Part shown: positions 1-64,000 of the stretch, one piece after another
How positions within the stretch are numbered: position 1 is the stretch's first letter
Layout of the letters: each line of letters begins with the position of its first letter
From: Gammaproteobacteria bacterium
GTDB lineage: Bacteria; Pseudomonadota; Gammaproteobacteria; Poriferisulfidales; Poriferisulfidaceae
Direction of reading: 5' to 3'
NCBI GenBank assembly: GCA_028819565.1
Contig: JAPPLD010000029.1
Coordinates: forward strand, 34,998 to 98,997
Length of the DNA stretch: 64,000 nt
Translations under genes and position numbers: made by a program
The notes under the pieces: model-generated
Database searches by the model: none
What the model was told of the DNA's origin: nothing
What the model saw: only the letters and a program-made list of their open reading frames with translations

Positions 1-1825
1 CAACGATGTTCCCCCGGGATTTGGACATCTTGTGGCCGTGTGCGTCGACCACGAAACCGTGCGTCAAAACCTGCCGATACGGCGGCGCATCGTTCAGCGC
101 GACGCCGGTCAACAGCGAAGACTGGAACCAGCCGCGGTGCTGGTCCGAACCCTCCAGGTAAAGATCGACTTGCGTGCCCTCGCCATATTCTTCGGCCATC
201 ACGGTGCGGTGGGTGACTCCCGAATCGAACCAGACGTCCAAAGTATCTTGCGATTTCGCATATTCGGATGCCTGATCTCCCAGTAATTCCTTCGGTTCCA
301 GATCAAACCACGCATCGATGCCATCCTGCTCGATGCGGCGGGCCACCTCTTCGAGCAATGCCGGCGTGTCCGGATGCAGTTCGCCATCATCGTGACGCCA
401 GAACAACGGGATGGGCGAACCCCAGTTGCGTTGCCGACTGATGCACCAGTCCGGGCGTCCCGTCAACATTCCGCGGATGCGCTCCCGGCCCCAGGCCGGA
501 TACCAAGTCACCTGGTTCGTGGCGGCAAGGGCATGATCGCGCAAATTGTTCGTTTCCATATCGATGAACCACTGTGCGGCAGCGCGAAACAGCAAGGGAG
601 TGTGGTGCCGCCAGCAGTGCGGATAGCTGTGCGGGTGCGAAGCCTCCGCCAGTAGCCTCCCAGACTGTCTTAATGCTTCAAGGATGCGCGGGTTGGCCTC
701 GGCCACACCGAGGCCGCCAACTACCGGCGTGTCGGCACGGAAGCGTCCATCCTCTTCCACCGGGCAGTCCACTGGCAAGCCGAACCGGAGCCCGACCGCA
801 TGGTCTTCCGGCCCGTGCGCTGGTGCCGTATGCACGCAACCGGTGCCTTCGTCGGCAGTAACGTGTTCCCCGGTGATGATCGGCACAGTCTTGTCCAGAA
901 ACGGGTGCCGGAGGGGAATGCCTTCCAACTGATCTCCGCGAGCTGAAGCCCCCTCGACTGCATGGGCGCCAACTCGTTCGCAGAAAGCTTCGCGAAGGGC
1001 CGCGGCCACCAGCAACCGGCACCCTTCCCGTTCGACCAGCACATACTCGAGCCCTGGATGCAGGCAGACGGCTTCGTTGGCCAGAAGGGTCCAGGGAGTG
1101 GTCGTCCAAATCACCGCCGAAGTCTTAGAATTTCCTGGTATATAAAAAGCCTGTGTCAGTGCCGAATCGGCTGCATCGAAACCGACATCGATCGCTGGAG
1201 AAACATGATCCATATATTCGACTTCGGCCTCGGCCAGGGCCGACTGGCAGTCAGCACACCAGTACACCGGCTTGTAGCCTCGCGTCAGATAACCGGACTC
1301 CAACAGCGTGCCCAGTGTCCGCACGATGCCGGCCTCGGTCTTGGGAGCCATGGTCAGGTACGGGTCGTCCCACTGCCCCAGCACGCCCAAGCGGACGAAA
1401 TCCTCGCGCTGTTCATCGACCTGCTGGGCAGCATAGTCGCGGCAGGCGGCGCGAAAGGCCCGACCGTCTGCGCAAACTTCATCCGACAGGGTCTTTTCAA
1501 TCTGCAACTCGATCGGCAGACCGTGGCAATCCCAGCCCGGGCGGTACGGAGCATCGAGACCGTCCAGACTCCGCGAACGCACCACGATGTCCTTCAAGGT
1601 CTTGTTCACCGCGTGCCCCATGTGGAGCTTGCCGTTGGCATACGGCGGACCGTCATGCAGGACAAAGCGGTCCCGACCCCGCCGAGCATCTCTCAAACGG
1701 CCGTAGAGATCCAGTTCCTGCCACCGTTGCAGTCGTTCGGGTTCGCGCTTCGCGAGATTCCCGCGCATCGGGAAGTCGGTGCGCGGCAGGTTCAGCGTAT
1801 CGCGGTACGGGTTAGGCGGGGCCAT
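1..1825 (-). CDS. ileS: isoleucine--tRNA ligase, N-terminal ~608 codons (3-prime end lies beyond window start)
   Basis: It is absent from the ORF track because there is no stop codon in the window. My minus-strand translation from the ATG (cat at 1823-1825) reads [28 protein letters not shown]. Bases 1-90 encode [29 protein letters not shown], the class I KMSKS loop region of IleRS. It lies downstream of ribF as in the conserved ribF-ileS pair, and the start overlaps the ribF stop by 14 nt. Confidence 0.9.
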
Positions 1826-2738
1826 CAGCAAAAAATTCCCGGGCGGCATCAATATCGCGGCCGATCTGTTCGCGCAGGCGGCCGACCGAGTCAAAACGCT
1901 GCTCGGCACGCAGACGCTGGTGAAAGCGCACGGTCATGCGCTGACCGTACAGATCGTCGGCAAAGTCTAACAGGTGGACCTCGATCAGCAAGCGCGTGCC
2001 GTCCACGGTCGGCCGGGTTCCCACGTTGGCGACGCCTTGGCAAAAACGATCGCCCAGCTGGCAGGTCACCGTGAAGACGCCCCGGATCGGCGGGTTATGC
2101 GGAAAATCAAGGTTGGCGGTCGGGAAACCAAGCTCGCGACCGCGCCGATCCCCTTCGATCACTTCGGCATCAATCTCGAACGGGTGCCCGAGCAGGCGTT
2201 CCGCGGCCGGGATGTCGCCGTCGGCCAAGACCATGCGAATCCGAGTGCTGCTCACCCGGCTTCCGTCCAGTTCGAAGACGGGCGCGGCCTCAAGGTCGAA
2301 GCCGCAGGCCGAGGACTCGGTCTCGAGCAGTGCGAAATCCCCAGCACGGTCGCGACCGAAGCGGAAATCCTCGCCCACCGTGAGATAGCGCATACCAAGG
2401 CGACCGACCAACAGGTCCCGCACGAATTCCTGCGCCCCGATGGCGGCGGTCTGCGCGTTGAACGGAAGCGCTGCGAAATGGTCGAGTCTGGGGAACAACT
2501 GTTCGGTGAATCGCTTCTTGTCGACCAGCGAACCGATCCGCGGCGTATTTTCCATGCCCCTGAAGAACTCCTGCGGCAAAGGCTCCAAGGTCAGTAGCAT
2601 GGATTCCAGCCCGCGGGTGGCAGCGGCATCCAAAAGCCTCTCCAGCACCGACTGGTGCCCCCGGTGCAGTCCGTCATAGCTGCCGACTGTGATCGCGCAG
2701 GACCGGCGGGTCGGCAACACGCTTTCCAATTCCGGCAT
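1812..2738 (-). CDS. ribF: bifunctional riboflavin kinase / FAD synthetase
   Basis: This is the C-terminal 308 aa of ORF 1812..3428. It reads [32 protein letters not shown], then GFPTANL and a riboflavin kinase C-terminal half. ATG confirmed at 2736-2738 (cat on plus strand). Confidence 0.9.
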
Positions 2739-2776
2739 CCATGCCTGCACATCGGCAGGGGGTTCGGTGGAAGCGT

Positions 2777-4357
2777 TCACGCAGCAGCTTTCCCGGTCAG
2801 GGATTGAATGCAGAAGTCGCGGATGCGGGTGCCCAAGACCCACAGCACGGCTGCGTAGACGACTGCACCCAGAATGACCAGTTCGACCAGTTGAAGCAGG
2901 CGACCGGCAAATTCGAGGCGGGTCCACTCGAGAGTCTCCGGGATGAGCGGCCACAGCACGGCCGCCATGGCCGCACAGGACAGGCTGACCCGAACCAGCA
3001 GAACCATCGTTGCCCGGCTGCCAGAGTAAAAGCTTTGGACACGCAGTTTCCGGTACAGGAGCCCGGCGTTCAGGTAGGCCGCGATGGCGGTTGCAAGCGC
3101 CAAGGCAACGTGCGGTCCCTCCAGGTCCGCAGTGAACCAGACCAGCAAGCCAACGCCGGTCAATGCCATGTTGGCCAACATCGCGATCACGCCGATTCGC
3201 ACCGGGGTGCGGGTGTCCTGGTGGGCGAAAAATCCGGGTGCGAACACCTTGACCAGGATGAATGCGGGCAGGCCCAGTGCGAACGCGGTCAGCGCAAGCC
3301 CGGCCATGCGGGTGTCGAACATCGAGAATTCCCGGTACTGCAACAGCGTCGCCAGAATCGGCTCGGCCAGAAGCGCCAAACCAACGGCGGACGGCAACGC
3401 GACGGCCAGCCCGACCCGGACTCCCCACTCGAGCCCGGCCTGAAACCCTTCCCCATCACTGCGGGCGCTGCACTCGGACAGCCGGGGCAGCAAGACCGTG
3501 GCCGTGGAAATCCCGAATAGCGCCAGCGGCAACTCCACGAATCGGTCCGACAGATACAGCCAACTGATGCTGCCAACTGCCAAAAAGGAAGCCACCAGAG
3601 TGTCGAACAGCAAGTTGATCTGAACCACCGAGGAGCCGAACAGAGCCGGCAACATCAGCTTGGCAATACGCCGGAAACCAGGGTGATGCCAATCCAGCCG
3701 GGGTCGCGGCAACAGTCCCTGCCGATGCAGCCAGGGCAACTGGATCGCCAATTGCAGGACGCCGGCCCCGAAGACCCCCCAAGCCAGCGCGTACACCGGC
3801 TGCTCGAGCCTCGGCGCGAGCCATAGCACGGCCGCAATCAGCGACAGGTTGAGCAGCGCCGGCGTGATCGCGGGCAAGGCGAAGCGTCCGAGCGCATTGA
3901 ACATGCTCCCCGCCATGGCGGTCAGCGAAATAAACAGGACGTAAGGAAAAGTAATGCGAAGCAGGTTACCGGCAACGTCAGCACGCGGGTCGCCGTCCAT
4001 CGCGAAACCCGGCGCAAAAATCATGATCAGCAGGGGTGCCGCGAGGATGCCGAGCGCGGTGATGAGGATCAGTACTGTCGCCAGCGCACCGGCCGTGGCA
4101 TCGATGAGGGAATTGAGCTGCTGCGGCTTCTGTTCGCGGTATTCCACAAACACCGGCACGAACGCCTGCGAAAACGCACCTTCGGCGGACAGGCGACGCA
4201 GGAAATTCGGGATGCGGAACGCGACGAAAAATGCATCCAGCGCACCGTGCGCGTTGCTGATGAAGATGAACACCACCGCATCGCGGGCATAGCCCAACAA
4301 GCGGGAAAGCGAAGTCATAAACGCCGTGGTGGCCAAGGAGCGAAAGAGCCGGATCAT
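2777..4357 (-). CDS. murJ: lipid II flippase MurJ (MviN)
   Basis: From ORF 2777..4381. The second Met gives MIRLFRSLATTAFMTSLSRLLGYARDAVV and FFVAFRIPNFLRRLSAEGAFSQAFVPVF, which is collinear with the MurJ N-terminus. It is polytopic and hydrophobic throughout. An alternative start is at 4381. Confidence 0.9.
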   Translation of the reverse strand: MIRLFRSLATTAFMTSLSRLLGYARDAVVFIFISNAHGALDAFFVAFRIPNFLRRLSAEGAFSQAFVPVFVEYREQKPQQLNSLIDATAGALATVLILITALGILAAPLLIMIFAPGFAMDGDPRADVAGNLLRITFPYVLFISLTAMAGSMFNALGRFALPAITPALLNLSLIAAVLWLAPRLEQPVYALAWGVFGAGVLQLAIQLPWLHRQGLLPRPRLDWHHPGFRRIAKLMLPALFGSSVVQINLLFDTLVASFLAVGSISWLYLSDRFVELPLALFGISTATVLLPRLSECSARSDGEGFQAGLEWGVRVGLAVALPSAVGLALLAEPILATLLQYREFSMFDTRMAGLALTAFALGLPAFILVKVFAPGFFAHQDTRTPVRIGVIAMLANMALTGVGLLVWFTADLEGPHVALALATAIAAYLNAGLLYRKLRVQSFYSGSRATMVLLVRVSLSCAAMAAVLWPLIPETLEWTRLEFAGRLLQLVELVILGAVVYAAVLWVLGTRIRDFCIQSLTGKAAA

Positions 4358-4591
4358 GGGAAAGGCGGCCAAACGGCGCAAGTAGAATCAAACTATTATA
4401 TGGAGCATAGGCTAAAAAGCCGGGGAATTGGTGACCCAGCGCCTGTGCTCACCCCCCGACGTGGGGGGCTCTCCTTGCCATGGTCCCTGATTTACCAGAC
4501 TTAATCTTCAGAAACCGATTTTTTTTTCTCGCGCCTGCCCAGTCTCGTTCAAGACCCGGCCATGGCTTCATTCATTAGCAGGTGATTGTTT

Positions 4592-5557
4592 TTATTTGTC
4601 GGCTTTCGGAACGACCCAGACGGCGTCATAGCCGAGGCCCTTCAACTTCGCCTTTGCGCCCTCCACGCTCTGCCCCGAGACCAATCTCATCTTCAGGCGG
4701 TGCCACAGCGTGCCATCGTGGTGAAATTCCTCCAGGAACACGTCATGGCCGAGTTCCCGAAGCCGCGCAAGCTCCTTCTCCGCTTTTCCCTTGTCCTTGG
4801 CGGACAGGATTTGAAGCACGGGCTCGGGAGAGGCCGGGCTGGAAGCCGTCTCGGGCTTCTCGGGGACCGACTTTGCTTTCTCGGCCGATACGACATGGCT
4901 CGGGGAGTCTGCCGAATCTCCAGAAGACTCTGGAGCCTTGCCGTCCTGGGCTTCCGGCTTCGGGGAAATCTCCTCAACCGAGGCCTGCTGCTTGGCAACT
5001 TCTGCCGGCCTAGGCGTCACCGGTTCGGCTCCCTCGCTTTCCCAAGCCTGGGAAAGATCAAGCATCCGCACAGTTTTCTTTTCACCGTCAAACGGTGGAG
5101 GCTCGGGCGGAGTTGTCGATTCCAGATCCGGTTCGAAATCCAGTTCCTTAGACCACCGAAGATCCTCTTCGCCCTCGGAATCCGACATGCCTTCTTCCGG
5201 CGTTCCCTGACCCGCAGTCGTGACGCGCACCACCTTCTTCTCCTGATCAAGAGTCGTCGAGAATGTGCTTTTGTACGGCGCGAAGATTTTCGACAGGGCC
5301 ACATCCAGCGACGGATTGGCCATATCGAAGGGACGAATAATGATGCGATCCTCATCGGAAGTCCATTCAAGGGACCATCCGTGGGAATGGGCCAGCGCCC
5401 GTACATTTTCAGAAAGATGCCCAATCTTGACTTTGAACGTTGTGTCACCTTCATTCGCCATCGCACTCATGGCGACGAACAAATTCCCGGCCAGCACAAA
5501 GCCCGGCAGAAGGCCAACCGCCTGTTGCCACATTCTCCGGGATTTCGGGGTTTTCAT
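4592..5557 (-). CDS. secreted SPOR-domain (peptidoglycan-binding) protein with acidic/Pro-rich linker
   Basis: From ORF 4592..5647. The internal Met at 5557 gives the signal peptide MKTPKSRRMWQQAVGLLPGFVLAGNLFVAMSAMA. The C-terminus PVLQILSAKDKGKAEKELARLRELGHDVFLEEFHHDGTLWHRLKMRLVSGQSVEGAKAKLKGLGYDAVWVV looks like a SPOR repeat. The central region is a low-complexity P/E/S linker. Confidence 0.6.
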   Translation of the reverse strand: MKTPKSRRMWQQAVGLLPGFVLAGNLFVAMSAMANEGDTTFKVKIGHLSENVRALAHSHGWSLEWTSDEDRIIIRPFDMANPSLDVALSKIFAPYKSTFSTTLDQEKKVVRVTTAGQGTPEEGMSDSEGEEDLRWSKELDFEPDLESTTPPEPPPFDGEKKTVRMLDLSQAWESEGAEPVTPRPAEVAKQQASVEEISPKPEAQDGKAPESSGDSADSPSHVVSAEKAKSVPEKPETASSPASPEPVLQILSAKDKGKAEKELARLRELGHDVFLEEFHHDGTLWHRLKMRLVSGQSVEGAKAKLKGLGYDAVWVVPKADK

Positions 5558-5760
5558 TAGGCTACAGGCATTGTACAGGCTAAGTCCCCGGATTTTGGAA
5601 AAAATCATTCCGGCGGGATCACGAGATCGGGCGGCTTCGGGCTTCAAGAATAGGACTAAAACCCCTCTCCCGTCGTGCCCGATTCCGGGCGCAATGGAGC
5701 ATGGCTATGCTAAAATTCGCACGTCCGACATCTAGGTGTCGCAGACAAGGGTGCTGATCT

Positions 5761-6120
5761 GTGATGGCGGCATTGCCGGTCGGCCGGATCCTTGCCGCGC
5801 AGCTGCTGATAACCCTGCTCTGTATGGCAGGGGTTTTTTATGACTGGAACCTCGGTCTTTCGGCAGCAGCAGGGGGGGCGCTATGTCTGTTTCCCAATGC
5901 GTTGGCGGCCTGGAGCCTGTTTCGGAAGGACCGGGCGCGGGGGATTCGGGATGAACAACGACGGATGCATCGCGCTTGGGCAATCCGCTGGCTTGGCACG
6001 TTGCTCGGCCTGGGATTGATCTTCGGGTTCTACCGCGAGGTTCAGCCTTTGACCCTGTTTGCGGCATATGCGGCAGCCCAGGCAGCGCACCTAATCGGGC
6101 ATTTGTCATTTAAAAACTGA
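5761..6120 (+). CDS. atpI: ATP synthase protein I
   Basis: A small hydrophobic 119-aa protein immediately upstream of atpB, in the conserved operon position. It has a GTG/ATG start at 5761/5764. Confidence 0.75.
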   Translation: MMAALPVGRILAAQLLITLLCMAGVFYDWNLGLSAAAGGALCLFPNALAAWSLFRKDRARGIRDEQRRMHRAWAIRWLGTLLGLGLIFGFYREVQPLTLFAAYAAAQAAHLIGHLSFKN

Positions 6121-6131
6121 CGACGAACTAA

Positions 6132-6998
<867 letters not shown>

Positions 6999-7003
6999 CC
7001 TGA

Positions 7004-7276
<273 letters not shown>

Positions 7277-7295
7277 TCCGCGGGGAGACCTCCCG

Positions 7296-7766
7296 ATGAA
7301 CATTAACCTTACGCTGATCGGACAGGCGATTTCGTTCACGATCTTCGTCTGGTTCTGCATGCGGTTCATTTGGCCGCCCGTGATCAACGCGCTGGAGGCC
7401 CGCAAGAAACGCATTGCCGACGGACTGGCGGATGCGGATGCAGCCAAGACCGAGCGCGAGCGAGCTGAACAGGAAGCGCAGCAAACCACCGGGCAGGCCC
7501 GGGAAGAGGCGTCCCGAATCCTCGCCCAGGCGGAACGCCGGGCCGGCGAGATCGTGGCGGAAGCCCGGGCTACGGCCAAGACCGAAGGCGAGCGCATCCT
7601 CACCCAGGCCCAAGAGGAAATCGACAAGAACACCCAGCAGGTGCGTGAGCAACTGCGCGGTGAGGTCGCGGCCCTGGCCGTCGCCGGTGCTGAAGCAGTA
7701 TTGCGACGTGAAGTTGATGCCAAGACCCACGCCGAGGCCTTGGATCAGTTGGCGGAGCGCCTGTGA
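7296..7766 (+). CDS. atpF: F0F1 ATP synthase subunit b
   Basis: From ORF 7233..7766. The internal ATG at 7296 is preceded by GGGGAGA (7282-7288). It gives [29 protein letters not shown] followed by a long charged helix. Confidence 0.9.
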
Positions 7767-8293
7767 GCAACGTCACTGCCGCACGTCCCTATGCTCGCGC
7801 TGCATTCGGCTACGCACGCGAAAGCGGCGCGCTGGACGCGTTTTCGGATATGCTGGAGACGGCTGCAGCGCTGGTCGAAAGCCCGCGTTTGCGTGCCCTG
7901 CTGGGGGATCCCCGTCTGAGCCGCGCGCGTCGCGCCGAAATGTTGGAAACGATTGGCGGAGACCGCTTCGATGAATCGATGCGGCAACTTCTCCGGGTGC
8001 TCGGGGAGCGCGACCGGCTCCCGATCCTGCCCGAAGTCCGGGAGCAATTCGAGGAATTGCGAGCCGAACATGAACAACGCCTGACCGCCGAGGTGGTCAG
8101 CGCCCGGGAGCTCGACCCGGCTCAGCAGGAACGCATCCGTACGGCCCTGGCTGAGCGGACCGGGCAAACCGTGGAACTGGTTTCGAAAATTGATGAACAA
8201 CTGCTGGGCGGTGCGGTGGTCCGCGCCGGCGACCGGGTGCTGGATGCCTCGCTCCAGAGGCGCCTGCAGCAACTTGCGCAAAGCCTAGCCTGA
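7763..8293 (+). CDS. atpH: F0F1 ATP synthase subunit delta
   Basis: 176 aa with a GTG start that overlaps the atpF stop. The position between atpF and atpA is conserved, and the OSCP-like C-terminus reads [16 protein letters not shown]. Confidence 0.9.
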
Positions 8294-8316
8294 CCCCCTG
8301 ACTGGAGTAGAACCGA

Positions 8317-9861
<1,545 letters not shown>

Positions 9862-9868
9862 CACGCAA

Positions 9869-10735
9869 ATGGCGGGCGAGAAGGAAATTCGCAGCAAGAT
9901 CGCGAGTATTAGCAATACTCAGAAGATCACCAAGGCGATGGAAATGGTCGCGGCCAGCAAGATGCGCAAGGCCCAAGACCGCATGGCCGCCACCCGCCCG
10001 TATGCGATGAAGATTCGCGAAGTGATCGGCCATCTGGCTCATGCCAGCGCCGAATACCGCCATCCGTTCCTTGAGGGCCGCGAAGAAGTTCAAGGCGTCG
10101 GTTTTATCGTGGTTTCCACGGACCGCGGCCTGTGCGGCGGACTCAACATCAACCTGTTCAAGACTGTCTTGAGGGCGATGCACGAATGGCGGCAACAGCA
10201 GGTGCCGGTGCGACTTTGCCTGTTCGGTGCCAAGGGAACCGCGTTCTTCAAACGCATCGGCGGCATCGAAATCGTCGCGCAGACTTCGCACCTGGGCGAC
10301 GCGCCGAGACTCGAGGAAGTTATCGGGCAGGTCAAGATCATGCTGGACGACTATATCGAGGGGCGTATCGACCGGGTCTACCTGGCCGAGAACGAGTTCG
10401 TCAACACCATGACGCAGAGGCCGAACATCTCAACACTGCTTCCGACCCCCCCGGCCGAACTGGAAGCACTCGAACACCATTGGGATTACATTTACGAGCC
10501 CGGCGCACCCGAAGTGCTGGACGGGTTGCTGATGCGCTACATCGAGTCGCTGGTGTACCGCGGCGTGATGGAAAACATCGCCTGCGAGATGGCCGCGCGC
10601 ATGGTCGCGATGAAGAGCGCCTCGGACAATGCCGGAAACCTGATCGACGAGTTGCAGTTGATCTACAACAAGGCGCGACAGGCGTCGATCACCCAGGAAA
10701 TCTCGGAAATCGTCGGCGGAGCCGCTGCCGTATAA
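9869..10735 (+). CDS. atpG: F0F1 ATP synthase subunit gamma
   Basis: 288 aa. The N-terminus is [36 protein letters not shown] and the C-terminus is [14 protein letters not shown]. Confidence 0.97.
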
Positions 10736-12148
<1,413 letters not shown>

Positions 12149-12155
12149 GCCGGAC

Positions 12156-12581
12156 ATGAGCACCCTGCGAGTCGAGATCGTCAGCGCCGAGCACGAAATC
12201 TATTCGGGCGAGGCCCATTGGGTGGTGGCACCGGCTGCCATGGGCGATGTCGGCATCTATCCCAAGCACACGCCGCTCATCACTCACCTCAAGCCCGGCG
12301 AAGTGCGGGTCAGCGCGGTGGAGGAAAACGAGGAACTTCTGTTCTTCGTCTCCGGCGGCATGCTGGAGGTGCAACCGCACCAGGTCACCGTGCTGTCCGA
12401 CACCGCCATGCGGGGAGCGGATTTGGACGAGGCGAAGGCCGAGGAGGCCAAGAAACGGGCCGAGCAGGCACTGTCCGACCGCAAGGCTGATTTCGACGAG
12501 GCCCGGGCCTTGGCGGAGTTGGCCGAAGCTGCGGCACAGCTGCGAATGATCCAGAAACTGCGCAAGACCGGTCGCGGCTGA
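12156..12581 (+). CDS. atpC: F0F1 ATP synthase subunit epsilon
   Basis: 141 aa and the last gene of the atp operon. It has a beta-sandwich N-terminus and a helical C-terminus. Confidence 0.93.
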
Positions 12582-12752
12582 CCCAGATTTAGACCTGCCA
12601 GCGATCTACGCTGACACGCCCAATGTGGGAAGCCACACCCTTGGCAGCTATGTAAAAATTATGGAGATCTACTTGGCTCTACCAATCGGTCGGTCGGATA
12701 CTCTCCTAGGGAATGCGCGGATGGGCGGAGTCAGGTCTTAATAGGAAAGTGG

Positions 12753-13694
12753 ATGAAGGAAAGCAGAATTCCAGTAGGTGCGAAGCGCAAGACGAGCCCA
12801 TACTCGCAAAGCCCGTTCCAAGTTCTCACGTGTGGCTTGGGCGGCGGCATTCTGTCGAGTGCCACGGCGTTCTACTTCGAGTTGGGCGGCGAGTGGTTTC
12901 TCATCACGAACTGGCATGTCGTCAGTGGGCGCAACTTCCTTACCGGCGAACGACTCGGCAAGGCCGGAGAGCCTTTGTCTCTGGTGTTGAAACTGGCAAC
13001 GTATGACTGGGGCGAGTGCAAGGATGGGGAGTTCGTGATTGCACCGCACAATGTGGCACTCTACGAAGGCGAAAACCCCATATGGCTAGAGCACCCCACG
13101 CTGGGGCATCAGTGCGATGTAGTCGCCATTCGGACTGGACGACCCAAGACATGTCCCAAGAGCATGCACAACGCCGCAAACTTAATCAGCACACGCCCCA
13201 ACAGCAACATCCCGATCCGGCCTGGCGGAGATGTATTCATCATCGGATTCCCCACAAGCATCAGTGTCGGCTTTGGGCTGCCGTTGTGGAAGTCGGGCTA
13301 CATCGCATCGGAGCCACAATACGATGTCGATATTGGTGGGAAATCATGGGAGTTCGGAGGGATGGTGGATGGAACCCGTATTCCGGCGTTTTTCGTGGAT
13401 GCTCAAACGCGAAAGGGGATGTCCGGCTCGCCCGTGTTCGCCCGCTACTATGGCACATGGGACATGAACGAACCGTACGCGGCCATCGATTTCGATGACC
13501 CTGAATTAATTGACCGGGATGATGTGGTTTTGTGGAGCGAAGGTGTGCGTTTCGTCGGGTGCTATAGCGGCCGCATCGCTGGCACCAACGTGGCCGAAGC
13601 AGGGCTGGGGCTGTGCTGGCGAGAGGAAGTGATCGAGACAATCTGCCGAAAGGGGAAACCGGGGAAGAACCCCCATATGCGCCACCCTACATAG
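12753..13694 (+). CDS. cytoplasmic trypsin-fold (S1/Trypsin_2-like) serine peptidase
   Basis: 313 aa. The putative triad is His in FLITNWHVVSG, Asp in QCDVVAI and Ser in KGMSGSPVF (GxSGSP-type). There is no N-terminal signal peptide or TM segment. SD-like AGGAA lies at 12743-12747. Confidence 0.7.
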   Translation: MKESRIPVGAKRKTSPYSQSPFQVLTCGLGGGILSSATAFYFELGGEWFLITNWHVVSGRNFLTGERLGKAGEPLSLVLKLATYDWGECKDGEFVIAPHNVALYEGENPIWLEHPTLGHQCDVVAIRTGRPKTCPKSMHNAANLISTRPNSNIPIRPGGDVFIIGFPTSISVGFGLPLWKSGYIASEPQYDVDIGGKSWEFGGMVDGTRIPAFFVDAQTRKGMSGSPVFARYYGTWDMNEPYAAIDFDDPELIDRDDVVLWSEGVRFVGCYSGRIAGTNVAEAGLGLCWREEVIETICRKGKPGKNPHMRHPT

Positions 13695-13925
13695 CCAATG
13701 TTCCTACTGATCGTCTCTTCATCCCAAGGATGTATTCCGATCCGTGCACCAAAAACTCTCGTGGGAATCAATCTTCAAAGTTATTGATTTACAAATACTT
13801 AATGTGGCCTTGCAGGAACCGCGACGCTTTTTGATTCGTAAGCTGTTGAATCTGCACCAAAGTGTGTGGCTGACCCCTCTCCGTGGTTATAATCTTTGCC
13901 ACACTCGCCCACCCCACCATTTCCA

Positions 13926-15578
13926 ATGCCGAACATAGAATTCGAAGGCAAATGGAATGTCTATGCAGCGCATCTCGTGACGCCATTCCGTCCCTTGATT
14001 CCAGATACGAAGAAATCCATACCGCAGGGCAAAGCGCAAGCCGATAAGCCCTCGACCGAGGGAAACCTGATTATCCAGGGTGATAACCTCCACGCCTTAC
14101 GTGCCTTGTTGCCGCGCTACGCCGGGCGCATCCACTGTGTCTACATCGACCCGCCTTACAACACAGGAAATGAAGGGTGGTGCTACAACGACAACCTGAA
14201 CTCACCTCTGATGAAACGCTGGCTGAAAGAAAACGGCGCTGTGGACCTTGAAGATGAGGAACGCCACGACAAGTGGTTGTGCATGATGTGGCCGCGCCTG
14301 CAACTGCTGCGGGAATTGCTGGCGGAAGATGGAGTTATTTTTATCACGGTCGACGACAACGAACAGCACCGCCTTCGGATGGTAATGGATGAGATTTTTG
14401 GCGAGGATAATTTTTTAGCATGCATCTCTTGGGAAAAGAGGTACACGCGAAACAATAACGCAAAGATGTTCACTTCGGTTGTGGACAAACTGGTTGTTTA
14501 CCGAAAAAGCGAACTGCTAGATTTTCTCCGCGAACCACGCAACACAAAAGCAGATGAAATTTACGACAACCCAGACAATGACCCCCGCGGCCCTTGGACA
14601 AGTGTTTCTTACGTCAATCCCGCGACCAGAGAACAAAGGCCAAACCTGGTCTACACCATCATCAATCCATGCACAAAAAAAGAGGTGCGTCATCCTACAA
14701 ACGCTTGGAAATTTGAGCCTAGTGAACACCAAAAACATGTGCTGGAGAATCGGCTCTGGTGGGGGAAAACAGGAAAGAACAAATTCCCACGACTGAAAAA
14801 ATTTCTATCCGAAGTTTCAGATGGGCTTGTTCCAGTAGACCTGTGGAAGCACGAGGATTCTGGAACAACCGATGAAGGGAGCCTAGAGCTTGAAAGGATT
14901 TTGGGCCGAGCTAAGTTTGACAACCCCAAGCCTACACGTTTGATTAAGAGGATCATCCGGCTATGCCCCCACGACAATCCTATCGTGCTTGACTCCTTTG
15001 CAGGATCTGGAACCACCGCCCAAGCCGTATTGGAACTCAACAAGGAAGACGAAGGGCTCCGGAAATTTATTCTCGTGGAATGCGAAGATTACGCAAATAA
15101 GATTACGGCTGAACGTATCCGCAGAGTCATCAAGGGGATCAAAAACACCAAAGACGGAAATCTCCAACAGGGCTTGGGCGGGGGGTTCACCTATTGCACC
15201 CTTGGCGAGGCTTTGGATATCGAGAGCATGCTCTCCGGTGAAAACCTCCCGGACTACGAAACCATTGCCCGTTGCATTGCACACAATTACACGGGCCTCG
15301 CTTTGGACAAGGTCAAAAAAGGCAAGGACTGGCTGTTCGCCGAGACCGACCGCCATTGCCTGCACCTCATCTACAAGCCAGATCTCAAGTTCTTGGAAAA
15401 CGCCACGGAGGCCGCGCTCACGTTTGAATTGTCCGAACGCATCGGCAAAGCTGCGGTAAGAAAAAACAAGGAGGCGCTGGTCTTCGCGTCCCACAAATTC
15501 ATGTCGCAAAAAGATCTGCGTTACCACAAGGTGACTTTCTGCCAGATCCCCTACTCGGTCTTTGGCACCGCTGGATGA
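13926..15578 (+). CDS. mod: type III-like DNA methyltransferase (Mod; N6_N4_Mtase family, beta-class motif order)
   Basis: From ORF 13896..15578 (TTG). I chose the ATG at 13926 (MPNIEFEG). Motif IV is CVYIDPPYNTG and motif I, further downstream, is VLDSFAGSGTTAQAV. The gene is followed 18 nt later by the helicase-nuclease gene. Confidence 0.8.
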   Translation: MPNIEFEGKWNVYAAHLVTPFRPLIPDTKKSIPQGKAQADKPSTEGNLIIQGDNLHALRALLPRYAGRIHCVYIDPPYNTGNEGWCYNDNLNSPLMKRWLKENGAVDLEDEERHDKWLCMMWPRLQLLRELLAEDGVIFITVDDNEQHRLRMVMDEIFGEDNFLACISWEKRYTRNNNAKMFTSVVDKLVVYRKSELLDFLREPRNTKADEIYDNPDNDPRGPWTSVSYVNPATREQRPNLVYTIINPCTKKEVRHPTNAWKFEPSEHQKHVLENRLWWGKTGKNKFPRLKKFLSEVSDGLVPVDLWKHEDSGTTDEGSLELERILGRAKFDNPKPTRLIKRIIRLCPHDNPIVLDSFAGSGTTAQAVLELNKEDEGLRKFILVECEDYANKITAERIRRVIKGIKNTKDGNLQQGLGGGFTYCTLGEALDIESMLSGENLPDYETIARCIAHNYTGLALDKVKKGKDWLFAETDRHCLHLIYKPDLKFLENATEAALTFELSERIGKAAVRKNKEALVFASHKFMSQKDLRYHKVTFCQIPYSVFGTAG

Positions 15579-15596
15579 CCATCCGCAGGCCCCGGC

Positions 15597-18158
15597 ATGC
15601 AACTCAAGGAATATCAACAAAGCGCCCTAGATGCCTTCGACCGCTATCTCGAGGCCTTGGAAGAAGGCAAAAGAAAATGCAGCCAGATGGCTGAAGCGGG
15701 AGAAACCGACCCTGAATATTTGGATTTCGCACGAAGGGCATGGAATGAACTGAAAAAGCGAGGTCATCTTCCACGCATCGTCGGTCGAAGTGGGGCGCTT
15801 GAAATCCCGGAATATGTCGCACGCTCTGACGAAAGAGGTCAACCCATCCCGCATGTGTGCCTGAAGGTACCAACCGGGGGCGGCAAAACCCTGCTCGCAG
15901 CCTCAGCACTTGAACGCTTGCGCCCGCGATCCGGCATCGTACTGTGGATTGTTCCCTCCAAAGCGATCTTCCAACAAACCTGGGTGTCTCTCGCCACCCG
16001 CCTCCACCCCTATCGTCAGGCCCTTGAACGAGGCAGTGCCGGACGCATCAAACTGTTTCGTAAAGGCGACCCCATTTCTCGCCTGGATGTGGAAAACCAT
16101 CTTTGCTTGATACCCGTCATGCTTCAGGCAGCAGGCAGAAAAGAGACCGGAGACTTTCTCAAGATTTTCCGCGACTCCGGGAAGTATCCAGACTTCTTTC
16201 CCGCGGCTGACGACCTTTCGGAAAACCAGAAAATGCAAGCCGAATTCCCAGACTTGCACACACACGATCTCGGCGATGCCGCACTTGCCGGCACCATCAA
16301 ACGAAGTTTATTCAATGTCCTGAAAGTCACGCGCCCGATTATTGTTCTGGACGAGGCGCACAACGCCTATTCCGAAACGCGCCGGCGGCGTCTGTGCGAA
16401 CTCAACCCCCGCATCATGATCGAATTGTCCGCCACGCCAAAAACTGGCGTCAGCAACATTCTGGTGAACACACCCGGTGAGGCGATGAAGCGGGAGAACA
16501 TGATCAAACTGCCGATTAATATCCACAGCCTGGAAAACTCTGACTGGAAGCACACGTTGAGCAAGGCCGTGGAAAAACTGGCCGACCTACAGCATCGGGC
16601 CGACGACCTCGTGCAAAAAACTGGGAAATACATCCGCCCCATCATGCTGATTCGCGTCGAACGGGTTGGCCGGGAGCAGCGCGACGGGGAACATATCCAT
16701 GCCGAAGACGTTCGGGAAGAACTGATGAAACTCGGTATTCCCGACAGCAACGTTCGACTCAAGAGCGCCTATCGAGACGAAATCGCCCATGAAAACCTTT
16801 TGTCTCCCTACTCCTCGGTCCGTTACATCATCACCAAGGAGGCCCTGCGGGAAGGTTGGGATTGTTCATTCGCATACGTCCTGACTCTGCTGGATACCAC
16901 CAAAACCGATCGCGCCATCACCCAGATGGCTGGACGCATCCTGCGTCAACCCTATGCAGAACCGACTGGTGAGACTGCACTGGACGAATGCTATATCTAC
17001 TGCTTTGACACATCCGTCGGGCAGGCCGCCGAACGGGTCAAGGCAGGGCTGGAAGATGAGGGAATGGGCGATTTGGGGGAATACGTACAGGGAGACGGGG
17101 AAGAGGCTCCCCGACAATTAACTTTCGAAAGAAAATCCGATTGGCGGGACACCCGAATCTTCCTACCCCAAGTGCTGCACCGCACATCTGCCCAAAAAAC
17201 CCGAGCCCTAGATTATGAGCGAGACGTACTGGCTTATCTAGATTGGGCCAAGTTGGCAGACACGGACCTAGATACGGAAGCCTTGGTCCGACGAAAAAGC
17301 GGAGAGATTGTCATCCGCGTGGACCCGTTCGAGGAATCAGGGCTGCCAAGCCATGACAAACTGGACACTGACCCGGAACTCGACATCAACTATTTCGTGC
17401 GGCGAATCAGCGATGCCCTCCCTGTGCCATGGCTCGCAGCAAGCCTTGCAAAGGCGGCCATCCGGAAACTCAGGAAGGAAGGCATGACAGACAAACTGTT
17501 GCATGCTTGCCGCGCAGACTTGGCAGAAAGGATGCGCCAGCAATGCGCCGCCCGCGCAGAGCATGAGGCTCATAGCATTTTCTGTGACAAAATCAGGAAT
17601 GGAGACATCCGGTTTGAACTCGTCGCAGGCAACAACTTTGAACTCCCGATGTCGATGGACAAAATCGTAGAGGTTACCCCCAAAACATTGCAAGGAAATT
17701 ATGGGGCGACCATACAGAAATCCCTCTTCGATCCACAAGGAATTTTTGAAAAAGAATTCAACGGCCTAGAGAAAGATTTCGCCCTGCACATGGATGGGCA
17801 TGCAGCCGTGGCATGGTGGCACCGATTGGCTGTAAAAAGCAACGGCTATGCCCTGCAAGGCTGGAAGCAGGGGAAAATGTACCCCGATTTCGTCGTCTGC
17901 GTCTCCTCGGGACACGGCAAAACCCCAAAACGCCAAATTCTGGTCCTGGAAACCAAGGGATTGCACCTGTCTGGAAATCCTGATACCCAATATAAGGAGC
18001 ACTTACTTGAGAAACTGGAAGAACTGGCCCCAAAAGCAGAGGAATGCGGGGATATTGAACTGCGCGGGAAGAGACAGAAACACAGGATGAAACTCCGGAT
18101 TCTCATGGAGAACACCTGGGAGAGAGATTTTGAAAAAATAGTGCAGAATCCGTCATGA
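15597..18158 (+). CDS. res: type III-like restriction enzyme Res subunit (SF2 DEAH helicase + C-terminal PD-ExK nuclease)
   Basis: 853 aa. Motif I is KVPTGGGKT, motif II is IIVLDEAHNAY and motif III is LSATP. The C-terminal MYPDFVV ...(x14)... LVLETKG fits a PD-(D/E)xK nuclease signature. Confidence 0.8.
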   Translation: MQLKEYQQSALDAFDRYLEALEEGKRKCSQMAEAGETDPEYLDFARRAWNELKKRGHLPRIVGRSGALEIPEYVARSDERGQPIPHVCLKVPTGGGKTLLAASALERLRPRSGIVLWIVPSKAIFQQTWVSLATRLHPYRQALERGSAGRIKLFRKGDPISRLDVENHLCLIPVMLQAAGRKETGDFLKIFRDSGKYPDFFPAADDLSENQKMQAEFPDLHTHDLGDAALAGTIKRSLFNVLKVTRPIIVLDEAHNAYSETRRRRLCELNPRIMIELSATPKTGVSNILVNTPGEAMKRENMIKLPINIHSLENSDWKHTLSKAVEKLADLQHRADDLVQKTGKYIRPIMLIRVERVGREQRDGEHIHAEDVREELMKLGIPDSNVRLKSAYRDEIAHENLLSPYSSVRYIITKEALREGWDCSFAYVLTLLDTTKTDRAITQMAGRILRQPYAEPTGETALDECYIYCFDTSVGQAAERVKAGLEDEGMGDLGEYVQGDGEEAPRQLTFERKSDWRDTRIFLPQVLHRTSAQKTRALDYERDVLAYLDWAKLADTDLDTEALVRRKSGEIVIRVDPFEESGLPSHDKLDTDPELDINYFVRRISDALPVPWLAASLAKAAIRKLRKEGMTDKLLHACRADLAERMRQQCAARAEHEAHSIFCDKIRNGDIRFELVAGNNFELPMSMDKIVEVTPKTLQGNYGATIQKSLFDPQGIFEKEFNGLEKDFALHMDGHAAVAWWHRLAVKSNGYALQGWKQGKMYPDFVVCVSSGHGKTPKRQILVLETKGLHLSGNPDTQYKEHLLEKLEELAPKAEECGDIELRGKRQKHRMKLRILMENTWERDFEKIVQNPS

Positions 18159-18265
18159 CATATGCTGTGAGCCGTCGGGGGCCTCCCCGTATTGCTCACT
18201 CACCTCTGGTGCGGCTTTTGGCTTTCTTGCCGATTACTCCATAGAACAAAAAATAGCATGACCCC

Positions 18266-19633
18266 ATGAGAACCGAAGCTGTCATTCTTGCCGGGGGCGT
18301 CGGCAAACGCCTAGCGCAAGCCGTACCGAAACCCCTGCTCGACCTGTGCGGGAAACCCCTGCTCGGGCATGTCATGGAAACGGCCGCGGCCGTGGCGGAC
18401 AAGATCCATGTTGTGTACGGCCCTCCGTTGGCGGAGTCGCTCGCCGAGCTGGAAGAGGCATTTTCGATTCCTTTCGCATCTCACCTGCAGCCTGAGCCCC
18501 GCGGTACGGCCGACGCGCTTGGCTGCGCCCTCCCGGCGATAGAAGATTCCGCCACCGTGATCGTGCTGTGCGCGGATGTCCCTCTGCTGCGACCCGACAC
18601 TCTCACCCAACTGCTGTCCACCCGCCCCGAGACCGGCCTCGCGCTGCTGACCATGCGCCAAAGCGACAGCCAGCTTGGACGGATCGTGCGCGGTAACGAC
18701 GGGCAGGTCCTCGCCATCCGGGAACACGCCGACGCCACGGAAGAGGAACGCCGCATCGACGAGTGCAACACCGGCGTAATGGCGGCAAGCGCGGGACAGT
18801 TCCGCGAATGGTGTGCGCGCACCACCGACCGAAACGCCCAGGGAGAGTTCTACCTGACCGACTGCATCGCTGAAGCGGTACAAGACGGAATCCCCATCGA
18901 AACCCGGGAATGCAACCCGATCGAGGGTCTCGGCGTCAACACGATGCAGGAATTCGCCGTGGTGGCGGAGCAATGGCAGCAGCAGGCGCGCGAGCGACTG
19001 ATGGCGCAAGGCGCCCTGATGGAAGCACCCGATACGGTGTGGCTGTCGGCGGGAGTGGCACTGGAAGAAGGCGCGGTAGTTCGCATCGGGCCGCATGTTG
19101 TATTCCGGAAGTCGGTCCAACTGGCCGATGGGGCAGATATCGGACCGTACACGCTGCTGAGAAACTGCAAAATCGGCGCCGATACCAAAATCGAGCCTTT
19201 CACCGTCATAGAAGCAGCTCAAGTCGGAGCCCGTTGCCGCATCGGACCCTACGCACGAATCCGCCCGGAAACCGAATTAGCCGAAGGCGTGCAGATCGGG
19301 AATTTCGTCGAAGTCAAAAAGTCCCGAATCGGTGAGGGCACCAAGGTCAACCACTTGTCGTACGTCGGCGACAGCGAGGTCGGCCGCAGCGTCAACCTCG
19401 GGGCGGGCACCATCACCTGCAACTACGACGGAGCGCACAAGCACACGACCGTGATCGGGGACGATGTCTTCGTGGGGTCCGGCACCCAGTTGATCGCCCC
19501 CGTCAGCATTGGCGCCGGTGCAACCATCGGGGCCGGCTCGACCATTACCCGGGACACCCCGCCCGGAGAATTGACCCTGTCTCGCAGCAAGCAGAAGACG
19601 CACCAGGGCTGGAAGCGTCCGCAGAAAGACTGA
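18266..19633 (+). CDS. glmU: bifunctional GlcNAc-1-P uridyltransferase / GlcN-1-P acetyltransferase
   Basis: 455 aa. It starts MRTEAVILAGGVGKRL and has a C-terminal hexapeptide-repeat (left-handed beta-helix) region. Confidence 0.95.
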   Translation: MRTEAVILAGGVGKRLAQAVPKPLLDLCGKPLLGHVMETAAAVADKIHVVYGPPLAESLAELEEAFSIPFASHLQPEPRGTADALGCALPAIEDSATVIVLCADVPLLRPDTLTQLLSTRPETGLALLTMRQSDSQLGRIVRGNDGQVLAIREHADATEEERRIDECNTGVMAASAGQFREWCARTTDRNAQGEFYLTDCIAEAVQDGIPIETRECNPIEGLGVNTMQEFAVVAEQWQQQARERLMAQGALMEAPDTVWLSAGVALEEGAVVRIGPHVVFRKSVQLADGADIGPYTLLRNCKIGADTKIEPFTVIEAAQVGARCRIGPYARIRPETELAEGVQIGNFVEVKKSRIGEGTKVNHLSYVGDSEVGRSVNLGAGTITCNYDGAHKHTTVIGDDVFVGSGTQLIAPVSIGAGATIGAGSTITRDTPPGELTLSRSKQKTHQGWKRPQKD

Positions 19634-21468
19634 TGTGCGGAATCGTCGGTGCGGCGGCTCGTCAGGACGTGACATCCGCGTTGCTGGAAGGCCTGAAACG
19701 TCTGGAATATCGGGGTTATGACTCCGCCGGAATCGCAGTGCTCAACGACCACGGCCTGCAGCGTCTGCGCTGCAACGGCAAGGTCGCTGAACTGGTGCAG
19801 GAAACCGAATCGACCGGCCTGAGCGGGCAGGTCGGCATTGCGCATACCCGCTGGGCCACCCATGGCGCGCCCTCGGACCGAAACGCGCACCCCCACGTGG
19901 CCGGCACGGATGGGCGTATTGCCGTCGTACACAACGGGATCATTGAAAACCATGCCTCCCTGAGAAAGCAGCAACAAGACCGGGGAATCACGCACGACTC
20001 GGACACCGATTCCGAAATCCTGGCCTGCCAGATTGCCGGACATCTAAGTGCACAGAATGGCTTGCTCGATGCGGTTCGGGCGGCCGTGGACGAAGTGGAA
20101 GGAAGCTTCGCGTTCGGCGTGATCGACCGCGAGGACCCAGAACGGATCATCGGTGCCCGCCGCGGCAGTCCACTGGTTGTGGGACATGGCAACAGCGGTT
20201 ACTATCTGGCTTCCGATCCGTTGGCGCTGGCGGAAGTCTCATCCCAGTACTGCCTGCTGCAAAACGGCGACATCGTGATGATCAGCGAAGGGGAAGCCGT
20301 GGTCTGGAACGGGAGCGAAACGGTGGTTCGGGAGTGGCGGGAATTCCAAGACACGGAAGTGCAAAGCGGGCTCGGCGACTACGAACATCACATGCAGAAG
20401 GAGATCTTCGAGCAACCGGATGCCGTAGCGCAGACGCTGGAAGGAAGAATCGAAACCGGGCGGGTCGACGATGGGATTCTCGGCCCGGACGCCGGTGCCG
20501 TCCTCGATGCGACCCGCGCCGTGCAGATCGCCGCATGCGGAACCAGCTACCACGCCGCACTGGTGGCACGCCATTGGCTTGAACGGCATGCGGGAATCCA
20601 CTGCCGAGTCGAGATCGCCAGCGAATTCCGCTACCGCCAGCATGCCCAAGAGCCCGACACCCTGTTCATCGCCATCTCCCAGTCCGGAGAGACGGCGGAC
20701 ACCCTGGCGGCACTGGAGATGGCGAATCAGGACCCGAACTACCATGCAACCCTGGCGATCTGCAACGTCGCGCACAGTTCCATGGTCCAGGAATCCGACC
20801 TGACCCTGCTGACTCACGCCGGGCCCGAGATCGGAGTAGCTTCCACCAAGGCTTTCGTCACACAGTTGACTGCACTGATGCTGGTGGTGATCCTGCTTGG
20901 CCGACGCCGGGCACTAACCCCCTCGACGGAATCGGATCTCGTCGCGCAGTTAGCCAACCTGCCAACCCGGATCGGCCGGGTACTTGAACTGGATGCAGGG
21001 ATCGCGGCCTTGTCGAAACAATTCGCGAACCGGCACCACGCATTGTTCCTAGGCCGGGGTTCGCACTACCCGATCGCGATGGAGGGTGCCCTGAAATTAA
21101 AGGAGATTTCTTACATCCATGCCGAGGCCTATGCTGCCGGCGAACTCAAGCACGGTCCGCTGGCACTGGTGGACGAGGACATGCCCGTGGTGGCGGTCGC
21201 ACCGAACAACCGCCTGCTGGAGAAGCTCAAGAGCAACTTGGAAGAAGTGCGCGCGCGGGGCGGACGCTTGTACGTATTCGCGGATCGGCATTCGGGATTC
21301 CAGAGTGACGATCTGATGACCGTGTTCGAACTGGATGCGCCGGAAAACGCGGTGGCGCCAATACTGTTCACGGTCCCGCTGCAGTTGCTGGCGTACCACT
21401 GCGCCAAAATCAAAGAAACCGATATCGATCAACCCCGCAACCTTGCAAAATCGGTTACGGTTGAGTAG
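19633..21468 (+). CDS. glmS: glutamine--fructose-6-phosphate aminotransferase
   Basis: 611 aa. It has the N-terminal nucleophile MCGIVG, SIS domains and a C-terminal ...AKSVTVE. The TGATG junction overlaps glmU. Confidence 0.97.
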   Translation: MCGIVGAAARQDVTSALLEGLKRLEYRGYDSAGIAVLNDHGLQRLRCNGKVAELVQETESTGLSGQVGIAHTRWATHGAPSDRNAHPHVAGTDGRIAVVHNGIIENHASLRKQQQDRGITHDSDTDSEILACQIAGHLSAQNGLLDAVRAAVDEVEGSFAFGVIDREDPERIIGARRGSPLVVGHGNSGYYLASDPLALAEVSSQYCLLQNGDIVMISEGEAVVWNGSETVVREWREFQDTEVQSGLGDYEHHMQKEIFEQPDAVAQTLEGRIETGRVDDGILGPDAGAVLDATRAVQIAACGTSYHAALVARHWLERHAGIHCRVEIASEFRYRQHAQEPDTLFIAISQSGETADTLAALEMANQDPNYHATLAICNVAHSSMVQESDLTLLTHAGPEIGVASTKAFVTQLTALMLVVILLGRRRALTPSTESDLVAQLANLPTRIGRVLELDAGIAALSKQFANRHHALFLGRGSHYPIAMEGALKLKEISYIHAEAYAAGELKHGPLALVDEDMPVVAVAPNNRLLEKLKSNLEEVRARGGRLYVFADRHSGFQSDDLMTVFELDAPENAVAPILFTVPLQLLAYHCAKIKETDIDQPRNLAKSVTVE

Positions 21469-21479
21469 TTGGCAGGAAA

Positions 21480-21929
21480 ATGCTGGACACCAGAATCCCA
21501 CCACCGATCGTCGCCATATTCATTGGCGTCTGCATCTATTTTTCGCGGGACTGGCTGCCGCAGTTTGAATCCGACTACCTCTTCTATGCGGGACTAGGCT
21601 TTGAGCTTCTAGCCGTCGTGATCAATCTCACGGCCATTTTTTCCTTCATCAAGAACAAAACCACGATCAATCCGGTAAAACCCCATACCGCGACCTCGCT
21701 GGTGACGACCGGAGTGTTTACATTTTCCCGAAACCCCATGTACCTGGGGCTGCTGTTGTTCCTTTTCGGTTTTGCGCTGCAGGTCAACGTCACCGGGGGG
21801 GTTCCCCTGTTGGTTCTTTTCGTCCTCTACCTGAACGCGTTTCAAATCCTCCCCGAGGAGCGTGCCATGCTGGAGGTTTTTGGAGATGAATACCGGGAAT
21901 ATATGAAAAAAGTCAGAAGGTGGATATAG
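21480..21929 (+). CDS. isoprenylcysteine carboxyl methyltransferase (ICMT/PEMT)-family membrane methyltransferase
   Basis: 149 aa with about 4 TM segments. VTTGVFTFSRNPMYLG and ILPEERAMLEVFGDEYREYMKKVRRWI are typical of the ICMT/PEMT family. GC is lower than in the flanks. Confidence 0.7.
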   Translation: MLDTRIPPPIVAIFIGVCIYFSRDWLPQFESDYLFYAGLGFELLAVVINLTAIFSFIKNKTTINPVKPHTATSLVTTGVFTFSRNPMYLGLLLFLFGFALQVNVTGGVPLLVLFVLYLNAFQILPEERAMLEVFGDEYREYMKKVRRWI

Positions 21930-21941
21930 GGTGAAAGCCTT

Positions 21942-22625
21942 TTAGGGCGACGGCACGTACTCCCAACTCTCGGACTGTTCTGCCGCAGCAGTTCTCTCTT
22001 CATCGGTCATCTCTTCTTCTATGCCCCGGATCAAATCCCTGATCTCCTTCCGCGTAATCGCGCACTGCGCATGGCTTGTTTCGCGATAAAGCGTCCGGGA
22101 ATCCGTATCACATGCCTCGATCATCTTGAATTTCGAGAGTTTCCGTACATTGTCGGCAAGCAGCCAGGCGCGAACGATGTCGTAGCGTACGCCGCTGCCT
22201 TTCCAGTAATGGCGGGCAAGAAAATAGCGGGCAGCCAAAGCATCGTCCCACTGCCGGAAGAACCCACGCCGATCGGACAATCCAACCAGAATCGCAAGAC
22301 CCATGCCGTCCCGTTCGGCAAACTGGGCTGCTGCCTTCCGGTACCAATCGACCGCCACTGCATCATCCTGCGTCACGCCTTCGCCTAACTCGTGGAACAT
22401 GCCCATCCGCAACTGCGCCCACGGGAATCCTTTTTCCGCGGCCTCCCGGGCAATCGCCAGCGCCGACTCCATCTCGTCCTCACGCCACAGGATATCGACC
22501 TCCGCCTCGCCGGGATTGGCTTCCAGCGCCCGCGCAGGCGCCTCCATGACTCCGGCGGTGCAGCCAGCCGCCAGTGACGCCCAAAGTATCAGGAGGATTG
22601 TTCGGGATCCTGGAGACGCGGACAT
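21942..22625 (-). CDS. Sel1-repeat lipoprotein
   Basis: 227 aa. The lipobox is LAAGC after a signal peptide. AEKGFPWAQLRMGMFHELGEGVTQDDAVAVDWYRKAAAQ matches a Sel1-like repeat. Confidence 0.65.
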   Translation of the reverse strand: MSASPGSRTILLILWASLAAGCTAGVMEAPARALEANPGEAEVDILWREDEMESALAIAREAAEKGFPWAQLRMGMFHELGEGVTQDDAVAVDWYRKAAAQFAERDGMGLAILVGLSDRRGFFRQWDDALAARYFLARHYWKGSGVRYDIVRAWLLADNVRKLSKFKMIEACDTDSRTLYRETSHAQCAITRKEIRDLIRGIEEEMTDEERTAAAEQSESWEYVPSP

Positions 22626-22664
22626 GATTGTTCGGGCAGGAAATGCCCGGGGCCGAATGGAGGG

Positions 22665-23093
22665 CTAGCTCCGGTAAGCCTGTTCGATGGCCTCTTGCCG
22701 GTTTTTCTCTTCTGCGCTGAATGCAGCGGTGGGGCGAAGCAATAGACGTTCGATCCCGATCGGCGCACCGGTCGCCTCGCAATAACCGTAAGAGCCGTCT
22801 TCGATCCGGCGAAGCGCTTCTTCAATCTTTGGCAGCAACTTCGAGTCTCGGTTGAGCGCGCGCACCTTCAGATTGATGTCTTCCTCGACAGAGGCACGAT
22901 CCAGCTCGTCACATTCCCGGTGCTCTTCGGACAGCTCCGCCTTAGCACGTTCCAGCCGAACACCCAATTCCTTGCGCAGATCAAGCAAGCGCTGCCGGAA
23001 GAATTCCAGCTGGTCGCCGTTCATGTAGTCCTTGCGCGGCGCGCGAAGCAGTTGCTTTTCAGTCAGCATTTTCAAGACTCTTCCTGTGTTCAT
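22665..23093 (-). CDS. dksA: DksA-family RNA polymerase-binding regulator, only one Cys in the zinc-finger region
   Basis: 142 aa. The coiled-coil tip is DELDRASVEED (DxxDxA). The C-terminus GYCEATGAPIGIERLLLRPTAAFSAEEKN retains only the first of the four canonical zinc-finger cysteines. An alternative start is at 23069. Confidence 0.8.
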   Translation of the reverse strand: MNTGRVLKMLTEKQLLRAPRKDYMNGDQLEFFRQRLLDLRKELGVRLERAKAELSEEHRECDELDRASVEEDINLKVRALNRDSKLLPKIEEALRRIEDGSYGYCEATGAPIGIERLLLRPTAAFSAEEKNRQEAIEQAYRS

Positions 23094-23173
23094 GTGATTC
23101 AGGTGTTTTACTGAAAGCCTATTTTACTTCTTGCCGCGATCCGCGCAAAACACCGCTTGTCAGAAAATACTTC

Positions 23174-23746
23174 TCAGGTCACCGCCTCTGCCGCCTGAGG
23201 CCGCAGCAACGCGGCTTCCACTTCCGCGCGTACCTCGGATCCCTTGAGCGTCTCGATCAGGGTCAAAGCAAAGTCAAGCGCCGTGCCCGGCCCGCGCGAA
23301 GTGATGACCGGGCCGTCGACCTCCACCGGCGAACCGGTGAACATGACTTCGCCGTAATCTTCCGCATTGATGCAGCCCGGATAGCAGGTCGCCTTGCGTC
23401 CGTCCAACAGGCGGCTGTTTGCCAAAACTTTCGGAGCCGCGCAGATTGCCGCCACGGTGCGATCCTGATCGATCTGATCTCGAAGCAGCTCGTGGATGCG
23501 GGGATCCGCATCCAGGTAATCAGCCCCGGGCAGGCCGCCGGGGAGCACTACCATATCGAAAGTTTCGCCCATCACCTCGTCCAGCGTCGTGTCCGGGACA
23601 AGCCTTGTCCCGCGCGAGGCAGTTACCGCGCCATCACTCAGGCCGGCAGTGACGACTTCGACCTCCGCACGGCGGAGAAGGTCGATCAGGGTGACCGCTT
23701 CAAGTTCTTCGCAACCATCCGCCAGTGGAATCAGGACCCGGCTCAT
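23174..23746 (-). CDS. DJ-1/PfpI family protein (YajL/ThiJ-like)
   Basis: 190 aa. It reads MSRVLIPLADGCEELEAVTLIDLLRRA and has the nucleophile elbow AAICAAP. Confidence 0.85.
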   Translation of the reverse strand: MSRVLIPLADGCEELEAVTLIDLLRRAEVEVVTAGLSDGAVTASRGTRLVPDTTLDEVMGETFDMVVLPGGLPGADYLDADPRIHELLRDQIDQDRTVAAICAAPKVLANSRLLDGRKATCYPGCINAEDYGEVMFTGSPVEVDGPVITSRGPGTALDFALTLIETLKGSEVRAEVEAALLRPQAAEAVT

Positions 23747-24996
23747 TGGGAGCGGGCCTCCTGCTGGCTTTGCCTCAATTTGCCGTACTTGAGCAACTCA
23801 AGCGCAGCCTGCACCTGATTATCCTCAAGAATCGTTTCTTTAATCGACTGGTTTGAGTTTTCCGATTCGTCTTTCTCCGGCGCGACGAATTCCACCTCGT
23901 AGTCCGGCTCGATCCCTTTTTCATGGATCGTCTGTCCGGACGGTGTGTAGTAGCGCGCCGTGGTTAGCTTGAGTGCAGCATTCTGGTTGTCCAGCGGCAC
24001 CAGGGTCTGCACCGATCCCTTGCCGAACGTGCGCGTGCCGAGTAACTTCGCCCGCCCGTTGTCCCGCAAGGCGCCAGCCACGATTTCGGAGGCTGAGGCC
24101 GACCCCCCGTTGATCAGAACGACGACCGGTACGCCACCCGTCTGATCGCCGCTGCCAGCGTGTTCCTGAACATTCGACTTCTCCGTGCGCCCTCGAGTGG
24201 AAACGATCAATTGCTTATGACTCAAGAAGGCATCCGAAATCTCGATTGCCGCAGTGAACAACCCTCCCGGGTTATTGCGGAGGTCCAGAACGATCCCTTG
24301 CAGTTCATGATCCGATTCGTCCTGCAGTTGCTCCAAGTAATCCATGAAATCAGCGCTGGTGCGGAGCTGAAAGTTGCTGATTCGGAGGTAGGCGTAACCG
24401 GGTTCCAAGGCCTGCCCGCGCACGCTCTGCACTTTAATGATGGCCCGCGTGATCTCCACCTCGAAAGGCTCCTCGGCATCCTCGCGGGAAACGGTCAGGG
24501 TAATGGTGGTCCCGGGCTTTCCGCGCATGATCTGCACGGCATCATGCAGGGTCAGGTCGTGCACCGGCTCCCCGTCCAGTTCCAGAATCATGTCGCCGCT
24601 GAGGATCCCCGCGCGCTGGGCCGGCGTGTCGTCAATCGGCGAGACGACCTTGATCGCGCTGTCGTCCTTGTCCTTGGTGACTACGATGCCAAGTCCACCG
24701 AATTCCCCGGATGTTGTGACTTCCCAATCGTCCAGTTCTTCACGATCCAAGTAAGTCGTGTAAGGGTCGAGCTTGGAGGCCATGCCGCGCATGGCGTTGC
24801 GCATCAGGGTGCTGTCGTCGACTTCATCGACGTATTGGCGCTTGATCAGCGCGAAAGCCTCGGAAAAGTTTCGCAGTTCCTGCAATGAGACAGATGCCTG
24901 GCTGTCCGGCTTCGCGATAACTGCATGACCCAATGCGCCTGCGACCACCAACAACAGGGCCGGAATTAGCAGTCCAGAGGGGGGAATTTTGGGCAT
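23743..24996 (-). CDS. ctpA: carboxy-terminal processing (S41) protease
   Basis: From ORF 23743..25035, with the internal ATG at 24996 giving a signal-anchor. It has a PDZ region (GGLGIVV...GILSGDMILELDG), a Ser motif GGSASASEIVAGAL and a Lys motif TFGKGSVQ. Confidence 0.88.
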   Translation of the reverse strand: MPKIPPSGLLIPALLLVVAGALGHAVIAKPDSQASVSLQELRNFSEAFALIKRQYVDEVDDSTLMRNAMRGMASKLDPYTTYLDREELDDWEVTTSGEFGGLGIVVTKDKDDSAIKVVSPIDDTPAQRAGILSGDMILELDGEPVHDLTLHDAVQIMRGKPGTTITLTVSREDAEEPFEVEITRAIIKVQSVRGQALEPGYAYLRISNFQLRTSADFMDYLEQLQDESDHELQGIVLDLRNNPGGLFTAAIEISDAFLSHKQLIVSTRGRTEKSNVQEHAGSGDQTGGVPVVVLINGGSASASEIVAGALRDNGRAKLLGTRTFGKGSVQTLVPLDNQNAALKLTTARYYTPSGQTIHEKGIEPDYEVEFVAPEKDESENSNQSIKETILEDNQVQAALELLKYGKLRQSQQEARSQ

Positions 24997-25169
24997 AATT
25001 CCTGAAAAAATGGCGGAAAAGGCATTGTAGAGCAATACTTGAATGCGTCAAACCTTCACTTATCGACCTCAAGCTAGAAGAAAGGCCGGTTACAGACCGG
25101 AATGACGGCTCGAAATCAAGATAAAGCTAATGGTATGTTCGAATTTTCTAATGTTAGAATGTTTTGGCT

Positions 25170-25496
25170 ATGGCCGCCCGGATCCCCGTGCCCGAATCCC
25201 TGCATGCGCTTGACGACGATATCGAACGCGCTTGCCACGCGGTCAAGGGACTTTCGCATCCGATCCGACTCAAAGTCCTCTGCGTGCTGGGCGACAACGA
25301 AATGTCGGTCAACGACCTGGCGGCCGCCTGCGAAACTTCGCAAAGCAATATCTCGCAGCATCTGAGCATCCTCCGACAATGCGGCATCCTGGCTACCCGC
25401 AAGGAGGCCAACTTCGTACACTACCGGATCAACGATCCGCGCATGATCCAGTTGATGAACCTGATGCGTGACATGTTCTGTTCGCAGGCACACTGA
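25170..25496 (+). CDS. ArsR/SmtB-family winged-helix transcriptional regulator
   Basis: It reads LSHPIRLKVLCVLGDNEMSVNDLAAACETSQSNISQHLSILRQCGILATRKEANFVHYRI. The ATG at 25170 follows the TTG at 25164. Confidence 0.85.
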   Translation: MAARIPVPESLHALDDDIERACHAVKGLSHPIRLKVLCVLGDNEMSVNDLAAACETSQSNISQHLSILRQCGILATRKEANFVHYRINDPRMIQLMNLMRDMFCSQAH

Positions 25497-25507
25497 ATAT
25501 TGGCTTA

Positions 25508-25933
25508 ATGCAGGAATATTTGGACTTCGCGATGCGTCACCCGTTCCTGATGGGAGCGGTCACGGCATTGGTCGTCATGATCGCGGTGACCGAAATACGC
25601 CGCTTGTCACGTCGATACAAGGAGATCACTGCTGCACAGGCCGTGCAACTGATGAACCGGGAGTCGGCGTGGCTACTGGACGTACGGGAAGACCAGGAAG
25701 TCAAGGGCAGCGTCATTCCGAATTCCCAGCACATCGCGCTCAGTGAACTGCCGAAGCGTATCGAGGAGCTGAAAGGACAGGAAGGACCGGTGATCGCCTA
25801 TTGCCGGACCGGGATGCAGGCGCATCAAGCCTGCAAGATGCTGGTGCGAGAGGGATTGGACCCCGTCTACAACCTGAAAGGTGGGATTGGCGGCTGGCAG
25901 GAAGCCGGAATGCCGCTGGAGGCCAGTCCGTGA
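25508..25933 (+). CDS. membrane-anchored rhodanese-domain protein (YibN-like)
   Basis: 141 aa with an N-terminal TM (FLMGAVTALVVMIAV). The rhodanese active-site loop is AYCRTGMQA. It sits in the conserved position upstream of grxC-secB-gpsA. Confidence 0.8.
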   Translation: MQEYLDFAMRHPFLMGAVTALVVMIAVTEIRRLSRRYKEITAAQAVQLMNRESAWLLDVREDQEVKGSVIPNSQHIALSELPKRIEELKGQEGPVIAYCRTGMQAHQACKMLVREGLDPVYNLKGGIGGWQEAGMPLEASP

Positions 25934-26202
25934 CCCCACCCGAAGTCGTGCTCTACACGGGTCCCGCCTGCCCGTACTGCGAACGCGCCAAGATGCTGCT
26001 GGAACGCAAGGGGGTTTCCTATCAGGAAATCCGCGTGGATCGGGACCCCGGGGGATTCTCCACTATGCTGGAGCGTAGCGGCGGGCGCCGGTCCGTGCCG
26101 CAAATTTTCATCGGGGACTATCATGTAGGCGGTTTCGACGACATGTCCGCACTCAACCTGGAAGGCAAGCTGGATCCGCTATTGGCGGGAGAGCCGGCGT
26201 GA
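25930..26202 (+). CDS. grxC: glutaredoxin 3
   Basis: The GTG at 25930 overlaps the upstream stop. It reads VTPPEVVLYTGPACPYCERAKMLL (CPYC) ...SVPQIFIGDYHVGGFDD. Confidence 0.9.
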   Translation: MTPPEVVLYTGPACPYCERAKMLLERKGVSYQEIRVDRDPGGFSTMLERSGGRRSVPQIFIGDYHVGGFDDMSALNLEGKLDPLLAGEPA

Positions 26203-26726
26203 CGAAGAAATCTGCCCCCCTCTCCGGCAAAGGCGCAACCCGGACGAGACGCATGCAATTTGTGGAACACCATGGCAGTTCGACGTTCGCAGTCGAGCAC
26301 ATCTGCCTACGCCACGCCGAATTCAAGACGGTGCGCGAACCCGGGGAGCTTGTTGAGGGCCAGTTCGAAACCAAGGCGCGGATCAGCAACGAAACGGTCT
26401 CGCTGGATGACGATCGCCATTCGGTCTCCCTGATTGTCAACGTGACGCGCTTGGAGGATGAGACGGAGGTATTCAGTTGCGAGGTTTGCTATACCGGCGT
26501 TTTCCTGATCCAAGGCTTGTCCGATGAGAAGGGTCATGAACTGCTGATGACCCGGTGCCTGGACATGCTCTACCCGTACATCAGTTCGACGATTGCACAA
26601 CTGGCGAGCCAGGCTGGTTTCCAGGGCCTGCAACTCGTTCCCATCAGTTTCGGGGCGTTGTACCGGAGCGAGCAGCGCGAAAAACAGCAGTGGGAAGACA
26701 TCCAGGACAAGGTGGTTCGCCACTGA
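26199..26726 (+). CDS. secB: protein-export chaperone SecB
   Basis: 175 aa and collinear with SecB (…FSCEVCYTGVFLIQG…LYPYISSTIAQLASQAGFQGLQLVPISFGALY). The start is uncertain: GTG at 26199 or a downstream Met. Confidence 0.88.
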   Translation: MTKKSAPLSGKGATRTRRMQFVEHHGSSTFAVEHICLRHAEFKTVREPGELVEGQFETKARISNETVSLDDDRHSVSLIVNVTRLEDETEVFSCEVCYTGVFLIQGLSDEKGHELLMTRCLDMLYPYISSTIAQLASQAGFQGLQLVPISFGALYRSEQREKQQWEDIQDKVVRH

Positions 26727-26736
26727 CATCCCCGGC

Positions 26737-27729
26737 ATGAAAATTTCGATTCTGGGGCAGGGCGCATGGGGCACGGCGCTCGCCTTTCACGTATCCCAGG
26801 CCCATGCGGTGCGTTGGTGGGGCCGCGACCCGACCCGATGCCAGACACTGGCCAGCACTCGATTAAATGAGGCTGCCCTCCCGGGTTGCGTTATTCCGGA
26901 TTCCATCCAGATCACGGAGGACATCCAAGCCTGCGTGGAAGGTTGCGACTGGGTCGTCATGGCCGTACCGGTTGCGGCAACGGCCGAAGTCGCCGCACAA
27001 CTGGAACCAGTCTCCCGGTTCGGGCTGATCTGGACCTGTAAGGGAATGGATTCGGACAGCGGCCAGCTGCCCGGTGAGATCCTAAATGACGTCTTGGGGC
27101 CGGGAACGCGGCGCGCCGTCCTGTCAGGGCCTTCTTTTGCGGACGACCTTGCGGCAGGGCTGCCAGCGGCCGCAGTCATGGCAGCGACAGACCCGGAGGT
27201 CGCCGAGGCGGCAGCCACGGTGTTTCATCATGGTCCGTTTCGAATCTATCCGGGAACGGATCCGGTCGGTGTCCAACTCGGCGGCGCGGTGAAAAACGTC
27301 CTGGCGATCGCTGCCGGCATTGCGCACGGGCTGCGGCTTGGCGACAGTGCCCGCGCTGCGTTGATCACCCGCGGCATCAACGAAATGATGGTGCTGGGCA
27401 AGGCACTGGGAGCGAACCAGTCCACCTTATCCGGCCTGTCCGGCCTGGGTGACCTTGTGTTGACCTGCTCCAGCGCCCATTCGCGCAACTTTCGCCTGGG
27501 CCAACTGATCGGCGAGGGTCAATCAGTTGAACAGGCCAGCACCACGATCGGGCAGGTCACCGAGGGACGGTACACCGCCCTCGCGTTGTCTCGGCTAAGT
27601 CAGGATCATGGGCTGGAACTGCCCATCTGCGAACAGGTTCGGCAGGTGCTGGCGGGGGCTATCCGCCCAGCCCAAGCAGTCGAGGCCTTGCTGACACGTC
27701 CGGCCAAGTTCGAGGTTCTGCATGCCTGA
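26737..27729 (+). CDS. gpsA: NAD(P)H-dependent glycerol-3-phosphate dehydrogenase
   Basis: Uses the internal ATG at 26737 of ORF 26593..27729. It starts MKISILGQGAWGTALA (GxGxxG) and contains GVQLGGAVKNVLAIAAG. Confidence 0.92.
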   Translation: MKISILGQGAWGTALAFHVSQAHAVRWWGRDPTRCQTLASTRLNEAALPGCVIPDSIQITEDIQACVEGCDWVVMAVPVAATAEVAAQLEPVSRFGLIWTCKGMDSDSGQLPGEILNDVLGPGTRRAVLSGPSFADDLAAGLPAAAVMAATDPEVAEAAATVFHHGPFRIYPGTDPVGVQLGGAVKNVLAIAAGIAHGLRLGDSARAALITRGINEMMVLGKALGANQSTLSGLSGLGDLVLTCSSAHSRNFRLGQLIGEGQSVEQASTTIGQVTEGRYTALALSRLSQDHGLELPICEQVRQVLAGAIRPAQAVEALLTRPAKFEVLHA

Positions 27730-28675
27730 CAAAGACCCGCTTTCCATAGATTTTTCCGGCCTGTCCCTGAAGACCCCTTTGGTCCTGCTCTCGGGCTGCG
27801 TCGGTTTCGGCGACGAGTACACCCGGGTCGAAGGCTTTTCGCACGACGAGATCGGAGCGATTTGTCTCAAGGGAACCACCCTCGAACCGCGACTGGGCAA
27901 CCGACCGCACCGGCTGGCGGAAACCCCGGACGGCCTATTGAACTCGATTGGTCTGCAGAACCCCGGCGTGGATGCGGTCATCCGTGATGTACTGCCGACC
28001 CTGGACTTCTCCGCCACCCGCTTCCTCGCTAACGTATCCGGAGCCACCGTCGAGGAATACGCCGAGGTCACGCGGCGCTTCGACGACTCTCCGATCGATG
28101 GCATCGAGGTCAACATTTCGTGTCCCAACGTCAAGGCCGGCGGCATGGAATTCGGCAATGACCCGAAAATGTCGGCGGTCGTGGTTGATGCCTGCCGAAA
28201 GGCGACCTCCAAGCCGCTGATTATCAAAATGTCGCCGAATCAGACCGACATTCGTGCCAATACGCGCGCCTGCCTGGAAGCGGGGGCTGACGCATTCGCG
28301 GTCATCAACACGGTCTCCGGCATGGCCATCGACGCCGAGTCCCGTTCCGCCGTGCTGGGTGCAAAACAGGGAGGGCTATCCGGGCCTGCCATCAAACCCA
28401 TCGCCCTCCTCAAAGTGCATGAGGTCCATCAGGAAACCGCAGCCCACGGCATTCCGATCATCGGCCAAGGGGGCGTGGTTTCGACAACGGACGCGCTGGA
28501 ATTCCTGATCGCCGGCGCTTCGGCGGTGGGGGTCGGCACCGGGCTGTTCTATGACCCGCTGGCCTGCCGTTCGATCAACGAGGGTATCCGCGATTACCTG
28601 CTGTGCCACGACCTTGGTTCGGTCGCGGAACTGACCGGCACCCTGGATTTTAGCGACGCTCAGTCTTCCGAGTAG
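27722..28675 (+). CDS. pyrD: class 1 (1B-like catalytic subunit) dihydroorotate dehydrogenase
   Basis: 317 aa. The active-site region is IEVNISCPNVKAGGMEFGNDP, with Cys as in class 1 enzymes rather than the class 2 Ser. It also reads GGLSGPAIKPIAL and IIGQGGV. There is no N-terminal membrane-association extension. The start overlaps the gpsA end by 8 nt. Confidence 0.8.
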   Translation: MPDKDPLSIDFSGLSLKTPLVLLSGCVGFGDEYTRVEGFSHDEIGAICLKGTTLEPRLGNRPHRLAETPDGLLNSIGLQNPGVDAVIRDVLPTLDFSATRFLANVSGATVEEYAEVTRRFDDSPIDGIEVNISCPNVKAGGMEFGNDPKMSAVVVDACRKATSKPLIIKMSPNQTDIRANTRACLEAGADAFAVINTVSGMAIDAESRSAVLGAKQGGLSGPAIKPIALLKVHEVHQETAAHGIPIIGQGGVVSTTDALEFLIAGASAVGVGTGLFYDPLACRSINEGIRDYLLCHDLGSVAELTGTLDFSDAQSSE

Positions 28676-29520
28676 CCGAGCCGCTCAAGCAGGCCCTGTA
28701 ACGAATCATCGCTGCTGTAATGCAGCACCAGGTTGCCGCCTTTTTTCCCGGGACGGAGGGTAACCGAGCACCCCAGATAATCTGACAGCCGTTGCTGTAG
28801 ACGCATCAAGTCCGGGTCCGGCTCCGAAGCGCTGGGAGATTTGGCTTTCTTGGTTTTCTGCGCCCGGCGCTCCGTCGCCCGAACCGACAAGTCCTCGTCC
28901 TGAATAGATTGAGCCAGTTTTTTCTGGCGATTGGCCGGCAAGGGCACTAGGACCCGAGCGTGCCCCATGCTGATCTTGCCGTCCCGGACCAACTGTTGGA
29001 CTTCCGGGCAAAGTTCGAGCAAGCGAATCAGGTTGGTGACGGTGGCGCGCGCCCGGCCGACCTGCTCGGCAACTTGCTCATGAGTCTGATTCAGACGTTC
29101 GGCCAGCCCGCGTAATGCCTGGGCCTCATCGATGGGGTTGAGATCTTCCCGTTGGATGTTTTCGACCAGAGTAATTGTCGCGGCCTCATCGTCGGACAAG
29201 TCGCGGACGATCGCCGGCAGGGATTCGAGTCCAGCGGCACGAGCAGCGCGTAGCCTCCGTTCCCCCGCCACCAGCTCGTATTGCCCCCCGACCCGGCGCA
29301 CCACGACCGGTTGGATCGCGCCACGCTCCTTCAGCGAGGCAGCCAAAGACTCGATCGCTTGATCGTCGAATTGAGTTCGCGGCTGGTACGGACTCGTGCG
29401 TAACCGATTCAGCGGGATGTCCTGAAGTTCCGAATCGTCGCGTTCATTAACCGGCTCGGGCCGAGAGCTCAAGAGGGCATCAACCCCTGCTCCCAAGCGG
29501 CGTTTCGGAGGATTGCTCAT
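28660..29520 (-). CDS. parB: chromosome partitioning protein ParB
   Basis: 286 aa. It reads IPLNRLRTSPYQPRTQF and YELVAGERRLRAARAAGL, followed by an HTH region. Confidence 0.93.
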   Translation of the reverse strand: MSNPPKRRLGAGVDALLSSRPEPVNERDDSELQDIPLNRLRTSPYQPRTQFDDQAIESLAASLKERGAIQPVVVRRVGGQYELVAGERRLRAARAAGLESLPAIVRDLSDDEAATITLVENIQREDLNPIDEAQALRGLAERLNQTHEQVAEQVGRARATVTNLIRLLELCPEVQQLVRDGKISMGHARVLVPLPANRQKKLAQSIQDEDLSVRATERRAQKTKKAKSPSASEPDPDLMRLQQRLSDYLGCSVTLRPGKKGGNLVLHYSSDDSLQGLLERLGYSED

Positions 29521-30296
29521 AGGGTGAAACCGGATTCGGAGCGTTCGCGGCGCAGGATTTCGCCCGCCAACATCAGATATGCGACAGCGCCCCGGCTCGA
29601 CGGGTCGTAGGACGAAACCGGCCGCCCGTGACTGGGAGCTTCGGCCAACGTGACATTGCGAGGGATCATGGTGCGATAAACCTGTTCGCCAAAATGTTCT
29701 ATAAGTGCTTCGGAAACTTCGTGGGATAGTTTATTGCGTGGGTCGTACATGGTACGCAGGATTCCCGCGATGGCAAGTTTCTGGTTCGCTTGGCGAGAAA
29801 TCTGGGTGATGGTGTCAAGCAAGGCGCTCAACCCCTCCAAAGCGTAGAACTCGCACTGGGTCGGTACAATCACACGGTCGGCAACCACTAGGGCGTTGAT
29901 CGTCAGGATGTTCAACGACGGGGGACAATCGACAAGAATGTAGTCGTCCGTGCAATCAACCAGCGCTTCACGCAGCCGATACTCGCGCTGGTCTTCCGCC
30001 ACTAGGCGCACTTCGGCTTCGGTCAGGTCGGGCCCGGCCGGCACCAAGTCGAATCCCCCGTGGGGTGCGGCTATGCGCACTTCGGCAATCGGAGCACCTT
30101 CCAGCAGAATATCCGCGCAGCTTTGCGCCAAGTCGTTCTTGTTCAAGCCGCAACCGGTCGTGGCATTGCCTTGGGGATCCAAGTCGACTAGCAAGACCTT
30201 TTTGCCGGCAGAGGTCAGCGAAGCCGCCAAGTTGATGGCAGTAGTGGTTTTACCGACTCCGCCTTTCTGGTTACAGATGGCGAATACCTGGGTCAT
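29517..30296 (-). CDS. parA: chromosome partitioning ATPase ParA (Soj)
   Basis: Uses the internal ATG at 30296 of ORF 29517..30395. It starts MTQVFAICNQKGGVGKTTTAINLA (deviant Walker A). Confidence 0.93.
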   Translation of the reverse strand: MTQVFAICNQKGGVGKTTTAINLAASLTSAGKKVLLVDLDPQGNATTGCGLNKNDLAQSCADILLEGAPIAEVRIAAPHGGFDLVPAGPDLTEAEVRLVAEDQREYRLREALVDCTDDYILVDCPPSLNILTINALVVADRVIVPTQCEFYALEGLSALLDTITQISRQANQKLAIAGILRTMYDPRNKLSHEVSEALIEHFGEQVYRTMIPRNVTLAEAPSHGRPVSSYDPSSRGAVAYLMLAGEILRRERSESGFTL

Positions 30297-31042
30297 GAGC
30301 CCTCCGCGGCGGCATCCGAGGAGCGAAGCACAACCACTGTTCGAGTCGAAGAGCCGGCAGTCGATTTCTCCAACTTCATGACCGAAGCGTTCCACCCTTG
30401 CGGAAGCTCATGCAACTCCCGTTCAATGTCCAGACCCTTCGGAAACAAATAGACTCCCTCTGTACCGATCAGGTGTTCGCTGCTTCGAACAAGTTCCCCC
30501 AGCGAATCCACCGCCCGAGCCATGATGCACTCGAACGGGTCGCCTCGGTAATGTCCGACTTCGCTCGTGACGACCTCAACATTAGGCAGATCCAGTTCCA
30601 ACTTCGCCTGCCGGACGAAGCGGGTTTTCTTGCGGCTGCGGTCGAGCAGCACGAATTGACGTTCGGGGTGGACCACGGCCAATGGCAAGCCTGGCAACCC
30701 GGCGCCAGTGCCAAAATCCAGAATCCGGCGTGCATCAGGCGGAAGAAAACTGGAAAGCACGAGAGAATCCAAGAGGTGCCGCGGCACAATTTCCGGCAGG
30801 GTACGGGCGCCGATCAGGTTGTACGCCCGGTTCCACTGCGCGACAAGCCTACAGTAAGTCGACAGGGTCTTGATTTGCGACGAGGAGAGATCCAGCTCGG
30901 AGATTCCCCGAATACCTGCCTTCAATTGGCGTTCCAATACGCTTTCCGACGGCAAGCCGGAAGTCGCGGAAACGGTCCGAGAACGGCGCGTTTGGCGAGA
31001 AGGCTCCCGGGCACGGGAAGGAAGGGCCTTGCCTTCCCCCAT
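30293..31042 (-). CDS. rsmG: 16S rRNA (guanine527-N7)-methyltransferase
   Basis: It reads WNRAYNLIGARTLPEIVPRHLLDSL and ILDFGTGAGLPGLPLAV. The ATG at 31042 abuts the mnmG stop but adds an Arg/Ser-rich extension of about 35 aa. The true start may be further downstream (TTG). Confidence 0.85.
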   Translation of the reverse strand: MGEGKALPSRAREPSRQTRRSRTVSATSGLPSESVLERQLKAGIRGISELDLSSSQIKTLSTYCRLVAQWNRAYNLIGARTLPEIVPRHLLDSLVLSSFLPPDARRILDFGTGAGLPGLPLAVVHPERQFVLLDRSRKKTRFVRQAKLELDLPNVEVVTSEVGHYRGDPFECIMARAVDSLGELVRSSEHLIGTEGVYLFPKGLDIERELHELPQGWNASVMKLEKSTAGSSTRTVVVLRSSDAAAEGS

Positions 31043-31043
31043 G

Positions 31044-32876
31044 TCAGAGAACCTGTTGCCAGTTGCCGTCGGCTTTCAAGTGGATCTTCAGGATCGCGAC
31101 GGCGGCAGGCGTCACTCCGGGAATGCGTGCAGCCTGCCCTAGCGTGGCGGGCCGGCAATGGCTCAACTTTTCTCGCGCCTCGTGAGACAAGGCGGTGATC
31201 GACCGGTAGTCGATTCCCTCCGGCAAGCGGCGGGTTTCATCCTGCTTGAGCCGTTCGATCTCGTGTTGATGCCGACGGATATATCCTTCGTAGCGCAGTT
31301 CGATCTCCGCCTGACGACCGATCTCGGGGCTGGCCGGCTCGTACGCCGGAAGCATCGAGACGGCTTCTGCATAGTTCGTTTCGGGGCGCCGCAGAACATC
31401 GGCCAAACTGTCTTCGCCCAGCCGAGTAGCCCGCAATCGTCCCAATTCCTGCTCCAGTGAATCGCGCCGCTTGCGGAAATGATCCCAGTGCGCGTCGCAG
31501 ACCAAGCCCAACTTGCGCCCGGTCTCGGTCAGGCGCAGATCGGCATTGTCCTCCCGAAGGGTCAAGCGGTATTCGGCACGGCTGGTGAACATGCGGTACG
31601 GCTCATCTACGCCTCGGGTAATCAGGTCATCGACCAGAACACCGGCATAGGCCTCGTCGCGGCGCGGCCACCAAGCCTCACGACCCAAACTTTGGGCCGC
31701 CGCGTTATAACCTGCAAGCAATCCCTGCGCCGCTGCTTCTTCGTAACCGGTTGTGCCGTTGATTTGTCCCGCCAGATACAAGCCGGGCAGGGCCTTGCAC
31801 TGCAAGGTCGGGCGCAATTGTCGCGGGTCGAAGAAATCGTATTCGATAGCATAGCCGTAACGTGTCAGTTTTACCTCTTCAAATCCCGGGATGGTCCGCA
31901 CGAATCGTTCCTGCACTTCGGCAGGCAGGCTGGTAGAGATTCCATTGGGATAAATCACATCGGTATCCAGACCTTCGGGCTCGATGAACACTTGGTGAGA
32001 CGGTCGCTCGGCAAAACGGACCACTTTATCCTCGACCGAGGGGCAATAACGCGGCCCACGGCTGTCAATGGCCCCCGTATGCATCGGAGACTGGTGCAAA
32101 TGTGCGCGAATCAACTCGTGAGTAGCTTCTGTCGTCCGGGTCAGATGGCAGGACACCTGCTGTGGATGCACATCCGGCAGGCTAAGCCGGGACAGCGGCG
32201 GCGGCGGGATTTCGCCCGGCTGGACAGAAGTCTTACTCCAATCAATGGTTTGGCCGTCCAAACGGGGAGGGGTTCCGGTCTTAAGCCGCCCGACATCGGG
32301 CAACAGTTCACGCAATCGATGCGCGAGGAGCAAGGACGGAGGGTCTCCGGCCCGACCTCCCTGAGTCTGTTCAGCCCCGATATGAATCGCGCCATCCAGG
32401 AATGTGCCGGTGGACAACACCACTGCAGATGCCTCGATGCGGTCACCTTCCTCAGTGAGAATGCCGCCTACCTTGCCGTCCCGCACGATCAGGTCGCCAA
32501 CCGCAATCGATCGAACCTCCAGGTTTTGGGCTTCGGTGACGAAGCCCTGGATCGCTTCGCGGTAGAGCTTGCGATCAGTCTGAGCTCGGGTGGCGTGCAC
32601 CGCGGGTCCTTTTCTCCGGTTAAGCACTCGGACATGAATGCCGGCACGATCCGCTGCCTGCGCCATCACTCCGCCCAGCGCATCAATTTCACGCACCAGA
32701 TGGCTTTTCCCGATGCCGCCAATCGCCGGGTTGCAGCTCATTTGTCCGATTCCGTCAAAACGGTGAGTCAAAAGCAGGGTGCGCGCACCAGTGCGCGCAG
32801 ACGCAAGCGCCGCCTCCACGCCGGCGTGGCCGCCGCCGATGACCAAGACGTCCCAGATGCGATTTGTGTCTGTCAT
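31044..32876 (-). CDS. mnmG: tRNA uridine-5-carboxymethylaminomethyl synthesis enzyme MnmG (GidA)
   Basis: 610 aa. It starts MTDTNRIWDVLVIGGGHAGVEAALASAR (FAD fold) and is collinear with MnmG. Confidence 0.96.
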   Translation of the reverse strand: MTDTNRIWDVLVIGGGHAGVEAALASARTGARTLLLTHRFDGIGQMSCNPAIGGIGKSHLVREIDALGGVMAQAADRAGIHVRVLNRRKGPAVHATRAQTDRKLYREAIQGFVTEAQNLEVRSIAVGDLIVRDGKVGGILTEEGDRIEASAVVLSTGTFLDGAIHIGAEQTQGGRAGDPPSLLLAHRLRELLPDVGRLKTGTPPRLDGQTIDWSKTSVQPGEIPPPPLSRLSLPDVHPQQVSCHLTRTTEATHELIRAHLHQSPMHTGAIDSRGPRYCPSVEDKVVRFAERPSHQVFIEPEGLDTDVIYPNGISTSLPAEVQERFVRTIPGFEEVKLTRYGYAIEYDFFDPRQLRPTLQCKALPGLYLAGQINGTTGYEEAAAQGLLAGYNAAAQSLGREAWWPRRDEAYAGVLVDDLITRGVDEPYRMFTSRAEYRLTLREDNADLRLTETGRKLGLVCDAHWDHFRKRRDSLEQELGRLRATRLGEDSLADVLRRPETNYAEAVSMLPAYEPASPEIGRQAEIELRYEGYIRRHQHEIERLKQDETRRLPEGIDYRSITALSHEAREKLSHCRPATLGQAARIPGVTPAAVAILKIHLKADGNWQQVL

Positions 32877-32901
32877 TGCGCCGCTTAATATAGATGCAAT
32901 C

Positions 32902-32930
32902 TGGAAATTCAGGGAAATGTCCGATATAAT
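32902..32930 (+). promoter_or_regulatory. putative sigma70 promoter for the 32976 gene
   Basis: The -35-like TGGAAA (32902-32907) is separated by a 17-nt spacer from a perfect -10 TATAAT (32925-32930). It lies in an AT-rich divergent intergenic region. Confidence 0.35.
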
Positions 32931-32969
32931 AATTTATAAATTACCTTATTTTCGGACATTTATCGGACA
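32915..32969. repeat. 10-bp perfect inverted repeat plus a third direct half-site (TCGGACA motif), a candidate operator
   Basis: AAATGTCCGA (32915-32924) is the reverse complement of TCGGACATTT (32952-32961). A further TCGGACA lies at 32963-32969. The first half-site abuts the -10 TATAAT. Confidence 0.6.
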
Positions 32970-32975
32970 AATAAA

Positions 32976-33461
32976 ATGCGCCAAGAACGGCATAAGTTAT
33001 TGTCTAAGCTAGAAAAACTAGGGCGGCCCGCGCTGATTTCAGAACTACGTGAAGGGTTCCGTGTTAATGACCGAACCCTGCGCCGTTGGTTGCTCGCACT
33101 ATGCGACGAAGGAGAGATAGAGGCGACCGGATCCAACAAGGGAAGGCGGTACCGACTCGCGGCACCGCCGAAGACGGCCCCGCAAATCGAGGACGGGACC
33201 CTTGACGAACTGCAACAGGAACTACTGCGCGAAGCAATCCGCGACACCGTCTACGGGCGCACCCTGACAATCCTCCTTACGGAGCGTATTCGAACCCTTC
33301 TTCCAACCCCGGTCCGCCCGGGCTTCATCGACAACACTCTGCAACATCTCCAATCAATGACAAGCCAGGAAGCAGAGTCGCTCGGAATCTCTCTGGAGGC
33401 ATTCGAACGCTGGCGCCATCTACAATGCTCTATCGAATCCGGGCAACAAGCCACAGATTGA
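32976..33461 (+). CDS. hypothetical protein with N-terminal winged-helix-like DNA-binding region
   Basis: 161 aa. MRQERHKLLSKLEKLGRPALISELREGFRVNDRTLRRWLLALCDEGEIEATGSNKGRRYRL resembles a wHTH (helix-turn-helix plus wing). I do not recognise a specific family. Confidence 0.4.
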   Translation: MRQERHKLLSKLEKLGRPALISELREGFRVNDRTLRRWLLALCDEGEIEATGSNKGRRYRLAAPPKTAPQIEDGTLDELQQELLREAIRDTVYGRTLTILLTERIRTLLPTPVRPGFIDNTLQHLQSMTSQEAESLGISLEAFERWRHLQCSIESGQQATD

Positions 33462-33474
33462 CCCGAATCCCGCC

Positions 33475-34179
33475 ATGACTCCCCGCTTTCTTTCTATCGA
33501 GCACGTGCCACAAGAGGGAGTGGGCACAATTTCTTCGTATATTCAAGAGCTTGGTGGAAACTTGGCCCGGCACAGGCAATACCAGCAACAACCCTTGTCC
33601 GCTTCCCACGACGACTACGACGTGCTGGTGGCAATGGGAGGGCCGATGGGTGTATACGACTCCGATCAATATCCCTGGCTTGACGGCGAACTGCGCTTCA
33701 TCCGCGAAGCGATTGATCAAGGCAAACACGTTCTGGGAGTCTGTCTCGGTGCCCAGATGATCGCCAGTGCCCTAGACACGGAGGTTCGAAAGAATCCCTG
33801 TACGGAAATCGGCTGGTTCCCAATTCATTTCGAGGACGCATTCCTGAAAACCCGGCTCGGGCAGGGACTTGACCAGCAAATGGACGTCTTGCACTGGCAC
33901 GGAGACACGTTCTCCATCCCTTCTGGCGCGGTGCCTGTCGCGAACAGCGGGGCCTGCGCCAACCAAGGGTTCCTGTACGAGGGGAGAGTGCTGGGGCTTC
34001 AGTTCCACCTGGAGATGGGGACGGAAGAAGTAGGCGTGATGACTGAGCATTTCAAGGATGAACTGGTGCCTGACAAATTCGTCCAGAGCGGTGAAGAGAT
34101 TCGGGCACGAACCAAGGAATGCGCCGCGCCGGCACGGCAGGTTTTATTCTCTATCTTGGATGGATGGCTGGAACAGTAA
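33475..34179 (+). CDS. class I glutamine amidotransferase-like protein (stand-alone GATase1 domain)
   Basis: 234 aa. The nucleophile elbow is VLGVCLGAQMIA, and the His/Glu region is LGLQFHLEMG. Confidence 0.8.
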   Translation: MTPRFLSIEHVPQEGVGTISSYIQELGGNLARHRQYQQQPLSASHDDYDVLVAMGGPMGVYDSDQYPWLDGELRFIREAIDQGKHVLGVCLGAQMIASALDTEVRKNPCTEIGWFPIHFEDAFLKTRLGQGLDQQMDVLHWHGDTFSIPSGAVPVANSGACANQGFLYEGRVLGLQFHLEMGTEEVGVMTEHFKDELVPDKFVQSGEEIRARTKECAAPARQVLFSILDGWLEQ

Positions 34180-34265
34180 ACTGAGAAGTCTTTGAAAAAG
34201 TCTTTTTCATCAATAAGTTAACTATCTTTCCCGCACATCCTTTTCTCTGCACGGAATCCAAGAAA

Positions 34266-34297
34266 AACGCCCAGCCGAAGCTGGGCGTTTAATTTTT
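34266..34297. terminator. bidirectional rho-independent terminator
   Basis: The stem AACGCCCAGC (34266-34275) pairs with GCTGGGCGTT (34280-34289) around the loop CGAA. It is followed by TAATTTTT and preceded by an A-run. It sits between two convergent genes. Confidence 0.8.
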
Positions 34298-34322
34298 GAG
34301 GCTAGTTTTATGTTCGACTATA

Positions 34323-34862
34323 TTACTCCGATGACAGCATTCCACCGACTTTACCGGAGATCATGCCAAAGACGGCGCCAACGACAACGGATATCGCGAC
34401 GACGACCAAGGCGTTTGAAGTGCCAGCAGAGCTCAAGGCTTCCATAGTGAATGCGCCCTCAGTCTGCAGCGCATAGGCTGCAACACTTGCATAGCCCAAA
34501 ACACTTGCCGGGATTGAGGAGAAGTACTCGACATGAGCCAACAGGCACATGACTAAGACACTTCCAGCCACTACGACTCCTGCCCAAATGGGAACAGTCA
34601 AAGTTTCGCCTAGTGGGATCGATAGGATAACGAGTAACGCTACCCAAGCGACTACTGCACCAAGAATACCGCACACAATTGTGTTTTGCAGTGCTTTTTG
34701 GTCTCCCCCTATTGCGAAATAACAGGCCCAAGCAATGAAAGCTACCCAAATGAGGACGATTCCGGATAATGGACCCAAACTTAGTGCCGTTGCGACACCA
34801 CCTAGAACACCGATACTGACCGATAATGCGACAAGACTTGACATGGTCATACCTCCTGTCAA
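34323..34862 (-). CDS. small polytopic inner-membrane protein (possibly DUF1097/YcdZ-like)
   Basis: 179 aa with 4-5 hydrophobic helices rich in G/A/V. GC is lower than in the flanks. The family assignment is from memory only. Confidence 0.45.
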   Translation of the reverse strand: MTGGMTMSSLVALSVSIGVLGGVATALSLGPLSGIVLIWVAFIAWACYFAIGGDQKALQNTIVCGILGAVVAWVALLVILSIPLGETLTVPIWAGVVVAGSVLVMCLLAHVEYFSSIPASVLGYASVAAYALQTEGAFTMEALSSAGTSNALVVVAISVVVGAVFGMISGKVGGMLSSE

Positions 34863-35097
34863 ATTGTTTTACCGACCGCTTCCAGTTAGATCCAACGTCC
34901 AACCGAACGACGATCTACCCCTATTGTACATGTTAAGGATTTTCGCAAGTACCACTTTCGGAGGGGTTAATTCGGACGTCAATCGTGCCAGAAAAAATCC
35001 TAAGCGCAACTCTCTGGTTTTCCTGTTTCGCAATACCGGTTACAGACCAAAACCTATCAACATCCCCATCTCTGTAGGCACCGGAAAAAGCGTATGG

Positions 35098-35125
35098 TTG
35101 ACATTGGCGGCAGTTGACCTATGAT
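35098..35125 (+). promoter_or_regulatory. putative sigma70 promoter of rpmH operon
   Basis: A consensus -35 TTGACA (35098-35103) is separated by a 16-nt spacer from the -10 TATGAT (35120-35125). This lies about 25 nt upstream of the rpmH ATG. Confidence 0.55.
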
Positions 35126-35149
35126 GCGCACCCGGTTGCAATTCCGACC

Positions 35150-35284
35150 ATGAAACGAACCTTTCAGCCCAACAATTTGCGCCGTAAGCGGACACACGGA
35201 TTCCGTGCCCGCATGCGGACTCGTGCCGGGCGCGCCATTCTTAATGCCCGGCGCCGCCGCGGTCGTGCGCGACTCATCCCCTGA
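35150..35284 (+). CDS. rpmH: 50S ribosomal protein L34
   Basis: It is not in the track because it is under 60 aa. My translation is [44 protein letters not shown] with a stop at 35282-35284. Confidence 0.95.
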
Positions 35285-35645
35285 GCCGGAAGAAGCCCCC
35301 GGGCGATTCTCTTTCCCGCGCAGCCGTAGGCTGGTTCATTCGCATCAGTTCCAGAATGTCTACCGGCACCGAAAAGCGAAGCGTGCGCATGGCCGCATCG
35401 TCTCTTGCGTGTGGGTGCCGAACGGACAACCGGCAGCACGCCTGGGGCTCGCTGTCTCGAAACGCGCATTGCGACGCAGCTCCGCCCGCAACACGTTCAA
35501 GCGCCTGGTGCGCGAGCACTTCCGGCTCCACCCTTTGTCCGGAATGGATTTGATCGTCAGTTGCTGCCGAGATGTTCGCCCCCCGCTTGACCGGCAGGCG
35601 ATCCGTCTTGAGCTTACCGACCTTTGGGACAGGATCAAACCATGA
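35265..35645 (+). CDS. rnpA: ribonuclease P protein component
   Basis: From the frame of ORF 35205..35645. It reads [19 protein letters not shown]...[30 protein letters not shown]. The start is uncertain. I chose the in-frame GTG at 35265, which overlaps the rpmH end; an ATG lies at 35244. Confidence 0.85.
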
Positions 35646-35875
35646 CCCGTCTTCTCATCGGCCTGTTGCGCGCCTACCAGTACTTGCTTAGTCCGTTTTT
35701 CGGACAGCATTGCAGGTTTACGCCGACCTGTTCGCAGTACGCCATCGACGCTCTGCGCGAACACGGTCCCTGGCGCGGCAGCATGCTCGCGGCAAGGCGC
35801 GTTCTGCGTTGCCACCCCTGGCATCCGGGAGGATTGGACCCAGTGCCGGAACGGAGACGCACTCATGGGTGGTGA
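35642..35875 (+). CDS. yidD: membrane protein insertion efficiency factor YidD
   Basis: It starts [38 protein letters not shown]. An ATGA junction overlaps rnpA. Confidence 0.92.
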
Positions 35876-37556
35876 TCCCCGGCTGTTCCTGTACGGCGCC
35901 CTCGCCATCATGCTGTTCCTAGTCTGGCAGACCTGGGAACTGGAAAAGACCCCTCCTGCGCACACGCAAGTTTCGCAGCAGCAGCCAGCCCCGACGGAAG
36001 GGACTTCGGACATGCCGGCGCCCCGAGCGGAGGACATGCCTGAGGCCCGGCAGGCCGAACCTGCCGCCGATCTTCCAAACGAAGCATTGCCCAAGCGCCG
36101 TGACTGGATCAAGGTGCGCACGGATGCGCTGGACCTGCGGATCGACACCGTGGGCGGAAACGTCATGCAGGCAGATCTTCTCCGGTACCCGGTCTCCCTC
36201 GAAAAACCGGACGTTCCCACGCGGCTCTTGTATGTCGGCAATGAAAAATACGTCGTGCAGAGCGGGCTGACGCACGACACGAGCGGCGATCTGGATCTCA
36301 GCCATCGGGCACCCAGCCATCATTCGCCCTACCAGGCCGATCGACTGCAGTACGATTTTTCTGAGGCGGCCGAACCGAAAACCGTCACCCTGCGTTGGGA
36401 CGGACCGGACGGCATCCAAGTGCTCAAGCATTTCCATTTCACGCCGGGTCAACATTTAGTCGACGTCACGCACGAAGTACGCAATCAGGGAGTGGAAGAC
36501 TGGGTCGGGCGGCAATATCGCCAATTGCGACGCAGCGCCGGTCGCGCGCCGGACCGAACCTCGCTCCTGTTCGGCAACACCGAGGCTATTTCCTTCATTG
36601 GTGCGGCCTATCACGATTCCGAGACCTATCACAAGTTGTCGTTCGAGGACATGGACGAGGAGCCGTTCAGCGCAAACCTGATGGACGGATGGGTGGCCAT
36701 GCTGCAGCACTATTTCGTTTCCGCCTGGGTACCTCCACGCGGGGATGTCGAACGGTACTACACCCGGGTCGTTCGCGGAGGGCGTTATCCCGAATACATC
36801 ATCGGCATGCATTCGCCCGCCCAGCGCATCGCGCCCGGAGCCAGCGCCCGGTTTTCCTCGCAGCTGTACGTCGGACCAAAAGATCAAAACGAACTCAAGG
36901 AGATTGCCGACGGCCTAGAGTTGACCGTCGACTATGGTGTCCTCACGATCCTGTCAAAACCCCTGTTCTGGGTTCTGGACAATATCTACTGGCTGACCGG
37001 CAACTGGGGCTGGTCGATCGTACTGCTGACGGTCTTGATCAAACTAGTGTTCTACAAACTGTCCGAGACCAGTTACCGATCAATGGCAAAGATGCGCAAG
37101 TTCGCGCCGCGGGTGCAGCAGTTGCGCGAACGCTACGGCGGCGACCGCGTGAAGATGAACGAAGCGATGATGAAGATGTACCGGGAGGAGAAGGTCAACC
37201 CACTGGGCGGCTGCTGGCCGATCCTCGTGCAGATCCCGGTCTTCATCGCACTGTACTGGGTGCTTTTGGAAAGCGTGGAGTTGCGGCAGGCCCCGTTCAT
37301 CGCCTGGATTCATGACTTGTCAGTGCGTGACCCGTACTATGTCCTCCCAGTGCTGATGGGTGCCAGCATGGTCGTGCAGACCAAGCTCAACCCGACCCCC
37401 CCGGACCCGTTCCAAGCCAAGTTGATGACGGCATTGCCGATCGTGTTCACGGTCTTCTTCCTGTTCTTCCCGGCCGGGCTGGTCCTGTACTGGCTGGTCA
37501 ACAACCTGCTCTCGATCGCCCAACAGTGGTTCATCATCCGGCGCATGGACGCGTAG
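35865..37556 (+). CDS. yidC: membrane protein insertase YidC
   Basis: 563 aa. It has an N-terminal TM, a large periplasmic domain and a C-terminal Oxa1 core ([20 protein letters not shown]). Confidence 0.96.
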
Positions 37557-37569
37557 TGCCGCAACCGGC

Positions 37570-38904
37570 ATGAATTCCGGCGACACGATCGTCGCTCTGT
37601 CCACCCCGCCCGGGCGCGGCGCACTCGCCCTGATTCGTGCGAGTGGGCCCCAGGTTCCGAATCTGACCCGCCAACTCAATGGTGGGGTGCTTCCCACACC
37701 TCGTGTTGCTTCTCTTCGGGTGCTTCATGACGCCGAGGGCCGCACGCTGGATCAGGGCGTACTGACGTTCTACCCGGCCCCCGCTTCAGCCACCGGCGAA
37801 GACGTATTGGAAATCTCCTGCCATGGTGCGCCTGCAGTAGTCGAGGCTCTGCTGTTTCGGTTGCGTTCACTGAGTGTACGCCCGGCCGAACCCGGCGAAT
37901 TCAGCCGCCGGGCATTCGAAGCCGGGAAAATGGACCTGGCTCAGGCCCAAGCAGTCGCCGACCTTATCGCCGCGACCACGGGACGGGCAGCCCGATGTGC
38001 CGCAAGAGTGCTAAAAGGCGACATTTCACACGAAATATCATCTATCTTGCAGGAAATTGTCGATATCAGAGTCTATATTGAAGGAGCTCTGGATTTTCCC
38101 GACGAAGACGTGGACTGGCTGGCGGAATCCGATTTCGGCACCCGGCTATCAGCACTCTCAGACAAGGTGGAGCAATTGGTCCGTCGGGCACGGCAGGGGC
38201 GGACGGTCACCACGGGAATCCGCTTGGCGCTGCTCGGCCCGCCCAATGTCGGCAAATCCAGCCTGCTTAATCATTTCACCGGTGCCGACACGGCAATCGT
38301 AACCGCGCAACCCGGCACGACCCGGGACGTGCTGACGGCCTCGTTCCAGATCGACGGCATTCCACTGATCCTGGCCGACACCGCCGGCATTCGCGCGGCG
38401 GAAGCCGAAGCGGAGGTCGAAGGAATCCGTCGCAGCTGGCGCGCTGCCGAGGAAGCCGACCTGATTTTGCAGATGTTCGACGCCCATGCCGGTTGGGGCG
38501 AAGACGACGAGGAAATAAAGAATCGCTTGCCGGGACGCCCTGCTTTAATCTTGGCCAACAAGTGCGATTTACTGCCCGACGGAATCCCCGGATCCGGGCC
38601 CAAAGAAGCCATCCGCCTGTCGGCGAAATTCGGTCATGGAATCGAAGCGCTTAAAGAACAGATCACCCAACTGCTGGAACTTGAAAATGCGCTGGAGGAA
38701 GACGAATTCATGGCGCACCAGCGGCAGATCGACGCTCTGCTTGAAACCGGCGAGGCATTGAAGCGTGCTACCCAGGCTCAGGGTGGCGAATTGATCGCAG
38801 AAGAGCTCCGGCTTGCACAAGAAGCCTTGGGAGCCTTGACCGGCGAATTCACCGCCGACGACCTGCTCGGAGAAATCTTCAGCCGGTTCTGCATCGGAAA
38901 ATGA
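37570..38904 (+). CDS. mnmE: tRNA modification GTPase MnmE (TrmE)
   Basis: 444 aa. G1 is GPPNVGKSSLLN, followed by DTAGIR and NKCDL, with a C-terminal FCIGK. Confidence 0.96.
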   Translation: MNSGDTIVALSTPPGRGALALIRASGPQVPNLTRQLNGGVLPTPRVASLRVLHDAEGRTLDQGVLTFYPAPASATGEDVLEISCHGAPAVVEALLFRLRSLSVRPAEPGEFSRRAFEAGKMDLAQAQAVADLIAATTGRAARCAARVLKGDISHEISSILQEIVDIRVYIEGALDFPDEDVDWLAESDFGTRLSALSDKVEQLVRRARQGRTVTTGIRLALLGPPNVGKSSLLNHFTGADTAIVTAQPGTTRDVLTASFQIDGIPLILADTAGIRAAEAEAEVEGIRRSWRAAEEADLILQMFDAHAGWGEDDEEIKNRLPGRPALILANKCDLLPDGIPGSGPKEAIRLSAKFGHGIEALKEQITQLLELENALEEDEFMAHQRQIDALLETGEALKRATQAQGGELIAEELRLAQEALGALTGEFTADDLLGEIFSRFCIGK

Positions 38905-39056
38905 AAATCTTTTCTCTTGTCATCAGTCGGTAACAGCGAATCTCCATACTCTTCCGGCACCGCATCCGCGGCTGGCTGCCCACAAAGTCAACGAAAGGTA
39001 GAATGCGGTTCGGGTTTTAGCGTCTCCGCCAGCGTTGGTGGTGTTCCGTTTTTCCG

Positions 39057-40514
39057 ATGATCGTCGGCTCTTTTATTTTCTTCCTCGCCCTGTTCTTGGG
39101 CATCGGGCTGTACGCGCACCTGCACTCGCGCCACAGCCACCGCGATTACCTTCTGGCCAACCAGGAAACTCCACCCTGGCTTGCAGGTCTCTCGGCTGGC
39201 GCGACCGCCAACAGTGGCTACATGTTCACCGGCCTGATCGGTTACGCCTACCTGGTCGGCTTACCTTCCATTTGGCTGGGACTTGGAATGATCATCGGCG
39301 ACATCGTCGCTTCGTCCTTCATCCACCGCCGCCTGCGCTCGGTCACGAACATGGGACAAGCCGAAACTTATGCCGGCATTCTGAGCCACTGGAACGGGAC
39401 AGACTTCCGAATGTACCGTCATTTGGCCGGATTCGTGTCCCTGATTTTCCTGTCCACGTATGCGGCAGCACAGTTTGTAGCCGGTAGCAAGGCACTGCAT
39501 GTATTGTTTGGCTGGGAAGAATTCGTCGGCGCCCTGATCGGCGCAGCCATCGTGGCGAGCTACAGCTGGGCCGGGGGGATCCGGGCTTCCATCTGGACGG
39601 ATGCCTTGCAGGCCATCGTCATGATGGTGGCGATGATCGTGCTGCTTGTGCTCGCGCTTGATTTCGTGGGCGGGATATCCGCCGCCTGGACCGCGTTGGA
39701 CGCGGTCTCTCCCACGCACTTGGACCTGGTTCCCCCGGATCTGCAGTTCGGTGCACTGGGGCCGTTGCTGTTCGGCCTGGGTTGGATCGTTGCGGGGTTC
39801 TGCGTTGTGGGGCAGCCGCACATCATGGTGCGCTTCATGACGCTGGACCGCCCGGAAAACACCAATCGGGCACGTGTCTACTACTATGCCTGGACATTCC
39901 TGTTCGGCTTGGTCGCCACTGCCATGGGCCTCTTGACCCGGATCCTTCTTCCCCCCGATGTCGTGTTCGATGCCGAATTGGCGCTACCGACCGTCGCGCT
40001 CGATTTGCTTCCAGGAATCTTAGTGGGGGTCGTAATAGCGGGAATGTTCGCCGCCACCCTTTCTACGGCCGATTCCCTGATCCTGAGCTGCGCGGCAAAC
40101 CTGACCGATGATTTCGCCCCGGAAGACCGCCTGCCTCTGGTCATCGTCAGGGGCGGCACGCTTCTGATGACGCTGGTGGCATTGGCCATCGCCCTGTCCG
40201 GAGATCAGAGCGTCTTTACGCTGGTGATCCTTGCCTGGTCCATGATGGGAGCGGTGTTTGCTCCCCTGATTACCGTGTACGCGCTAGGTGGGCGACCGAA
40301 CCAGCCACTGGCAATCGCCATGCTGGTCTCTGCTGTTGCCTGCGTCGTGCTCTGGCAGATGACCCCGGAGCTCGCGCTCTACTACAAGGGGTTCCTTGGC
40401 TTCATTGTCGGCTTTGTAGTGTATTTGATTGGAAGCCGCCTCGGCTTGGTCCTCGGAAAGTCCCACACAGCCAGGGATTCTTTCCTTCACCATGCCGAGA
40501 CCGAGAGTCATTGA
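39057..40514 (+). CDS. sodium:solute symporter (SSF) family transporter
   Basis: 485 aa with about 13 TM segments. The N-terminal pattern is YLLANQETPPWLAGLSAGATANSGYMFTGLIGYAY, typical of PutP/PanF-type SSF proteins. The substrate cannot be inferred. Confidence 0.8.
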   Translation: MIVGSFIFFLALFLGIGLYAHLHSRHSHRDYLLANQETPPWLAGLSAGATANSGYMFTGLIGYAYLVGLPSIWLGLGMIIGDIVASSFIHRRLRSVTNMGQAETYAGILSHWNGTDFRMYRHLAGFVSLIFLSTYAAAQFVAGSKALHVLFGWEEFVGALIGAAIVASYSWAGGIRASIWTDALQAIVMMVAMIVLLVLALDFVGGISAAWTALDAVSPTHLDLVPPDLQFGALGPLLFGLGWIVAGFCVVGQPHIMVRFMTLDRPENTNRARVYYYAWTFLFGLVATAMGLLTRILLPPDVVFDAELALPTVALDLLPGILVGVVIAGMFAATLSTADSLILSCAANLTDDFAPEDRLPLVIVRGGTLLMTLVALAIALSGDQSVFTLVILAWSMMGAVFAPLITVYALGGRPNQPLAIAMLVSAVACVVLWQMTPELALYYKGFLGFIVGFVVYLIGSRLGLVLGKSHTARDSFLHHAETESH

Positions 40515-40532
40515 GCTAGTACGGCTCTTATC

Positions 40533-41162
40533 TCACGAAACTGGTGCCCCGTTCTCTTCCAAGTACGCGCGCAAGGCGTCGCGAGCCGCTTCAAGACCAA
40601 GACCGGTGCGAGCCGACACCAGACTGATCGGCAGTTCGTTCCAATCCTGAAGCGCTTTCCGCAAATCGAGCAGGGTGCGCTGTGCCTTGGAACGCGACAA
40701 CTTGTCTGCTTTGTTCAACAAGACATGCACGGGTAAACCTACGGCGCTGCACCATTCCAGTAACTGCTGATCGCTGTCGCGCAACGGGTGACGGATATCC
40801 ATGAGCAGCATCAGGCGGACCAGGCTTTGCCGGCCTCGAAGATATCCTTCCACCATGCGTTGCCAACCGGCGCGCTCGGCCTTGGATGCGCGCGCGAAAC
40901 CATAGCCCGGCAGATCCACCAGGCGGCGTGTTTCGTCCACGGCAAAAAAATGGAGCAGGCGGGTTCGGCCTGGGGCCGCACTGGTCCGCGCCAGCGCGCG
41001 TCGTTCGCAAAGAGCGTTAATCACGCTTGATTTGCCAACATTGGAGCGTCCGGCAAAAGCCACTTCCACTCCCTGGTCCGGTGGGCAGTCTCCCACCCGG
41101 GGATGTCCGGAGAGGTAGGCAGCCTGGCGCAGATCCAAAATCCGCGGGGAATCCTTAGTCAA
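40533..41162 (-). CDS. engB: ribosome biogenesis GTP-binding protein EngB (YihA/YsxC)
   Basis: 209 aa with GRSNVGKSSVINAL, DLPGYG and NKADK motifs. Confidence 0.93.
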   Translation of the reverse strand: MTKDSPRILDLRQAAYLSGHPRVGDCPPDQGVEVAFAGRSNVGKSSVINALCERRALARTSAAPGRTRLLHFFAVDETRRLVDLPGYGFARASKAERAGWQRMVEGYLRGRQSLVRLMLLMDIRHPLRDSDQQLLEWCSAVGLPVHVLLNKADKLSRSKAQRTLLDLRKALQDWNELPISLVSARTGLGLEAARDALRAYLEENGAPVS

Positions 41163-41192
41163 CCTGTCACCACCCTGTAATTCGACCGAGTT

Positions 41193-41774
41193 TCACGACT
41201 CTGACTCGTGAAGGAATTGTACGATTCTGTCTACCGCCTCATCGGGTGACAGTTTTACCGTATTGATGTGCAACTCCGGATTCTCCGGGGGCTCATAGGG
41301 GGAGTCGATGCCGGTGAAATGCGGCAGTTCGCCCCTCCGCGCCTTTGCGTAGTGGCCCTTGACGTCGCGCGCCTCGCAAACATCAATCGGCGCATCGACA
41401 AAAATCTCGACGAACTCCCCGCTTTCCATCAAGGCGCGAGCTTTTGCACGCTCCAAGCGAAACGGAGAGATGATGGCGACAATGGCGACCAGACCAGCAT
41501 CCACCATCAGCTTGGCAACTTCGGAGATCCGGCGGATATTTTCCACCCGGTCAGCAGGCGTAAAATCGAGATTCTTGCTCAATCCGAGGCGGATATTGTC
41601 CCCGTCCAGAAGGTACGTGTACCGACCCAAGGCCTCGAGCTTTTTTTCTAGCAGGCTCGCGATCGTCGACTTGCCGGCGCACGGCAAGCCTGTCAGCCAG
41701 AGGACGCGAGGCTGTTGATTTAAGGCATGCGCCCGCGTGGCTTTGTTAATGCTCATCCGAAGCCTTGTCCCCAA
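41193..41774 (-). CDS. cysC: adenylyl-sulfate (APS) kinase
   Basis: 193 aa. It reads VLWLTGLPCAGKSTIA (P-loop), LLDGDNIRLGL and ENIRRISEVAKL. An alternative start is at 41756. Confidence 0.92.
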   Translation of the reverse strand: MGTRLRMSINKATRAHALNQQPRVLWLTGLPCAGKSTIASLLEKKLEALGRYTYLLDGDNIRLGLSKNLDFTPADRVENIRRISEVAKLMVDAGLVAIVAIISPFRLERAKARALMESGEFVEIFVDAPIDVCEARDVKGHYAKARRGELPHFTGIDSPYEPPENPELHINTVKLSPDEAVDRIVQFLHESES

Positions 41775-41881
41775 TCACGGAAAGTCCATTCTAGCGATAT
41801 CTTCGGGTCATGCTTCAGTTTCCGGCAGAACGATTTTGATACAATGGCGCGCCTGTACGGAACACCCTTCCCGCATACTCA

Positions 41882-42511
41882 ATGATTCGGCACTGGCTCT
41901 GGGCGGCACTTGCGCCCAGCATCGTTTTCATGGCATCCCCGGCTTTTGCCGAAGGCGATCCCATCGCCGGACAAGCCCGTGCGACCGTTTGCGCAGCCTG
42001 CCATGGCGTCGACGGGAACAGCATCAACCCGGAATGGCCTAGTCTGGCCGGTCAGGGTGCCGCCTACATGGTGACCCAGTTGAAACGGTTCCAGTCCGGC
42101 GAGCGCGAAAACGCATTGATGCAACCACAGGCTGCCCTGATGTCCGAGCAGGACATTCTGGACGTGTCCGCTTACTACGCAGCGCAGACACCCAAGATCG
42201 GTGTTGCCCAAGCCGACGCTAAAACCCTGGAGTTGGGTGAACTGGTTTATCGCGGCGGCATTCTCGACCGGAACATACCGGCCTGCATCTCCTGCCACGG
42301 CCCGAACGGTACCGGCAATGACCCCGCGGAGTTTCCGCACTTGGCTGGCCAACACGCCACCTATACCATCCTGCAACTGAAATCGTTCCGCGAAGGATTT
42401 GAGGCACACAAGCTCCACACTCGGCAGAATCCCATGATGAACGAGGTGGCGGCCAAAATGACCGATGAGGAAATCGAGGCTGTTGCACACTACATTTCCG
42501 GCTTGTATTGA
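41882..42511 (+). CDS. diheme cytochrome c4
   Basis: 209 aa with a signal peptide and two CxxCH motifs (CAACHG and CISCHG). Confidence 0.9.
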   Translation: MIRHWLWAALAPSIVFMASPAFAEGDPIAGQARATVCAACHGVDGNSINPEWPSLAGQGAAYMVTQLKRFQSGERENALMQPQAALMSEQDILDVSAYYAAQTPKIGVAQADAKTLELGELVYRGGILDRNIPACISCHGPNGTGNDPAEFPHLAGQHATYTILQLKSFREGFEAHKLHTRQNPMMNEVAAKMTDEEIEAVAHYISGLY

Positions 42512-43152
42512 TGGCTCCCTTGCGACTCGCCACGCTCGGCTTGGCGAGCCTGTTGACGGTCACCGCGGCCGCCCACGAAACCGCCGATCACCCCGACTAT
42601 AAGTTTGAAGAGGGCCAGCACTACACCGTGCTGGAAAATATCCCGCCCGCCGAAGTGCCGGAGAGGAAAACCGAACTGATCGAATTTTTCTGGTACGGCT
42701 GTCCGCACTGCTACAGGTTGGAGCCGTTGCTCAAGCCTTGGCTTGAGGAGCGAACCGACACGGTTCACGTGCGGCTCGTCCCGGCCATCTTCAGTGCGCG
42801 ATGGGTGGTGGGTGCCCGGGTGTACTACACCCTGGAATTGATGGATCGATTGGACTTGCACCCCGTCGTCTTCAACCTCGTGCATGAGCAAGACCGTCCG
42901 CTGCAGAGTGGCGAGGGGATCGGGCGCATGCTGGAAGTTTTCGAGGTTGACCCGGCGGCTTTCGCAGAGACGTTCCGTTCGCAGGCAGTCACCGATCGAC
43001 TGGAAGAGGCGCGGGAATTGCCTAAAACTTATGGCATTGATGGTGTGCCAGCCTTAGCAGTAGATGGACGATACCGGATCACGACCCGAAACGCGACCAA
43101 TTACCAGATGCTTCTGGACATCGCGGATTTTCTGATTCACGAAAAGCCCTGA
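42511..43152 (+). CDS. dsbA: thiol:disulfide interchange protein DsbA
   Basis: It has a signal peptide and FFWYGCPHCYRLEP (CPHC). The ATG at 42511 overlaps the cytochrome c4 stop (the track starts at the TTG at 42508). Confidence 0.92.
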   Translation: MAPLRLATLGLASLLTVTAAAHETADHPDYKFEEGQHYTVLENIPPAEVPERKTELIEFFWYGCPHCYRLEPLLKPWLEERTDTVHVRLVPAIFSARWVVGARVYYTLELMDRLDLHPVVFNLVHEQDRPLQSGEGIGRMLEVFEVDPAAFAETFRSQAVTDRLEEARELPKTYGIDGVPALAVDGRYRITTRNATNYQMLLDIADFLIHEKP

Positions 43153-43392
43153 ATCTCCGGCTCACCGACTTCTGAAAAGCAAACGGCCGCCCTAGGCGGA
43201 ATACTGGCTTTAAAGGGGGAGGTGGCTCCGGCGCAAACAGAGGGCTTTGAACCGGAGCCGAACCGTACCCGACAGGGGATCCCGGATACGGTGATAACTA
43301 TTGAGAGCAGACCCGAACCGAAAGGTTCCGCTCTCTCAACTCGTAGTGTACCGCATACTCCACTTTCCCCAAAATACTTGCCCGTACTGCGG

Positions 43393-46110
43393 TCAATGTG
43401 CCTGTTCCCAGTTATCTCCGGAGCAGATATCGACCACCATTGGCACGTCCAATTCGCCAACTCCTTCCATTCTCTCCCTGAGACCGTCGGCGATCTCCTC
43501 GATTTTCTCGCTCGGGACCTCTGCAACCAATTCGTCGTGTACCTGGAGAATGAGGGCGCAGTCCGGGTGCTCTGCCTTTAACCATCCGTGCACGTCAATC
43601 ATGGCCTGTTTGATGATATCCGCTGCAGTCCCTTGCATGGGCGCATTGATCGCGGTGCGTTCCGCATACATGCGCTGGTTGTAGTTGCGTGAAGAAATGC
43701 CGTCGACATACAGCCGACGGCCGAGCACCGTCTCCACATAGCCCCGTTCGCGTGCCTGTTCGCGCGTCCGGTTCATGTAGTTGAGAACTTCTGGGTAACG
43801 CTCAAAATAGGTTTTTACATAATTTTCTGCTTGATTCCGGCCGATGCGCAACTGCCGGGCAAGGCCGAACCCGCTCATGCCGTACATCAATCCAAAATTG
43901 ATGGCCTTCGCCGTGCGCCGCTGATCCGGCGTGACCGCATCATTAGCGACCCCGAATATTTCCGCGGCCGTGGCCTGGTGTACGTCACCTTTTTCCTGGA
44001 AGGCCTGGCACAAGGTCGGGTCTTTCGAGATATGGGCCATGATGCGAAGTTCGATCTGTGAATAGTCGGCCGCAATCAGGGCACACCCCGGGCGTGCGAC
44101 GAAGGCCTGGCGAACCCGCCGGCCCTGTTCCGTTCGGATTGGAATATTCTGCAGGTTCGGGTCGGACGAAGATAGCCGCCCGGTCGCCGTGACCGCCTGG
44201 TGGAACGAGGTATGCAAGCGCCCGGTTTCGGGATTGATCATCTGCGGCAGTTTGCCGACATAAGTCGACAGCAGCTTGGTCTGCTGCCGGTAATTCAGAA
44301 TCATACCCGGCAAAACGTCTAGCGCCGCCAGTTCCTCCAACACATCTTCGGCCGTGGACGGCGCGCCTTTGGGAGTCTTCCGTAATGGCTCCAGGCCACG
44401 TTCTTCGAACAGCACTTTCTGCAATTCCTGGGTCGAGTTCAGATTCAGCTCGCGCCCGCATTCGCGAGTGATCTCTTCTTTCAGCGTCTCCAGATCTTTT
44501 TTCAATTCTTCCGACTGCTTCTGCAAGGTTTCCGTGTCGATCAACACGCCAACCCGTTCCATGTCTTCCAACACCCTGATCAAGGGCAACTCCAACTGCT
44601 CGTAGACCGTCTGGAGGGTCGGGACTTTCTGCAGACGGGGCCACAAAGTCCGGTGCAGGCGCAGCGTCATGTCCGCATCTTCGGCGGCATACTGGCTGGC
44701 CTGATCGATCGGCACTTCATCGAAACCAATCTGCTTCTTCCCCGTCCCCGTGACCTCGCTGTAGCGAATGGTTTCCTCGTTCAGATACATTCGGGACAAA
44801 TTGTCCAGGCTGTGTCGGCTGGCCGTCGAGTTGTACACGTATGATTCGAGCATGCTGTCGTGCATCGGGCCGCCGACGGCGGCACCATGACGTCGCAGGA
44901 TCGCCAGGTCGTATTTGAAATGATGCCCGATCTTGGCCAGCTTCGGGTCGGTCAGTAACGGCTGCAACCGTTCCAGCACTTGCTCTTGGTCCAGTTGCGG
45001 CGGGGAGCCCAGCGCCGTGTGGCGAAGCGGAATATAGGTGGCCTCTCCCGGTGCAGTCGCAAGAGAGATCCCAACCAACGCGGCACGCTGAGGATCCAAG
45101 CTGGTGGTTTCGGTATCCAGCGCAAAAGTGCCGGCTTCCCGTGCGGCAGCCACCCATCGATCCAGATCCTCCATGGTCAGGATCGTGGAATAGTTTCTCC
45201 CGCGGCCCTCCTGAGATGCCCCGCCAGAACTTTCGGCTGTGGCATCCTTGGAGGCGTGCAACTCTCGAAGGAACGAGCGTAAATCATGCTCCTTGTACAA
45301 GGTCTCAAGCCGCGCAAAATCGAGAGGGCGGCGCGCCAGGTTGCGAGGCGACTGATCCAGTTCGAGATCGACCCGAATCGTGACCAGCTTTCGGTACAGC
45401 GACAAATCGTCCAGACTGGCTCGTAAGTTCTCTCCGGCTTTCCCCTTGATCGAGCCCACGTTTTCAATGAGGTTTTCCAGCGAACCGTATTCTTGAAGCC
45501 ATTTAGCCGACGTTTTCGGACCCACTTTCGAAACCCCCGGGACGTTGTCCACCGCATCACCGGCCAGTGTCTGGTAGTCGATGAATTGATCGGGGCGCAC
45601 TTCGAATTTCTCCATCACCCGGGCCGCATCCATAGGTGGGCGATCGATATCGATCAGGGTCACGTGTTCCGTGACCAACTGCGCCATGTCCTTGTCGCTG
45701 GAGAGGATGAGTACGTCCAAGCCCTCGGCCTCGCCCTTATGTGCCAAAGTGCCAATGACGTCGTCGGCTTCAACGTCTGGCACGACCAGCAAGGGCAGAC
45801 CCAACGCTTCGATGATCTGCTGCAGGGGCTCGATTTGCGCCCTCAGTTCCGGTTCCATCGGTTTGCGGTTGGCCTTGTACTCCGGGTACAAATCGTGGCG
45901 GAAGTTTTTCCCCGGAGCATCCATGACCACCGCCACATAAGCCGGAGTAGTCAAGCGTAACTGTCTTTGCAGGGTGTTGACCACACCGAAGATGGCACCG
46001 GTTGGGCGTCCCCGGTGATCCGTCAGGCTAGCGTGTACGTGGTAGGAGCGGTGCAGGTAGGCAGAACCGTCGACCAGCAACAAGTTGGGCCGCGGTTGAG
46101 GGTCAGCCAT
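43393..46110 (-). CDS. polA: DNA polymerase I
   Basis: Uses the internal ATG at 46110 of ORF 43393..46383. It starts MADPQPRPNLLLVDGSAYLHRSYH (5-prime nuclease). Pol motif A is AADYSQIELRIMAH, motif B is RRTAKAINFGLMYG and motif C is LQVHDELV. Confidence 0.96.
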   Translation of the reverse strand: MADPQPRPNLLLVDGSAYLHRSYHVHASLTDHRGRPTGAIFGVVNTLQRQLRLTTPAYVAVVMDAPGKNFRHDLYPEYKANRKPMEPELRAQIEPLQQIIEALGLPLLVVPDVEADDVIGTLAHKGEAEGLDVLILSSDKDMAQLVTEHVTLIDIDRPPMDAARVMEKFEVRPDQFIDYQTLAGDAVDNVPGVSKVGPKTSAKWLQEYGSLENLIENVGSIKGKAGENLRASLDDLSLYRKLVTIRVDLELDQSPRNLARRPLDFARLETLYKEHDLRSFLRELHASKDATAESSGGASQEGRGRNYSTILTMEDLDRWVAAAREAGTFALDTETTSLDPQRAALVGISLATAPGEATYIPLRHTALGSPPQLDQEQVLERLQPLLTDPKLAKIGHHFKYDLAILRRHGAAVGGPMHDSMLESYVYNSTASRHSLDNLSRMYLNEETIRYSEVTGTGKKQIGFDEVPIDQASQYAAEDADMTLRLHRTLWPRLQKVPTLQTVYEQLELPLIRVLEDMERVGVLIDTETLQKQSEELKKDLETLKEEITRECGRELNLNSTQELQKVLFEERGLEPLRKTPKGAPSTAEDVLEELAALDVLPGMILNYRQQTKLLSTYVGKLPQMINPETGRLHTSFHQAVTATGRLSSSDPNLQNIPIRTEQGRRVRQAFVARPGCALIAADYSQIELRIMAHISKDPTLCQAFQEKGDVHQATAAEIFGVANDAVTPDQRRTAKAINFGLMYGMSGFGLARQLRIGRNQAENYVKTYFERYPEVLNYMNRTREQARERGYVETVLGRRLYVDGISSRNYNQRMYAERTAINAPMQGTAADIIKQAMIDVHGWLKAEHPDCALILQVHDELVAEVPSEKIEEIADGLRERMEGVGELDVPMVVDICSGDNWEQAH

Positions 46111-46200
46111 GTCGGGAAAGAGGTGTAGCGACGCGAAGGAATTCCCCATATCATATAACGGCCTTCGCGCCCCAAGAATCACTGCGTTCTGATACCTGCC

Positions 46201-46617
46201 ATGGCCTCCCCGCCCACCCTGCGCGACATCGAGGCAATGGCCGACCAAGCGTTCGATGAAATCCCGGATGAACTGGCACGCCACGCGACCGCGGTTGCAA
46301 TTCATGTGTGCGATTTCCCCGACGAGGAGACATGCCGGGCAATGGAACTGGAGAGTCCGTTCGACCTCCTCGGGCTTTACCACGGCGTCAGCCTAGATCA
46401 AAAATCAGTGGACGACCTGCCACAGGACCTAGATCATGTCTACCTGTACCGGCGTCCGATACTGGAATACTGGGAAGAGCAGGGTGGCGACCTGGCGGAT
46501 CTGGTCCGCCAGATACTGCTGCACGAAATTGGCCATCACTTTGGCTTCTCAGATGCGGAAATGGATCACATCTGCGCGCAGGCACGCCGAGAAGAAAAAG
46601 GAACAACAGCGGACTGA
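46201..46617 (+). CDS. small zincin-like metallopeptidase-family protein (HExxH)
   Basis: 138 aa. LLHEIGHHFGFSDAEM carries an HExxH motif. The architecture resembles the small Zincin_1/DUF1025-type proteins. Confidence 0.6.
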   Translation: MASPPTLRDIEAMADQAFDEIPDELARHATAVAIHVCDFPDEETCRAMELESPFDLLGLYHGVSLDQKSVDDLPQDLDHVYLYRRPILEYWEEQGGDLADLVRQILLHEIGHHFGFSDAEMDHICAQARREEKGTTAD

Positions 46618-46699
46618 ACCGATGAACTTCTGGCGTGAGACCGCGCGGCTTTCCTCACGCGCCGATGCGGTACGATAAAGCGCTCATTCTCAACTTTCC

Positions 46700-47215
46700 A
46701 TGTTTGATTTTCTCGCTGCCATCGACCGGGCGCTGAGCACGTTATGCGCCTGGACGGGCAGGGCCGTGGCCTGGTTGACGCTGGCCATGGTGCTCCTGAC
46801 CGCCACCGTGGTGATCTTGCGCTACGGGTTTGGATTCGGACGGATTTACCTGCAGGAAATCATCACGTACCTGCACGCGACCGTGTTCATGCTGGCCGCG
46901 GCATGGACCCTGCGTCTTGATGGACATGTGCGCGTAGACGTGCTGTACCGCTCCCTGAAGCCGCGCACTCAGGCCTGGGTGGACCTGCTCGGTTCAGTGT
47001 TCTTGCTGCTGCCAACCGCGGGCCTGTTGCTTTGGCTGTCCTACGACTATGCGGAAAAGGCTTGGGAACTGCAGGAAGCGTCGCGCGAAACAGACGGCCT
47101 GCCGTTTCTGTACATCCTGAAAGCCGTCATTCCGGTCGCGTCGGGGCTGCTGGTCCTGCAAGGAATGGCAGACATCCTGCAACGAGCCAGGCAATTGGCA
47201 GGAGCTCAGGAATGA
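46700..47215 (+). CDS. TRAP transporter small permease (DctQ-type)
   Basis: 171 aa with 4 TM segments. It lies directly upstream of the large permease and overlaps it through an ATGA junction. Confidence 0.85.
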   Translation: MFDFLAAIDRALSTLCAWTGRAVAWLTLAMVLLTATVVILRYGFGFGRIYLQEIITYLHATVFMLAAAWTLRLDGHVRVDVLYRSLKPRTQAWVDLLGSVFLLLPTAGLLLWLSYDYAEKAWELQEASRETDGLPFLYILKAVIPVASGLLVLQGMADILQRARQLAGAQE

Positions 47216-48585
47216 TCTGGGCACTGACGCTGTTCGGGCTGGTCGTGCTGGTGCTGATGGCTGGCTATCCGGTCGGGTTCACGCTGGCCGGAGTCTCTCT
47301 GCTGGTCGCGGCGGTGGCCACGGCGGCGGGAGCCTTTGATCCGACCCTGTTGCTGACGCTGCCATCGAGAGTGTTCGGCATCATGACCAACGACATACTC
47401 ATCGCGGCTCCGCTGTTCATCTTCATGGGAGTGACCCTGCAGCGTTCGAGGGTCGCCGAGGACCTGCTGGATACGATGAGTCGATTGTGCGGGGCATTGC
47501 CCGGCGGGCTGGGCCTGTCGGTCATGGTGGTTGGAGTCCTGCTGGCGGCGAGCACCGGCATCGTCGGAGCGACGGTGGTCACGCTGGGTCTGCTGGCCCT
47601 GCCCAGCATGCTGCGACGCGGCTACGACCCGCCGGTCGCCTGCGGCGCTATCTGCGCGTCCGGCACCCTGGGGCAGATCATTCCCCCTTCGATCGTCCTA
47701 GTCCTGCTGGGCGACGTGATGTCTTCCGCCTTCCAGAAAGCCCAATTGGATATGGGCATCTTTTCGCCGCAGACGGTTTCGGTCGCGGACCTCTTCGCGG
47801 GGGCCATGCTCCCGGGACTGGCGTTGGTCGGACTGTACGTAACTTACCTGCTGTTCACTGCCTGGCATAGCCCCGAGCGCCTGCCCTCAGGATCCCAGGA
47901 TTCCAAAACTCATGAGCTCTCGGTCAGCGAAGTCCTGGGCGTACTGGTGGCCCCGTTGGCCCTGATCGTCACAGTGCTCGGAGCCATTCTGGCCGGATTC
48001 GCCACGCCGACGGAAGCGGCTTCTCTGGGGGCGGTCGGCAGCCTCCTGCTCGCACGCCGCGAAGGGCCCGTAACCCTGGACATGCTGCGCGGCATCACAC
48101 GGGACACGGCGCGAGTTACCAGCATGGTGTTCATAGTGCTGATCGGCGCCTCGATTTTCTCGCTGGTGTTTCGCGGTCTCGGCGGCGATGACCTGGTGCA
48201 CGAGTGGCTCTCCAATCTGCCCGGCGGCGTAATCGGTGCCGTGGCGGCAGTCATGTTGCTGATGTTTCTGCTTGGCTTCGTTCTGGATTTCATCGAGATT
48301 ACTTATGTGGTGGTGCCCCTGGTCGGGCCCGTGCTCTTGATGATGGGGCTGGACCCGATCTGGCTTGGTGTGATGATCGCGATCAACCTGCAGACCTCTT
48401 TCCTGACTCCGCCGTTCGGTTTCGCCTTGTTTTACTTGCGCGGCGTTGCGCCCGATACCGTGGCCACAGTACAGATCTACCGCGGCGTGATGCCGTTCAT
48501 TGCCCTGCAGGTGTTGATGCTGGCCATCCTCGCGCTATGGCCGGAACTGGCAACTTGGTTGCCACAACAGATTTTTGGATATTGA
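47212..48585 (+). CDS. TRAP transporter large permease (DctM-type)
   Basis: Uses the internal ATG at 47212 of ORF 47032..48585. It starts MIWALTLFGLVVLVLMAGYPVGFTLAG. It has 457 aa and about 12 TM segments. Confidence 0.9.
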   Translation: MIWALTLFGLVVLVLMAGYPVGFTLAGVSLLVAAVATAAGAFDPTLLLTLPSRVFGIMTNDILIAAPLFIFMGVTLQRSRVAEDLLDTMSRLCGALPGGLGLSVMVVGVLLAASTGIVGATVVTLGLLALPSMLRRGYDPPVACGAICASGTLGQIIPPSIVLVLLGDVMSSAFQKAQLDMGIFSPQTVSVADLFAGAMLPGLALVGLYVTYLLFTAWHSPERLPSGSQDSKTHELSVSEVLGVLVAPLALIVTVLGAILAGFATPTEAASLGAVGSLLLARREGPVTLDMLRGITRDTARVTSMVFIVLIGASIFSLVFRGLGGDDLVHEWLSNLPGGVIGAVAAVMLLMFLLGFVLDFIEITYVVVPLVGPVLLMMGLDPIWLGVMIAINLQTSFLTPPFGFALFYLRGVAPDTVATVQIYRGVMPFIALQVLMLAILALWPELATWLPQQIFGY

Positions 48586-48602
48586 GGGAACGCGTCCCGG
48601 AA

Positions 48603-49196
48603 TTAGTACGGTGTTTCCAGAATCATCTGCATGGTCTGCAGGCCGGTAACCACCAGTACGGCATATATCGCGCCCGTGCCCATGATGATTATGCGCTTCT
48701 GCCGAAGCATGTCCTCATTCATCATCGGGCCGATCAGCATCCAGGTCGCGGCGGCCAGGTTGGCGCCGAAGAAGCCGTAATAAGTCGCGAGTTCACCGAA
48801 AGCCGCCTGTTCACTGGCGACTATGTAGGAGCCCCAGACAGCCACAGCCGCTCCAATATAAGTCCCGAGCCGGATGATAGTGGCAGAAATCATCCCGGTC
48901 GGCTGCAGCAACACCAGCAGGCCGAGAATCGAGATTGTCCACCACCAGATCAGGTTGGTCGCGTGAGGTGCGTACTCGGGGTTCTTGAACATCGAAATGG
49001 CAATCATGACGTACGTCAGTCCGCTGATTGACATGGCCAAACGGAGAATCCATATATCTGTCTCGCGCATGCGGACGAAGGAACTAGCTATCCAGAGCGC
49101 GGCCACAAAATTGAGCAGGCACGACGCATAGTAAATAACAGAATGTACAAGGGATGGGGTCGCCAGAAATTCGTTCATTGCCGGGATTCCGTTCAA
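48603..49196 (-). CDS. hypothetical 6-TM membrane protein downstream of the TRAP binding-protein gene
   Basis: 197 aa with six hydrophobic segments. It starts 25 nt after the dctP-type gene stop on the same strand. GC is lower, and I do not recognise a family. Confidence 0.4.
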   Translation of the reverse strand: MNGIPAMNEFLATPSLVHSVIYYASCLLNFVAALWIASSFVRMRETDIWILRLAMSISGLTYVMIAISMFKNPEYAPHATNLIWWWTISILGLLVLLQPTGMISATIIRLGTYIGAAVAVWGSYIVASEQAAFGELATYYGFFGANLAAATWMLIGPMMNEDMLRQKRIIIMGTGAIYAVLVVTGLQTMQMILETPY

Positions 49197-49221
49197 GCCT
49201 CGAAAGCGGCCTTATTCTACA

Positions 49222-50289
49222 CTACCGTGAGTCCAGATACGCCTGCTCGGAAATGGCAGTCCAGTCCCGTACCCGCGCATAAAACGCGTGGTAACTGTCG
49301 TAAACCCGCCGGGTAAATTCGTCGGTTTCAGCTACTTCCGCAATGACCGCCTCAGCGTGTTCCCGCAGTGCGCTCAGCGCTTCCGAGGGGAATTGGCGGA
49401 GCTCGACTTCGTATTTCTCAACCAGCGCCTTCAGCGCATCATTGTTATGCGCAGTGAAATCGGCCATCATGTCTTGGTTAGTGGCCCGGGCGGCATTTCG
49501 CACAATGACCTGAAGGTCTTTCGGCAATGCCTCGAACGCCGGGCGGTGAACCAACCCTTCCAGCGTGGTCCCAGGTTCGTGCCAACCGGGATAGTAGTAG
49601 TACTTTGCCGCACGGTGCAATCCGAATGCCAAGTCGTTCCATGGACCAACCCATTCGGTCGCATCAATCGCCCCGGTCTGCAGCGATACTAGAAGCTCTT
49701 TGCCGCTGAGATTCACCGGCGTGCCGCCGACTCGGCGCAATACTTCGCCACCTAAGCCCGGGATACGCATGCGCAAGCCCTGCAGGTCTTCAAGCCCTCG
49801 GATCTCACGCTTGAACCATCCGCCCATCTGGACCATGGTGTTTCCTGCCGCCAGCGGAACCACGTCGAATGGGGCATATGCTTCCTCCCATAGTTCCATG
49901 CCCCCTCCCTTGTACAACCAGCCGTTCATCTCATTGGCCGTCATGCCAAACGGCATAGTGGAGAAGAACTGAAACGCCGGATTCTTGCCTTTCCAGTAGT
50001 AGGCCGCGCCGTGGCCCATCTGTGCCGCACCCTGGCTGACCGCATCGAACACCTCGAACGCCGGCACCAGTTCGCCAGCTCCGTACACCTGCACCTGCAG
50101 GCGTCCGCCGGACATCTCGCCAATCGCCTGCGCCAAAAATTCCGCGCCGGTGCCAAGGCCGGGAAAATTCTTCGGCCAAGTGGTCACCATCTTCCAATGC
50201 AGGGGCTCGTCGGCGTTCGCCCGGCCCGCCAAGCCAAGCCCGGCAGCTGCAGTGGCCGCGCCCGCGCCTAGGAACTCCCGTCGTTTCAT
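49222..50289 (-). CDS. TRAP transporter substrate-binding protein (DctP-type) with twin-arginine signal
   Basis: 355 aa. It starts MKRREFLGAGAATAAAGLGLAGRANA (RRxFL Tat motif). A strong SD AAGGAGG lies upstream. The body is DctP-like. Confidence 0.85.
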   Translation of the reverse strand: MKRREFLGAGAATAAAGLGLAGRANADEPLHWKMVTTWPKNFPGLGTGAEFLAQAIGEMSGGRLQVQVYGAGELVPAFEVFDAVSQGAAQMGHGAAYYWKGKNPAFQFFSTMPFGMTANEMNGWLYKGGGMELWEEAYAPFDVVPLAAGNTMVQMGGWFKREIRGLEDLQGLRMRIPGLGGEVLRRVGGTPVNLSGKELLVSLQTGAIDATEWVGPWNDLAFGLHRAAKYYYYPGWHEPGTTLEGLVHRPAFEALPKDLQVIVRNAARATNQDMMADFTAHNNDALKALVEKYEVELRQFPSEALSALREHAEAVIAEVAETDEFTRRVYDSYHAFYARVRDWTAISEQAYLDSR

Positions 50290-50318
50290 CTAGCCCTCCT
50301 TGGGTGCGAAATCGCTGT

Positions 50319-52499
50319 CTATCGGCACTCGAGTTTTGCGTAGTCGTACATGAGCCATTTGACGCCAGCGCCTTCAAAGCGCACCTGAACCCGTAAATGC
50401 GGTGGCCGACCTTCGTATTCTACGATGATGCCGGGACCGAACTTCGGGTGTGCCACCGGCGTACCTGGGACGGGCACGTCCAGATTGGCCGGAGGGGATG
50501 GGCGGGTAGCCCCGTACCGTGCTAGAAACGCGGAGGCAGGCGGAACGAAGTCTCGCGGCACCTCGGTCACCGTGTGTTCGTCGGGCAATTCCTGAAGAAA
50601 ACGCGACGGAATCAGGCCCGAGGAAGTCCGCCCAAAGATCAGCCGTTCGTAGGCATGCGTCAAGACCAACTGCTGCCGGGCGCGTGTCATGCCCACATAA
50701 CAAAGCCGCCGTTCCTCCTCCAGCGGGGAGTCCTCCCGCGTCATCGGCAAGATGCCGTCTTCCAGCCCGACGATGAACACCAGCGGAAACTCCAGCCCCT
50801 TGGCCATGTGCAGGGTCATCAGCTGAACCGAATTCCCAGGCACGCCCTCGCCCCGCTCACCCGCTTCCAGCGCCGTGCTGTCCAAGAACGCTTCCATCAA
50901 ACCAGGGCTGTCATCCTCGTCAGGCTCCTCCCAGATATCCTCGAATGCCGCGGCCGAATTCACCAGTTCCCCCAGATTCTCGCTGCGCACCTCTTCCAAC
51001 TCCCGGTCAGTCTCTTGGTACATCTCCAATAATCCGGACTGGTCCAGAATGCGCCGGATGGTTTCCGCCAATCCGCACCCATCGGTCTCCTCGCGCAAAG
51101 CCTCCAGGCATTGCTCAAATTCCGCCAGTGCCCGACCCGCACGCGAAGTGGACCGGCTCTTGACCTGTTCCTGCGCCGCCGCAAACAGCGAATCGCCAGC
51201 GGCAGAAGCCGTCGTGCGCACGGCTTCAACCGTCCCTGCGCCAATACCCCGGGGAGGAACATTGCATACCCGCTGCCAAGCAACATCGTCATTCGGGTTC
51301 AGGCACAGCCGCAGATAGGCCAGAGTGTCTTTCACTTCGCGCCGCTCGAAGAAACGGATGCCCCCGTACACCCGATAGGGGATTTGCCGGTTGTTCAGGT
51401 TTGTCTCGAAAGGCTGTGACTGCCGGTTCGTACGGTAGAGCACGGCACACTCGTCCCACCGTCCTCCGTCTTCCACCCACTGTTCGATCTTTCCGATGAC
51501 GTAGTTGGCTTCCGCTCCTCCGGTCGGCGCACTGAACACGGTGATCGGGTCTTGTTCGGCCCGGTCGGTCCACAATCGTTTCTTCAACCTGTCGTAGTTG
51601 TTCCCGATCAGCGCATTGGCCGCCTCAAGCACCGGGCTGGTGGAGCGGTAGTTCTGCTCCAACGGCCAGACCTGAACATTCTTGTGGTTTTTCTGGAAGT
51701 CGAGGATATGCCTTGGGCGCGCTCCCCGCCAACCATAGATCGATTGGTCGTCGTCTCCAACCACGAACAACGGGCGTTCGCCGCCCGCCAATAGTTCCAG
51801 CCAAGCATTCTGCAGATCGTCCACATCCTGGAATTCATCCACCAATAGATGCCGGAACCGCAATTGGTAGTGTTTCTGGACGGCTGAATGATCACGCAAC
51901 AGTTCGACGCAGCGCAGCAATAGTTCATCGAAATCTACCAAGCCGCTCTGTTCGCAGCGCCGCTCGTACCGCTCCATGACCGGGAGACGGGCTTGTTCCC
52001 GATCGCTTTCAGGCTCGATATGGCGGGCGCGCAAGCCTTCTCCCTTCTTCAGGCTGATCCACCGAATGGCATCGGCGACATCGCGCGCCTTGCGTGGCTG
52101 GTCAAGATCCCGAAGGATCTGACGAATCAGGGTTTTCTGATCCTCTCGATCCAAAATCTGGAAATTCCCGGGCAACCCGGCCTCGTCGTGAAAGCGCAAC
52201 AACATCCTGCGGGCCAGCGCATGGAACGTCCCGACCCACAAACCGCCCGCAGGCTGCCCTCGCAACCGTTCGATGCGCTCCCGCATCTCGGTCGCCGCCT
52301 TGTTGGTAAACGTAACCGTCAGGATTTCTTTCGGCTGGATATCCTGCGTCTTCACCAACCAGGCGAAACGGTGAGTCAACACCCGGGTCTTGCCCGAGCC
52401 AGCGCCCGCCAGCACCAGAGTGCAGTAATCCGGATCCGATGTGACCGCGTTGTGCTGCGCCTTGTTTAAGTCATCCAGGATCGGATCCGCCGGGGTCAT
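50319..52499 (-). CDS. uvrD: SF1A ATP-dependent DNA helicase, UvrD-like
   Basis: Uses the internal ATG at 52499 of ORF 50319..52775. It starts MTPADPILDDLNKAQHNAV, with Walker A AGAGSGKTRVL and motif II LLVDEFQDV. The C-terminus contains VAHPKFGPGIIVEYEG. Confidence 0.88.
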   Translation of the reverse strand: MTPADPILDDLNKAQHNAVTSDPDYCTLVLAGAGSGKTRVLTHRFAWLVKTQDIQPKEILTVTFTNKAATEMRERIERLRGQPAGGLWVGTFHALARRMLLRFHDEAGLPGNFQILDREDQKTLIRQILRDLDQPRKARDVADAIRWISLKKGEGLRARHIEPESDREQARLPVMERYERRCEQSGLVDFDELLLRCVELLRDHSAVQKHYQLRFRHLLVDEFQDVDDLQNAWLELLAGGERPLFVVGDDDQSIYGWRGARPRHILDFQKNHKNVQVWPLEQNYRSTSPVLEAANALIGNNYDRLKKRLWTDRAEQDPITVFSAPTGGAEANYVIGKIEQWVEDGGRWDECAVLYRTNRQSQPFETNLNNRQIPYRVYGGIRFFERREVKDTLAYLRLCLNPNDDVAWQRVCNVPPRGIGAGTVEAVRTTASAAGDSLFAAAQEQVKSRSTSRAGRALAEFEQCLEALREETDGCGLAETIRRILDQSGLLEMYQETDRELEEVRSENLGELVNSAAAFEDIWEEPDEDDSPGLMEAFLDSTALEAGERGEGVPGNSVQLMTLHMAKGLEFPLVFIVGLEDGILPMTREDSPLEEERRLCYVGMTRARQQLVLTHAYERLIFGRTSSGLIPSRFLQELPDEHTVTEVPRDFVPPASAFLARYGATRPSPPANLDVPVPGTPVAHPKFGPGIIVEYEGRPPHLRVQVRFEGAGVKWLMYDYAKLECR

Positions 52500-54040
52500 C
52501 CGCCCCCCCAGTGCAGGAATGCCAGCCAGCCAGCCATTGCCAACGCCGCGATTGCGACAACCGCCAGCCAGAGACGGGTGTGTTTGAGCTTGCGCCGGGA
52601 AGTTTCGAGTTTCGTTTGAAGCGCCGGCGAGGGATCCGGCGGTGGAGTAGCCGAAGGATCTCCAAGGAAATGCTCGACCATCTGCGGGAGGCGATGGCGC
52701 ACAAGCCGAACCAGCGCAAACAACCCGGTCTGCTCGCTCACCCAGCGATCCATGAAAGGCTTGGCAGTCGTCCACAGGTCGAGATCCGGATATAAGTCGC
52801 GGCCGACGCCTTCAATATTGACCAAGGTCTTCTGCAAAAGCAGCAGTTGCGGCTGCACTTCCATCTGGAAGCGGCTCGCGGTCTGAAACAGCCGCAGCAG
52901 CAGGTTCGCGAACGAAATCTCGGAAAACGGCCGTTGGAAGATCGGCTCGCATACCGTGCGGATGGCTGCCTCGAAATCCGCGACCCGGGTCCCGGGTGGC
53001 ACCCAGCCGGATTCCACGTGCAGTTCTGCCACCCGCCGGTAGTCGTTGTTGAAGAAAGCCGCGAGGTTGAACGCCAGGTAGCGCTGATCGGAAGCCGACA
53101 GCGATCCCATGATGCCGAAATCCACCGCACTGTATTTCGGCGACTCCGGGGTCTCCCGGGAGATGAAGATGTTGCCGGGATGCATGTCGGCATGGAAGAA
53201 ATTGTGGTCGAACACCTGGGTGAAGAAGATCTCCACACCCCGCTCGGCCAGGCATTTCAGGTCAACTCCGTGGCGCACCAATTCCTCGCGGTCCGAGATC
53301 TGGATCCCGTAGATGCGCTCCATGGTCATGACGTCCCGGGCGGTGTAGTCCCAGAACACTTCCGGCACATACAGAAGTTCACTATTCTCGAAGTTGCGGC
53401 GCAGTTGGCTAGCGTTGGCAGCTTCGCGCGTCAGGTCCAGCTCATCAAAGATAACGCCTTCGTATTCGGTTACCAGGTCCACCGGATGCAGGCGCCGGGA
53501 TCCCTCCCAGACTCGCTCAAGGAACCGAGCCAATCGGTACATCATCCGGATGTCGCGGCGAATCGTCTTCTCAATCCCGGGGCGCAACACCTTGACGATG
53601 ACGTCGATATCACCCAAGCGCGCCGCGTGCACCTGAGCCACCGAAGCGGAGGCGAGCGGCGTGGTGTCGAACTGGCTGAACATCTCCTGTATCGGCCGCT
53701 CCAATGACTGCTCGATGACCTTGCGCGCTACCTCCCCGTCGAATGGCGGCACCTGATCCTGAAGGAGGGCCAGTTCGTCGGCCAGATCAGTGGGAAGCAA
53801 GTCGCGCCGGGTCGACAGCATCTGCCCAAACTTGACGAAAATGGGTCCCAGATCTTCCAACGCGCGCCGAATGCGCTCCGCCTGCGGCCTGCGCAACCGG
53901 CGGAACCAGTTCCAGGGGAGCAGGTAAAGGAGCCCGCGTCCCAGCCGGAACCGGGACAGGGCGATTTCATCGAGGCCGTGGCGCAACAGCACCCACGGGA
54001 TATAAAGCGGCCGCGCGAGAATGCGCCCTTGTCCGTTCAT
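52496..54040 (-). CDS. ubiB: ubiquinone biosynthesis regulatory kinase-like protein UbiB
   Basis: 514 aa of the ABC1/UbiB family (FVKFGQMLSTRRDLLP, ASVAQVHAARL, HADMHPGNIF). It has a C-terminal TM. Confidence 0.93.
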   Translation of the reverse strand: MNGQGRILARPLYIPWVLLRHGLDEIALSRFRLGRGLLYLLPWNWFRRLRRPQAERIRRALEDLGPIFVKFGQMLSTRRDLLPTDLADELALLQDQVPPFDGEVARKVIEQSLERPIQEMFSQFDTTPLASASVAQVHAARLGDIDVIVKVLRPGIEKTIRRDIRMMYRLARFLERVWEGSRRLHPVDLVTEYEGVIFDELDLTREAANASQLRRNFENSELLYVPEVFWDYTARDVMTMERIYGIQISDREELVRHGVDLKCLAERGVEIFFTQVFDHNFFHADMHPGNIFISRETPESPKYSAVDFGIMGSLSASDQRYLAFNLAAFFNNDYRRVAELHVESGWVPPGTRVADFEAAIRTVCEPIFQRPFSEISFANLLLRLFQTASRFQMEVQPQLLLLQKTLVNIEGVGRDLYPDLDLWTTAKPFMDRWVSEQTGLFALVRLVRHRLPQMVEHFLGDPSATPPPDPSPALQTKLETSRRKLKHTRLWLAVVAIAALAMAGWLAFLHWGGG

Positions 54041-54603
54041 GACTGGATGCGGTCAATCCGCATTTCAAACCGCTCCAGGTCATCGCGCAGCCGGTCCACC
54101 TCGCGCACGAAGCGGTCGAGTTCGGAGGAGCTCGGCAGCAAGCCCGACTCCTCATGCAGGTAATCCCGGGCATTGCTCTCGGCCGCCCCGCCGAAATTCC
54201 GGGCCACCTGCCGGCATTCCTCAAGGGTCCGCATCATCAGCCGGGCCGGCACGTCACCGACGGCGCGTGACAGCAGTTCCTCCCAGTCGATGTCCAAGGC
54301 GGCCAGAAAGTCGCGCAAATCCTGTGCGATCTCGCCTTCGCCCTCCAGGTGGATTCCGTCGGCCCGGTCGCTGAGCACGTACCGGACGAAGGCCGCTAGA
54401 TGTCCACGGACCGCAAGATCCGCTTCTTCTCCCGGAGATTCCAGAGTCAATTTCCCGTCGTCGATGCGCAGTCCGATGGAAGGCAGCGGCAGGAGTTCCA
54501 GCCGAATCGTGCGCTGGCCCATTGCCTGCAGGCGCTTCTGCGACTCTTCGTCAGTGCGCAGGGCTTGGTCGACGAGGGCGGAAAGTGAAGCAAACATAGG
54601 CAT
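54037..54603 (-). CDS. ubiJ: ubiquinone biosynthesis accessory factor UbiJ (SCP2 domain)
   Basis: 188 aa. It lies directly upstream of ubiB with an overlap. It has an SCP2-like N-terminal half and a helical C-terminus. Confidence 0.75.
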   Translation of the reverse strand: MPMFASLSALVDQALRTDEESQKRLQAMGQRTIRLELLPLPSIGLRIDDGKLTLESPGEEADLAVRGHLAAFVRYVLSDRADGIHLEGEGEIAQDLRDFLAALDIDWEELLSRAVGDVPARLMMRTLEECRQVARNFGGAAESNARDYLHEESGLLPSSSELDRFVREVDRLRDDLERFEMRIDRIQS

Positions 54604-54681
54604 ACAGCCGCTCTCGGAGCGGCGGTCTCTTGTTTCAGATTATAGATTGCGAAAGAGCCGGGTCGTATAATTGTCCAAACT

Positions 54682-55461
54682 ATGTGCACGCATACGCGGC
54701 TGCTTTTTCTGGGCCTGCTGGCATCGCTCGGCGGCGCTGGCCAAGCGGCAGATTCGCCGTTCTCCTCGGGCTCGGACTCCGGGCTGCAGATCGCCGTACG
54801 ACTGATTACCGACAAAACCCCGGAGGAGCCGTCATCGGACGGCAGCATCGAGGAAGAGGACGCAGAATCTCCGGAACAGGCGGAAGAAGGTGCGCCCTCC
54901 GCACAAACTCCCGGCGTCCCGGCCTCACAGGAGGATCGCGCCGAAGATCAAGACCTTTTGGAGGGTTCAGAAGAAGGATCATCGCCTGCAGGGCAGGAAA
55001 CAGCCGGTGAAACCGAAGATTCCGGGATCGAAGACGGACTCGAAAGAGAACCGGAACTTGCGGAACAGGCGAGTATCGAAGAAGGGCAAGAGAGGGATCT
55101 TTCCCGAATCGAGGCCGTGCTGAACCGCGTTGACCAGATTCTGCTGGACGCGGGAATCCGGGCCCGCAAAGAACGGGAAGGAAGGGGCGACGGCGACGGG
55201 ACAACAGATGAAGACTTGTCGGATTGGGAGACACAGGGCGAAGGCGAAGGGGAAGCTGCGGAGGAAGAGGCCGAACGCGGCGGTGTCGCCGAGGGCCAGG
55301 TCCCCGGCGATGTCCCGACCGGCAAGACGCGTCCGACTCACGGCTACGAGAAAGACGACGACATCGTGACCCGGCAGGTCTGTGAACTGGCGGAACGAGA
55401 GGAAGATCCCGAGATCCGCAAACAGCTGGAGCAAAAATGCAAAAGCCTACGAGACAGTTAG
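54682..55461 (+). CDS. secreted hyper-acidic low-complexity protein (operon gene 1)
   Basis: 259 aa with the signal peptide MCTHTRLLFLGLLASLGGAGQA. By hand count about 69 of 259 residues are D/E, in runs such as IEEEDAESPEQAEEG and GEGEGEAAEEEAERG. Confidence 0.6.
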   Translation: MCTHTRLLFLGLLASLGGAGQAADSPFSSGSDSGLQIAVRLITDKTPEEPSSDGSIEEEDAESPEQAEEGAPSAQTPGVPASQEDRAEDQDLLEGSEEGSSPAGQETAGETEDSGIEDGLEREPELAEQASIEEGQERDLSRIEAVLNRVDQILLDAGIRARKEREGRGDGDGTTDEDLSDWETQGEGEGEAAEEEAERGGVAEGQVPGDVPTGKTRPTHGYEKDDDIVTRQVCELAEREEDPEIRKQLEQKCKSLRDS

Positions 55462-56621
55462 CCCTGCTTACTTTGCTGCTGGCCTTCGCCAGCGGATGCC
55501 AGACCAGCATGTCCGGCATCTACGGGGGCCTGTTCGAAAAGTCGCCGGAAGAGCCGGCTGTTGAGCCGGTACCGGAAGAATGGTATCTGGATGCCGGCAT
55601 TGTCCGGTTCAAGGGGGAAGTCGACAAGAAAGAAGTCGCCGAGGGAGACGTGTTCCCCCAGGTGCGGAAAGCCGAAACCCTGTACTTTCCCCAGCAGTTG
55701 CGCCAAGCGATGCTGCGCGGGGGCGGCTGGCGGCATGTGTGGGTGGTGCCGGAACGCGCCGTTCCGGATCTGCGCATCGAGGGCATGATCCTGCAATCGA
55801 ATGGCTCCGAACTGGACCTGAAAATCCTTGCCACCGACTCGACCGGCGAACAGTGGCTCGATCGCGTCTACAGCCATGAATTCAGCGAAACCGATTACGC
55901 CGGCGAGGATCGGGCCCGACCGATGGAGGCCCTATTCGACCAGATCGCAAAAGATCTCCTAGTCGAACGCGACCGCAGGGGAGTAGCGGCCATGAAGGAG
56001 ATCCGCGCCGTGGCGGAATTGCGGTTCGCGGAAGAGTTCGCGCCGCAGGCGTTCGAACGTTATGTCAAGGCAGACAAGGGCCGCACACGCCTGATTTCGT
56101 TGCCTGCCGAAGAAGACACGTTGTACCAACTGGTACTGCAAATCAAGGAGCGCGATGACCTCTTCGTCGAGACTCTGCAGCAATACTCGGAGGGTTTTTC
56201 AGAAAAGATCGATGCCTCGTACCGAGACTGGGCACGACAGAGTTTCTACGAACGCCGTGCGCATGACGAGGGGGTTGCCGCCAGCGTAACGCAGGGGCTT
56301 CTGAGCGCCTTGGCCATCATTGGCGGAGTCGTGGTGGCGGCCGACTCGGGGTCCTCCCCGGAAGCCCGCCAACTCGGCCAGGTACTGGTGGGGGCTGGCG
56401 CCTACGGTGCCTATGATGCCTACCAGGACTATGAAGCAACGGAAATCCACGAGGCCGCGCTCAAGGAGCTCGGACAGTCGCTCGACCTGGAGGTGGAGCC
56501 TCAGGTCGTGCAAGTAGAGAACCAGACACGCACGCTTACCGGGTCGGTCGAAGACCAGTACCAGCAGTGGCACGAAATCCTGAACGAGATCTACCTGTCG
56601 GAACGTGGCGCCCTGAACTGA
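55437..56621 (+). CDS. lipoprotein of unknown function (operon gene 2)
   Basis: 394 aa. The lipobox is LLAFASGC after MQKPTRQLALLTLL. It overlaps gene 1 by 25 nt. Confidence 0.6.
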   Translation: MQKPTRQLALLTLLLAFASGCQTSMSGIYGGLFEKSPEEPAVEPVPEEWYLDAGIVRFKGEVDKKEVAEGDVFPQVRKAETLYFPQQLRQAMLRGGGWRHVWVVPERAVPDLRIEGMILQSNGSELDLKILATDSTGEQWLDRVYSHEFSETDYAGEDRARPMEALFDQIAKDLLVERDRRGVAAMKEIRAVAELRFAEEFAPQAFERYVKADKGRTRLISLPAEEDTLYQLVLQIKERDDLFVETLQQYSEGFSEKIDASYRDWARQSFYERRAHDEGVAASVTQGLLSALAIIGGVVVAADSGSSPEARQLGQVLVGAGAYGAYDAYQDYEATEIHEAALKELGQSLDLEVEPQVVQVENQTRTLTGSVEDQYQQWHEILNEIYLSERGALN

Positions 56622-57346
56622 TTCCGGCCGCACTGGTGCTGGCGGCGGGACTGGCCGCAGGAACCGCCGCGGCCGAGAGCATCCAGGATCAGGCGCTTCG
56701 CGCCATGCTTGATTCGGACTGGACCCGGGCGGTCGAGTTGTGGGCAAAGGTGGACGGACAACGAGCCCGGGAATACCTTCAGCAGGCCCGGGCGGAGCTC
56801 CAGTTTCAGCGAACCCGGTCCCTACTGGACGAGGCCCGTGCAGCCCGACAGAAAGAAGACTGGGCCGCAGCCGATGCCGCCTATCTCAAGGCACTGGCCA
56901 TTTCCCCCCATTTGAAATCGGCACACCAAGGTCGAGAGCAGATCGCCCTGTATATCGAGGCATACCGGCGGCTGGACGCATTGAAGCTGCCGGAAGGTCT
57001 CTACGACAAGGTCATCCAGGCCCGGGCGAAAGAGTGGCTTGCATTTGTCCGAGAAAAACAGCTCGATGACCGGAAGATCGATAAGGCCCGTAAGGAACTT
57101 GTCGAGACATTGAAGCTGGCGCAAACCCCAGTCTCCCTGATCCTGACTTCGGACAACCGGTCCGAGGTTGAAATTTACGGGGTCGGGAAACTCGGACGGC
57201 TCGAACGCCAGACCCTGAAGTTGGTTCCGGGCGATTACATCGTCGTCGCCAACCGACCCGGGTACAGAGATGCGCGCGCGACGTTGAGAGCGCGCCCCGG
57301 TAAGGCTCTTACCCTGGACATTCGGTGCACGGAGTCGATCCGGTGA
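56567..57346 (+). CDS. periplasmic helical-repeat (TPR-like) + PEGA-domain protein (operon gene 3)
   Basis: 259 aa with a GTG start. The signal-like segment is LIPAALVLAAGLAAGTAAAES. The C-terminus VSLILTSDNRSEVEIYGVG...LKLVPGDYIVVANRPGYRD fits a PEGA domain. The start is uncertain because it implies a 55-nt overlap. Confidence 0.5.
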   Translation: MARNPERDLPVGTWRPELIPAALVLAAGLAAGTAAAESIQDQALRAMLDSDWTRAVELWAKVDGQRAREYLQQARAELQFQRTRSLLDEARAARQKEDWAAADAAYLKALAISPHLKSAHQGREQIALYIEAYRRLDALKLPEGLYDKVIQARAKEWLAFVREKQLDDRKIDKARKELVETLKLAQTPVSLILTSDNRSEVEIYGVGKLGRLERQTLKLVPGDYIVVANRPGYRDARATLRARPGKALTLDIRCTESIR

Positions 57347-59160
57347 TTCTTGAACACGAGTCGATCCGGGCTAAGCCATATCGGCCGCCCAAGCGGGAAA
57401 GGCGCCGCAAACGACCTTCAGCGCCCCGATTTCGTGGGGCGGGACTGGCGATTCTGCTCCTGGCATTGATGACGGCAGGCGCCTGGTACGCCATGGAGCA
57501 GGCACAACTCATCAGCTTCGAGACCGACCCTGCAACCGCTGCGGTGCACCTCGAGAGTCCCCACATGATGGTGAACGGGCAAGCCTTGCTCTGGCACGGA
57601 CAACATGTCGCGAATGTGGAAGCAGAAGGCCACTATCCGCGACAAATCGAATTCCAGGCGGGTGGAGATGCGTCGCGCACCGTGCAGGTCACTCTGAACC
57701 CCTTGCCGGGCAAACTCCGGGTCTCCACGACTCCTGAGACCGAGGGGGAAGTCCAGGTCGACGGCGAACGTGCCGGGAAGATCGGAGAAATACTGGAGGA
57801 TCTCTCTCCGGGTCAGCATGTCGTGCAGGTCAGCGTGGAGGGCTTCGAAATGCACCGGCAAACGGTAGAAATCGAGGGATACGGCCAACTGACCGAGATT
57901 GAGATTTCGCTCCAGAAGGTCACAGAACCTGCCTTGCTGACGATTTCCAGTACGCCCAAAGCTGCAGACATCCTGATTGATGGCACCTGGCGAGGACGGA
58001 CCCCGAAGCGGGTCACCTTGACTCCAGACACCCAAGTGGAAGTTGCCCTGTTACTTCCTGGACACACCCCGAACCGGCAGACCCTGAAGTTGAGGTCTGG
58101 CCGTCAAAGCCACACAGTGGCCCTAACGCCGCGCCTTGGCACCCTTGAACTTTGGCCGACGCCAGCCAACGCGACGGTTCGCGTCGATGGGCAGGTGGAA
58201 CTTCGGCGCCAGTTGCAGTTGACGCAGCGAGCCCATACCGTGGAGGTTTCCGCACCGGGCTATGTAACGAAGAAATACACCGTGGTGCCCCATCCAGACA
58301 CTCCGAAGCAGCTTTTCGCCGTCTTGCAGTCGCAGGCGAAGGTTGAACACTCCCGGCGCCAGAAGCATGAACGGAATCTCGGGCTGGTCTTCGTCGAGTT
58401 CCAGCCCCGCGGCTCGTTCGAACTCGCGACCACGCGCCGCCGAATCCCGGTGCGCCTGACTCGACCGTTCGCGATCATGGACAAGGAAGTCACCAACGCC
58501 CTGTACCGGCGCTACCGGGCCGAACATGACTCCGGAGAAGTGTTCGGCAAACGCTTGGACCGGCCAAGCCAGCCGGTAGTGCGGGTCAGTTGGGCAGATG
58601 CCGCACTGTTTGCGAACTGGATGAGCGAGCAGGCAGGGGTTGCGCCGTTCTACCGGGTACGCGACGGGCAAATCGTGGGATTCGACGCGCAGGCGACTGG
58701 ATACCGGATGCCGAGTGAAGCCGAATGGGTCTGGTTGACCCGTTCCGGAAAACGGTATGCTTGGGGCGACTTCATGCCGCCCCCGGACCGGTTCGGCAAT
58801 CTGGCGGACGCTTCCGCCTCCGACATCGTGCAGCCGACACTGGAGGAATACAACGACGGATATGCCGTCAGCGCCGACGTCGGAAGCTTCCCGCCTTCGG
58901 GCCAGGGGTTGTATGATTTGCCGGGCAACGTGGCGGAATGGATGCACGACGTGTTTCTCGACAAACTGCGGGTCTCGGCCCGCCCAGAGACGGAACGAGT
59001 CAATCCGCTGGGCGAGGCCAGCGGCCGGTACTACGTCATCCGGGGATTTGGCTGGCGCGACGGCGGGCGCAAGGAGTTGAGCCTGAGCAACCGCCGCTAC
59101 GACCGCGATCCCAAGGATGATGTGGGGTTCCGGCTGGCTTATTACCTGGACAAGCCATGA
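57343..59160 (+). CDS. membrane-anchored 4xPEGA + FGE-sulfatase (SUMF1-like) domain protein lacking catalytic Cys pair (operon gene 4)
   Basis: The basic N-terminus KRERRRKRPSAPRFRG is followed by the TM segment AGLAILLLALMTAGAWY and four PEGA-like repeats (e.g. LLTISSTPKAADILIDGTWRGRTP, LELWPTPANATVRVDG). FGE-sulfatase hallmarks are PVVRVSWADAALFANWMS, YRMPSEAEWVW, GNVAEWMHD, VIRGFGW and DVGFRLA. A GTGA junction lies at 57343 (alternative GTG at 57325). Confidence 0.75.
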   Translation: MILEHESIRAKPYRPPKRERRRKRPSAPRFRGAGLAILLLALMTAGAWYAMEQAQLISFETDPATAAVHLESPHMMVNGQALLWHGQHVANVEAEGHYPRQIEFQAGGDASRTVQVTLNPLPGKLRVSTTPETEGEVQVDGERAGKIGEILEDLSPGQHVVQVSVEGFEMHRQTVEIEGYGQLTEIEISLQKVTEPALLTISSTPKAADILIDGTWRGRTPKRVTLTPDTQVEVALLLPGHTPNRQTLKLRSGRQSHTVALTPRLGTLELWPTPANATVRVDGQVELRRQLQLTQRAHTVEVSAPGYVTKKYTVVPHPDTPKQLFAVLQSQAKVEHSRRQKHERNLGLVFVEFQPRGSFELATTRRRIPVRLTRPFAIMDKEVTNALYRRYRAEHDSGEVFGKRLDRPSQPVVRVSWADAALFANWMSEQAGVAPFYRVRDGQIVGFDAQATGYRMPSEAEWVWLTRSGKRYAWGDFMPPPDRFGNLADASASDIVQPTLEEYNDGYAVSADVGSFPPSGQGLYDLPGNVAEWMHDVFLDKLRVSARPETERVNPLGEASGRYYVIRGFGWRDGGRKELSLSNRRYDRDPKDDVGFRLAYYLDKP

Positions 59161-59375
59161 AACGGCTTTGGTGGGTGCCCCTGTGCGCGGCGACGGCCCT
59201 GGCGTGGGCCGAAGAGCCTCCCGCACCACAAGTGGAAGACGAGGATCGCGAAGTTCTCGAAGTCCTGACCGAAGAGGATCTCAAGCGGGAAACCCCACAG
59301 ATCACGCTCAAGCAATTGACCCCAAAAGAAACCATTTCCCTTGATCAAGCCGTGGATATGCCTAGTGACATTTAA
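59157..59375 (+). CDS. small secreted acidic protein (operon gene 5)
   Basis: 72 aa with the signal peptide MKRLWWVPLCAATALAWA. An ATGA junction overlaps gene 4. Confidence 0.5.
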   Translation: MKRLWWVPLCAATALAWAEEPPAPQVEDEDREVLEVLTEEDLKRETPQITLKQLTPKETISLDQAVDMPSDI

Positions 59376-60246
59376 ATTGAACAACCTGACCGAGCGCTGG
59401 CGCGAACACGAAGTGTTCTGGCAATTGCTGGCGTTAGCGGTGTCGTTCGTGCTGGTGCACGCGACATATGAACTGGTGGTGCGCCCAGTCGCCTACGAGG
59501 AGTTGCAACGCCAAGCCGTCGCCGAGGAACAGGCTGAAATCGCATCGCCGACGCTCGGCGCACGGATCGCCGTGGTCGTCAAGGACTACGAGCAGGAAGC
59601 CTGTTTTGTCGCCTTGTTCTGGGCACTGGCCATCATGTGGATGAAGCTAATGAAGCTGCGCTTCGCGCGAAGGCTGCTGAGCCAGCGTGGCCGACAAGAC
59701 GAGGAGAGCTTCCTGGAAACCCGGGAAACCGATTTGGTCCTGCCTCAAGCACACGACCGGGCACGTTTCACCGACGTGCGAGAGTACGTGCGAATGCAGG
59801 GCTATGGCAGTACCGTGCTCTACCGGGCTGCCGACGCCTGTCTGGACCGCTTCTTCACGACGCATTCCGTATCGGACGCCACTGCGGCCATGAAGGCCAG
59901 TTGCGAGATGGAGTCGGACCGGCAGGATACCGAACTGGCACTGGTGCGCTACCTGACCTGGGCCATTCCGTCACTTGGATTCATCGGCACGGTGCGCGGG
60001 ATCGGTGCAGCCTTGGGGCAGGCCGAAGAAGCCACGCGCGGCAACATCGGACCGGTGACGGAAAGCCTTGGTGTGGCATTCAATTCAACGTTTGTCGCCC
60101 TGCTGATCAGCCTGTTCATCATGCTGCTGCTGCACAAGCTGCAGGAAGCCCAGGAGTCGCTGGTGCTAGATGCCCAAGAGCATTGCCAGCATCACCTGCT
60201 GCGTTACCTGCGGGAGCGGACGCGGACGGATGAGCCTTCTTCTTAG
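59365..60246 (+). CDS. MotA/TolQ/ExbB-family proton-channel protein (operon gene 6)
   Basis: AIPSLGFIGTVRGIGAAL ... GPVTESLGVAFNSTFVALLISLFIMLL parallels the ExbB/TolQ signature (GLFGTVWGI ... VAPGIAEALIATAIGL). It has two N-terminal TM segments plus a cytoplasmic loop of about 100 aa. There is no in-frame ATG near the start, so it begins at GTG 59365 or TTG 59377. Confidence 0.8.
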   Translation: MTFKLNNLTERWREHEVFWQLLALAVSFVLVHATYELVVRPVAYEELQRQAVAEEQAEIASPTLGARIAVVVKDYEQEACFVALFWALAIMWMKLMKLRFARRLLSQRGRQDEESFLETRETDLVLPQAHDRARFTDVREYVRMQGYGSTVLYRAADACLDRFFTTHSVSDATAAMKASCEMESDRQDTELALVRYLTWAIPSLGFIGTVRGIGAALGQAEEATRGNIGPVTESLGVAFNSTFVALLISLFIMLLLHKLQEAQESLVLDAQEHCQHHLLRYLRERTRTDEPSS

Positions 60247-61141
60247 GATCGACAGCTACGTGCTGGCACAGCCCGACGGCACCGACTGGCGGGTCGAATG
60301 GTGCCTTGCCCATCGGGATTCAAAAGACGGTTGGCGATTCGGTAAAGATGCCGGTGAACGGCTGCAGCCCCGACGCACCGACAACGAAAACAACGAATAC
60401 CTAGAAGCACCGGAGACGGGAGAAGGCCAAGGCACGTCGAATATCGACCTTGCGTATCTGCAGTTGCGGGAATTCCTGCCGGAAGGGGAAGACCCGATTG
60501 ATCTTTCGGTGAGTGGAGGAATCGATCGGTCACGGCTTGAATGCCTGCTGGGCGTTCTGGAAGCCTTGGGCTACACACCCCGAAGCGTATTCCCGACCGC
60601 ACTGCTGGCAGCCCGGGACCTTGAGCCCGGACGCTACGGCATCGTTGAACTCGGACGCAGCCGCAGCTGGATCAGCACTGTTGATGTCCAGCCGGGTCGT
60701 GCGCGGCTGGAATCGGTCCAGGATTACGGGGATTTCGGCTTCTATCACCTCTTCACTCAATGGATGGAGAACGCGGCGGAAGCCTTCGCCGCCCAGCACC
60801 GTTTCGACATACATCGCAACCTCGCGACAAACCGTGGACAACTGTTCGAACAAATGTGCCAAGGCTTCGCCGGGAAATCCGGACAGATCCGGCTCAATCT
60901 GGATTCCCGGCCCGTAACACTGGATGAAAAGGTCTTTCAAGCCCGCTGGCCGAAGTCTTCTCCCGATACGGAGGGGTTGGATCTCCTGCTGCTGCCTCCC
61001 CTAACGCGTGAGTTGCCGCTACCGGAACAGGGGTTGGGTCTCCCTCTTTGTGTCAACCCCGCGCCCCAAGCCGCCTTCAACCTGGCCACCTCCGTGCCGG
61101 AAGACGGACAAGCCCACCGTTGCGTGGCTCTCTCCTGCTGA
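60230..61141 (+). CDS. hypothetical cytoplasmic protein (operon gene 7)
   Basis: 303 aa from the internal ATG of ORF 60170..61141. It has no signal peptide or TM. It overlaps gene 6 by 17 nt and abuts gene 8 (TGAATG). Confidence 0.45.
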   Translation: MSLLLRIDSYVLAQPDGTDWRVEWCLAHRDSKDGWRFGKDAGERLQPRRTDNENNEYLEAPETGEGQGTSNIDLAYLQLREFLPEGEDPIDLSVSGGIDRSRLECLLGVLEALGYTPRSVFPTALLAARDLEPGRYGIVELGRSRSWISTVDVQPGRARLESVQDYGDFGFYHLFTQWMENAAEAFAAQHRFDIHRNLATNRGQLFEQMCQGFAGKSGQIRLNLDSRPVTLDEKVFQARWPKSSPDTEGLDLLLLPPLTRELPLPEQGLGLPLCVNPAPQAAFNLATSVPEDGQAHRCVALSC

Positions 61142-62185
61142 ATGTCCAGACGCCGCCGCAGCCGTTTCTTGAACCCGTTCGGCCTGGCTTTCCTGGATGT
61201 CATGTCCTGCGGGTTGGGGGCTGCCGTCCTGCTTTTTCTGATCATTGACCACAACCTGACTGAACTGGCGCAGGCATCGGAGAGCGGCGAGGGAGATGTG
61301 CAACTGCTGGAGCAGTCGATCCAGGAACAGGAAGAACTGATCACCGAGCACCGCAGGCAGATGCGTCAACTGCAGCGCGAGCTGGAAAGCTTGGCGCAAC
61401 AGCGCGTAGCCGCCATCACCACCCAAGCCGAACTGCGCGCTCGTCAACCGAAGGCGTCCGACACCGCCCGACTTGAACGGGAACTGCGCGAACGCAAGAA
61501 GAAACTCCAAGAAGCGGAGAAAAGCAGGCAACTGAGGGCGAAAGAGGGAGAAGGACAACGCCAGTACGTGGCTGGTTTCCGAGTCGAAGGCCATCGCATT
61601 CTGATCCTGCTGGATCGCTCGGCCAGCATGCAGGACGAACATATTGCCGCGATCATCCGGAACAAGTTTCTCCCGGTGAAGTACCAGATCGAGAGCTACA
61701 AGTGGCGCTGGGCGCGTTCCATCTTTGAGTGGGTCCTCTCACACCTGCCTCAAGAGGCGCAATACCAAGTCTGGGGCTTCAACACGGCGGCAGCGCCAGC
61801 GCTGTCGAAGAGTGGATGGCTGCCGGCAAAAGACGAGAAACGGATGGAAGAGGTGATTTCGGCAGTGCAGGGCTGGGTTCCTGCGGGAGGGACCCGCCTC
61901 GATACGACCCTCAAGAAGATCGCCCAGATCAAGCCAAGGCCGGATGCAGTCTATCTGATTACGGACGGCCTGCCGACGCAGGGAAAATCCTGGTTCAAGA
62001 AAAGCCGGGTCAGCCCTTCCCAGCGCATGGAGTTTTTCCGAGAAGCAACGGGAGGCATCGCGGGCCCGCCTTTCAATATCGTCCTGCTTCCGCTTGAGGG
62101 CGACCCGGCAGCGGCCGGGGCCTACTGGGAATTTGCGATGAGGACGGACGGACAATTCCTGGCCCCGGCGGAGGACTGGCCATGA
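61142..62185 (+). CDS. ExbD/TolR-like TM helix + coiled coil + vWA (MIDAS) domain protein, paralog A (operon gene 8)
   Basis: The N-terminus MSRRRRSRFLNPFGLAFLDVMSCGLGAAVLLFLII compares with ExbD INVTPFIDVMLVLLIIF. It is followed by a heptad-rich segment of about 110 aa (QLLEQSIQEQEELITEHRRQMRQLQRELESLAQQ...). The vWA domain has MIDAS LLDRSASM, GGTRLD and LITDGLP. Confidence 0.75.
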   Translation: MSRRRRSRFLNPFGLAFLDVMSCGLGAAVLLFLIIDHNLTELAQASESGEGDVQLLEQSIQEQEELITEHRRQMRQLQRELESLAQQRVAAITTQAELRARQPKASDTARLERELRERKKKLQEAEKSRQLRAKEGEGQRQYVAGFRVEGHRILILLDRSASMQDEHIAAIIRNKFLPVKYQIESYKWRWARSIFEWVLSHLPQEAQYQVWGFNTAAAPALSKSGWLPAKDEKRMEEVISAVQGWVPAGGTRLDTTLKKIAQIKPRPDAVYLITDGLPTQGKSWFKKSRVSPSQRMEFFREATGGIAGPPFNIVLLPLEGDPAAAGAYWEFAMRTDGQFLAPAEDWP

Positions 62186-63147
62186 GGCGCGTCCGCCGGC
62201 AAGCCGACAACCGTTTGTCGTTTCTCGACGTAGTCAGTTGCGGGTTCGGGGCCATGGTGTTGCTAATTCTGATTACTAAAAACACTGTGGGTGAGCCGGT
62301 CGAAGATCTCCGAGCCCAAATCGAAGCGCTGCAGGAACAACTCGCACGCGTCATCCAGGTCCAGGCAAGTCTGGCGGCCGAACAATTTTCGGCACAAGCC
62401 CGGGTACACGCTCAGCAGGAGAAACTGCAGGACGACCGAAAGGCCGTAGTGGAAGCACGACAGGCGAACGCCGGTGCCCAAGCGCAAGCGCTGATCGAGG
62501 CGGATCTGAAGAATGCGCTTCAACGCCTCAATGAAGAAATGAGGCGGCTGAACCTGACTGCATCCAAGCCGGATGTGATCGGCGGCATTCCGGCCGACAG
62601 CGAGTACATCATCTTTATCGTCGACACGTCCGGCAGCATGAAACGGTTTGCCTGGAGGGCCGCGAGGCAGCAGCTGGTGACCCTACTGGACGCCTACCCG
62701 AAAGTGCGTGGACTCCAGGTGATGAACGACATGGGCACGTATATGTTCAGCGGCTACCGGGGGCGCTGGATTCCAGATACGCCCGCAAGGCGGAAAGTTC
62801 TCCTGCAGCGTTTTGATTCCTGGCATTCGTACAGCAATTCAAGCCCCGTCGAGGGCATCCTGGAAGCCATCAAGCGGTTCCGCATGAAATCCGACAAGAT
62901 CAGCCTGTACATCTTCGGCGACGAATACACCGGCGAGTCGATCCAGCGGGTCATCGACACGGTGGAGGATCTCAACTACCGGGATGGAAAGCGGCAGGTC
63001 CGCATTCATGCGGTCGGGTTCTTCACCCGGGCGCAGATCGAAAAGATTGATCCAAAATACGCCGACACCACTAGTCGATTCGCAGCCCTGATGAGGGAGT
63101 TGACTCGGCAGAACGGCGGGACTTTTTTGGGGGTTACGGTGGATTGA
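62182..63147 (+). CDS. ExbD/TolR-like TM helix + coiled coil + vWA (MIDAS) domain protein, paralog B (operon gene 9)
   Basis: The N-terminus is MRRVRRQADNRLSFLDVVSCGFGAMVLLILI. The coiled coil contains LRAQIEALQEQLARVIQVQASLAAEQ... The vWA domain has FIVDTSGSM and YIFGDE. An ATGA junction overlaps gene 8. Confidence 0.75.
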   Translation: MRRVRRQADNRLSFLDVVSCGFGAMVLLILITKNTVGEPVEDLRAQIEALQEQLARVIQVQASLAAEQFSAQARVHAQQEKLQDDRKAVVEARQANAGAQAQALIEADLKNALQRLNEEMRRLNLTASKPDVIGGIPADSEYIIFIVDTSGSMKRFAWRAARQQLVTLLDAYPKVRGLQVMNDMGTYMFSGYRGRWIPDTPARRKVLLQRFDSWHSYSNSSPVEGILEAIKRFRMKSDKISLYIFGDEYTGESIQRVIDTVEDLNYRDGKRQVRIHAVGFFTRAQIEKIDPKYADTTSRFAALMRELTRQNGGTFLGVTVD

Positions 63148-63160
63148 GTATTAAAGAGAA

Positions 63161-63180
63161 ACGCCTCCCGGAGGAGGCGT
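63161..63180. terminator. GC-rich hairpin between convergent genes (possible terminator)
   Basis: ACGCCTCC (63161-63168) pairs with GGAGGCGT (63173-63180) around the loop CGGA. A T-rich tail appears only when read on the minus strand (TTCTCTTTAAT). Confidence 0.4.
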
Positions 63181-63369
63181 CGGGCCAGCGATACTCTCAC
63201 TGGCGGGGTAGCATCATTATAAATTATCCGACCGACATATCCAGAATCCTCCGCTACCAATCGAGCCCGCGAGTGATTGCTAGCCGCAAAATATCCAACT
63301 CGTGTTCAATTTTGTAGGGACAAGGCCTCCGGGGACCCCCTGGCCCACAGGCATTGTTGCCGGAATGGT

Positions 63370-63987
63370 TCACGTGATGAACGTTCCGTCCAAAATCCAG
63401 ATGAGCCCCTCTAGTCGCGCCACCCAGCCCCCGGTCAATGGGATTTCGGCTCCCAGCCCGATAACCCAACCGGTTTCCGTGGATCGATCGTGAAAGGAAT
63501 CGTCGGGATCCACCGTCCTAGGCCGACCCAACCCAAAATCAACGTCAACGACGAAGTTTTCGATTCGGGCACGCGCCAATCCTCCCGTGGCAAACACCGT
63601 CACGGAACCGAACGATTTTTCGATTCCGACCCGAGCCGTGGTAATCCACTGAAACTCCACCACGGCCGTCTCGTCCAAGGCCCAAGGGCGGGGGCCGAGC
63701 TGGTTGGTCTGAGCTTCCAAGTCACCGATGGTGCCGTCCAGTTCAAGCCGGATCGTGGCTCCACCCAAGTCGAATTTCTTTCCGATCAGCACTCCGCCGA
63801 TGAAACCGGCGTCCCCGTAGCGAGTGACCCAACCGGGGACCGGATACGCAAAACCACTCACATCGGTCAGCCGATTGTCGATTTCGCCGGAGCCCACGAA
63901 AACGCCTGCGTAGGCCCCCGACCCATCCTCCGCAGCATAAGCGGGGCCACTTGCCGTAACCATAAGAAGGGCAAATGCCCCAAGCAC
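63370..63987 (-). CDS. outer-membrane beta-barrel-type protein (N-terminus may extend past window end)
   Basis: 205 aa from a GTG start. It has the signal-like segment ALLMVTASGPAYA and an alternating Gly/aromatic beta-strand pattern (GFIGGVLIGKKF, VFATGGLARARI, GWVIGLGAEI). The frame stays open upstream to position 64000. Confidence 0.5.
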   Translation of the reverse strand: MLGAFALLMVTASGPAYAAEDGSGAYAGVFVGSGEIDNRLTDVSGFAYPVPGWVTRYGDAGFIGGVLIGKKFDLGGATIRLELDGTIGDLEAQTNQLGPRPWALDETAVVEFQWITTARVGIEKSFGSVTVFATGGLARARIENFVVDVDFGLGRPRTVDPDDSFHDRSTETGWVIGLGAEIPLTGGWVARLEGLIWILDGTFIT

Positions 63988-64000
63988 CGTGCCGCTTGAG

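Follow-up and report, generated by a model that had tools for sequence, protein, structure and literature searches.

The trypsin-like protease gene that lies directly upstream of a type III restriction-modification (R-M) pair, Mod-Res, in the 64,000-nucleotide stretch of DNA analyzed here (the window) is very probably independent of that pair, as the genomic loci of the protease, the loci of Mod-Res, a related allele of the same chromosomal site and the limits of the protease cassette all speak against coupling. We consider the gene to be an autonomous one-gene cassette beside an autonomous Mod-Res module, acting as an abortive-infection-type effector, although for this combined statement belief and doubt weigh about the same. 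The idea of a three-component type III R-M system is thereby removed and replaced by a family of about 2,900 clusters of partner-less, predicted cytoplasmic serine proteases, a candidate family that travels as single-gene cassettes via defense islands, plasmids and prophages.

The protease open reading frame occupies positions 12753-13694 of the + strand and encodes 313 amino acids from an ATG start codon, which follows, by a few nucleotides, a purine-rich Shine-Dalgarno sequence of the GGAAAG type. Searching with the Pfam profile Trypsin_2 (PF13365), as the preliminary description of this DNA had suggested, gave a match of 32.1 bits (E 2.3e-7) over residues 38-230, above the gathering cut-off of 27.6 bits, and this is the sole Pfam domain in the protein. 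The catalytic residues are His55 in the motif TNWHVV (codon at 12915-12917, + strand), Asp122 in CDVVAI (13116-13118, +) and Ser224 in GMSGSPVF (13422-13424, +), and all three are invariant in both homologue alignments, of 21 and 114 sequences. An AF2 model built from the larger alignment reached a pLDDT of 90.9 and a pTM of 0.90. When this model was submitted to Foldseek, 213 PDB matches were obtained at E ≤ 1e-3, the top ones being DegS, DegP, HtrA, V8 protease and the exfoliative toxins, with a target-normalized TM of ~0.65 and 11-15% identity. We are confident, on the basis of the model, in assigning to the protein a double beta-barrel chymotrypsin fold. Relatives of solved structure were not found by sequence, either with the single protease sequence or with the family profile. 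A search of viral folds in BFVD returned only generic viral chymotrypsin-like proteases, and NCBIfam, which was also searched, holds no model for the protease.

A hydrophobicity scan of the first 45 residues detected no signal peptide. The peak Kyte-Doolittle mean over 10-residue windows of this segment is only 1.65 (residues 24-33), these residues overlap beta strands of the model (22-27 and 33-44), and the maximum of the same measure across the whole family is 2.12. The N-terminus was also found to contain neither a lipobox nor a twin-arginine motif. As it thus lacks a hydrophobic core and both motifs, the protease is predicted to be cytoplasmic and to carry no export signal. Comparison of the window protease with its four nearest relatives yielded dN/dS values of 0.13-0.19, which place the gene under purifying selection. 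Judged from sequence and model, this is an intact and selectively maintained gene for a predicted serine protease with a complete triad. The preliminary description had recognized in it a trypsin-fold protease with a His/Asp/Ser triad, no export signal and a good Shine-Dalgarno sequence of its own, and in all of these respects it was borne out.

That description had further proposed that the protease is coupled to type III Mod-Res as a third component, serving as a backup suicide effector or as a regulator or activator of Res. Its account of the arrangement was accurate. The protease adjoins an intact Mod-Res on the same strand, within an island whose foreign origin is reflected in a GC3 contrast and in a presence/absence polymorphism, both described below, and the spacer to Mod, which had been given as about 230 bp, is 231 nt long with 46% GC when measured to the Mod start at ATG 13926. 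The proposed coupling, however, found no support. Around 48 genomic protease loci, taken from species-representative genomes of many phyla and mostly 42-62% identical, tblastn (E ≤ 1e-5) detected neither Mod nor Res homologues in the surrounding 8 kb. Conversely, the protease is absent from all 28 other Mod-Res loci, which are metagenomic and were found via Res homologues. Mod lies directly upstream of Res throughout these loci, and five of them span 2.7-4.4 kb upstream of Mod, still without a protease. Two more Res relatives (52% identity) have other neighbors, while L097 and L098, whose Res is 72% identical, include too little upstream sequence to place a protease. The neighborhood conservation check that the preliminary description had recommended, naming a lack of linkage as the outcome that would speak against its own proposal, thus revealed conserved linkage neither to Mod-Res nor to any other neighbor.

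The same conclusion can be drawn from L094, a close relative of the window at the same chromosomal site (atpC is 95.6% identical in nucleotides and Res 72% identical in amino acids), where the order of elements is atpC, a 306-nt spacer, Mod, Res and glmU, with the protease absent. Homology between the window and L094 breaks off right at the stop codon of atpC. In BLAST, the match returns 11 nt ahead of the Mod ATG, and pairwise alignment extends the conservation, in patches, over ~140 nt 5' of Mod. The conserved part of the window, 13785-13925 (+ strand), clearly resembles the atpC-Mod spacer of L094, if only in patches, and includes a TATAAT box (13888-13893, +), a consensus match whose distance to the Mod ATG is 32 nt in each allele. 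This conservation indicates that the Mod-Res cassette carries its own upstream region and that the protease lies outside it. Positions 13785-13925, with the TATAAT box, can accordingly be put forward as a candidate autonomous mod-res promoter. It should be considered that promoter and terminator consensus scans scored at or below shuffled expectation and returned nothing in the two + strand spacers. As no terminator is predicted in the 231-nt spacer between the protease and Mod, co-transcription of the protease with mod-res may nonetheless occur.

The limits of the protease cassette were read from a comparison with L054, which holds the nearest protease gene. In blastn, the window and L054 are 86.7% identical over 12721-13730 (+ strand), a sole stretch of DNA similarity that comprises the open reading frame, the ribosome-binding site and ~36 nt at the 3' side, although the L054 contig stops 8 nt past the match, which limits the reading of the 3' end of the cassette. 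Upstream of its protease, L054 presents a phage-integrase fragment where the window has atpC. The Mod-Res module is, for its part, complete. The Mod methyltransferase (13926-15578, +; 550 amino acids) matches PADLOC MTase_III with an E of 7e-168, and the Res restriction subunit (15597-18158, +; 853 amino acids) matches REase_III over its full length with an E of 1.5e-211, such that both are full-length matches to the two-gene PADLOC type III models and form a module separate from the protease. For Mod, we used ATG 13926 rather than TTG 13896 as the start codon, since the MTase_III profile begins at residue 11 of the TTG-started open reading frame and public gene calls give a protein of 550 amino acids.

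We also looked for other partners of the protease. An all-against-all BLASTP comparison of 727 ORFs from the 48 loci revealed no conserved partner beyond duplicate contigs, and the same was true of a search for conserved ORFs near the protease that covered 1,079 ORFs with a length of 45 amino acids or more within 1.3 kb at 54 loci. An AAA_15/21 ATPase was considered as a recurrent partner and rejected, as the ATPase at the locus of one relative (P0005) has no counterpart at other protease loci, bar one marginal match.

A word-indexed search retrieved 986 relatives of the protease. An exhaustive profile search, which covered 1.84 billion representatives of clusters formed at 50% identity, gave 2,922 matches at E ≤ 1e-3, of which 1,867 also reached E ≤ 1e-10. 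Among the 2,922 representatives, the top 150 are 120-355 amino acids long and are all single-domain matches, so that no informative fusions are found among them. In the 114-sequence alignment, the mean column identity is 59%, and the family presents a conserved N-terminal segment of its own, RSTYSQCPFQ, together with five cysteines that vary little or not at all, one of which adjoins the catalytic Asp. The family thus consists of stand-alone proteins of ~300 amino acids that have spread horizontally over many phyla.

When the window and the seven closest relatives examined are considered, all eight genes lie in a defense or mobile-element context. The window protease neighbors a type III R-M system. 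The relatives are found with a phage-integrase fragment (P0001), with AbiEii (P0002), with Fic, HigBA and a type I R-M system containing an embedded Abi_C gene (P0003), with a type I R-M system and the AAA_15/21 ATPase mentioned above (P0005), with DruA, IS66, conjugation genes and an OLD-like nuclease (P0007), with McrBC, two HigBA pairs and a transposase (P0015), and with a type ISP enzyme, an integrase, RepA and HigB (P0018). A wider census, based on Pfam and PADLOC, took in three ORFs on each side of 43 more distant genome loci (the protease ORF is full-length in 41 of them and partial in two). It revealed scattered parts of type I, II and IIG R-M systems, AriA-like ATPases, AbiLi, Avs4 and PD-Lambda-4, as well as SIR2, PIN, NYN, RhuM and relaxase genes, and at many of these loci, ordinary metabolic or housekeeping genes are present within three ORFs. 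More distant relatives (25-32% identity) are carried by 93 plasmids, of which 69 are from Klebsiella; the IncFII plasmid relative that was examined adjoins repA and IS110. Shigella phage SfII contains another distant relative, whose neighbors are IS911 and an HNH gene. The family is hence an accessory cassette that frequents defense islands, plasmids, integrative elements and prophages and has no fixed gene partner. The preliminary description had also linked the protease to defense in a general sense. This part remains plausible in view of the loose co-location with varied defense and mobile genes, while its link to Mod-Res in particular has fallen.

Among known candidate defense genes, the nearest is PADLOC PDC-S45 (PDLC05022), to which the window protease gives an E of 5.7e-8 (30 bits) over profile positions 149-215, that is, 67 of 293; a strong, near full-length match to this profile was looked for and not obtained. 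The PDC-S45 HMM is nonetheless matched by all 21 family members tested (best E 1e-10), and strongly by distant members of the superfamily, such as gene 57 of phage SfII (1.5e-32) and a metagenomic member (1e-21), while the protease of a Raoultella/Klebsiella IncFII plasmid matches it with 1.4e-18. As the window match is weak and partial, while all of the tested family members match and superfamily members match strongly, the profile comparisons place the window family as a divergent, distant sister of PDC-S45, outside PDC-S45 proper. Both are stand-alone proteins of the Trypsin_2 type (~290 amino acids in PDC-S45), each the product of one gene that has no constant partner and that occurs in prophages as well as within or next to R-M-type systems. 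They differ in that the window family has its own RSTYSQCPFQ N-terminus and its own conserved cysteines. PDC-S45 is part of a set of 145 candidate systems embedded in R-M, BREX or DISARM loci and assembled by 'guilt-by-embedding' (Payne et al., bioRxiv 10.1101/2024.01.29.577857), on the premise that extra genes in or beside R-M operons are usually independent defense systems. The protease locus fits this pattern, and the protease is a divergent addition to a recognized class, that of single-gene protease candidates beside R-M systems. In the literature on PDC-S45 and on stand-alone Trypsin_2 defense genes, we found no report of an experimental test. As for other collections, PHROG 7688, to which no function is assigned, matches the protease (E 7e-21), and family members show weak PADLOC matches to the protease domains of LmuA and RT-Protease (XI).

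The structural relatives found by Foldseek, HtrA, DegS, DegP, V8 protease and the exfoliative toxins (MEROPS S1C/S1B), have the chymotrypsin double barrel and the TNxHV, D-hydrophobic and GxSGxP motifs in common with the protease. The window protease, however, is only remotely similar to them in sequence, has no PDZ domain and no signal peptide and contains ~100 extra residues, and the relatives are themselves periplasmic or secreted, unlike the predicted cytoplasmic window protease. The HtrA/DegP hallmarks, namely a C-terminal PDZ domain and periplasmic export, were specifically sought in the window protease and were not found. A parallel in terms of location, which for the window protease is a predicted one, is offered by the trypsin-like protease/MBL-nuclease pairs of Hachiman, AVAST, Lamassu and DRT, in which a cytoplasmic trypsin-fold protease takes part in antiviral immunity (Science 2025, PMC12799240; bioRxiv 10.1101/2025.09.03.673762). 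In those modules, a sensor enzyme is fused to the protease, which works with an upstream proenzyme nuclease that co-evolves with it (PMC12799240). The window family, in contrast, presents no fusion among its best 150 representatives and no conserved effector neighbor at up to 54 loci. A looser precedent is IetS, the serine-protease toxin of IetAS, used for plasmid stability, as cited in PMC13069673. Type III R-M systems proper (EcoP15I-like, Mod2Res1-2) include the window Mod and Res as full-length members, whereas the protease is outside the system, Mod-Res being found without it at the same locus and elsewhere.

How the protease may act can be considered with the above in mind. In the reading that we prefer, a single-gene protease cassette would have landed next to a self-sufficient type III Mod-Res in an atpC/glmU hotspot, and the protease would act alone, as a second-layer effector of the abortive-infection type. 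It would be latent until a phage or another invading element supplies a trigger, upon which it would become activated or meet its substrate, and the active protease could then cleave an essential host or phage protein. Such a step has an analogy in Lit, the protease of the E. coli e14 element, which brings about abortive infection via cleavage of EF-Tu. Lit, a zinc metalloprotease, has an unrelated fold, and the likeness is one of logic alone: a lone cytoplasmic protease gene on a mobile element, whose product kills or arrests the infected cell upon encountering a phage product. No sensor domain is evident in this stand-alone protease, which makes any trigger a pure hypothesis. A regulatory or sensing part could reside in the ~100 residues that exceed a minimal chymotrypsin fold, in the conserved N-terminal segment or in the cysteine cluster; C121, C134, C270, C288 and C298 may make up a metal site, and a latent state could arise if the insertions or the N-terminal segment covered the active site. 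The relation to Mod-Res would be one of co-location and possibly of complementary protection; physical or regulatory coupling is not part of this view. Taken on its own, a role in anti-phage or anti-MGE defense is a tentative assignment, which we rate slightly short of an even call.

Somewhat unlikely, yet the best surviving alternative to such a defense role, is that the protease is a non-defense mobile cargo or an accessory housekeeping enzyme. In variants of this explanation, the protease would process proteins or control their quality in the cytoplasm, would form a toxin-like addiction module by which an element is maintained, or would counteract defense. The strong conservation of the family across phyla, seen in the mean column identity given above, is in line with it, as are the metabolic and housekeeping neighbors at many genome loci and the relatives that lie by the replication region of conjugative Klebsiella plasmids and in a temperate phage. 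IetS, as described in the paper that cites it (PMC13069673), provides a precedent for the addiction variant. On the other hand, no conserved antitoxin-like or substrate-like neighbor was found, the gene is patchy in its presence and absence and located in islands, unlike genes of the core genome, and the best database affinities are to PDC-S45, RT-Protease XI and LmuA, which are defense candidates or protease domains of defense systems.

It is rather improbable that the protease is a generic helper of any restriction type, which destroys or senses phage anti-restriction proteins or which exerts proteolytic restriction alleviation. In the latter variant, the host would be protected when a new R-M system arrives. 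In five of the eight contexts of the window and its closest examined relatives, a restriction system is adjacent or two genes off, and these five represent four types (III, I, I, ISP and McrBC). A crude phmmer screen likewise placed a type I-like R-M system within 8 kb in at least five of the 48 genome loci, and the sister PDC-S45 is defined by embedding in RM, BREX and DISARM systems (bioRxiv 10.1101/2024.01.29.577857). Most genome loci, however, have no restriction gene nearby, and the plasmid and prophage relatives sit beside repA and IS110 or beside IS911 and HNH, without R-M. Moreover, as R-M systems are the commonest inhabitants of defense islands, adjacency of the protease to R-M is to be expected from co-location alone. 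A bolder proposal, which spans this explanation and the preferred one, is that the stand-alone family constitutes a one-protein immune system, with sensing and killing in one trypsin-fold domain that includes the insertions and the cysteine cluster peculiar to the family, or else a type-independent helper that senses phage anti-restriction proteins or renders them harmless. We regard it as speculative and somewhat unlikely; if true, it would explain why the family has settled repeatedly beside four restriction types. Should one member be found to protect against phage alone, few known protease-based immune modules would be simpler, and the 'guilt-by-embedding' class that includes PDC-S45 would be validated.

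The least credible explanation, and one to which we assign hardly any weight, makes the protease a third subunit dedicated to the type III R-M system. In this case the shared strand, the spacer without a predicted terminator and the common gain and loss of the three genes as a block in one population are set against the empty counts in both directions, the protease-less L094 allele with its retained Mod upstream region and TATAAT box, the self-contained two-gene models and a protease homology that stops shortly past the stop codon (at a distance from the L054 contig end that was noted above).

The island itself was characterized in its surroundings. The foreign insert, comprising the protease, Mod and Res, extends from the atpC stop codon to the glmU start codon (12582-18265, with no strand assigned; 5.7 kb), and GC3 is 0.60-0.68 in its three genes versus 0.73-0.86 in the atp and glm genes on either side. 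No flanking repeats or target-site duplication were found around it, as only short repeats at chance level are present. In sequencing runs X4-X7, a 148-nt contig at ~26x represents the empty site, in which position 12581 is joined to 18265/6 via 47 unrelated nt, while the insert-bearing contig (12546-18329; 5,784 nt, with the protease, Mod and Res) reaches only ~7x. The coexistence of the two contigs at these depths indicates that 12582-18265 is a presence/absence polymorphism, with the empty atpC-glmU site in ~78% of the population and the 5.7-kb insert in ~22% (one sponge sample), and the three genes are gained or lost together as one block in the sampled population. In runs X1 and X3, the insert depth equals that of the flanks. 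The 47 nt of the empty site, which include a hairpin, are absent from the filled allele.

The source of the window is a sponge-associated gammaproteobacterium, a symbiont. With the empty site, the L094 allele and the window allele, the atpC/glmU hotspot occurs in at least three states, namely empty, Mod-Res alone, and protease plus Mod-Res. For defense hotspots on a chromosome, the locus thus offers a clean natural example, in which closely related sponge symbionts carry no gene, two genes or three genes at one site.

The intergenic site between atpC and glmU is a defence hotspot, for which at least three alleles are found among closely related sponge symbionts. In the empty allele, seen in the runs X4-X7 from one sponge sample, 47 nt separate atpC from glmU and include a terminator-like hairpin (CCCGGGGGC-GTAAAAT-GCCCCCG). 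A close relative's contig (L094) carries Mod-Res only at this site, while the window (12582-18265) carries the protease together with Mod-Res. As the terminator-like hairpin of the empty site is absent from the filled allele, it is conceivable that transcription runs on from the atp operon into the protease gene (12753-13694, + strand).

The longest Mod open reading frame starts with TTG at 13896; by alignment to profiles, however, and in public gene calls, Mod begins at ATG 13926, for a product of 550 aa. A perfect TATAAT box is found at 13888-13893, 32 nt upstream of this ATG. The middle of the gene (14414-14984), presumably encoding the target-recognition domain, cannot be aligned with that of the L094 allele, while the flanks are 69-77% identical, a pattern which suggests a swap of specificity. 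The window-type middle is retained in L097, which occupies another chromosomal site and adjoins a NUDIX-like gene.

Extra genes were also seen at other restriction loci. At L096 (3377-8589), a Mod-Res relative with 52% identity has a pair of genes upstream, encoding an HTH protein and a Peptidase_M78 (ImmA/IrrE-like) protein, and adjoins a CBASS system (SMODS and patatin); this is a further case of additional genes sitting immediately 5' of a type III pair. At L050 (8845-9564), an Abi_C-domain gene, a textbook 'embedded' defence gene, lies between hsdS and hsdR of a type I system adjacent to the protease relative with 69% identity.

Within the protease, which is predicted to be cytoplasmic, five cysteines (C121, C134, C270, C288 and C298) are invariant or nearly invariant, and one of them adjoins the catalytic Asp. 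By analogy with some viral chymotrypsin-like proteases, of which a structural metal site is a feature, these residues could form a site of this kind.

A striking share of both the protease and the Res relatives (L001-L048, P0271-P0390) comes from sponge-symbiont MAGs (bins SB06xx, APA and IRC2; Ca. Poriferisodalis; Ca. Spongiihabitans), which suggests that defence cassettes are exchanged within sponge microbiomes. Members of the PDC-S45-like sister family are found on mobile elements. The temperate Shigella phage SfII carries one (L084, 40429-41049) 3' of the lysis cassette and next to IS911 and an HNH gene. Plasmids with relatives number 93, and Klebsiella is the source of 69; on the one examined, a Raoultella IncFII plasmid (L083), the gene adjoins repA and IS110.

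Follow-up and report, generated by a model that had tools for sequence, protein, structure and literature searches.

A conserved nine-gene operon of marine Gammaproteobacteria probably encodes an envelope motor combining a TolQ-like channel with paired vWA proteins

Complexes of TolQ-like pentamers with paired vWA proteins have recently been predicted in silico, on the basis of AF3 modeling (PMC12204202, Mol Biol Evol 2025, section 8, Fig. 4c-d). In that work, TolQ-like genes that lack tolR or exbD partners are described beside heterologous pairs of vWA genes whose products carry an Asp-bearing trans-pore helix, a class that was seeded on Idiomarina loihiensis. The same study also presents a second vWA family, attached to the motor edge similarly to TolA or TonB, for which it floats a role in gliding.

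Here we describe a nine-gene operon in a 64,000-nucleotide stretch of DNA (hereafter, the window) from a sponge symbiont, Candidatus Porisulfidus. Judging from sequence, this operon has all the features of the trans-pore class, as presented in section 8 of PMC12204202: tolR and exbD are missing, two heterologous vWA genes adjoin the channel gene, the N-terminal helix contains a conserved Asp, a conserved Thr (forming a ring in the predicted pentamer) is present, and the carriers are mainly Proteobacteria. The Idiomarina proteins, for which that study gives no accession, are at most candidate orthologues of g8 and g9; Idiomarina was not among the best-ranked loci listed in three genome scans. 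The initial annotation of this DNA had presented the system as undescribed, with no known motor bearing vWA heads; according to the cited section, the same class had already been predicted. PMC12204202 differs in not mentioning a PEGA/FGE protein, and its vWA passages do not include an Hsp70-like/FHA protein, lipoproteins or an M48 peptidase. We found no literature discussion of the accessory set, namely the GldK-like PEGA/FGE protein, the TPR-PEGA protein, the lipoprotein and the Hsp70-like partner, which is possibly new.

The nine ORFs are listed in Table 1, and their coordinates and junctions agree with those given initially. The g1/g2 and g2/g3 pairs overlap by 25 nt and 55 nt, respectively; the g3 stop is overlapped by an in-frame GTG at 57343; ATGA junctions are found at 59157 and 62182 and a TGA-ATG junction at 61139-61144; and g6 and g7 overlap by 17 nt, given a g7 start at 60230. 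The overlapping ORFs uphold the view of a single, tightly coupled operon, in which g6, g8 and g9 form a translationally coupled neighborhood with g7 between g6 and g8. The GC-rich hairpin behind g9 is likely to be the operon terminator; it was scored on the - strand by the terminator scan, and on the + strand it has no T-run.

Table 1. Genes of the operon and the hairpin that follows it
Feature	Position	Strand	Description
g1	54682-55461	+	secreted, very acidic (net -45), low-complexity protein
g2	55437-56621	+	predicted outer-membrane lipoprotein (lipobox ...FASGC, Cys21)
g3	56567-57346	+	exported/anchored TPR protein; PEGA-like beta domain at C-terminus
g4	57343-59160 (alternative start 57325)	+	type-II inner-membrane PEGA + FGE-sulfatase-fold protein
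g5	59157-59375	+	small secreted acidic protein, 72 aa
g6	59341-60246	+	MotA/TolQ/ExbB-family channel subunit (by sequence)
g7	60230-61141 (alternative start 60170)	+	cytoplasmic, predicted Hsp70/actin-like (ASKHA) fold
g8	61142-62185	+	TM helix with Asp19, helical stalk, vWA domain
g9	62182-63147	+	g8 paralogue: TM helix with Asp16, stalk, vWA domain
GC-rich hairpin	63160-63181	.	13 nt past the g9 stop; operon end

Conservation of the nine genes is far beyond chance, because dN/dS is low for all of them (0.05-0.27 in comparisons with three relatives at dS ~0.5-1.1, indicating purifying selection, and similar, wherever computable, with a fourth, more distant relative) and because relatives with as little as 35-40% identity share the order g2-g3-g4-(g5)-g6-g7-g8-g9, also in unrelated chromosomal contexts. 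The cluster is carried by at least 578 species genomes, mostly of marine Gammaproteobacteria, from which ~100 loci (99 in most counts) were sampled. As had been expected, the core co-occurs in other genomes, hundreds of which carry it: adjacent genes of the g6, g8 and g9 types are found together in 95-99 of the 99 loci. The flanking genes are of the housekeeping ubiJ/ubiB/uvrD type, the same locus is kept in relatives down to 48% identity with a position that is stable across a lineage, and the cluster persists in reduced symbiont chromosomes of 1.6 Mb. Searches of 72,556 plasmids, of 50,697 phages and of the IMG/VR contigs revealed no copies. The patchy distribution typical of defence islands, raised initially as something to check, is not observed, many species within one genus, such as Microbulbifer, being carriers. 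In free-living relatives, the cluster also encodes extra lipoproteins, an M48 peptidase and an upstream TPR protein.

By sequence, g6 is assigned to the MotA/TolQ/ExbB family of channel subunits, as the initial annotation had it, and presumably forms the pentameric ring of the motor. It matches MotA_ExbB in Pfam (E = 5.7e-12) and tolQ in NCBIfam (1.8e-5), aligns with TolQ and MotA structures across the last two TM helices, and has the lowest dN/dS in the operon (0.05). Its pore residues T217 (GTV) and T250 (NST), which align with TolQ T145 and T178, are invariant in 81/81 orthologues. A phmmer search revealed no ExbD/TolR homologue in the window or, as far as contigs allow, within ~8-10 kb around the 99 related loci.

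The paralogous g8 and g9 proteins each combine a basic tail, which likewise precedes the TM helix in ExbD and TolR, with a single TM helix, a stalk and a vWA head. The helices contain the motifs FLDVMSCG and FLDVVSCG, in which Asp19 of g8 and Asp16 of g9 are invariant (68/68 and 78/78 sequences, respectively). The MIDAS residues of both heads are invariant as well (D158/S160/S162/T251/D275 in g8; D148/S150/S152 and D247, together with a conserved SNSSP loop, in g9). The g9 head passes the Pfam cutoff for VWA (2.6e-6) and the g8 head falls slightly short of that for VWA_2 (1.1e-5); for g8, the vWA fold is modeled by AF2 with pLDDT ~95, and Foldseek agrees, with BatB among the structural neighbors. 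Thus, two single-pass paralogues with a membrane Asp and vWA/MIDAS heads are indeed encoded here. At E <= 1e-30, the g8 family gathers 448 clusters formed at 50% identity. The two paralogues invariably occur in pairs; proteins of the g8 and g9 types found together number 196, from 99 loci, and a natural fusion joins a g9-type head to a g8-type head. The stalks vary in length within narrow ranges (138-156 and 132-146 residues in the two paralogues), and the two lengths co-vary (r = 0.88, a value that ignores phylogeny). A coiled coil of ~110 residues had been proposed for this region; its helical nature holds, but in the AF2 monomer model of g8, which is of moderate confidence, ~85 residues are helical, in at least two segments (51-101 and 108-135), with breaks at 46-50 and 102-107, rather than a proven single helix of 110 residues. 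The proposed ExbD-like assignment is not borne out by profile searches and comes down to a short motif: neither protein matches ExbD in Pfam or NCBIfam, a profile search of the PDB found neither ExbD nor TolR, and hhalign matches the position of the Asp to TolR D23 and ExbD D25 at a non-significant E ~0.1 (probability <1%).

The g7 product, initially listed as a cytoplasmic unknown, is indeed predicted to be cytoplasmic but is no longer without affiliation, in that it has, according to structural modeling, an Hsp70/actin-like (ASKHA) fold. Foldseek ranks nucleotide-binding domains of Hsp70 as the best matches of its AF2 model (pLDDT 56, pTM 0.60; E = 1e-7, TM 0.43). The nucleotide-binding motifs of g7 are degenerate, and the family profile matches FHA domains (EssC, 2e-4) and Hsp70 (SSB1, 0.0095). 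An FHA-like C-terminal domain is present in most g7 orthologues and was lost in the window lineage. The g7 slot is occupied in 91/95 loci.

The remaining five genes encode envelope proteins, with signal peptides and the lipobox judged by eye and from hydropathy plots. The most prominent is g4 (89/99 loci), which, counted from the 57325 start, consists of a basic cytoplasmic tail, a TM segment (38-57), PEGA modules (Pfam, 3.2e-20) and a C-terminal FGE-sulfatase fold (7.8e-31). The inner-membrane anchor and the FGE fold agree with the PEGA/FGE pseudo-enzyme originally proposed, whereas the count of four PEGA modules does not: Pfam detects two stretches, and internal similarity reveals three clear modules and a weak fourth. 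In the PDB, this fold best matches lipoproteins of the PorK/GldK type and FGEs alike (4-6e-13), and we assign it to the GldK/PorK type. Since g4 has no cysteine at all, its sequence indicates that it cannot be a formylglycine-generating enzyme. The TPR/PEGA protein g3 (75/99 loci) is recognizable in longer orthologues, such as that of locus L003 (TPR_1, 5.7e-13); the window copy, at 259 aa compared to a median of 514 aa, is sub-threshold (TPR_2 0.045, PEGA 0.097), although its C-terminal domain resembles the PEGA modules of g4 (z = 5-6). The lipoprotein assignment of g2 (73/99 loci) is supported by the lipobox Cys21, invariant in 29/29 orthologues. This protein contains a Gly/Ala-rich hydrophobic segment (residues 280-306) and has no Pfam or PDB relative; one orthologue weakly matches C19orf12 (glycine-zipper). 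Composition and hydropathy are in line with two secreted acidic proteins, g1 and g5, neither of which matches a Pfam family. A small + strand ORF fills the g5 slot in at least 48 loci, and dN/dS of g5 is 0.12-0.20. The g1 protein has a signal-like N-terminus, and its family occupies the slot in 65/99 loci (dN/dS 0.19-0.31). Its conserved part consists of ~45 C-terminal residues (DDDIVTRQ...DPEIRKQLEQ), matched in many loci; the hyper-acidic part varies and is Gly-rich in the L003 orthologue, so that its acidity makes g1 a weak candidate for the MIDAS ligand, contrary to the initial suggestion.

Taken together, the operon probably encodes a proton-motive-force-driven envelope motor of the 5:2 type. 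Five copies of g6 would form the inner-membrane ring, with the TM helices of g8 and g9 side by side in the pore as a heterodimer, a 5:1:1 assembly that we infer. Protons would pass along g8 D19 and g9 D16 together with g6 T217 and T250, causing the g8-g9 pair to turn relative to the ring. The paired stalk of ~85-100 residues, roughly 12-15 nm if extended, would hold the two different vWA heads in the periplasm, where their intact MIDAS metal sites may latch onto an acidic residue in a partner, most likely another operon product (g4, g3, g2, or the secreted g1 and g5). Through this partner, the proton-motive force would be converted into pulling or twisting of an outer-envelope complex. The g7 protein might bind from the cytoplasmic side and serve as an anchor or a regulator. 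As for the output, we would guess at a housekeeping role in the envelope, for instance tethering of the outer membrane or peptidoglycan, or handling of outer-membrane proteins and lipoproteins, because of the flanking genes, the stable locus, the retention in symbionts, the low dN/dS and the lack of plasmid, phage and viral copies. We do not think that it is defence or motility.

An unlikely alternative to pore-inserted g8 and g9 is that they act beside the motor, similarly to TolA or TonB, or apart from it, similarly to BatA and BatB, with g6 using an ExbD/TolR protein encoded elsewhere or functioning alone. The statistically unsupported ExbD-type homology of the helix, the likeness of the g8 head to BatB and the motor-edge vWA family of PMC12204202 would all fit this arrangement. 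However, a passive anchor would not readily account for an Asp that is invariant halfway along the helix in both paralogues, the helix as read directly off the sequence lacks the TonB-type SHLS spacing, no ExbD/TolR is encoded near the 99 loci, and neither the MoxR AAA+ nor the DUF58 gene that defines Bat was found in the window or the scanned families. It is similarly improbable that the operon serves surface motility, adhesion or secretion, with a TolQR-like motor moving adhesin-type vWA heads, as in Myxococcus Agl-Glt with its vWA adhesin CglB, or driving a periplasmic GldK/PorK-like ring, as in Bacteroidetes GldLM-GldK (T9SS/gliding). Motor-linked vWA proteins reportedly act in gliding elsewhere. 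The gliding role floated in PMC12204202 for its other, TolA/TonB-like family, the equal fit of the g4 FGE-fold domain to PorK/GldK and true FGEs, and its NCBIfam GldK match (1.3e-18) also favor this possibility. Nevertheless, that match amounts to 67.6 bits against a cutoff of 350, so that g4 is not a GldK orthologue; unlike GldK/PorK, which is a lipoprotein of the outer membrane, g4 has an inner-membrane anchor; and the heads, held at the inner membrane by stalks no longer than ~15 nm, cannot reach the cell surface. Furthermore, no outer-membrane beta-barrel, secretin, GldN/PorN or GldL/M homologue or surface adhesin was found by a Pfam scan covering part of the conserved cluster families, and the cluster persists in a sponge symbiont, intracellular or extracellular, whose genome is reduced.

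Anti-phage defence analogous to Zorya, one of the roles suggested initially, in which a MotA-like motor would sense envelope perturbation and signal inward, appears very unlikely. A motor of the 5:2 type that has an unusual extension in the periplasm as well as a partner in the cytoplasm, a weak ZorA match (E = 0.03) and the FHA-like domain of g7 orthologues are compatible with such a role. Against it, the nine proteins gave no significant PADLOC match, and Pfam and NCBIfam revealed no effector domain in them, be it a nuclease, an NTPase or another. The housekeeping flanks, the lineage-stable position, the presence in many Microbulbifer species and in reduced symbiont genomes, and the lack of copies on plasmids, phages and IMG/VR contigs also speak against defence.

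Under the preferred reading as a proton-motive-force-driven envelope motor, the operon shares with ZorA-ZorB a MotAB-like 5:2 unit, an atypical extension and extra partner proteins; in Zorya, however, the extension is the cytoplasmic ZorA tail leading to the ZorC/ZorD effectors, of which the operon has no counterparts, whereas here it is periplasmic and belongs to the B subunits. The Bat (Bacteroides aerotolerance) system also has two paralogous membrane-anchored vWA proteins, BatA and BatB, the latter structurally close to the g8 head, along with TPR proteins, but it is built on a MoxR AAA+ ATPase and DUF58, both missing here, and does not include a MotA-like channel. GldLM/PorLM resembles the proposed motor as a 5:2 unit with a dimeric subunit extending a long periplasmic arm, and GldK/PorK, an FGE-fold pseudo-enzyme, resembles g4 at the domain level; yet the motor subunits come from different families, g4 is an inner-membrane protein with PEGA spacers and stays far under the GldK cutoff, and the operon lacks GldN/PorN, Sov and a T9SS cargo signal. 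TolQ-TolR-TolA/Pal/CpoB and ExbB-ExbD-TonB have an A subunit of the same family and an Asp-bearing helix in the inner subunit, and pass the proton-motive force of the inner membrane to the outer envelope, as proposed here. The TPR protein and the outer-membrane lipoprotein of the operon parallel CpoB and Pal, respectively, although g2 has no OmpA/Pal domain, and the upstream TPR protein of free-living relatives has a TonB_C-like end, a weak match (E = 0.067). In contrast to Tol and Ton, no ExbD/TolR periplasmic domain and, in the window, no separate TolA or TonB are encoded; the B subunits, with their long stalks and MIDAS heads, would instead pair as a heterodimer.

The nine plus-strand ORFs of the operon (g1 to g9, numbered 5' to 3') coincide exactly with the coordinates proposed for them in the initial annotation, and each of the gene overlaps and abutments listed there proved correct on an ORF listing of the window. 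Overlaps of 25 nt (g1/g2), 55 nt (g2/g3) and 17 nt (g6/g7, counted from the g7 ATG) are accompanied by further tight junctions, which are collected in the table together with the locus counts of the genes. A terminator scan yielded no convincing internal terminator in the operon, a GC-rich hairpin follows the g9 stop, and no Rfam family reached the gathering threshold in the whole 64 kb window (1-64000). All nine ORFs are genuine genes, with dN/dS values of 0.05-0.27 against three relatives at dS ~0.5-1.1; this range covers g1, g5 and g7, the three ORFs without a family match.

The flanks consist, upstream and on the minus strand, of a divergent SCP2/UbiJ-like gene, ubiB (ABC1) and a gene for a UvrD-type helicase, and downstream of a small outer-membrane beta-barrel gene, which accompanies the operon in the window and in L005, a related locus. 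In the Porisulfidus lineage, the cluster is placed between ubiE and ubiJ-ubiB, on the strand opposite to these genes, and the same place is kept down to 48% identity; in the window, ubiE should lie just beyond position 64000. The ubi genes concerned form one contiguous operon in E. coli and many Gammaproteobacteria and are separated here, so the nine-gene operon looks like an old insertion splitting the ubi operon.

Coordinates of the features and occurrence of the operon genes among 99 loci (L-numbers, related loci outside the window)
Feature	Coordinates	Loci	Remark
Operon g1-g9	window 54682-63147 (+)		
g1 slot		65/99	
g2		73/99	
g3		75/99	
g4		89/99	
g5 slot		at least 48/99	small ORF
g6		95/99	adjoins vWA genes
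g7 slot	window 60230-61141	95/99	filled in 91/95 loci having both g6 and g8
g8/g9		99/99	always a paralogous pair; 196 proteins
In-frame GTG	window 57343		overlaps g3 stop
ATGA junction	window 59157		
g7 ATG	window 60230		start of the 17-nt g6/g7 overlap
TGA-ATG junction	window 61139-61144		
ATGA junction	window 62182		
GC-rich hairpin	window 63160-63181		after g9 stop
ubi context	window 50319-54603, 63370-63987		
ubi context	L005:12887-13615		
ubi context	L007:12152-12880		
ubi context	L001:12062-12793		
g7 with FHA-like domain	L003:8662-9999		compare g7 of the window
Extra genes	L003:12157-15053		without window counterpart
Extra genes	L091:12137-15010		without window counterpart
Extra gene	L091:185-1438		without window counterpart
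P0216	L179:8001-9422		also in L180 and L181

The assignment of g6 to the MotA/TolQ/ExbB channels is borne out by profile searches (Pfam MotA_ExbB, 5.7e-12; NCBIfam tolQ, 1.8e-5), and its last two transmembrane helices align to the solved TolQ, MotA and PomA structures. Two threonines of g6, T217 (GTV) and T250 (NST), are invariant in 81/81 orthologues, and in the alignment they fall on two Thr-bearing sites of TolQ (GTV and A-T), known as T145 and T178. The paralogous products of g8 and g9 each start with a short basic tail and a single transmembrane helix, whose motif F-L-D-[VI]-x-x-C-G-F-G-A contains an invariant Asp (68/68 g8-type and 78/78 g9-type sequences); on reading of the sequences, the S-x3-H spacing of the TonB-type SHLS motif is absent from this helix. 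Neither ExbD (PF02472) nor a MotB/OmpA periplasmic domain was matched in g8 or g9 by Pfam and NCBIfam profiles, the periplasmic part being a helical stalk followed by a vWA domain instead. Of the earlier description of these proteins as ExbD-like, the transmembrane Asp stands, and homology of the helix to that of ExbD/TolR is not statistically supported: hhalign sets the helix Asp in register with that of E. coli TolR/ExbD at an E-value of 0.09-0.14 and a probability below 1%, which is not significant, and a 38-column helix profile retrieved no ExbD/TolR from PDB, its sole match, NDUFB4, being due to chance. When E. coli ExbD and TolR queries were used in phmmer searches, no ExbD/TolR was found in the window, and one insignificant match only was obtained near the 99 loci.

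The AF2 model of g8 (single chain, 68-sequence alignment, mean pLDDT 78.6) comprises a transmembrane helix (residues 14-45), two stalk helices (51-101 and 108-135; pLDDT ~50-82) and a vWA domain (150-347; pLDDT ~95). Foldseek searches with this model returned vWA domains only, such as those of ITIH1, the anthrax receptors and BatB. The residues of the metal site (MIDAS) are invariant in both proteins (DxSxS, Thr/Ser and Asp in g8; DTSGS, the SNSSP loop and GD in g9). The spacing between the membrane Asp and the MIDAS Asp varies within narrow limits (138-156 residues in g8-type proteins, 132-146 in g9-type ones), and the two spacings co-vary across 94 loci (r = 0.88, a statistic that ignores phylogeny). 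A stand-alone secreted protein of 473 aa, P0216, contains a g9-type vWA head fused to a g8-type one, without transmembrane helix, stalk or motor; its gene lies among transposase genes, was seen on five or more contigs of several samples, and represents a Rosetta-stone fusion or else what is left of a rearranged operon. The occurrence of this natural secreted fusion on several metagenomic contigs suggests that the g8 and g9 heads work together.

The assignment of g8 and g9 as pore subunits is argued for by the presence of the invariant Asp in both, by their invariable pairing and adjacency to g6, by the absence of ExbD/TolR homologues from the window and from the vicinity of the 99 loci, and by the natural fusion of the g9 and g8 heads. 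The most economical reading of these sequences is that the operon encodes a 5:2-type motor, in which a g6 pentamer would encircle a g8-g9 heterodimer, protons would be carried by the two invariant Asp residues against the Thr ring, and the paired stalk would bear two distinct MIDAS heads ~12-15 nm into the periplasm.

A motor with vWA heads had initially been regarded as a new kind, and this view was anticipated in silico in 2025, since the core of the idea is already described in section 8 and Fig. 4c-d of PMC12204202 (Mol Biol Evol 2025). According to these parts of the paper, tolR/exbD genes are absent nearby, the vWA genes mostly form heterologous pairs, each vWA protein has a trans-pore helix (TPH) bearing a conserved Asp, and AF3 models put these helices within a TolQ-like pentamer among a Thr ring; most members of the family come from Proteobacteria and Verrucomicrobia, and no phenotypes are known. 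The loci analyzed here resemble the TPH-vWA family, as presented in that section, in that the MotA/TolQ/ExbB gene adjoins the vWA genes in 95/99 loci, no tolR, exbD or motB lies near g6, a heterologous vWA pair with an Asp helix devoid of SHLS is present in 99/99 loci, and the pore threonines are conserved (T217/T250 in g6). With all sequence-level features of the description in section 8 present, the operon is filed as a putative member of this predicted, still uncharacterised kind. The seed of the published family is from Idiomarina loihiensis, its accession being given in neither the paper nor the text supplements, and no Idiomarina is among the loci listed from three genome scans. PEGA and sulfatase are not mentioned in PMC12204202, and its vWA passages contain no mention of an Hsp70/FHA partner, lipoproteins or an M48 peptidase. 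A literature search for the combination of PEGA, FGE, vWA, MotA/ExbB, FHA and Hsp70 produced no other description of the cluster; PMC12505986, PMC7159879 and a Ferrigenium preprint were considered as such descriptions and are not about this system.

Conservation was assessed by searching 84 loci with the nine proteins in tblastn and by clustering all ORFs from 99 loci. The neighborhood survey confirmed that the gene set is conserved in other genomes, with g6, g8 and g9 present in 95-99 of the 99 loci; the lower counts are largely due to contig ends. The gene order is unchanged at 35-48% identity and in unrelated chromosomal contexts. Two Colwellia MAGs (L073 and L086) lack the g7 gene that otherwise separates g6 from g8, and in two other MAGs (L065 and L078) the best MotA-like match is located after g9 rather than before g7. 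Free-living relatives possess extra conserved plus-strand genes that are missing from the 64 kb window: downstream of g9, those of small lipoproteins of ~220 aa (77 loci) and ~230 aa (68 loci) and of an M48 peptidase, itself a lipoprotein of ~490 aa (49 loci), and upstream of the cluster, that of a TPR protein whose C-terminus weakly resembles TonB_C (48 loci; E = 0.067). Given the absence of these genes, the window, which derives from a symbiont, holds a trimmed version of the cluster; its g3 and g7 products are 259 and 303 aa long, compared with medians of 514 and 443, respectively.

Among the partner proteins, g4 combines a basic cytoplasmic tail, one transmembrane helix, three clear PEGA modules and a weaker one, and a C-terminal FGE-sulfatase fold, in agreement with its first assignment (Pfam 3.2e-20 for PEGA, with self-similarity z up to 7.5, and 7.8e-31 for FGE-sulfatase). 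Among solved structures, PorK/GldK-type lipoproteins and true FGEs match best, each at ~5e-13. There is no cysteine in g4, so the paired catalytic Cys of FGE/SUMF1 are absent and the protein cannot use the two-Cys FGE chemistry, in respect of which the label "pseudo-enzyme" is fair. As a GldK orthologue, g4 was rejected (67.6 bits against an NCBIfam cutoff of 350, the C-terminal half alone being aligned); its membrane anchor is a transmembrane helix without a lipobox. The C-terminal domain of g3 is related to the PEGA modules of g4 (z = 5-6), and clear TPR repeats are seen in longer g3 orthologues. The lipobox Cys of the lipoprotein g2 is invariant in 29/29 orthologues, and no relatives of g2 were found in Pfam or, with the orthologue profile, in PDB. 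The secreted g1 product, described initially as hyper-acidic, has indeed a net charge of -45 in the window, but acidity is not conserved: the orthologue in locus L003 is Gly-rich instead, and only the last ~45 residues are conserved.

The AF2 model of the cytoplasmic g7 product, obtained with a shallow homologue set (a word-indexed search returning close relatives only), has a pLDDT of 56 and a pTM of 0.60; it was used at the fold level only and cross-checked with a profile of 33 locus orthologues. The top Foldseek matches of this low-confidence model are Hsp70 nucleotide-binding domains (E = 1e-7, TM 0.43), in favour of a probable Hsp70/actin-like (ASKHA) fold, and the profile gives weak Hsp70 matches in its middle part (0.01-0.1; SSB1, 0.0095) and FHA domains in its C-terminal part (EssC, 2e-4; KIF13B, 1.2e-3). 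The C-terminal FHA-like domain of ~130 residues is usual in the family and has been lost in the Porisulfidus clade (the window, L001, L009 and L011). The Gly-rich phosphate loops are not conserved, being replaced by other motifs (ELND..., HLDxxLHQ), which makes ATPase activity doubtful, and g7 probably serves as a scaffold instead. No kinase or phosphatase genes were detected among the cluster genes scanned against Pfam.

The g8 protein shares 97% identity with its counterpart at a locus from "Candidatus Porisulfidus sp. TsSOB", a sulfur oxidiser associated with a sponge, and 86-88% with those on complete Porisulfidus chromosomes, 1.6 Mb in size. With each GTDB species represented by a single genome, a pattern scan identified g8 relatives in at least 578-591 species; among the matches listed, the carriers are overwhelmingly marine or aquatic Gammaproteobacteria, including Pseudohongiellaceae, Halieaceae, Cellvibrionaceae, many Microbulbifer species, Maricurvus, Halioxenophilus, Marinibactrum, Kineobactrum, Bowmanella, Pseudoalteromonas denitrificans, Colwellia, Thalassotalea and Thalassomonas. 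HMMER, run exhaustively against 1.84 billion representative proteins, gave 448 clusters (50% identity) at E <= 1e-30 and no more than 2,875 when the limit was relaxed to E <= 1e-3, which argues that the g8 family is distinct from generic vWA proteins. Several cluster-carrying MAGs bear organism titles out of keeping with the distribution, which is otherwise one of marine Gammaproteobacteria (Klebsiella for L012, L021, L023 and L076, Phenylobacterium for L047 and L096, Sulfomarinibacter for L039), probably through mislabelling or binning contamination and not horizontal transfer.

A role in anti-phage defence analogous to that of Zorya, suggested in the initial annotation, is not supported. PADLOC analysis of the nine proteins gave no significant match, ZorA being reached only at E = 0.03, and no effector-type domains were found in these proteins with Pfam and NCBIfam. 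Plasmid, phage and IMG/VR collections contained no copies, the flanking genes are housekeeping ones, and the location between ubiE and ubiJ-ubiB is stable down to 48% identity. On the strength of the negative PADLOC, plasmid, phage and IMG/VR searches, defence was rejected as the main reading. The favoured interpretation is a housekeeping envelope role, in which force would be passed to a peptidoglycan- or outer-membrane-proximal scaffold, since the other operon products are periplasmic or outer-membrane proteins, two of them with PEGA modules. PEGA has been grouped with peptidoglycan-associating or -binding domains by Kaur et al. (PMC7159879).

A broader and distinctly more speculative version of the housekeeping role, which we consider rather unlikely, is that the motor/vWA pair is the mere engine of a whole, hitherto undescribed trans-envelope machine of 9 to ~13 genes, a third housekeeping envelope energy-transduction system beside Ton and Tol-Pal. 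PMF-driven MIDAS heads would then act on a PEGA/GldK-like periplasmic scaffold and outer-membrane lipoproteins, the M48 protease would be added in free-living species, and the pseudo-Hsp70/FHA protein would control the machine from the cytoplasm. If true, this third envelope system would be important enough for retention in genome-reduced symbionts.

The nine-gene finding is real, non-random and biologically interesting. To our knowledge, only a handful of outputs of 5:2 ion-driven motors are known, namely flagellar rotation, Ton uptake, Tol-Pal, gliding/T9SS and Zorya. The operon would be a compact "minimal" form, occurring in nature, of another and widespread class of such motors, with inner subunits forming a heterodimer that ends in metal-dependent adhesion domains. 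No paper was found to discuss the parts list, in which a PEGA/FGE pseudo-enzyme resembling GldK is joined by a TPR-PEGA protein, a lipoprotein of the outer membrane and a cytoplasmic partner with an Hsp70 fold; the conserved accessory module, the g7 fold, the nine-gene minimal form in a genome-reduced symbiont and the evidence against defence are added here. Cultured carriers that permit genetics (Microbulbifer spp., Pseudoalteromonas denitrificans DSM 6059, Maricurvus nonylphenolicus and Pseudohongiella acticola) and specific residues for mutation have been identified, and if the function is general envelope maintenance, Gram-negative bacteria would have a further, new means of energising the outer envelope.

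Comparison with characterised systems bears out the expectation that the operon matches none of them. ExbD, TolR and MotB have their own profile-detectable periplasmic domain, which g8 and g9 lack; the ZorA/ZorB model matches and Zor effector genes (ZorC/D or E/F/G) of Zorya do not occur here; and the MoxR AAA+ and DUF58 proteins of the Bat/MoxR-vWA operons are absent from the nine genes and from the extended L003 and L091 clusters. Unlike the GldK/PorK lipoproteins, g4 falls below the equivalog cutoff and has a transmembrane anchor instead of a lipoprotein signal. The operon is placed outside the Bat/MoxR family and, while predicted to work like the Ton, Tol, GldLM and Zorya motors, belongs to none of these.

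Follow-up and report, generated by a model that had tools for sequence, protein, structure and literature searches.

A TolQ-like protein and two membrane-tethered vWA proteins as a probable 5:2 motor in a conserved gammaproteobacterial envelope cluster

Three genes in the 64,000-nucleotide stretch of gammaproteobacterial DNA analysed here (the window) probably encode a PMF-driven 5:2 motor of the MotAB/ExbBD/TolQR class, in which a heterodimer of the vWA proteins g8 and g9 replaces the ExbD/TolR/MotB axle within the TolQ-like protein g6. Flagella, gliding, TonB-dependent uptake, the upkeep of the envelope by Tol-Pal, type IX secretion and Zorya defence all run on ion-driven 5:2 motors.

The vWA pair and its linkage to a TolQ-like gene

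The three genes and their key residues are as follows.

59341 to 60246, plus strand: g6, MotA/TolQ/ExbB-family protein of 301 aa, presumed to form the pentamer of the motor
59989 to 59991, plus strand: g6 T217, which aligns with TolQ T145
60088 to 60090, plus strand: g6 T250, which aligns with TolQ T178
61142 to 62185, plus strand: g8, TPH-vWA subunit 1, 347 aa, beginning MSRRRRSRF; basic N-terminus, TM helix at about residues 13–35, helical stalk at 51–139, vWA domain at 150–347
61196 to 61198, plus strand: codon of g8 Asp19, in the TM helix
61613 to 61627, plus strand: g8 MIDAS residues D158, S160 and S162, with T251 and D275 as further MIDAS residues
62182 to 63147, plus strand: g9, TPH-vWA subunit 2 and paralog of g8, 321 aa, beginning MRRVRRQ
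62227 to 62229, plus strand: codon of g9 Asp16, in the TM helix
62623 to 62637, plus strand: g9 D148, S150 and S152 in the vWA domain, which also holds D247 and, at residues 219–222, NSSP

The two paralogous plus-strand genes described by the initial annotation are present as open reading frames that share 4 nt (ATGA). Their products are collinear over 271 aa at 23% identity (E 5e-10 by sequence comparison), and both follow one plan: a basic N-terminus, a single TM helix with an FLD motif, a helical stalk of about 90 residues and a vWA domain with a MIDAS.

g6 belongs to the Pfam family MotA_ExbB (PF01618; 45.9 bits against a cutoff of 22.9, E 5.7e-12), and its Kineobactrum ortholog scores 56.3 bits against the same model. 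Its likeness to the pentamers of ExbB-ExbD, TolQ-TolR and MotA-MotB extends to both pore threonines of TolQ (PDB 8odt_A), whose counterparts T217 and T250 do not vary among 26 orthologs. Ahead of the TolQ-like core of three TM helices, g6 carries an extra N-terminal TM helix bearing an invariant His40. This helix and the two different axle subunits set the putative motor apart from classical 5:2 motors.

The linkage between motor gene and pair is tight. A PF01618 gene is found at 78 of 80 loci, nearly always just upstream of the pair and usually separated from it by g7, while at two loci (L060 and L073) it lies downstream of g9. Both g8 and g9 are present at each of the 79 loci that allowed them to be called, adjacent to each other wherever coordinates were inspected. 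Searches by phmmer with E. coli ExbD (a query confirmed against the PDB) and with unvalidated TolR and MotB queries returned no homolog in the 64-kb window or in the 80 loci of about 21 kb. The association with MotA/ExbB-family genes on which the initial annotation had relied is thus real, and no ExbD/TolR/MotB gene stands alongside.

The transmembrane helix and its aspartate

Both proteins do begin with the poly-basic segment first reported for them, and because these N-termini are poly-Arg, g8 and g9 are expected to have an N-in topology. The single hydrophobic helix that follows has the common motif L-[AS]-F-L-D-V-[MV]-S-C-G-x-G-A. Its Asp is kept in 79/79 g8 orthologs and 79/79 g9 orthologs, 158 of 158 proteins from 79 genomes; since these orthologs share merely 35–40% identity or so overall, the pattern exceeds chance. 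Among the single-pass proteins of the operon, only g8 and g9 have a charged residue in the helix.

An axle of a 5:2 motor would be expected to cross the membrane once, N-in, and to hold a conserved acidic residue close to the cytoplasmic end of its helix. The predicted helices of g8 and g9 fit this, and the resemblance includes the basic N-terminus, the placement of the Asp about five residues into the helix and a local motif, F-L-D-V-M here and F-I-D-V-M in ExbD. The face that follows the Asp differs, with small residues (S-C-G-F-G-A) in place of L-V-L-L-I-I-F. Unlike ExbD, TolR and MotB, g8 and g9 have neither the ExbD/TolR periplasmic domain nor an OmpA-like peptidoglycan-binding domain, and Pfam and NCBIfam gave no OmpA-like/MotB domain in either protein.

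The initial proposal that this helix mirrors that of ExbD/TolR holds for the short motif and the register of the Asp, but not as a claim of homology. The helix profile comprised 36 columns built from 24 helices. In hhalign alignments the Asp lines up with D25 of ExbD (P 0.011, probability 3.9%) and with D23 of TolR (P 0.13, probability 0.4%), but over only 8–9 columns, and the profile matched no ExbD, TolR or MotB chain in the PDB by HMMER. ExbD (PF02472) was not matched in Pfam by the helix segments at E ≤ 10, and full-length g8 and g9 likewise had no Pfam match to it. By these sequence comparisons, homology of the helix to ExbD/TolR/MotB is not statistically demonstrable. In the AlphaFold2 monomer model, the TM region is predicted with little confidence (pLDDT < 50).

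The vWA heads and their stalks

The assignment of vWA folds with DxSxS MIDAS motifs agrees with profile scores and with the predicted fold of g8. g9 passes the Pfam VWA model PF00092 (28.2 bits against a cutoff of 23.8), while g8 falls marginally below the VWA_2 cutoff (26.5 against 27). The AlphaFold2 model of g8 has pLDDT ≥ 90 across most of residues 150–347, with a less confident loop near 281–290. Foldseek found 197 PDB matches to this model at E ≤ 1e-3 (best E 1.3e-07, probability 1.00), and the best 50 of the 197 are almost all vWA folds. Across g8 orthologs, D158-x-S160-x-S162 and D275 never vary, and conservation of T251 is at least 85%. The predicted MIDAS of g9, D148-x-S150-x-S152 with D247, is also conserved; the usual GGT threonine loop is missing and a conserved N-S-S-P takes its place. 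These results support a vWA fold with a complete predicted MIDAS.

Long helices in the stalks are secure, and AlphaFold2 places those of g8 at 51–100 and 108–139. The heptad-rich character first described for them is clear in g9, whose heptad a/d score stands well above composition shuffles (z 3.3, reached by 2/500), but weak in g8 (z 1.6, 32/500); a coiled coil is plausible. The initial annotation had staked its structural and mechanistic reading on conservation of the TM Asp, on the vWA assignment and on linkage to MotA/ExbB-family genes; the reading stands on all three points, because the Asp is invariant, the assignment holds and the linkage is found at 78/80 loci.

The vWA heads also bring to mind BatA and BatB of the Bacteroides aerotolerance operon, bacterial vWA proteins that are likewise TM-anchored and occur in paralogous pairs. 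The structural matches include BatB and an aerotolerance-related vWA protein of B. fragilis (3ibs, 4jdu), and together with the non-significant similarity of the helix to ExbD/TolR they would fit g8 and g9 as membrane-tethered scaffold or adhesion proteins of this type. Such proteins might act beside the TolQ-like protein or independently of it. The TM Asp would then be needed for oligomerisation or for some other purpose, and the axle of the TolQ-like protein would be encoded elsewhere, unless that protein has a role other than that of a motor. We consider this unlikely. Bat operons hold MoxR and DUF58 genes and are not known to include a MotA/TolQ gene, whereas the g8/g9 locus lacks both MoxR and DUF58. 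A buried acidic residue invariant in both paralogs is hard to account for in this way, and the linkage to a TolQ-like gene with no axle gene within about 10 kb in 80 genomes is strict.

Relation to the TPH-vWA proteins

The architecture is not novel, contrary to the initial annotation. PMC12204202 (Mol Biol Evol, June 2025; section 8, Fig. 4c,d) proposed it computationally under the name TPH-vWA, describing heterologous pairs beside tolQ-like genes without tolR/exbD, with a conserved helix Asp and a surrounding Thr ring. In an AlphaFold 3 model presented there, made with Idiomarina proteins at 5:2, both vWA helices lie inside the TolQ-like pentamer with the Asp beside the Thr ring. The same study described a second vWA family with an SHLS motif, proposed to bind peripherally, which co-occurs with tolR-like genes.

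By description, the proteins studied here share with TPH-vWA the TMH-tethered vWA domain, the heterologous pairing, the tight tolQ-like linkage in loci devoid of tolR, exbD and motB, the helix Asp, the pentamer Thr ring and an occurrence in Proteobacteria. What marks a TPH-vWA system is found in full: paired paralogous TMH-vWA genes (79 loci), a TolQ-like gene (78/80) and no ExbD/TolR/MotB homolog. Idiomarina is absent among the best 120 matches listed for the Colwellia ortholog query, which include Thalassomonas, Thalassotalea, Pseudoalteromonas, Psychrobium, Microbulbifer and others. The accession of the Idiomarina loihiensis seed was not found in the text of PMC12204202. Nor does that paper discuss the wider cluster, with its PEGA/FGE-sulfatase protein, lipoproteins, Hsp70-like/FHA protein and small secreted protein. 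What is added here to a published type of architecture is this conserved cluster of envelope genes, 9–13 in number, that surrounds it.

The surrounding envelope cluster

The other members of the cluster in the window are listed below.

54682 to 55461, plus strand: g1, first gene of the operon, a secreted, highly acidic protein of 259 aa
55437 to 56621, plus strand: g2, conserved lipoprotein of 394 aa with an invariant lipobox Cys21
56567 to 57346, plus strand: g3, secreted or anchored protein of 259 aa with weak TPR and PEGA-like signals
57325 to 59160, plus strand: g4, periplasmic protein of 611 aa anchored in the membrane at its N-terminus; PEGA repeats, FGE-sulfatase domain at the C-terminus
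59157 to 59375, plus strand: g5, small secreted acidic protein of 72 aa
59319 to 59375, plus strand: C-terminal peptide of g5, LTPKETISLDQAVDMPSDI, the window copy of a conserved family peptide
60230 to 61141, plus strand: g7, cytoplasmic protein; the open reading frame opens at 60170 and the likely start is 60230 (MSLLLRID)

Of the species genomes that were scanned, at least 559 hold the conserved cluster, and the number of matching protein clusters exceeds 7,600. It is kept, in trimmed form, in the Porisulfidus sponge-symbiont genomes of about 1.6 Mb, and cultured genera that carry the system include Pseudoalteromonas, Microbulbifer, Thalassomonas, Thalassotalea and Kineobactrum. Its conserved genes include those for a TPR/TonB-C-like protein, several lipoproteins, a PEGA/FGE-sulfatase protein that recalls GldK and would span the periplasm, an Hsp70-like/FHA protein, a BepA-like protease and a small secreted protein. 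In Kineobactrum, where the cluster is fuller, the product of its first gene weakly matches TonB_C / AgmX-PglI at the C-terminus (E ~1e-3). A literature search on the combination of PEGA, FGE-sulfatase, MotA/TolQ/ExbB and vWA genes found nothing relevant, and a 2025 mBio survey of MotAB does not mention vWA.

Conservation differs among the genes. Conservation of g1 does not extend beyond the Porisulfidus clade, which makes it an uncertain member of the system. g2 has no relatives in Pfam, NCBIfam or the PDB. g3 is a short form of a protein of about 500 aa found elsewhere, alignable only over its C-terminal 120 aa or so. The N-terminus of g4 has a basic tail followed by a TM anchor and no lipobox. 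The g5 family ends in an almost invariant consensus, F-x-P-[ST]-E-x-I-S-E-D-L-x-V-x-F-P-x-D-I-stop. g7 is a shortened member of a family of about 440 aa that combines an Hsp70-NBD-like fold with a C-terminal FHA domain; the window copy has no FHA part.

The gene order g7-g8-g9 resembles pilM-pilN-pilO, and it is conceivable, though improbable, that these three proteins form an alignment subcomplex of the PilM/PilN/PilO or GspL/GspM kind. In such a complex, an actin/Hsp70-fold cytoplasmic protein would dock on the N-terminal tails of two bitopic paralogs that dimerise through coiled coils, and the pair would be a scaffold rather than an axle, an arrangement compatible with a motor. The ASKHA (Hsp70 NBD-like) fold of g7 relatives, the succession of TM helix, helical stalk and globular domain in both paralogs and a weak GspM match of g9 (E 0.056) are all in keeping with it. 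The cluster, however, has no pilin, secretin or secretion ATPase, and in Colwellia, which lacks g7, the TolQ-like gene and the vWA pair are still adjacent. In addition, we know of no conserved TM Asp in PilN/PilO-type proteins.

A proposed mechanism

For the motor made of g6, g8 and g9, we infer a 5:2 assembly in which a pentamer of the TolQ-like protein would surround the two TM helices of a g8/g9 heterodimer. Asp19 of g8 and Asp16 of g9 would point toward the conserved threonine ring formed by T217 and T250 of g6, and their alternating protonation and deprotonation would make the pentamer rotate relative to the dimer. On the periplasmic side, each of the two axle proteins would continue as a helical stalk of about 90 residues, up to some 12 nm long if extended, with the vWA head at its end. 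There, the MIDAS metal-ion site may bind an acidic residue of a partner, which would either anchor the axle, as peptidoglycan does for MotB, or pass force to the outer membrane, as TonB and TolA do. Likely candidates for this partner are encoded in the same cluster: the lipoprotein g2, g4 with its PEGA repeats and FGE-sulfatase domain, and g5, whose C-terminal peptide is acidic and invariant. At the cytoplasmic face, the Hsp70-like/FHA protein g7 might act as a regulator or as an output.

That the vWA proteins instead bind the pentamer periphery, as TonB and TolA do, with the pore empty or otherwise filled, is highly improbable: the idea draws on the peripheral-binding SHLS family of PMC12204202, but the S-x3-H-x6-L-x3-S motif and the helix His are absent from g8 and g9, as from the helices of g3 and g4, and the tolR-like genes with which that family occurs have no counterpart here.

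Comparison with known envelope machines

In the gliding machinery of Myxococcus xanthus, AglR-AglQ/AglS with Glt, a TolQ-like protein has two distinct TolR-like partners, and this motor is embedded in a large complex that spans the envelope. Proteins with TPR or TonB-C-like domains belong to that complex, as do lipoproteins and the vWA adhesin CglB (PMC9946355). There, in contrast to the arrangement proposed here, the vWA domain is on an outer-membrane lipoprotein and not on the axle, and the likeness to the Glt complex is one of component types.

Type IX secretion offers a second likeness, to GldK/PorK and GldLM/PorLM, in the order of genes for an FGE-sulfatase-fold protein, a 5:2 ring protein and bitopic proteins with long periplasmic extensions. 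g4 matches the GldK model (NCBIfam TIGR03525) at E 1.3e-18, but its 67.6 bits are far from the cutoff of 350, and unlike GldK/PorK it is anchored, with PEGA repeats, and is not a lipoprotein. Moreover, g6 is of the MotA_ExbB family and not GldL, GldM and GldN homologs are absent, and the hosts are Gammaproteobacteria.

Anti-phage defence of the Zorya kind was rejected: PADLOC gave only ZorA for g6, at E 0.03. Its other matches, to g8 and g9 (E 0.004–0.07), were coiled-coil noise from unrelated models.

Implications

A motor branch with metal-dependent adhesion domains at the tip of its axle would widen what 5:2 motors can be coupled to. More tentatively, and with the balance of our judgement against it, the TolQ-like/vWA-axle motor may be the engine of an unrecognised multi-component, envelope-spanning gammaproteobacterial machine, with the g5-type peptide as the ligand of the vWA MIDAS. 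The conserved neighbours, above all the small secreted protein with its invariant C-terminal peptide, are concrete candidates for partners of the vWA heads, and since the system is present in cultured genera, its function is directly testable. If such a machine exists, it would represent a new functional class of PMF-powered system, of the rank of Tol-Pal, Ton, T9SS or Agl-Glt.

Operon organization

A single + strand operon, with tightly packed or overlapping genes, occupies the final 8.5 kb of the window:

54682-55461, +: g1, secreted, very acidic protein
55437-56621, +: g2, lipoprotein
56567-57346, +: g3, secreted or anchored protein
57325-59160, +: g4, TM anchor, PEGA repeats and FGE-sulfatase domain
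59157-59375, +: g5, 72-aa secreted protein
59341-60246, +: g6, MotA_ExbB family (PF01618, 45.9 bits vs cutoff 22.9)
60230-61141, +: g7, cytoplasmic protein without a Pfam match
61142-62185, +: g8, first TM-helix/vWA protein
62182-63147, +: g9, second TM-helix/vWA protein

UvrD-like, UbiB and SCP2/UbiJ-like genes lie upstream on the opposite strand, and an outer-membrane beta-barrel gene lies downstream on the reverse strand. The window shares 97% protein-level identity with a contig from the sponge-associated gammaproteobacterium Candidatus Porisulfidus sp., whose relatives with complete genomes have ~1.6-Mb chromosomes. Conservation of the extremely Glu/Asp-rich g1 does not extend beyond the Porisulfidus clade (7 of 80 loci fetched from related genomes), and its position is the site of a Pro/Ser-rich lipoprotein in other genomes. 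Elsewhere in the window, a low-GC stretch (13896-18158; GC 0.52-0.54 vs ~0.60) encodes both components of a type III restriction-modification pair, with the N6_N4 DNA methylase at 13896-15578 and the ResIII helicase-type subunit at 15597-18158. A trypsin-like peptidase gene is found upstream of the pair and a GlmU-like gene downstream.

Architecture of the paired vWA proteins

The initial annotation described g8 and g9 as paralogs in which an ExbD/TolR-like helix is fused to a coiled coil and a vWA domain, and this description of the proteins is accurate. Basic N-termini (MSRRRRSRF in g8, MRRVRRQ in g9) precede the shared motif L-[AS]-F-L-D-V-[MV]-S-C-G-x-G-A, which sits in the sole hydrophobic helix of each protein and contains Asp19 in g8 and Asp16 in g9. 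The proteins are collinear and share 23% identity over 271 residues (E 5e-10). The g9 vWA domain passes the Pfam VWA model; that of g8 is marginal for VWA_2, and its fold is backed by AlphaFold2 and Foldseek. The g8 model, built on 89 homologs, has a pLDDT of at least 90 across most of residues 150-347 and yields 197 Foldseek PDB matches at E<=1e-3. The best 50 of these 197 are nearly all vWA folds, and those among the matches listed include ITIH1, 4fx5, BatB, CLCA1, TEM8 and alpha2delta.

The annotated MIDAS motifs hold. DxSxS and the later Asp are found in both proteins, as D158, S160, S162 and D275 in g8 (all invariant, with T251 conserved at 85% or more) and as D148, S150, S152 and D247 in g9 (conserved), but the usual GGT loop is missing from g9, where a conserved N-S-S-P replaces it. 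In the g8 model, two long helices (51-100 and 108-139) link the TM helix to the vWA domain, and heptad a/d scores exceed those of composition shuffles clearly in g9 (z 3.3) and weakly in g8 (z 1.6). A helical stalk is thus seen, while a coiled coil proper is only plausible.

Relationship to ExbD/TolR and to the motor gene

The Asp of the FLD motif is conserved among homologs, in 79 of 79 g8 orthologs and 79 of 79 g9 orthologs. The best hhalign alignments place it in register with that of ExbD (LAFLDVMS vs TPFIDVML; P 0.011, probability 3.9%) and TolR (FGLAFLDVM vs NIVPLLDVL; P 0.13, probability 0.4%), and span 8-9 columns. A HMMER profile built from 24 diverse helices matches neither ExbD/TolR/MotB chains in the PDB nor the Pfam ExbD model. 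The helix therefore mirrors ExbD/TolR in a short motif with its Asp in register, but not at the level of a significant hhalign or HMMER match, and by any sequence test g8 and g9 fall outside the ExbD/TolR family.

The motor gene g6 aligns by profile to E. coli TolQ (8odt_A) such that T217 (in G-F-I-G-T-V-R-G-I) and T250 (in F-N-S-T), both invariant in 26 orthologs, correspond to the pore-lining threonines T145 and T178. This protein has an additional N-terminal TM helix with invariant His40 and Pro49, and an invariant acidic D-x-E-x-E patch precedes its TolQ-like three-helix core; the NCBIfam TolQ model covers residues 89-266 only. No canonical axle gene, that is, no homolog of ExbD, TolR or MotB, was found by phmmer with E. 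coli queries in any window ORF or in the 80 loci; of the three probes, ExbD was the one checked against the PDB, from which it retrieves ExbD and TolR. On the strength of their topology, invariant Asp and partner gene, and of the absence of a canonical axle, g8 and g9 can be regarded as functional analogues of ExbD/TolR and possibly their very remote homologs.

Family breadth and prior description

With g8 as query, 596 proteins are found at E<=1e-3, and a Colwellia ortholog finds at least 7,625, named in databases only as "VWA domain-containing protein" or "hypothetical". When one genome per species is scanned, relatives appear in at least 559 genomes, nearly all Gammaproteobacteria, including Pseudohongiellaceae, Halieaceae, Cellvibrionaceae, Microbulbifer, Kineobactrum, Marinibactrum, Colwellia, Thalassomonas and Pseudoalteromonas. 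Among the 80 loci, g8 and g9 occur together in 79, g6 in 78, g4 in 73, g3 in 63 and g2 in 57, with many absences falling at contig ends. The proposed linkage to a MotA/ExbB-family gene is thus general. In two loci (L060 and L073) the second vWA gene precedes the TolQ-like gene, which lies at ~12.1-12.9 kb, downstream rather than upstream, so linkage is kept despite a changed gene order. All three contrary outcomes that the initial annotation had named, a variable Asp, failure of the vWA assignment in profile searches and lack of this linkage, were tested, and none occurred.

The architecture had been presented as novel, and it is not: the hypothesis had already been proposed, feature for feature, for "TPH-vWA" proteins (PMC12204202, Mol Biol Evol 2025). 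These are "predominantly found in heterologous pairs", carry no SHLS motif, and contain a trans-pore helix of the TolR/ExbD type with the conserved Asp; AlphaFold 3 models place this helix inside the pentamer with a Thr ring around it (PMC12204202). Their main hosts are Proteobacteria and Verrucomicrobia, and they have no known function or phenotype (PMC12204202). The window family is very likely the same as that seeded from Idiomarina loihiensis, since it is abundant in other Alteromonadales. In the literature searched, no later paper extends the architecture. Indirect evidence supports the interpretation well, but it had already been put forward as a computational proposal.

Conserved accessory genes

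The genes surrounding the motor are not discussed in PMC12204202. In most gammaproteobacterial genomes the cluster is longer than the window's, as in Kineobactrum sediminis (locus L049, positions 1-15000, compared with window 54682-63147):

gene 1: TPR protein, weak TonB_C / AgmX-PglI C-terminal match
gene 2: Pro/Ser-rich lipoprotein
genes 3-4: g2, then g3 (508 aa)
gene 5: g4, four PEGA repeats and FGE-sulfatase
genes 6-7: g5, then g6
gene 8: g7 (436 aa), 8694-10004, P0241
genes 9-10: g8, then g9
genes 11-12: two lipoproteins
gene 13: BepA-like M48 protease

The Porisulfidus cluster, in its ~1.6-Mb genomes, is trimmed: it is without the TPR gene and the downstream lipoproteins, g3 is shortened (259 vs ~508 aa), and so is g7 (303-323 vs ~440 aa), the window copy missing the FHA part. 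Almost all loci have a ~440-aa ORF at the g7 position; in a Colwellia locus (L068) it is absent and g6 directly abuts the vWA pair. Full-length g7 relatives have an Hsp70 nucleotide-binding-domain-like fold (AF2 pLDDT 85.7; Foldseek E ~1e-14 vs DnaK/Hsc70 NBDs) and an FHA-like beta sandwich at the C-terminus. The family profile matches FHA domains of EssC, KIF13B and Ki-67 at E ~1e-3, and one member is an FHA domain protein by UniRef name.

The small secreted g5, an orphan at first sight, is conserved; its body is acidic and variable, and the C-terminal 19 residues are near-invariant across orders and end exactly at the stop codon as F-x-P-[ST]-E-x-I-S-E-D-L-x-V-x-F-P-x-D-I in 53 of 75 loci (LTPKETISLDQAVDMPSDI in the window, 59319-59375). 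The search expression fixed six positions; F(-19), I(-13), S(-12), V(-7) and F(-5) are strongly conserved without being imposed by it. Hydrophobic residues alternate along this peptide, which suggests a beta-strand. The g4 FGE-sulfatase domain resembles GldK/PorK of the T9SS (1.3e-18), yet reaches 67.6 bits against a family cutoff of 350. The gldK-gldL-gldM order is paralleled by an FGE-domain protein (g4), a motor ring and bitopic periplasmic proteins.

Proposed mechanism and significance

The g8/g9 pair is probably the axle of the g6 motor. Five g6 subunits would encircle the two helices, and proton transfer via Asp19/Asp16 and the T217/T250 ring would turn the pentamer relative to the dimer. 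A heteromeric axle has precedents in Myxococcus AglQ/AglS and in the paired tolR-like genes reported for the PVC group (PMC12204202). Stalks of up to ~12 nm would hold two non-identical vWA heads in the periplasm, where their MIDAS sites may grip an acidic ligand. A fixed ligand would let the heads anchor the axle, like the OmpA-like domain of MotB; an outer-membrane-associated one would receive force as delivered by TonB/TolA. Candidate ligands are the co-conserved periplasmic g5 tail, g2 and g4, and g7 might serve as a cytoplasmic regulator or output.

A tethered scaffold of the BatA/B kind, for which the BatB match of the g8 model might speak, is unlikely beside an Asp present in all 79 orthologs of each protein and a canonical axle gene missing from the 80 loci searched. 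A PilMNO-like alignment complex, itself compatible with the axle reading, is quite improbable as an account of the pair, and TonB-like peripheral binding is very improbable. What remains of interest is the function of the system, how widespread the family is, and the accessory genes found here to be conserved with it; together these make the system experimentally approachable.
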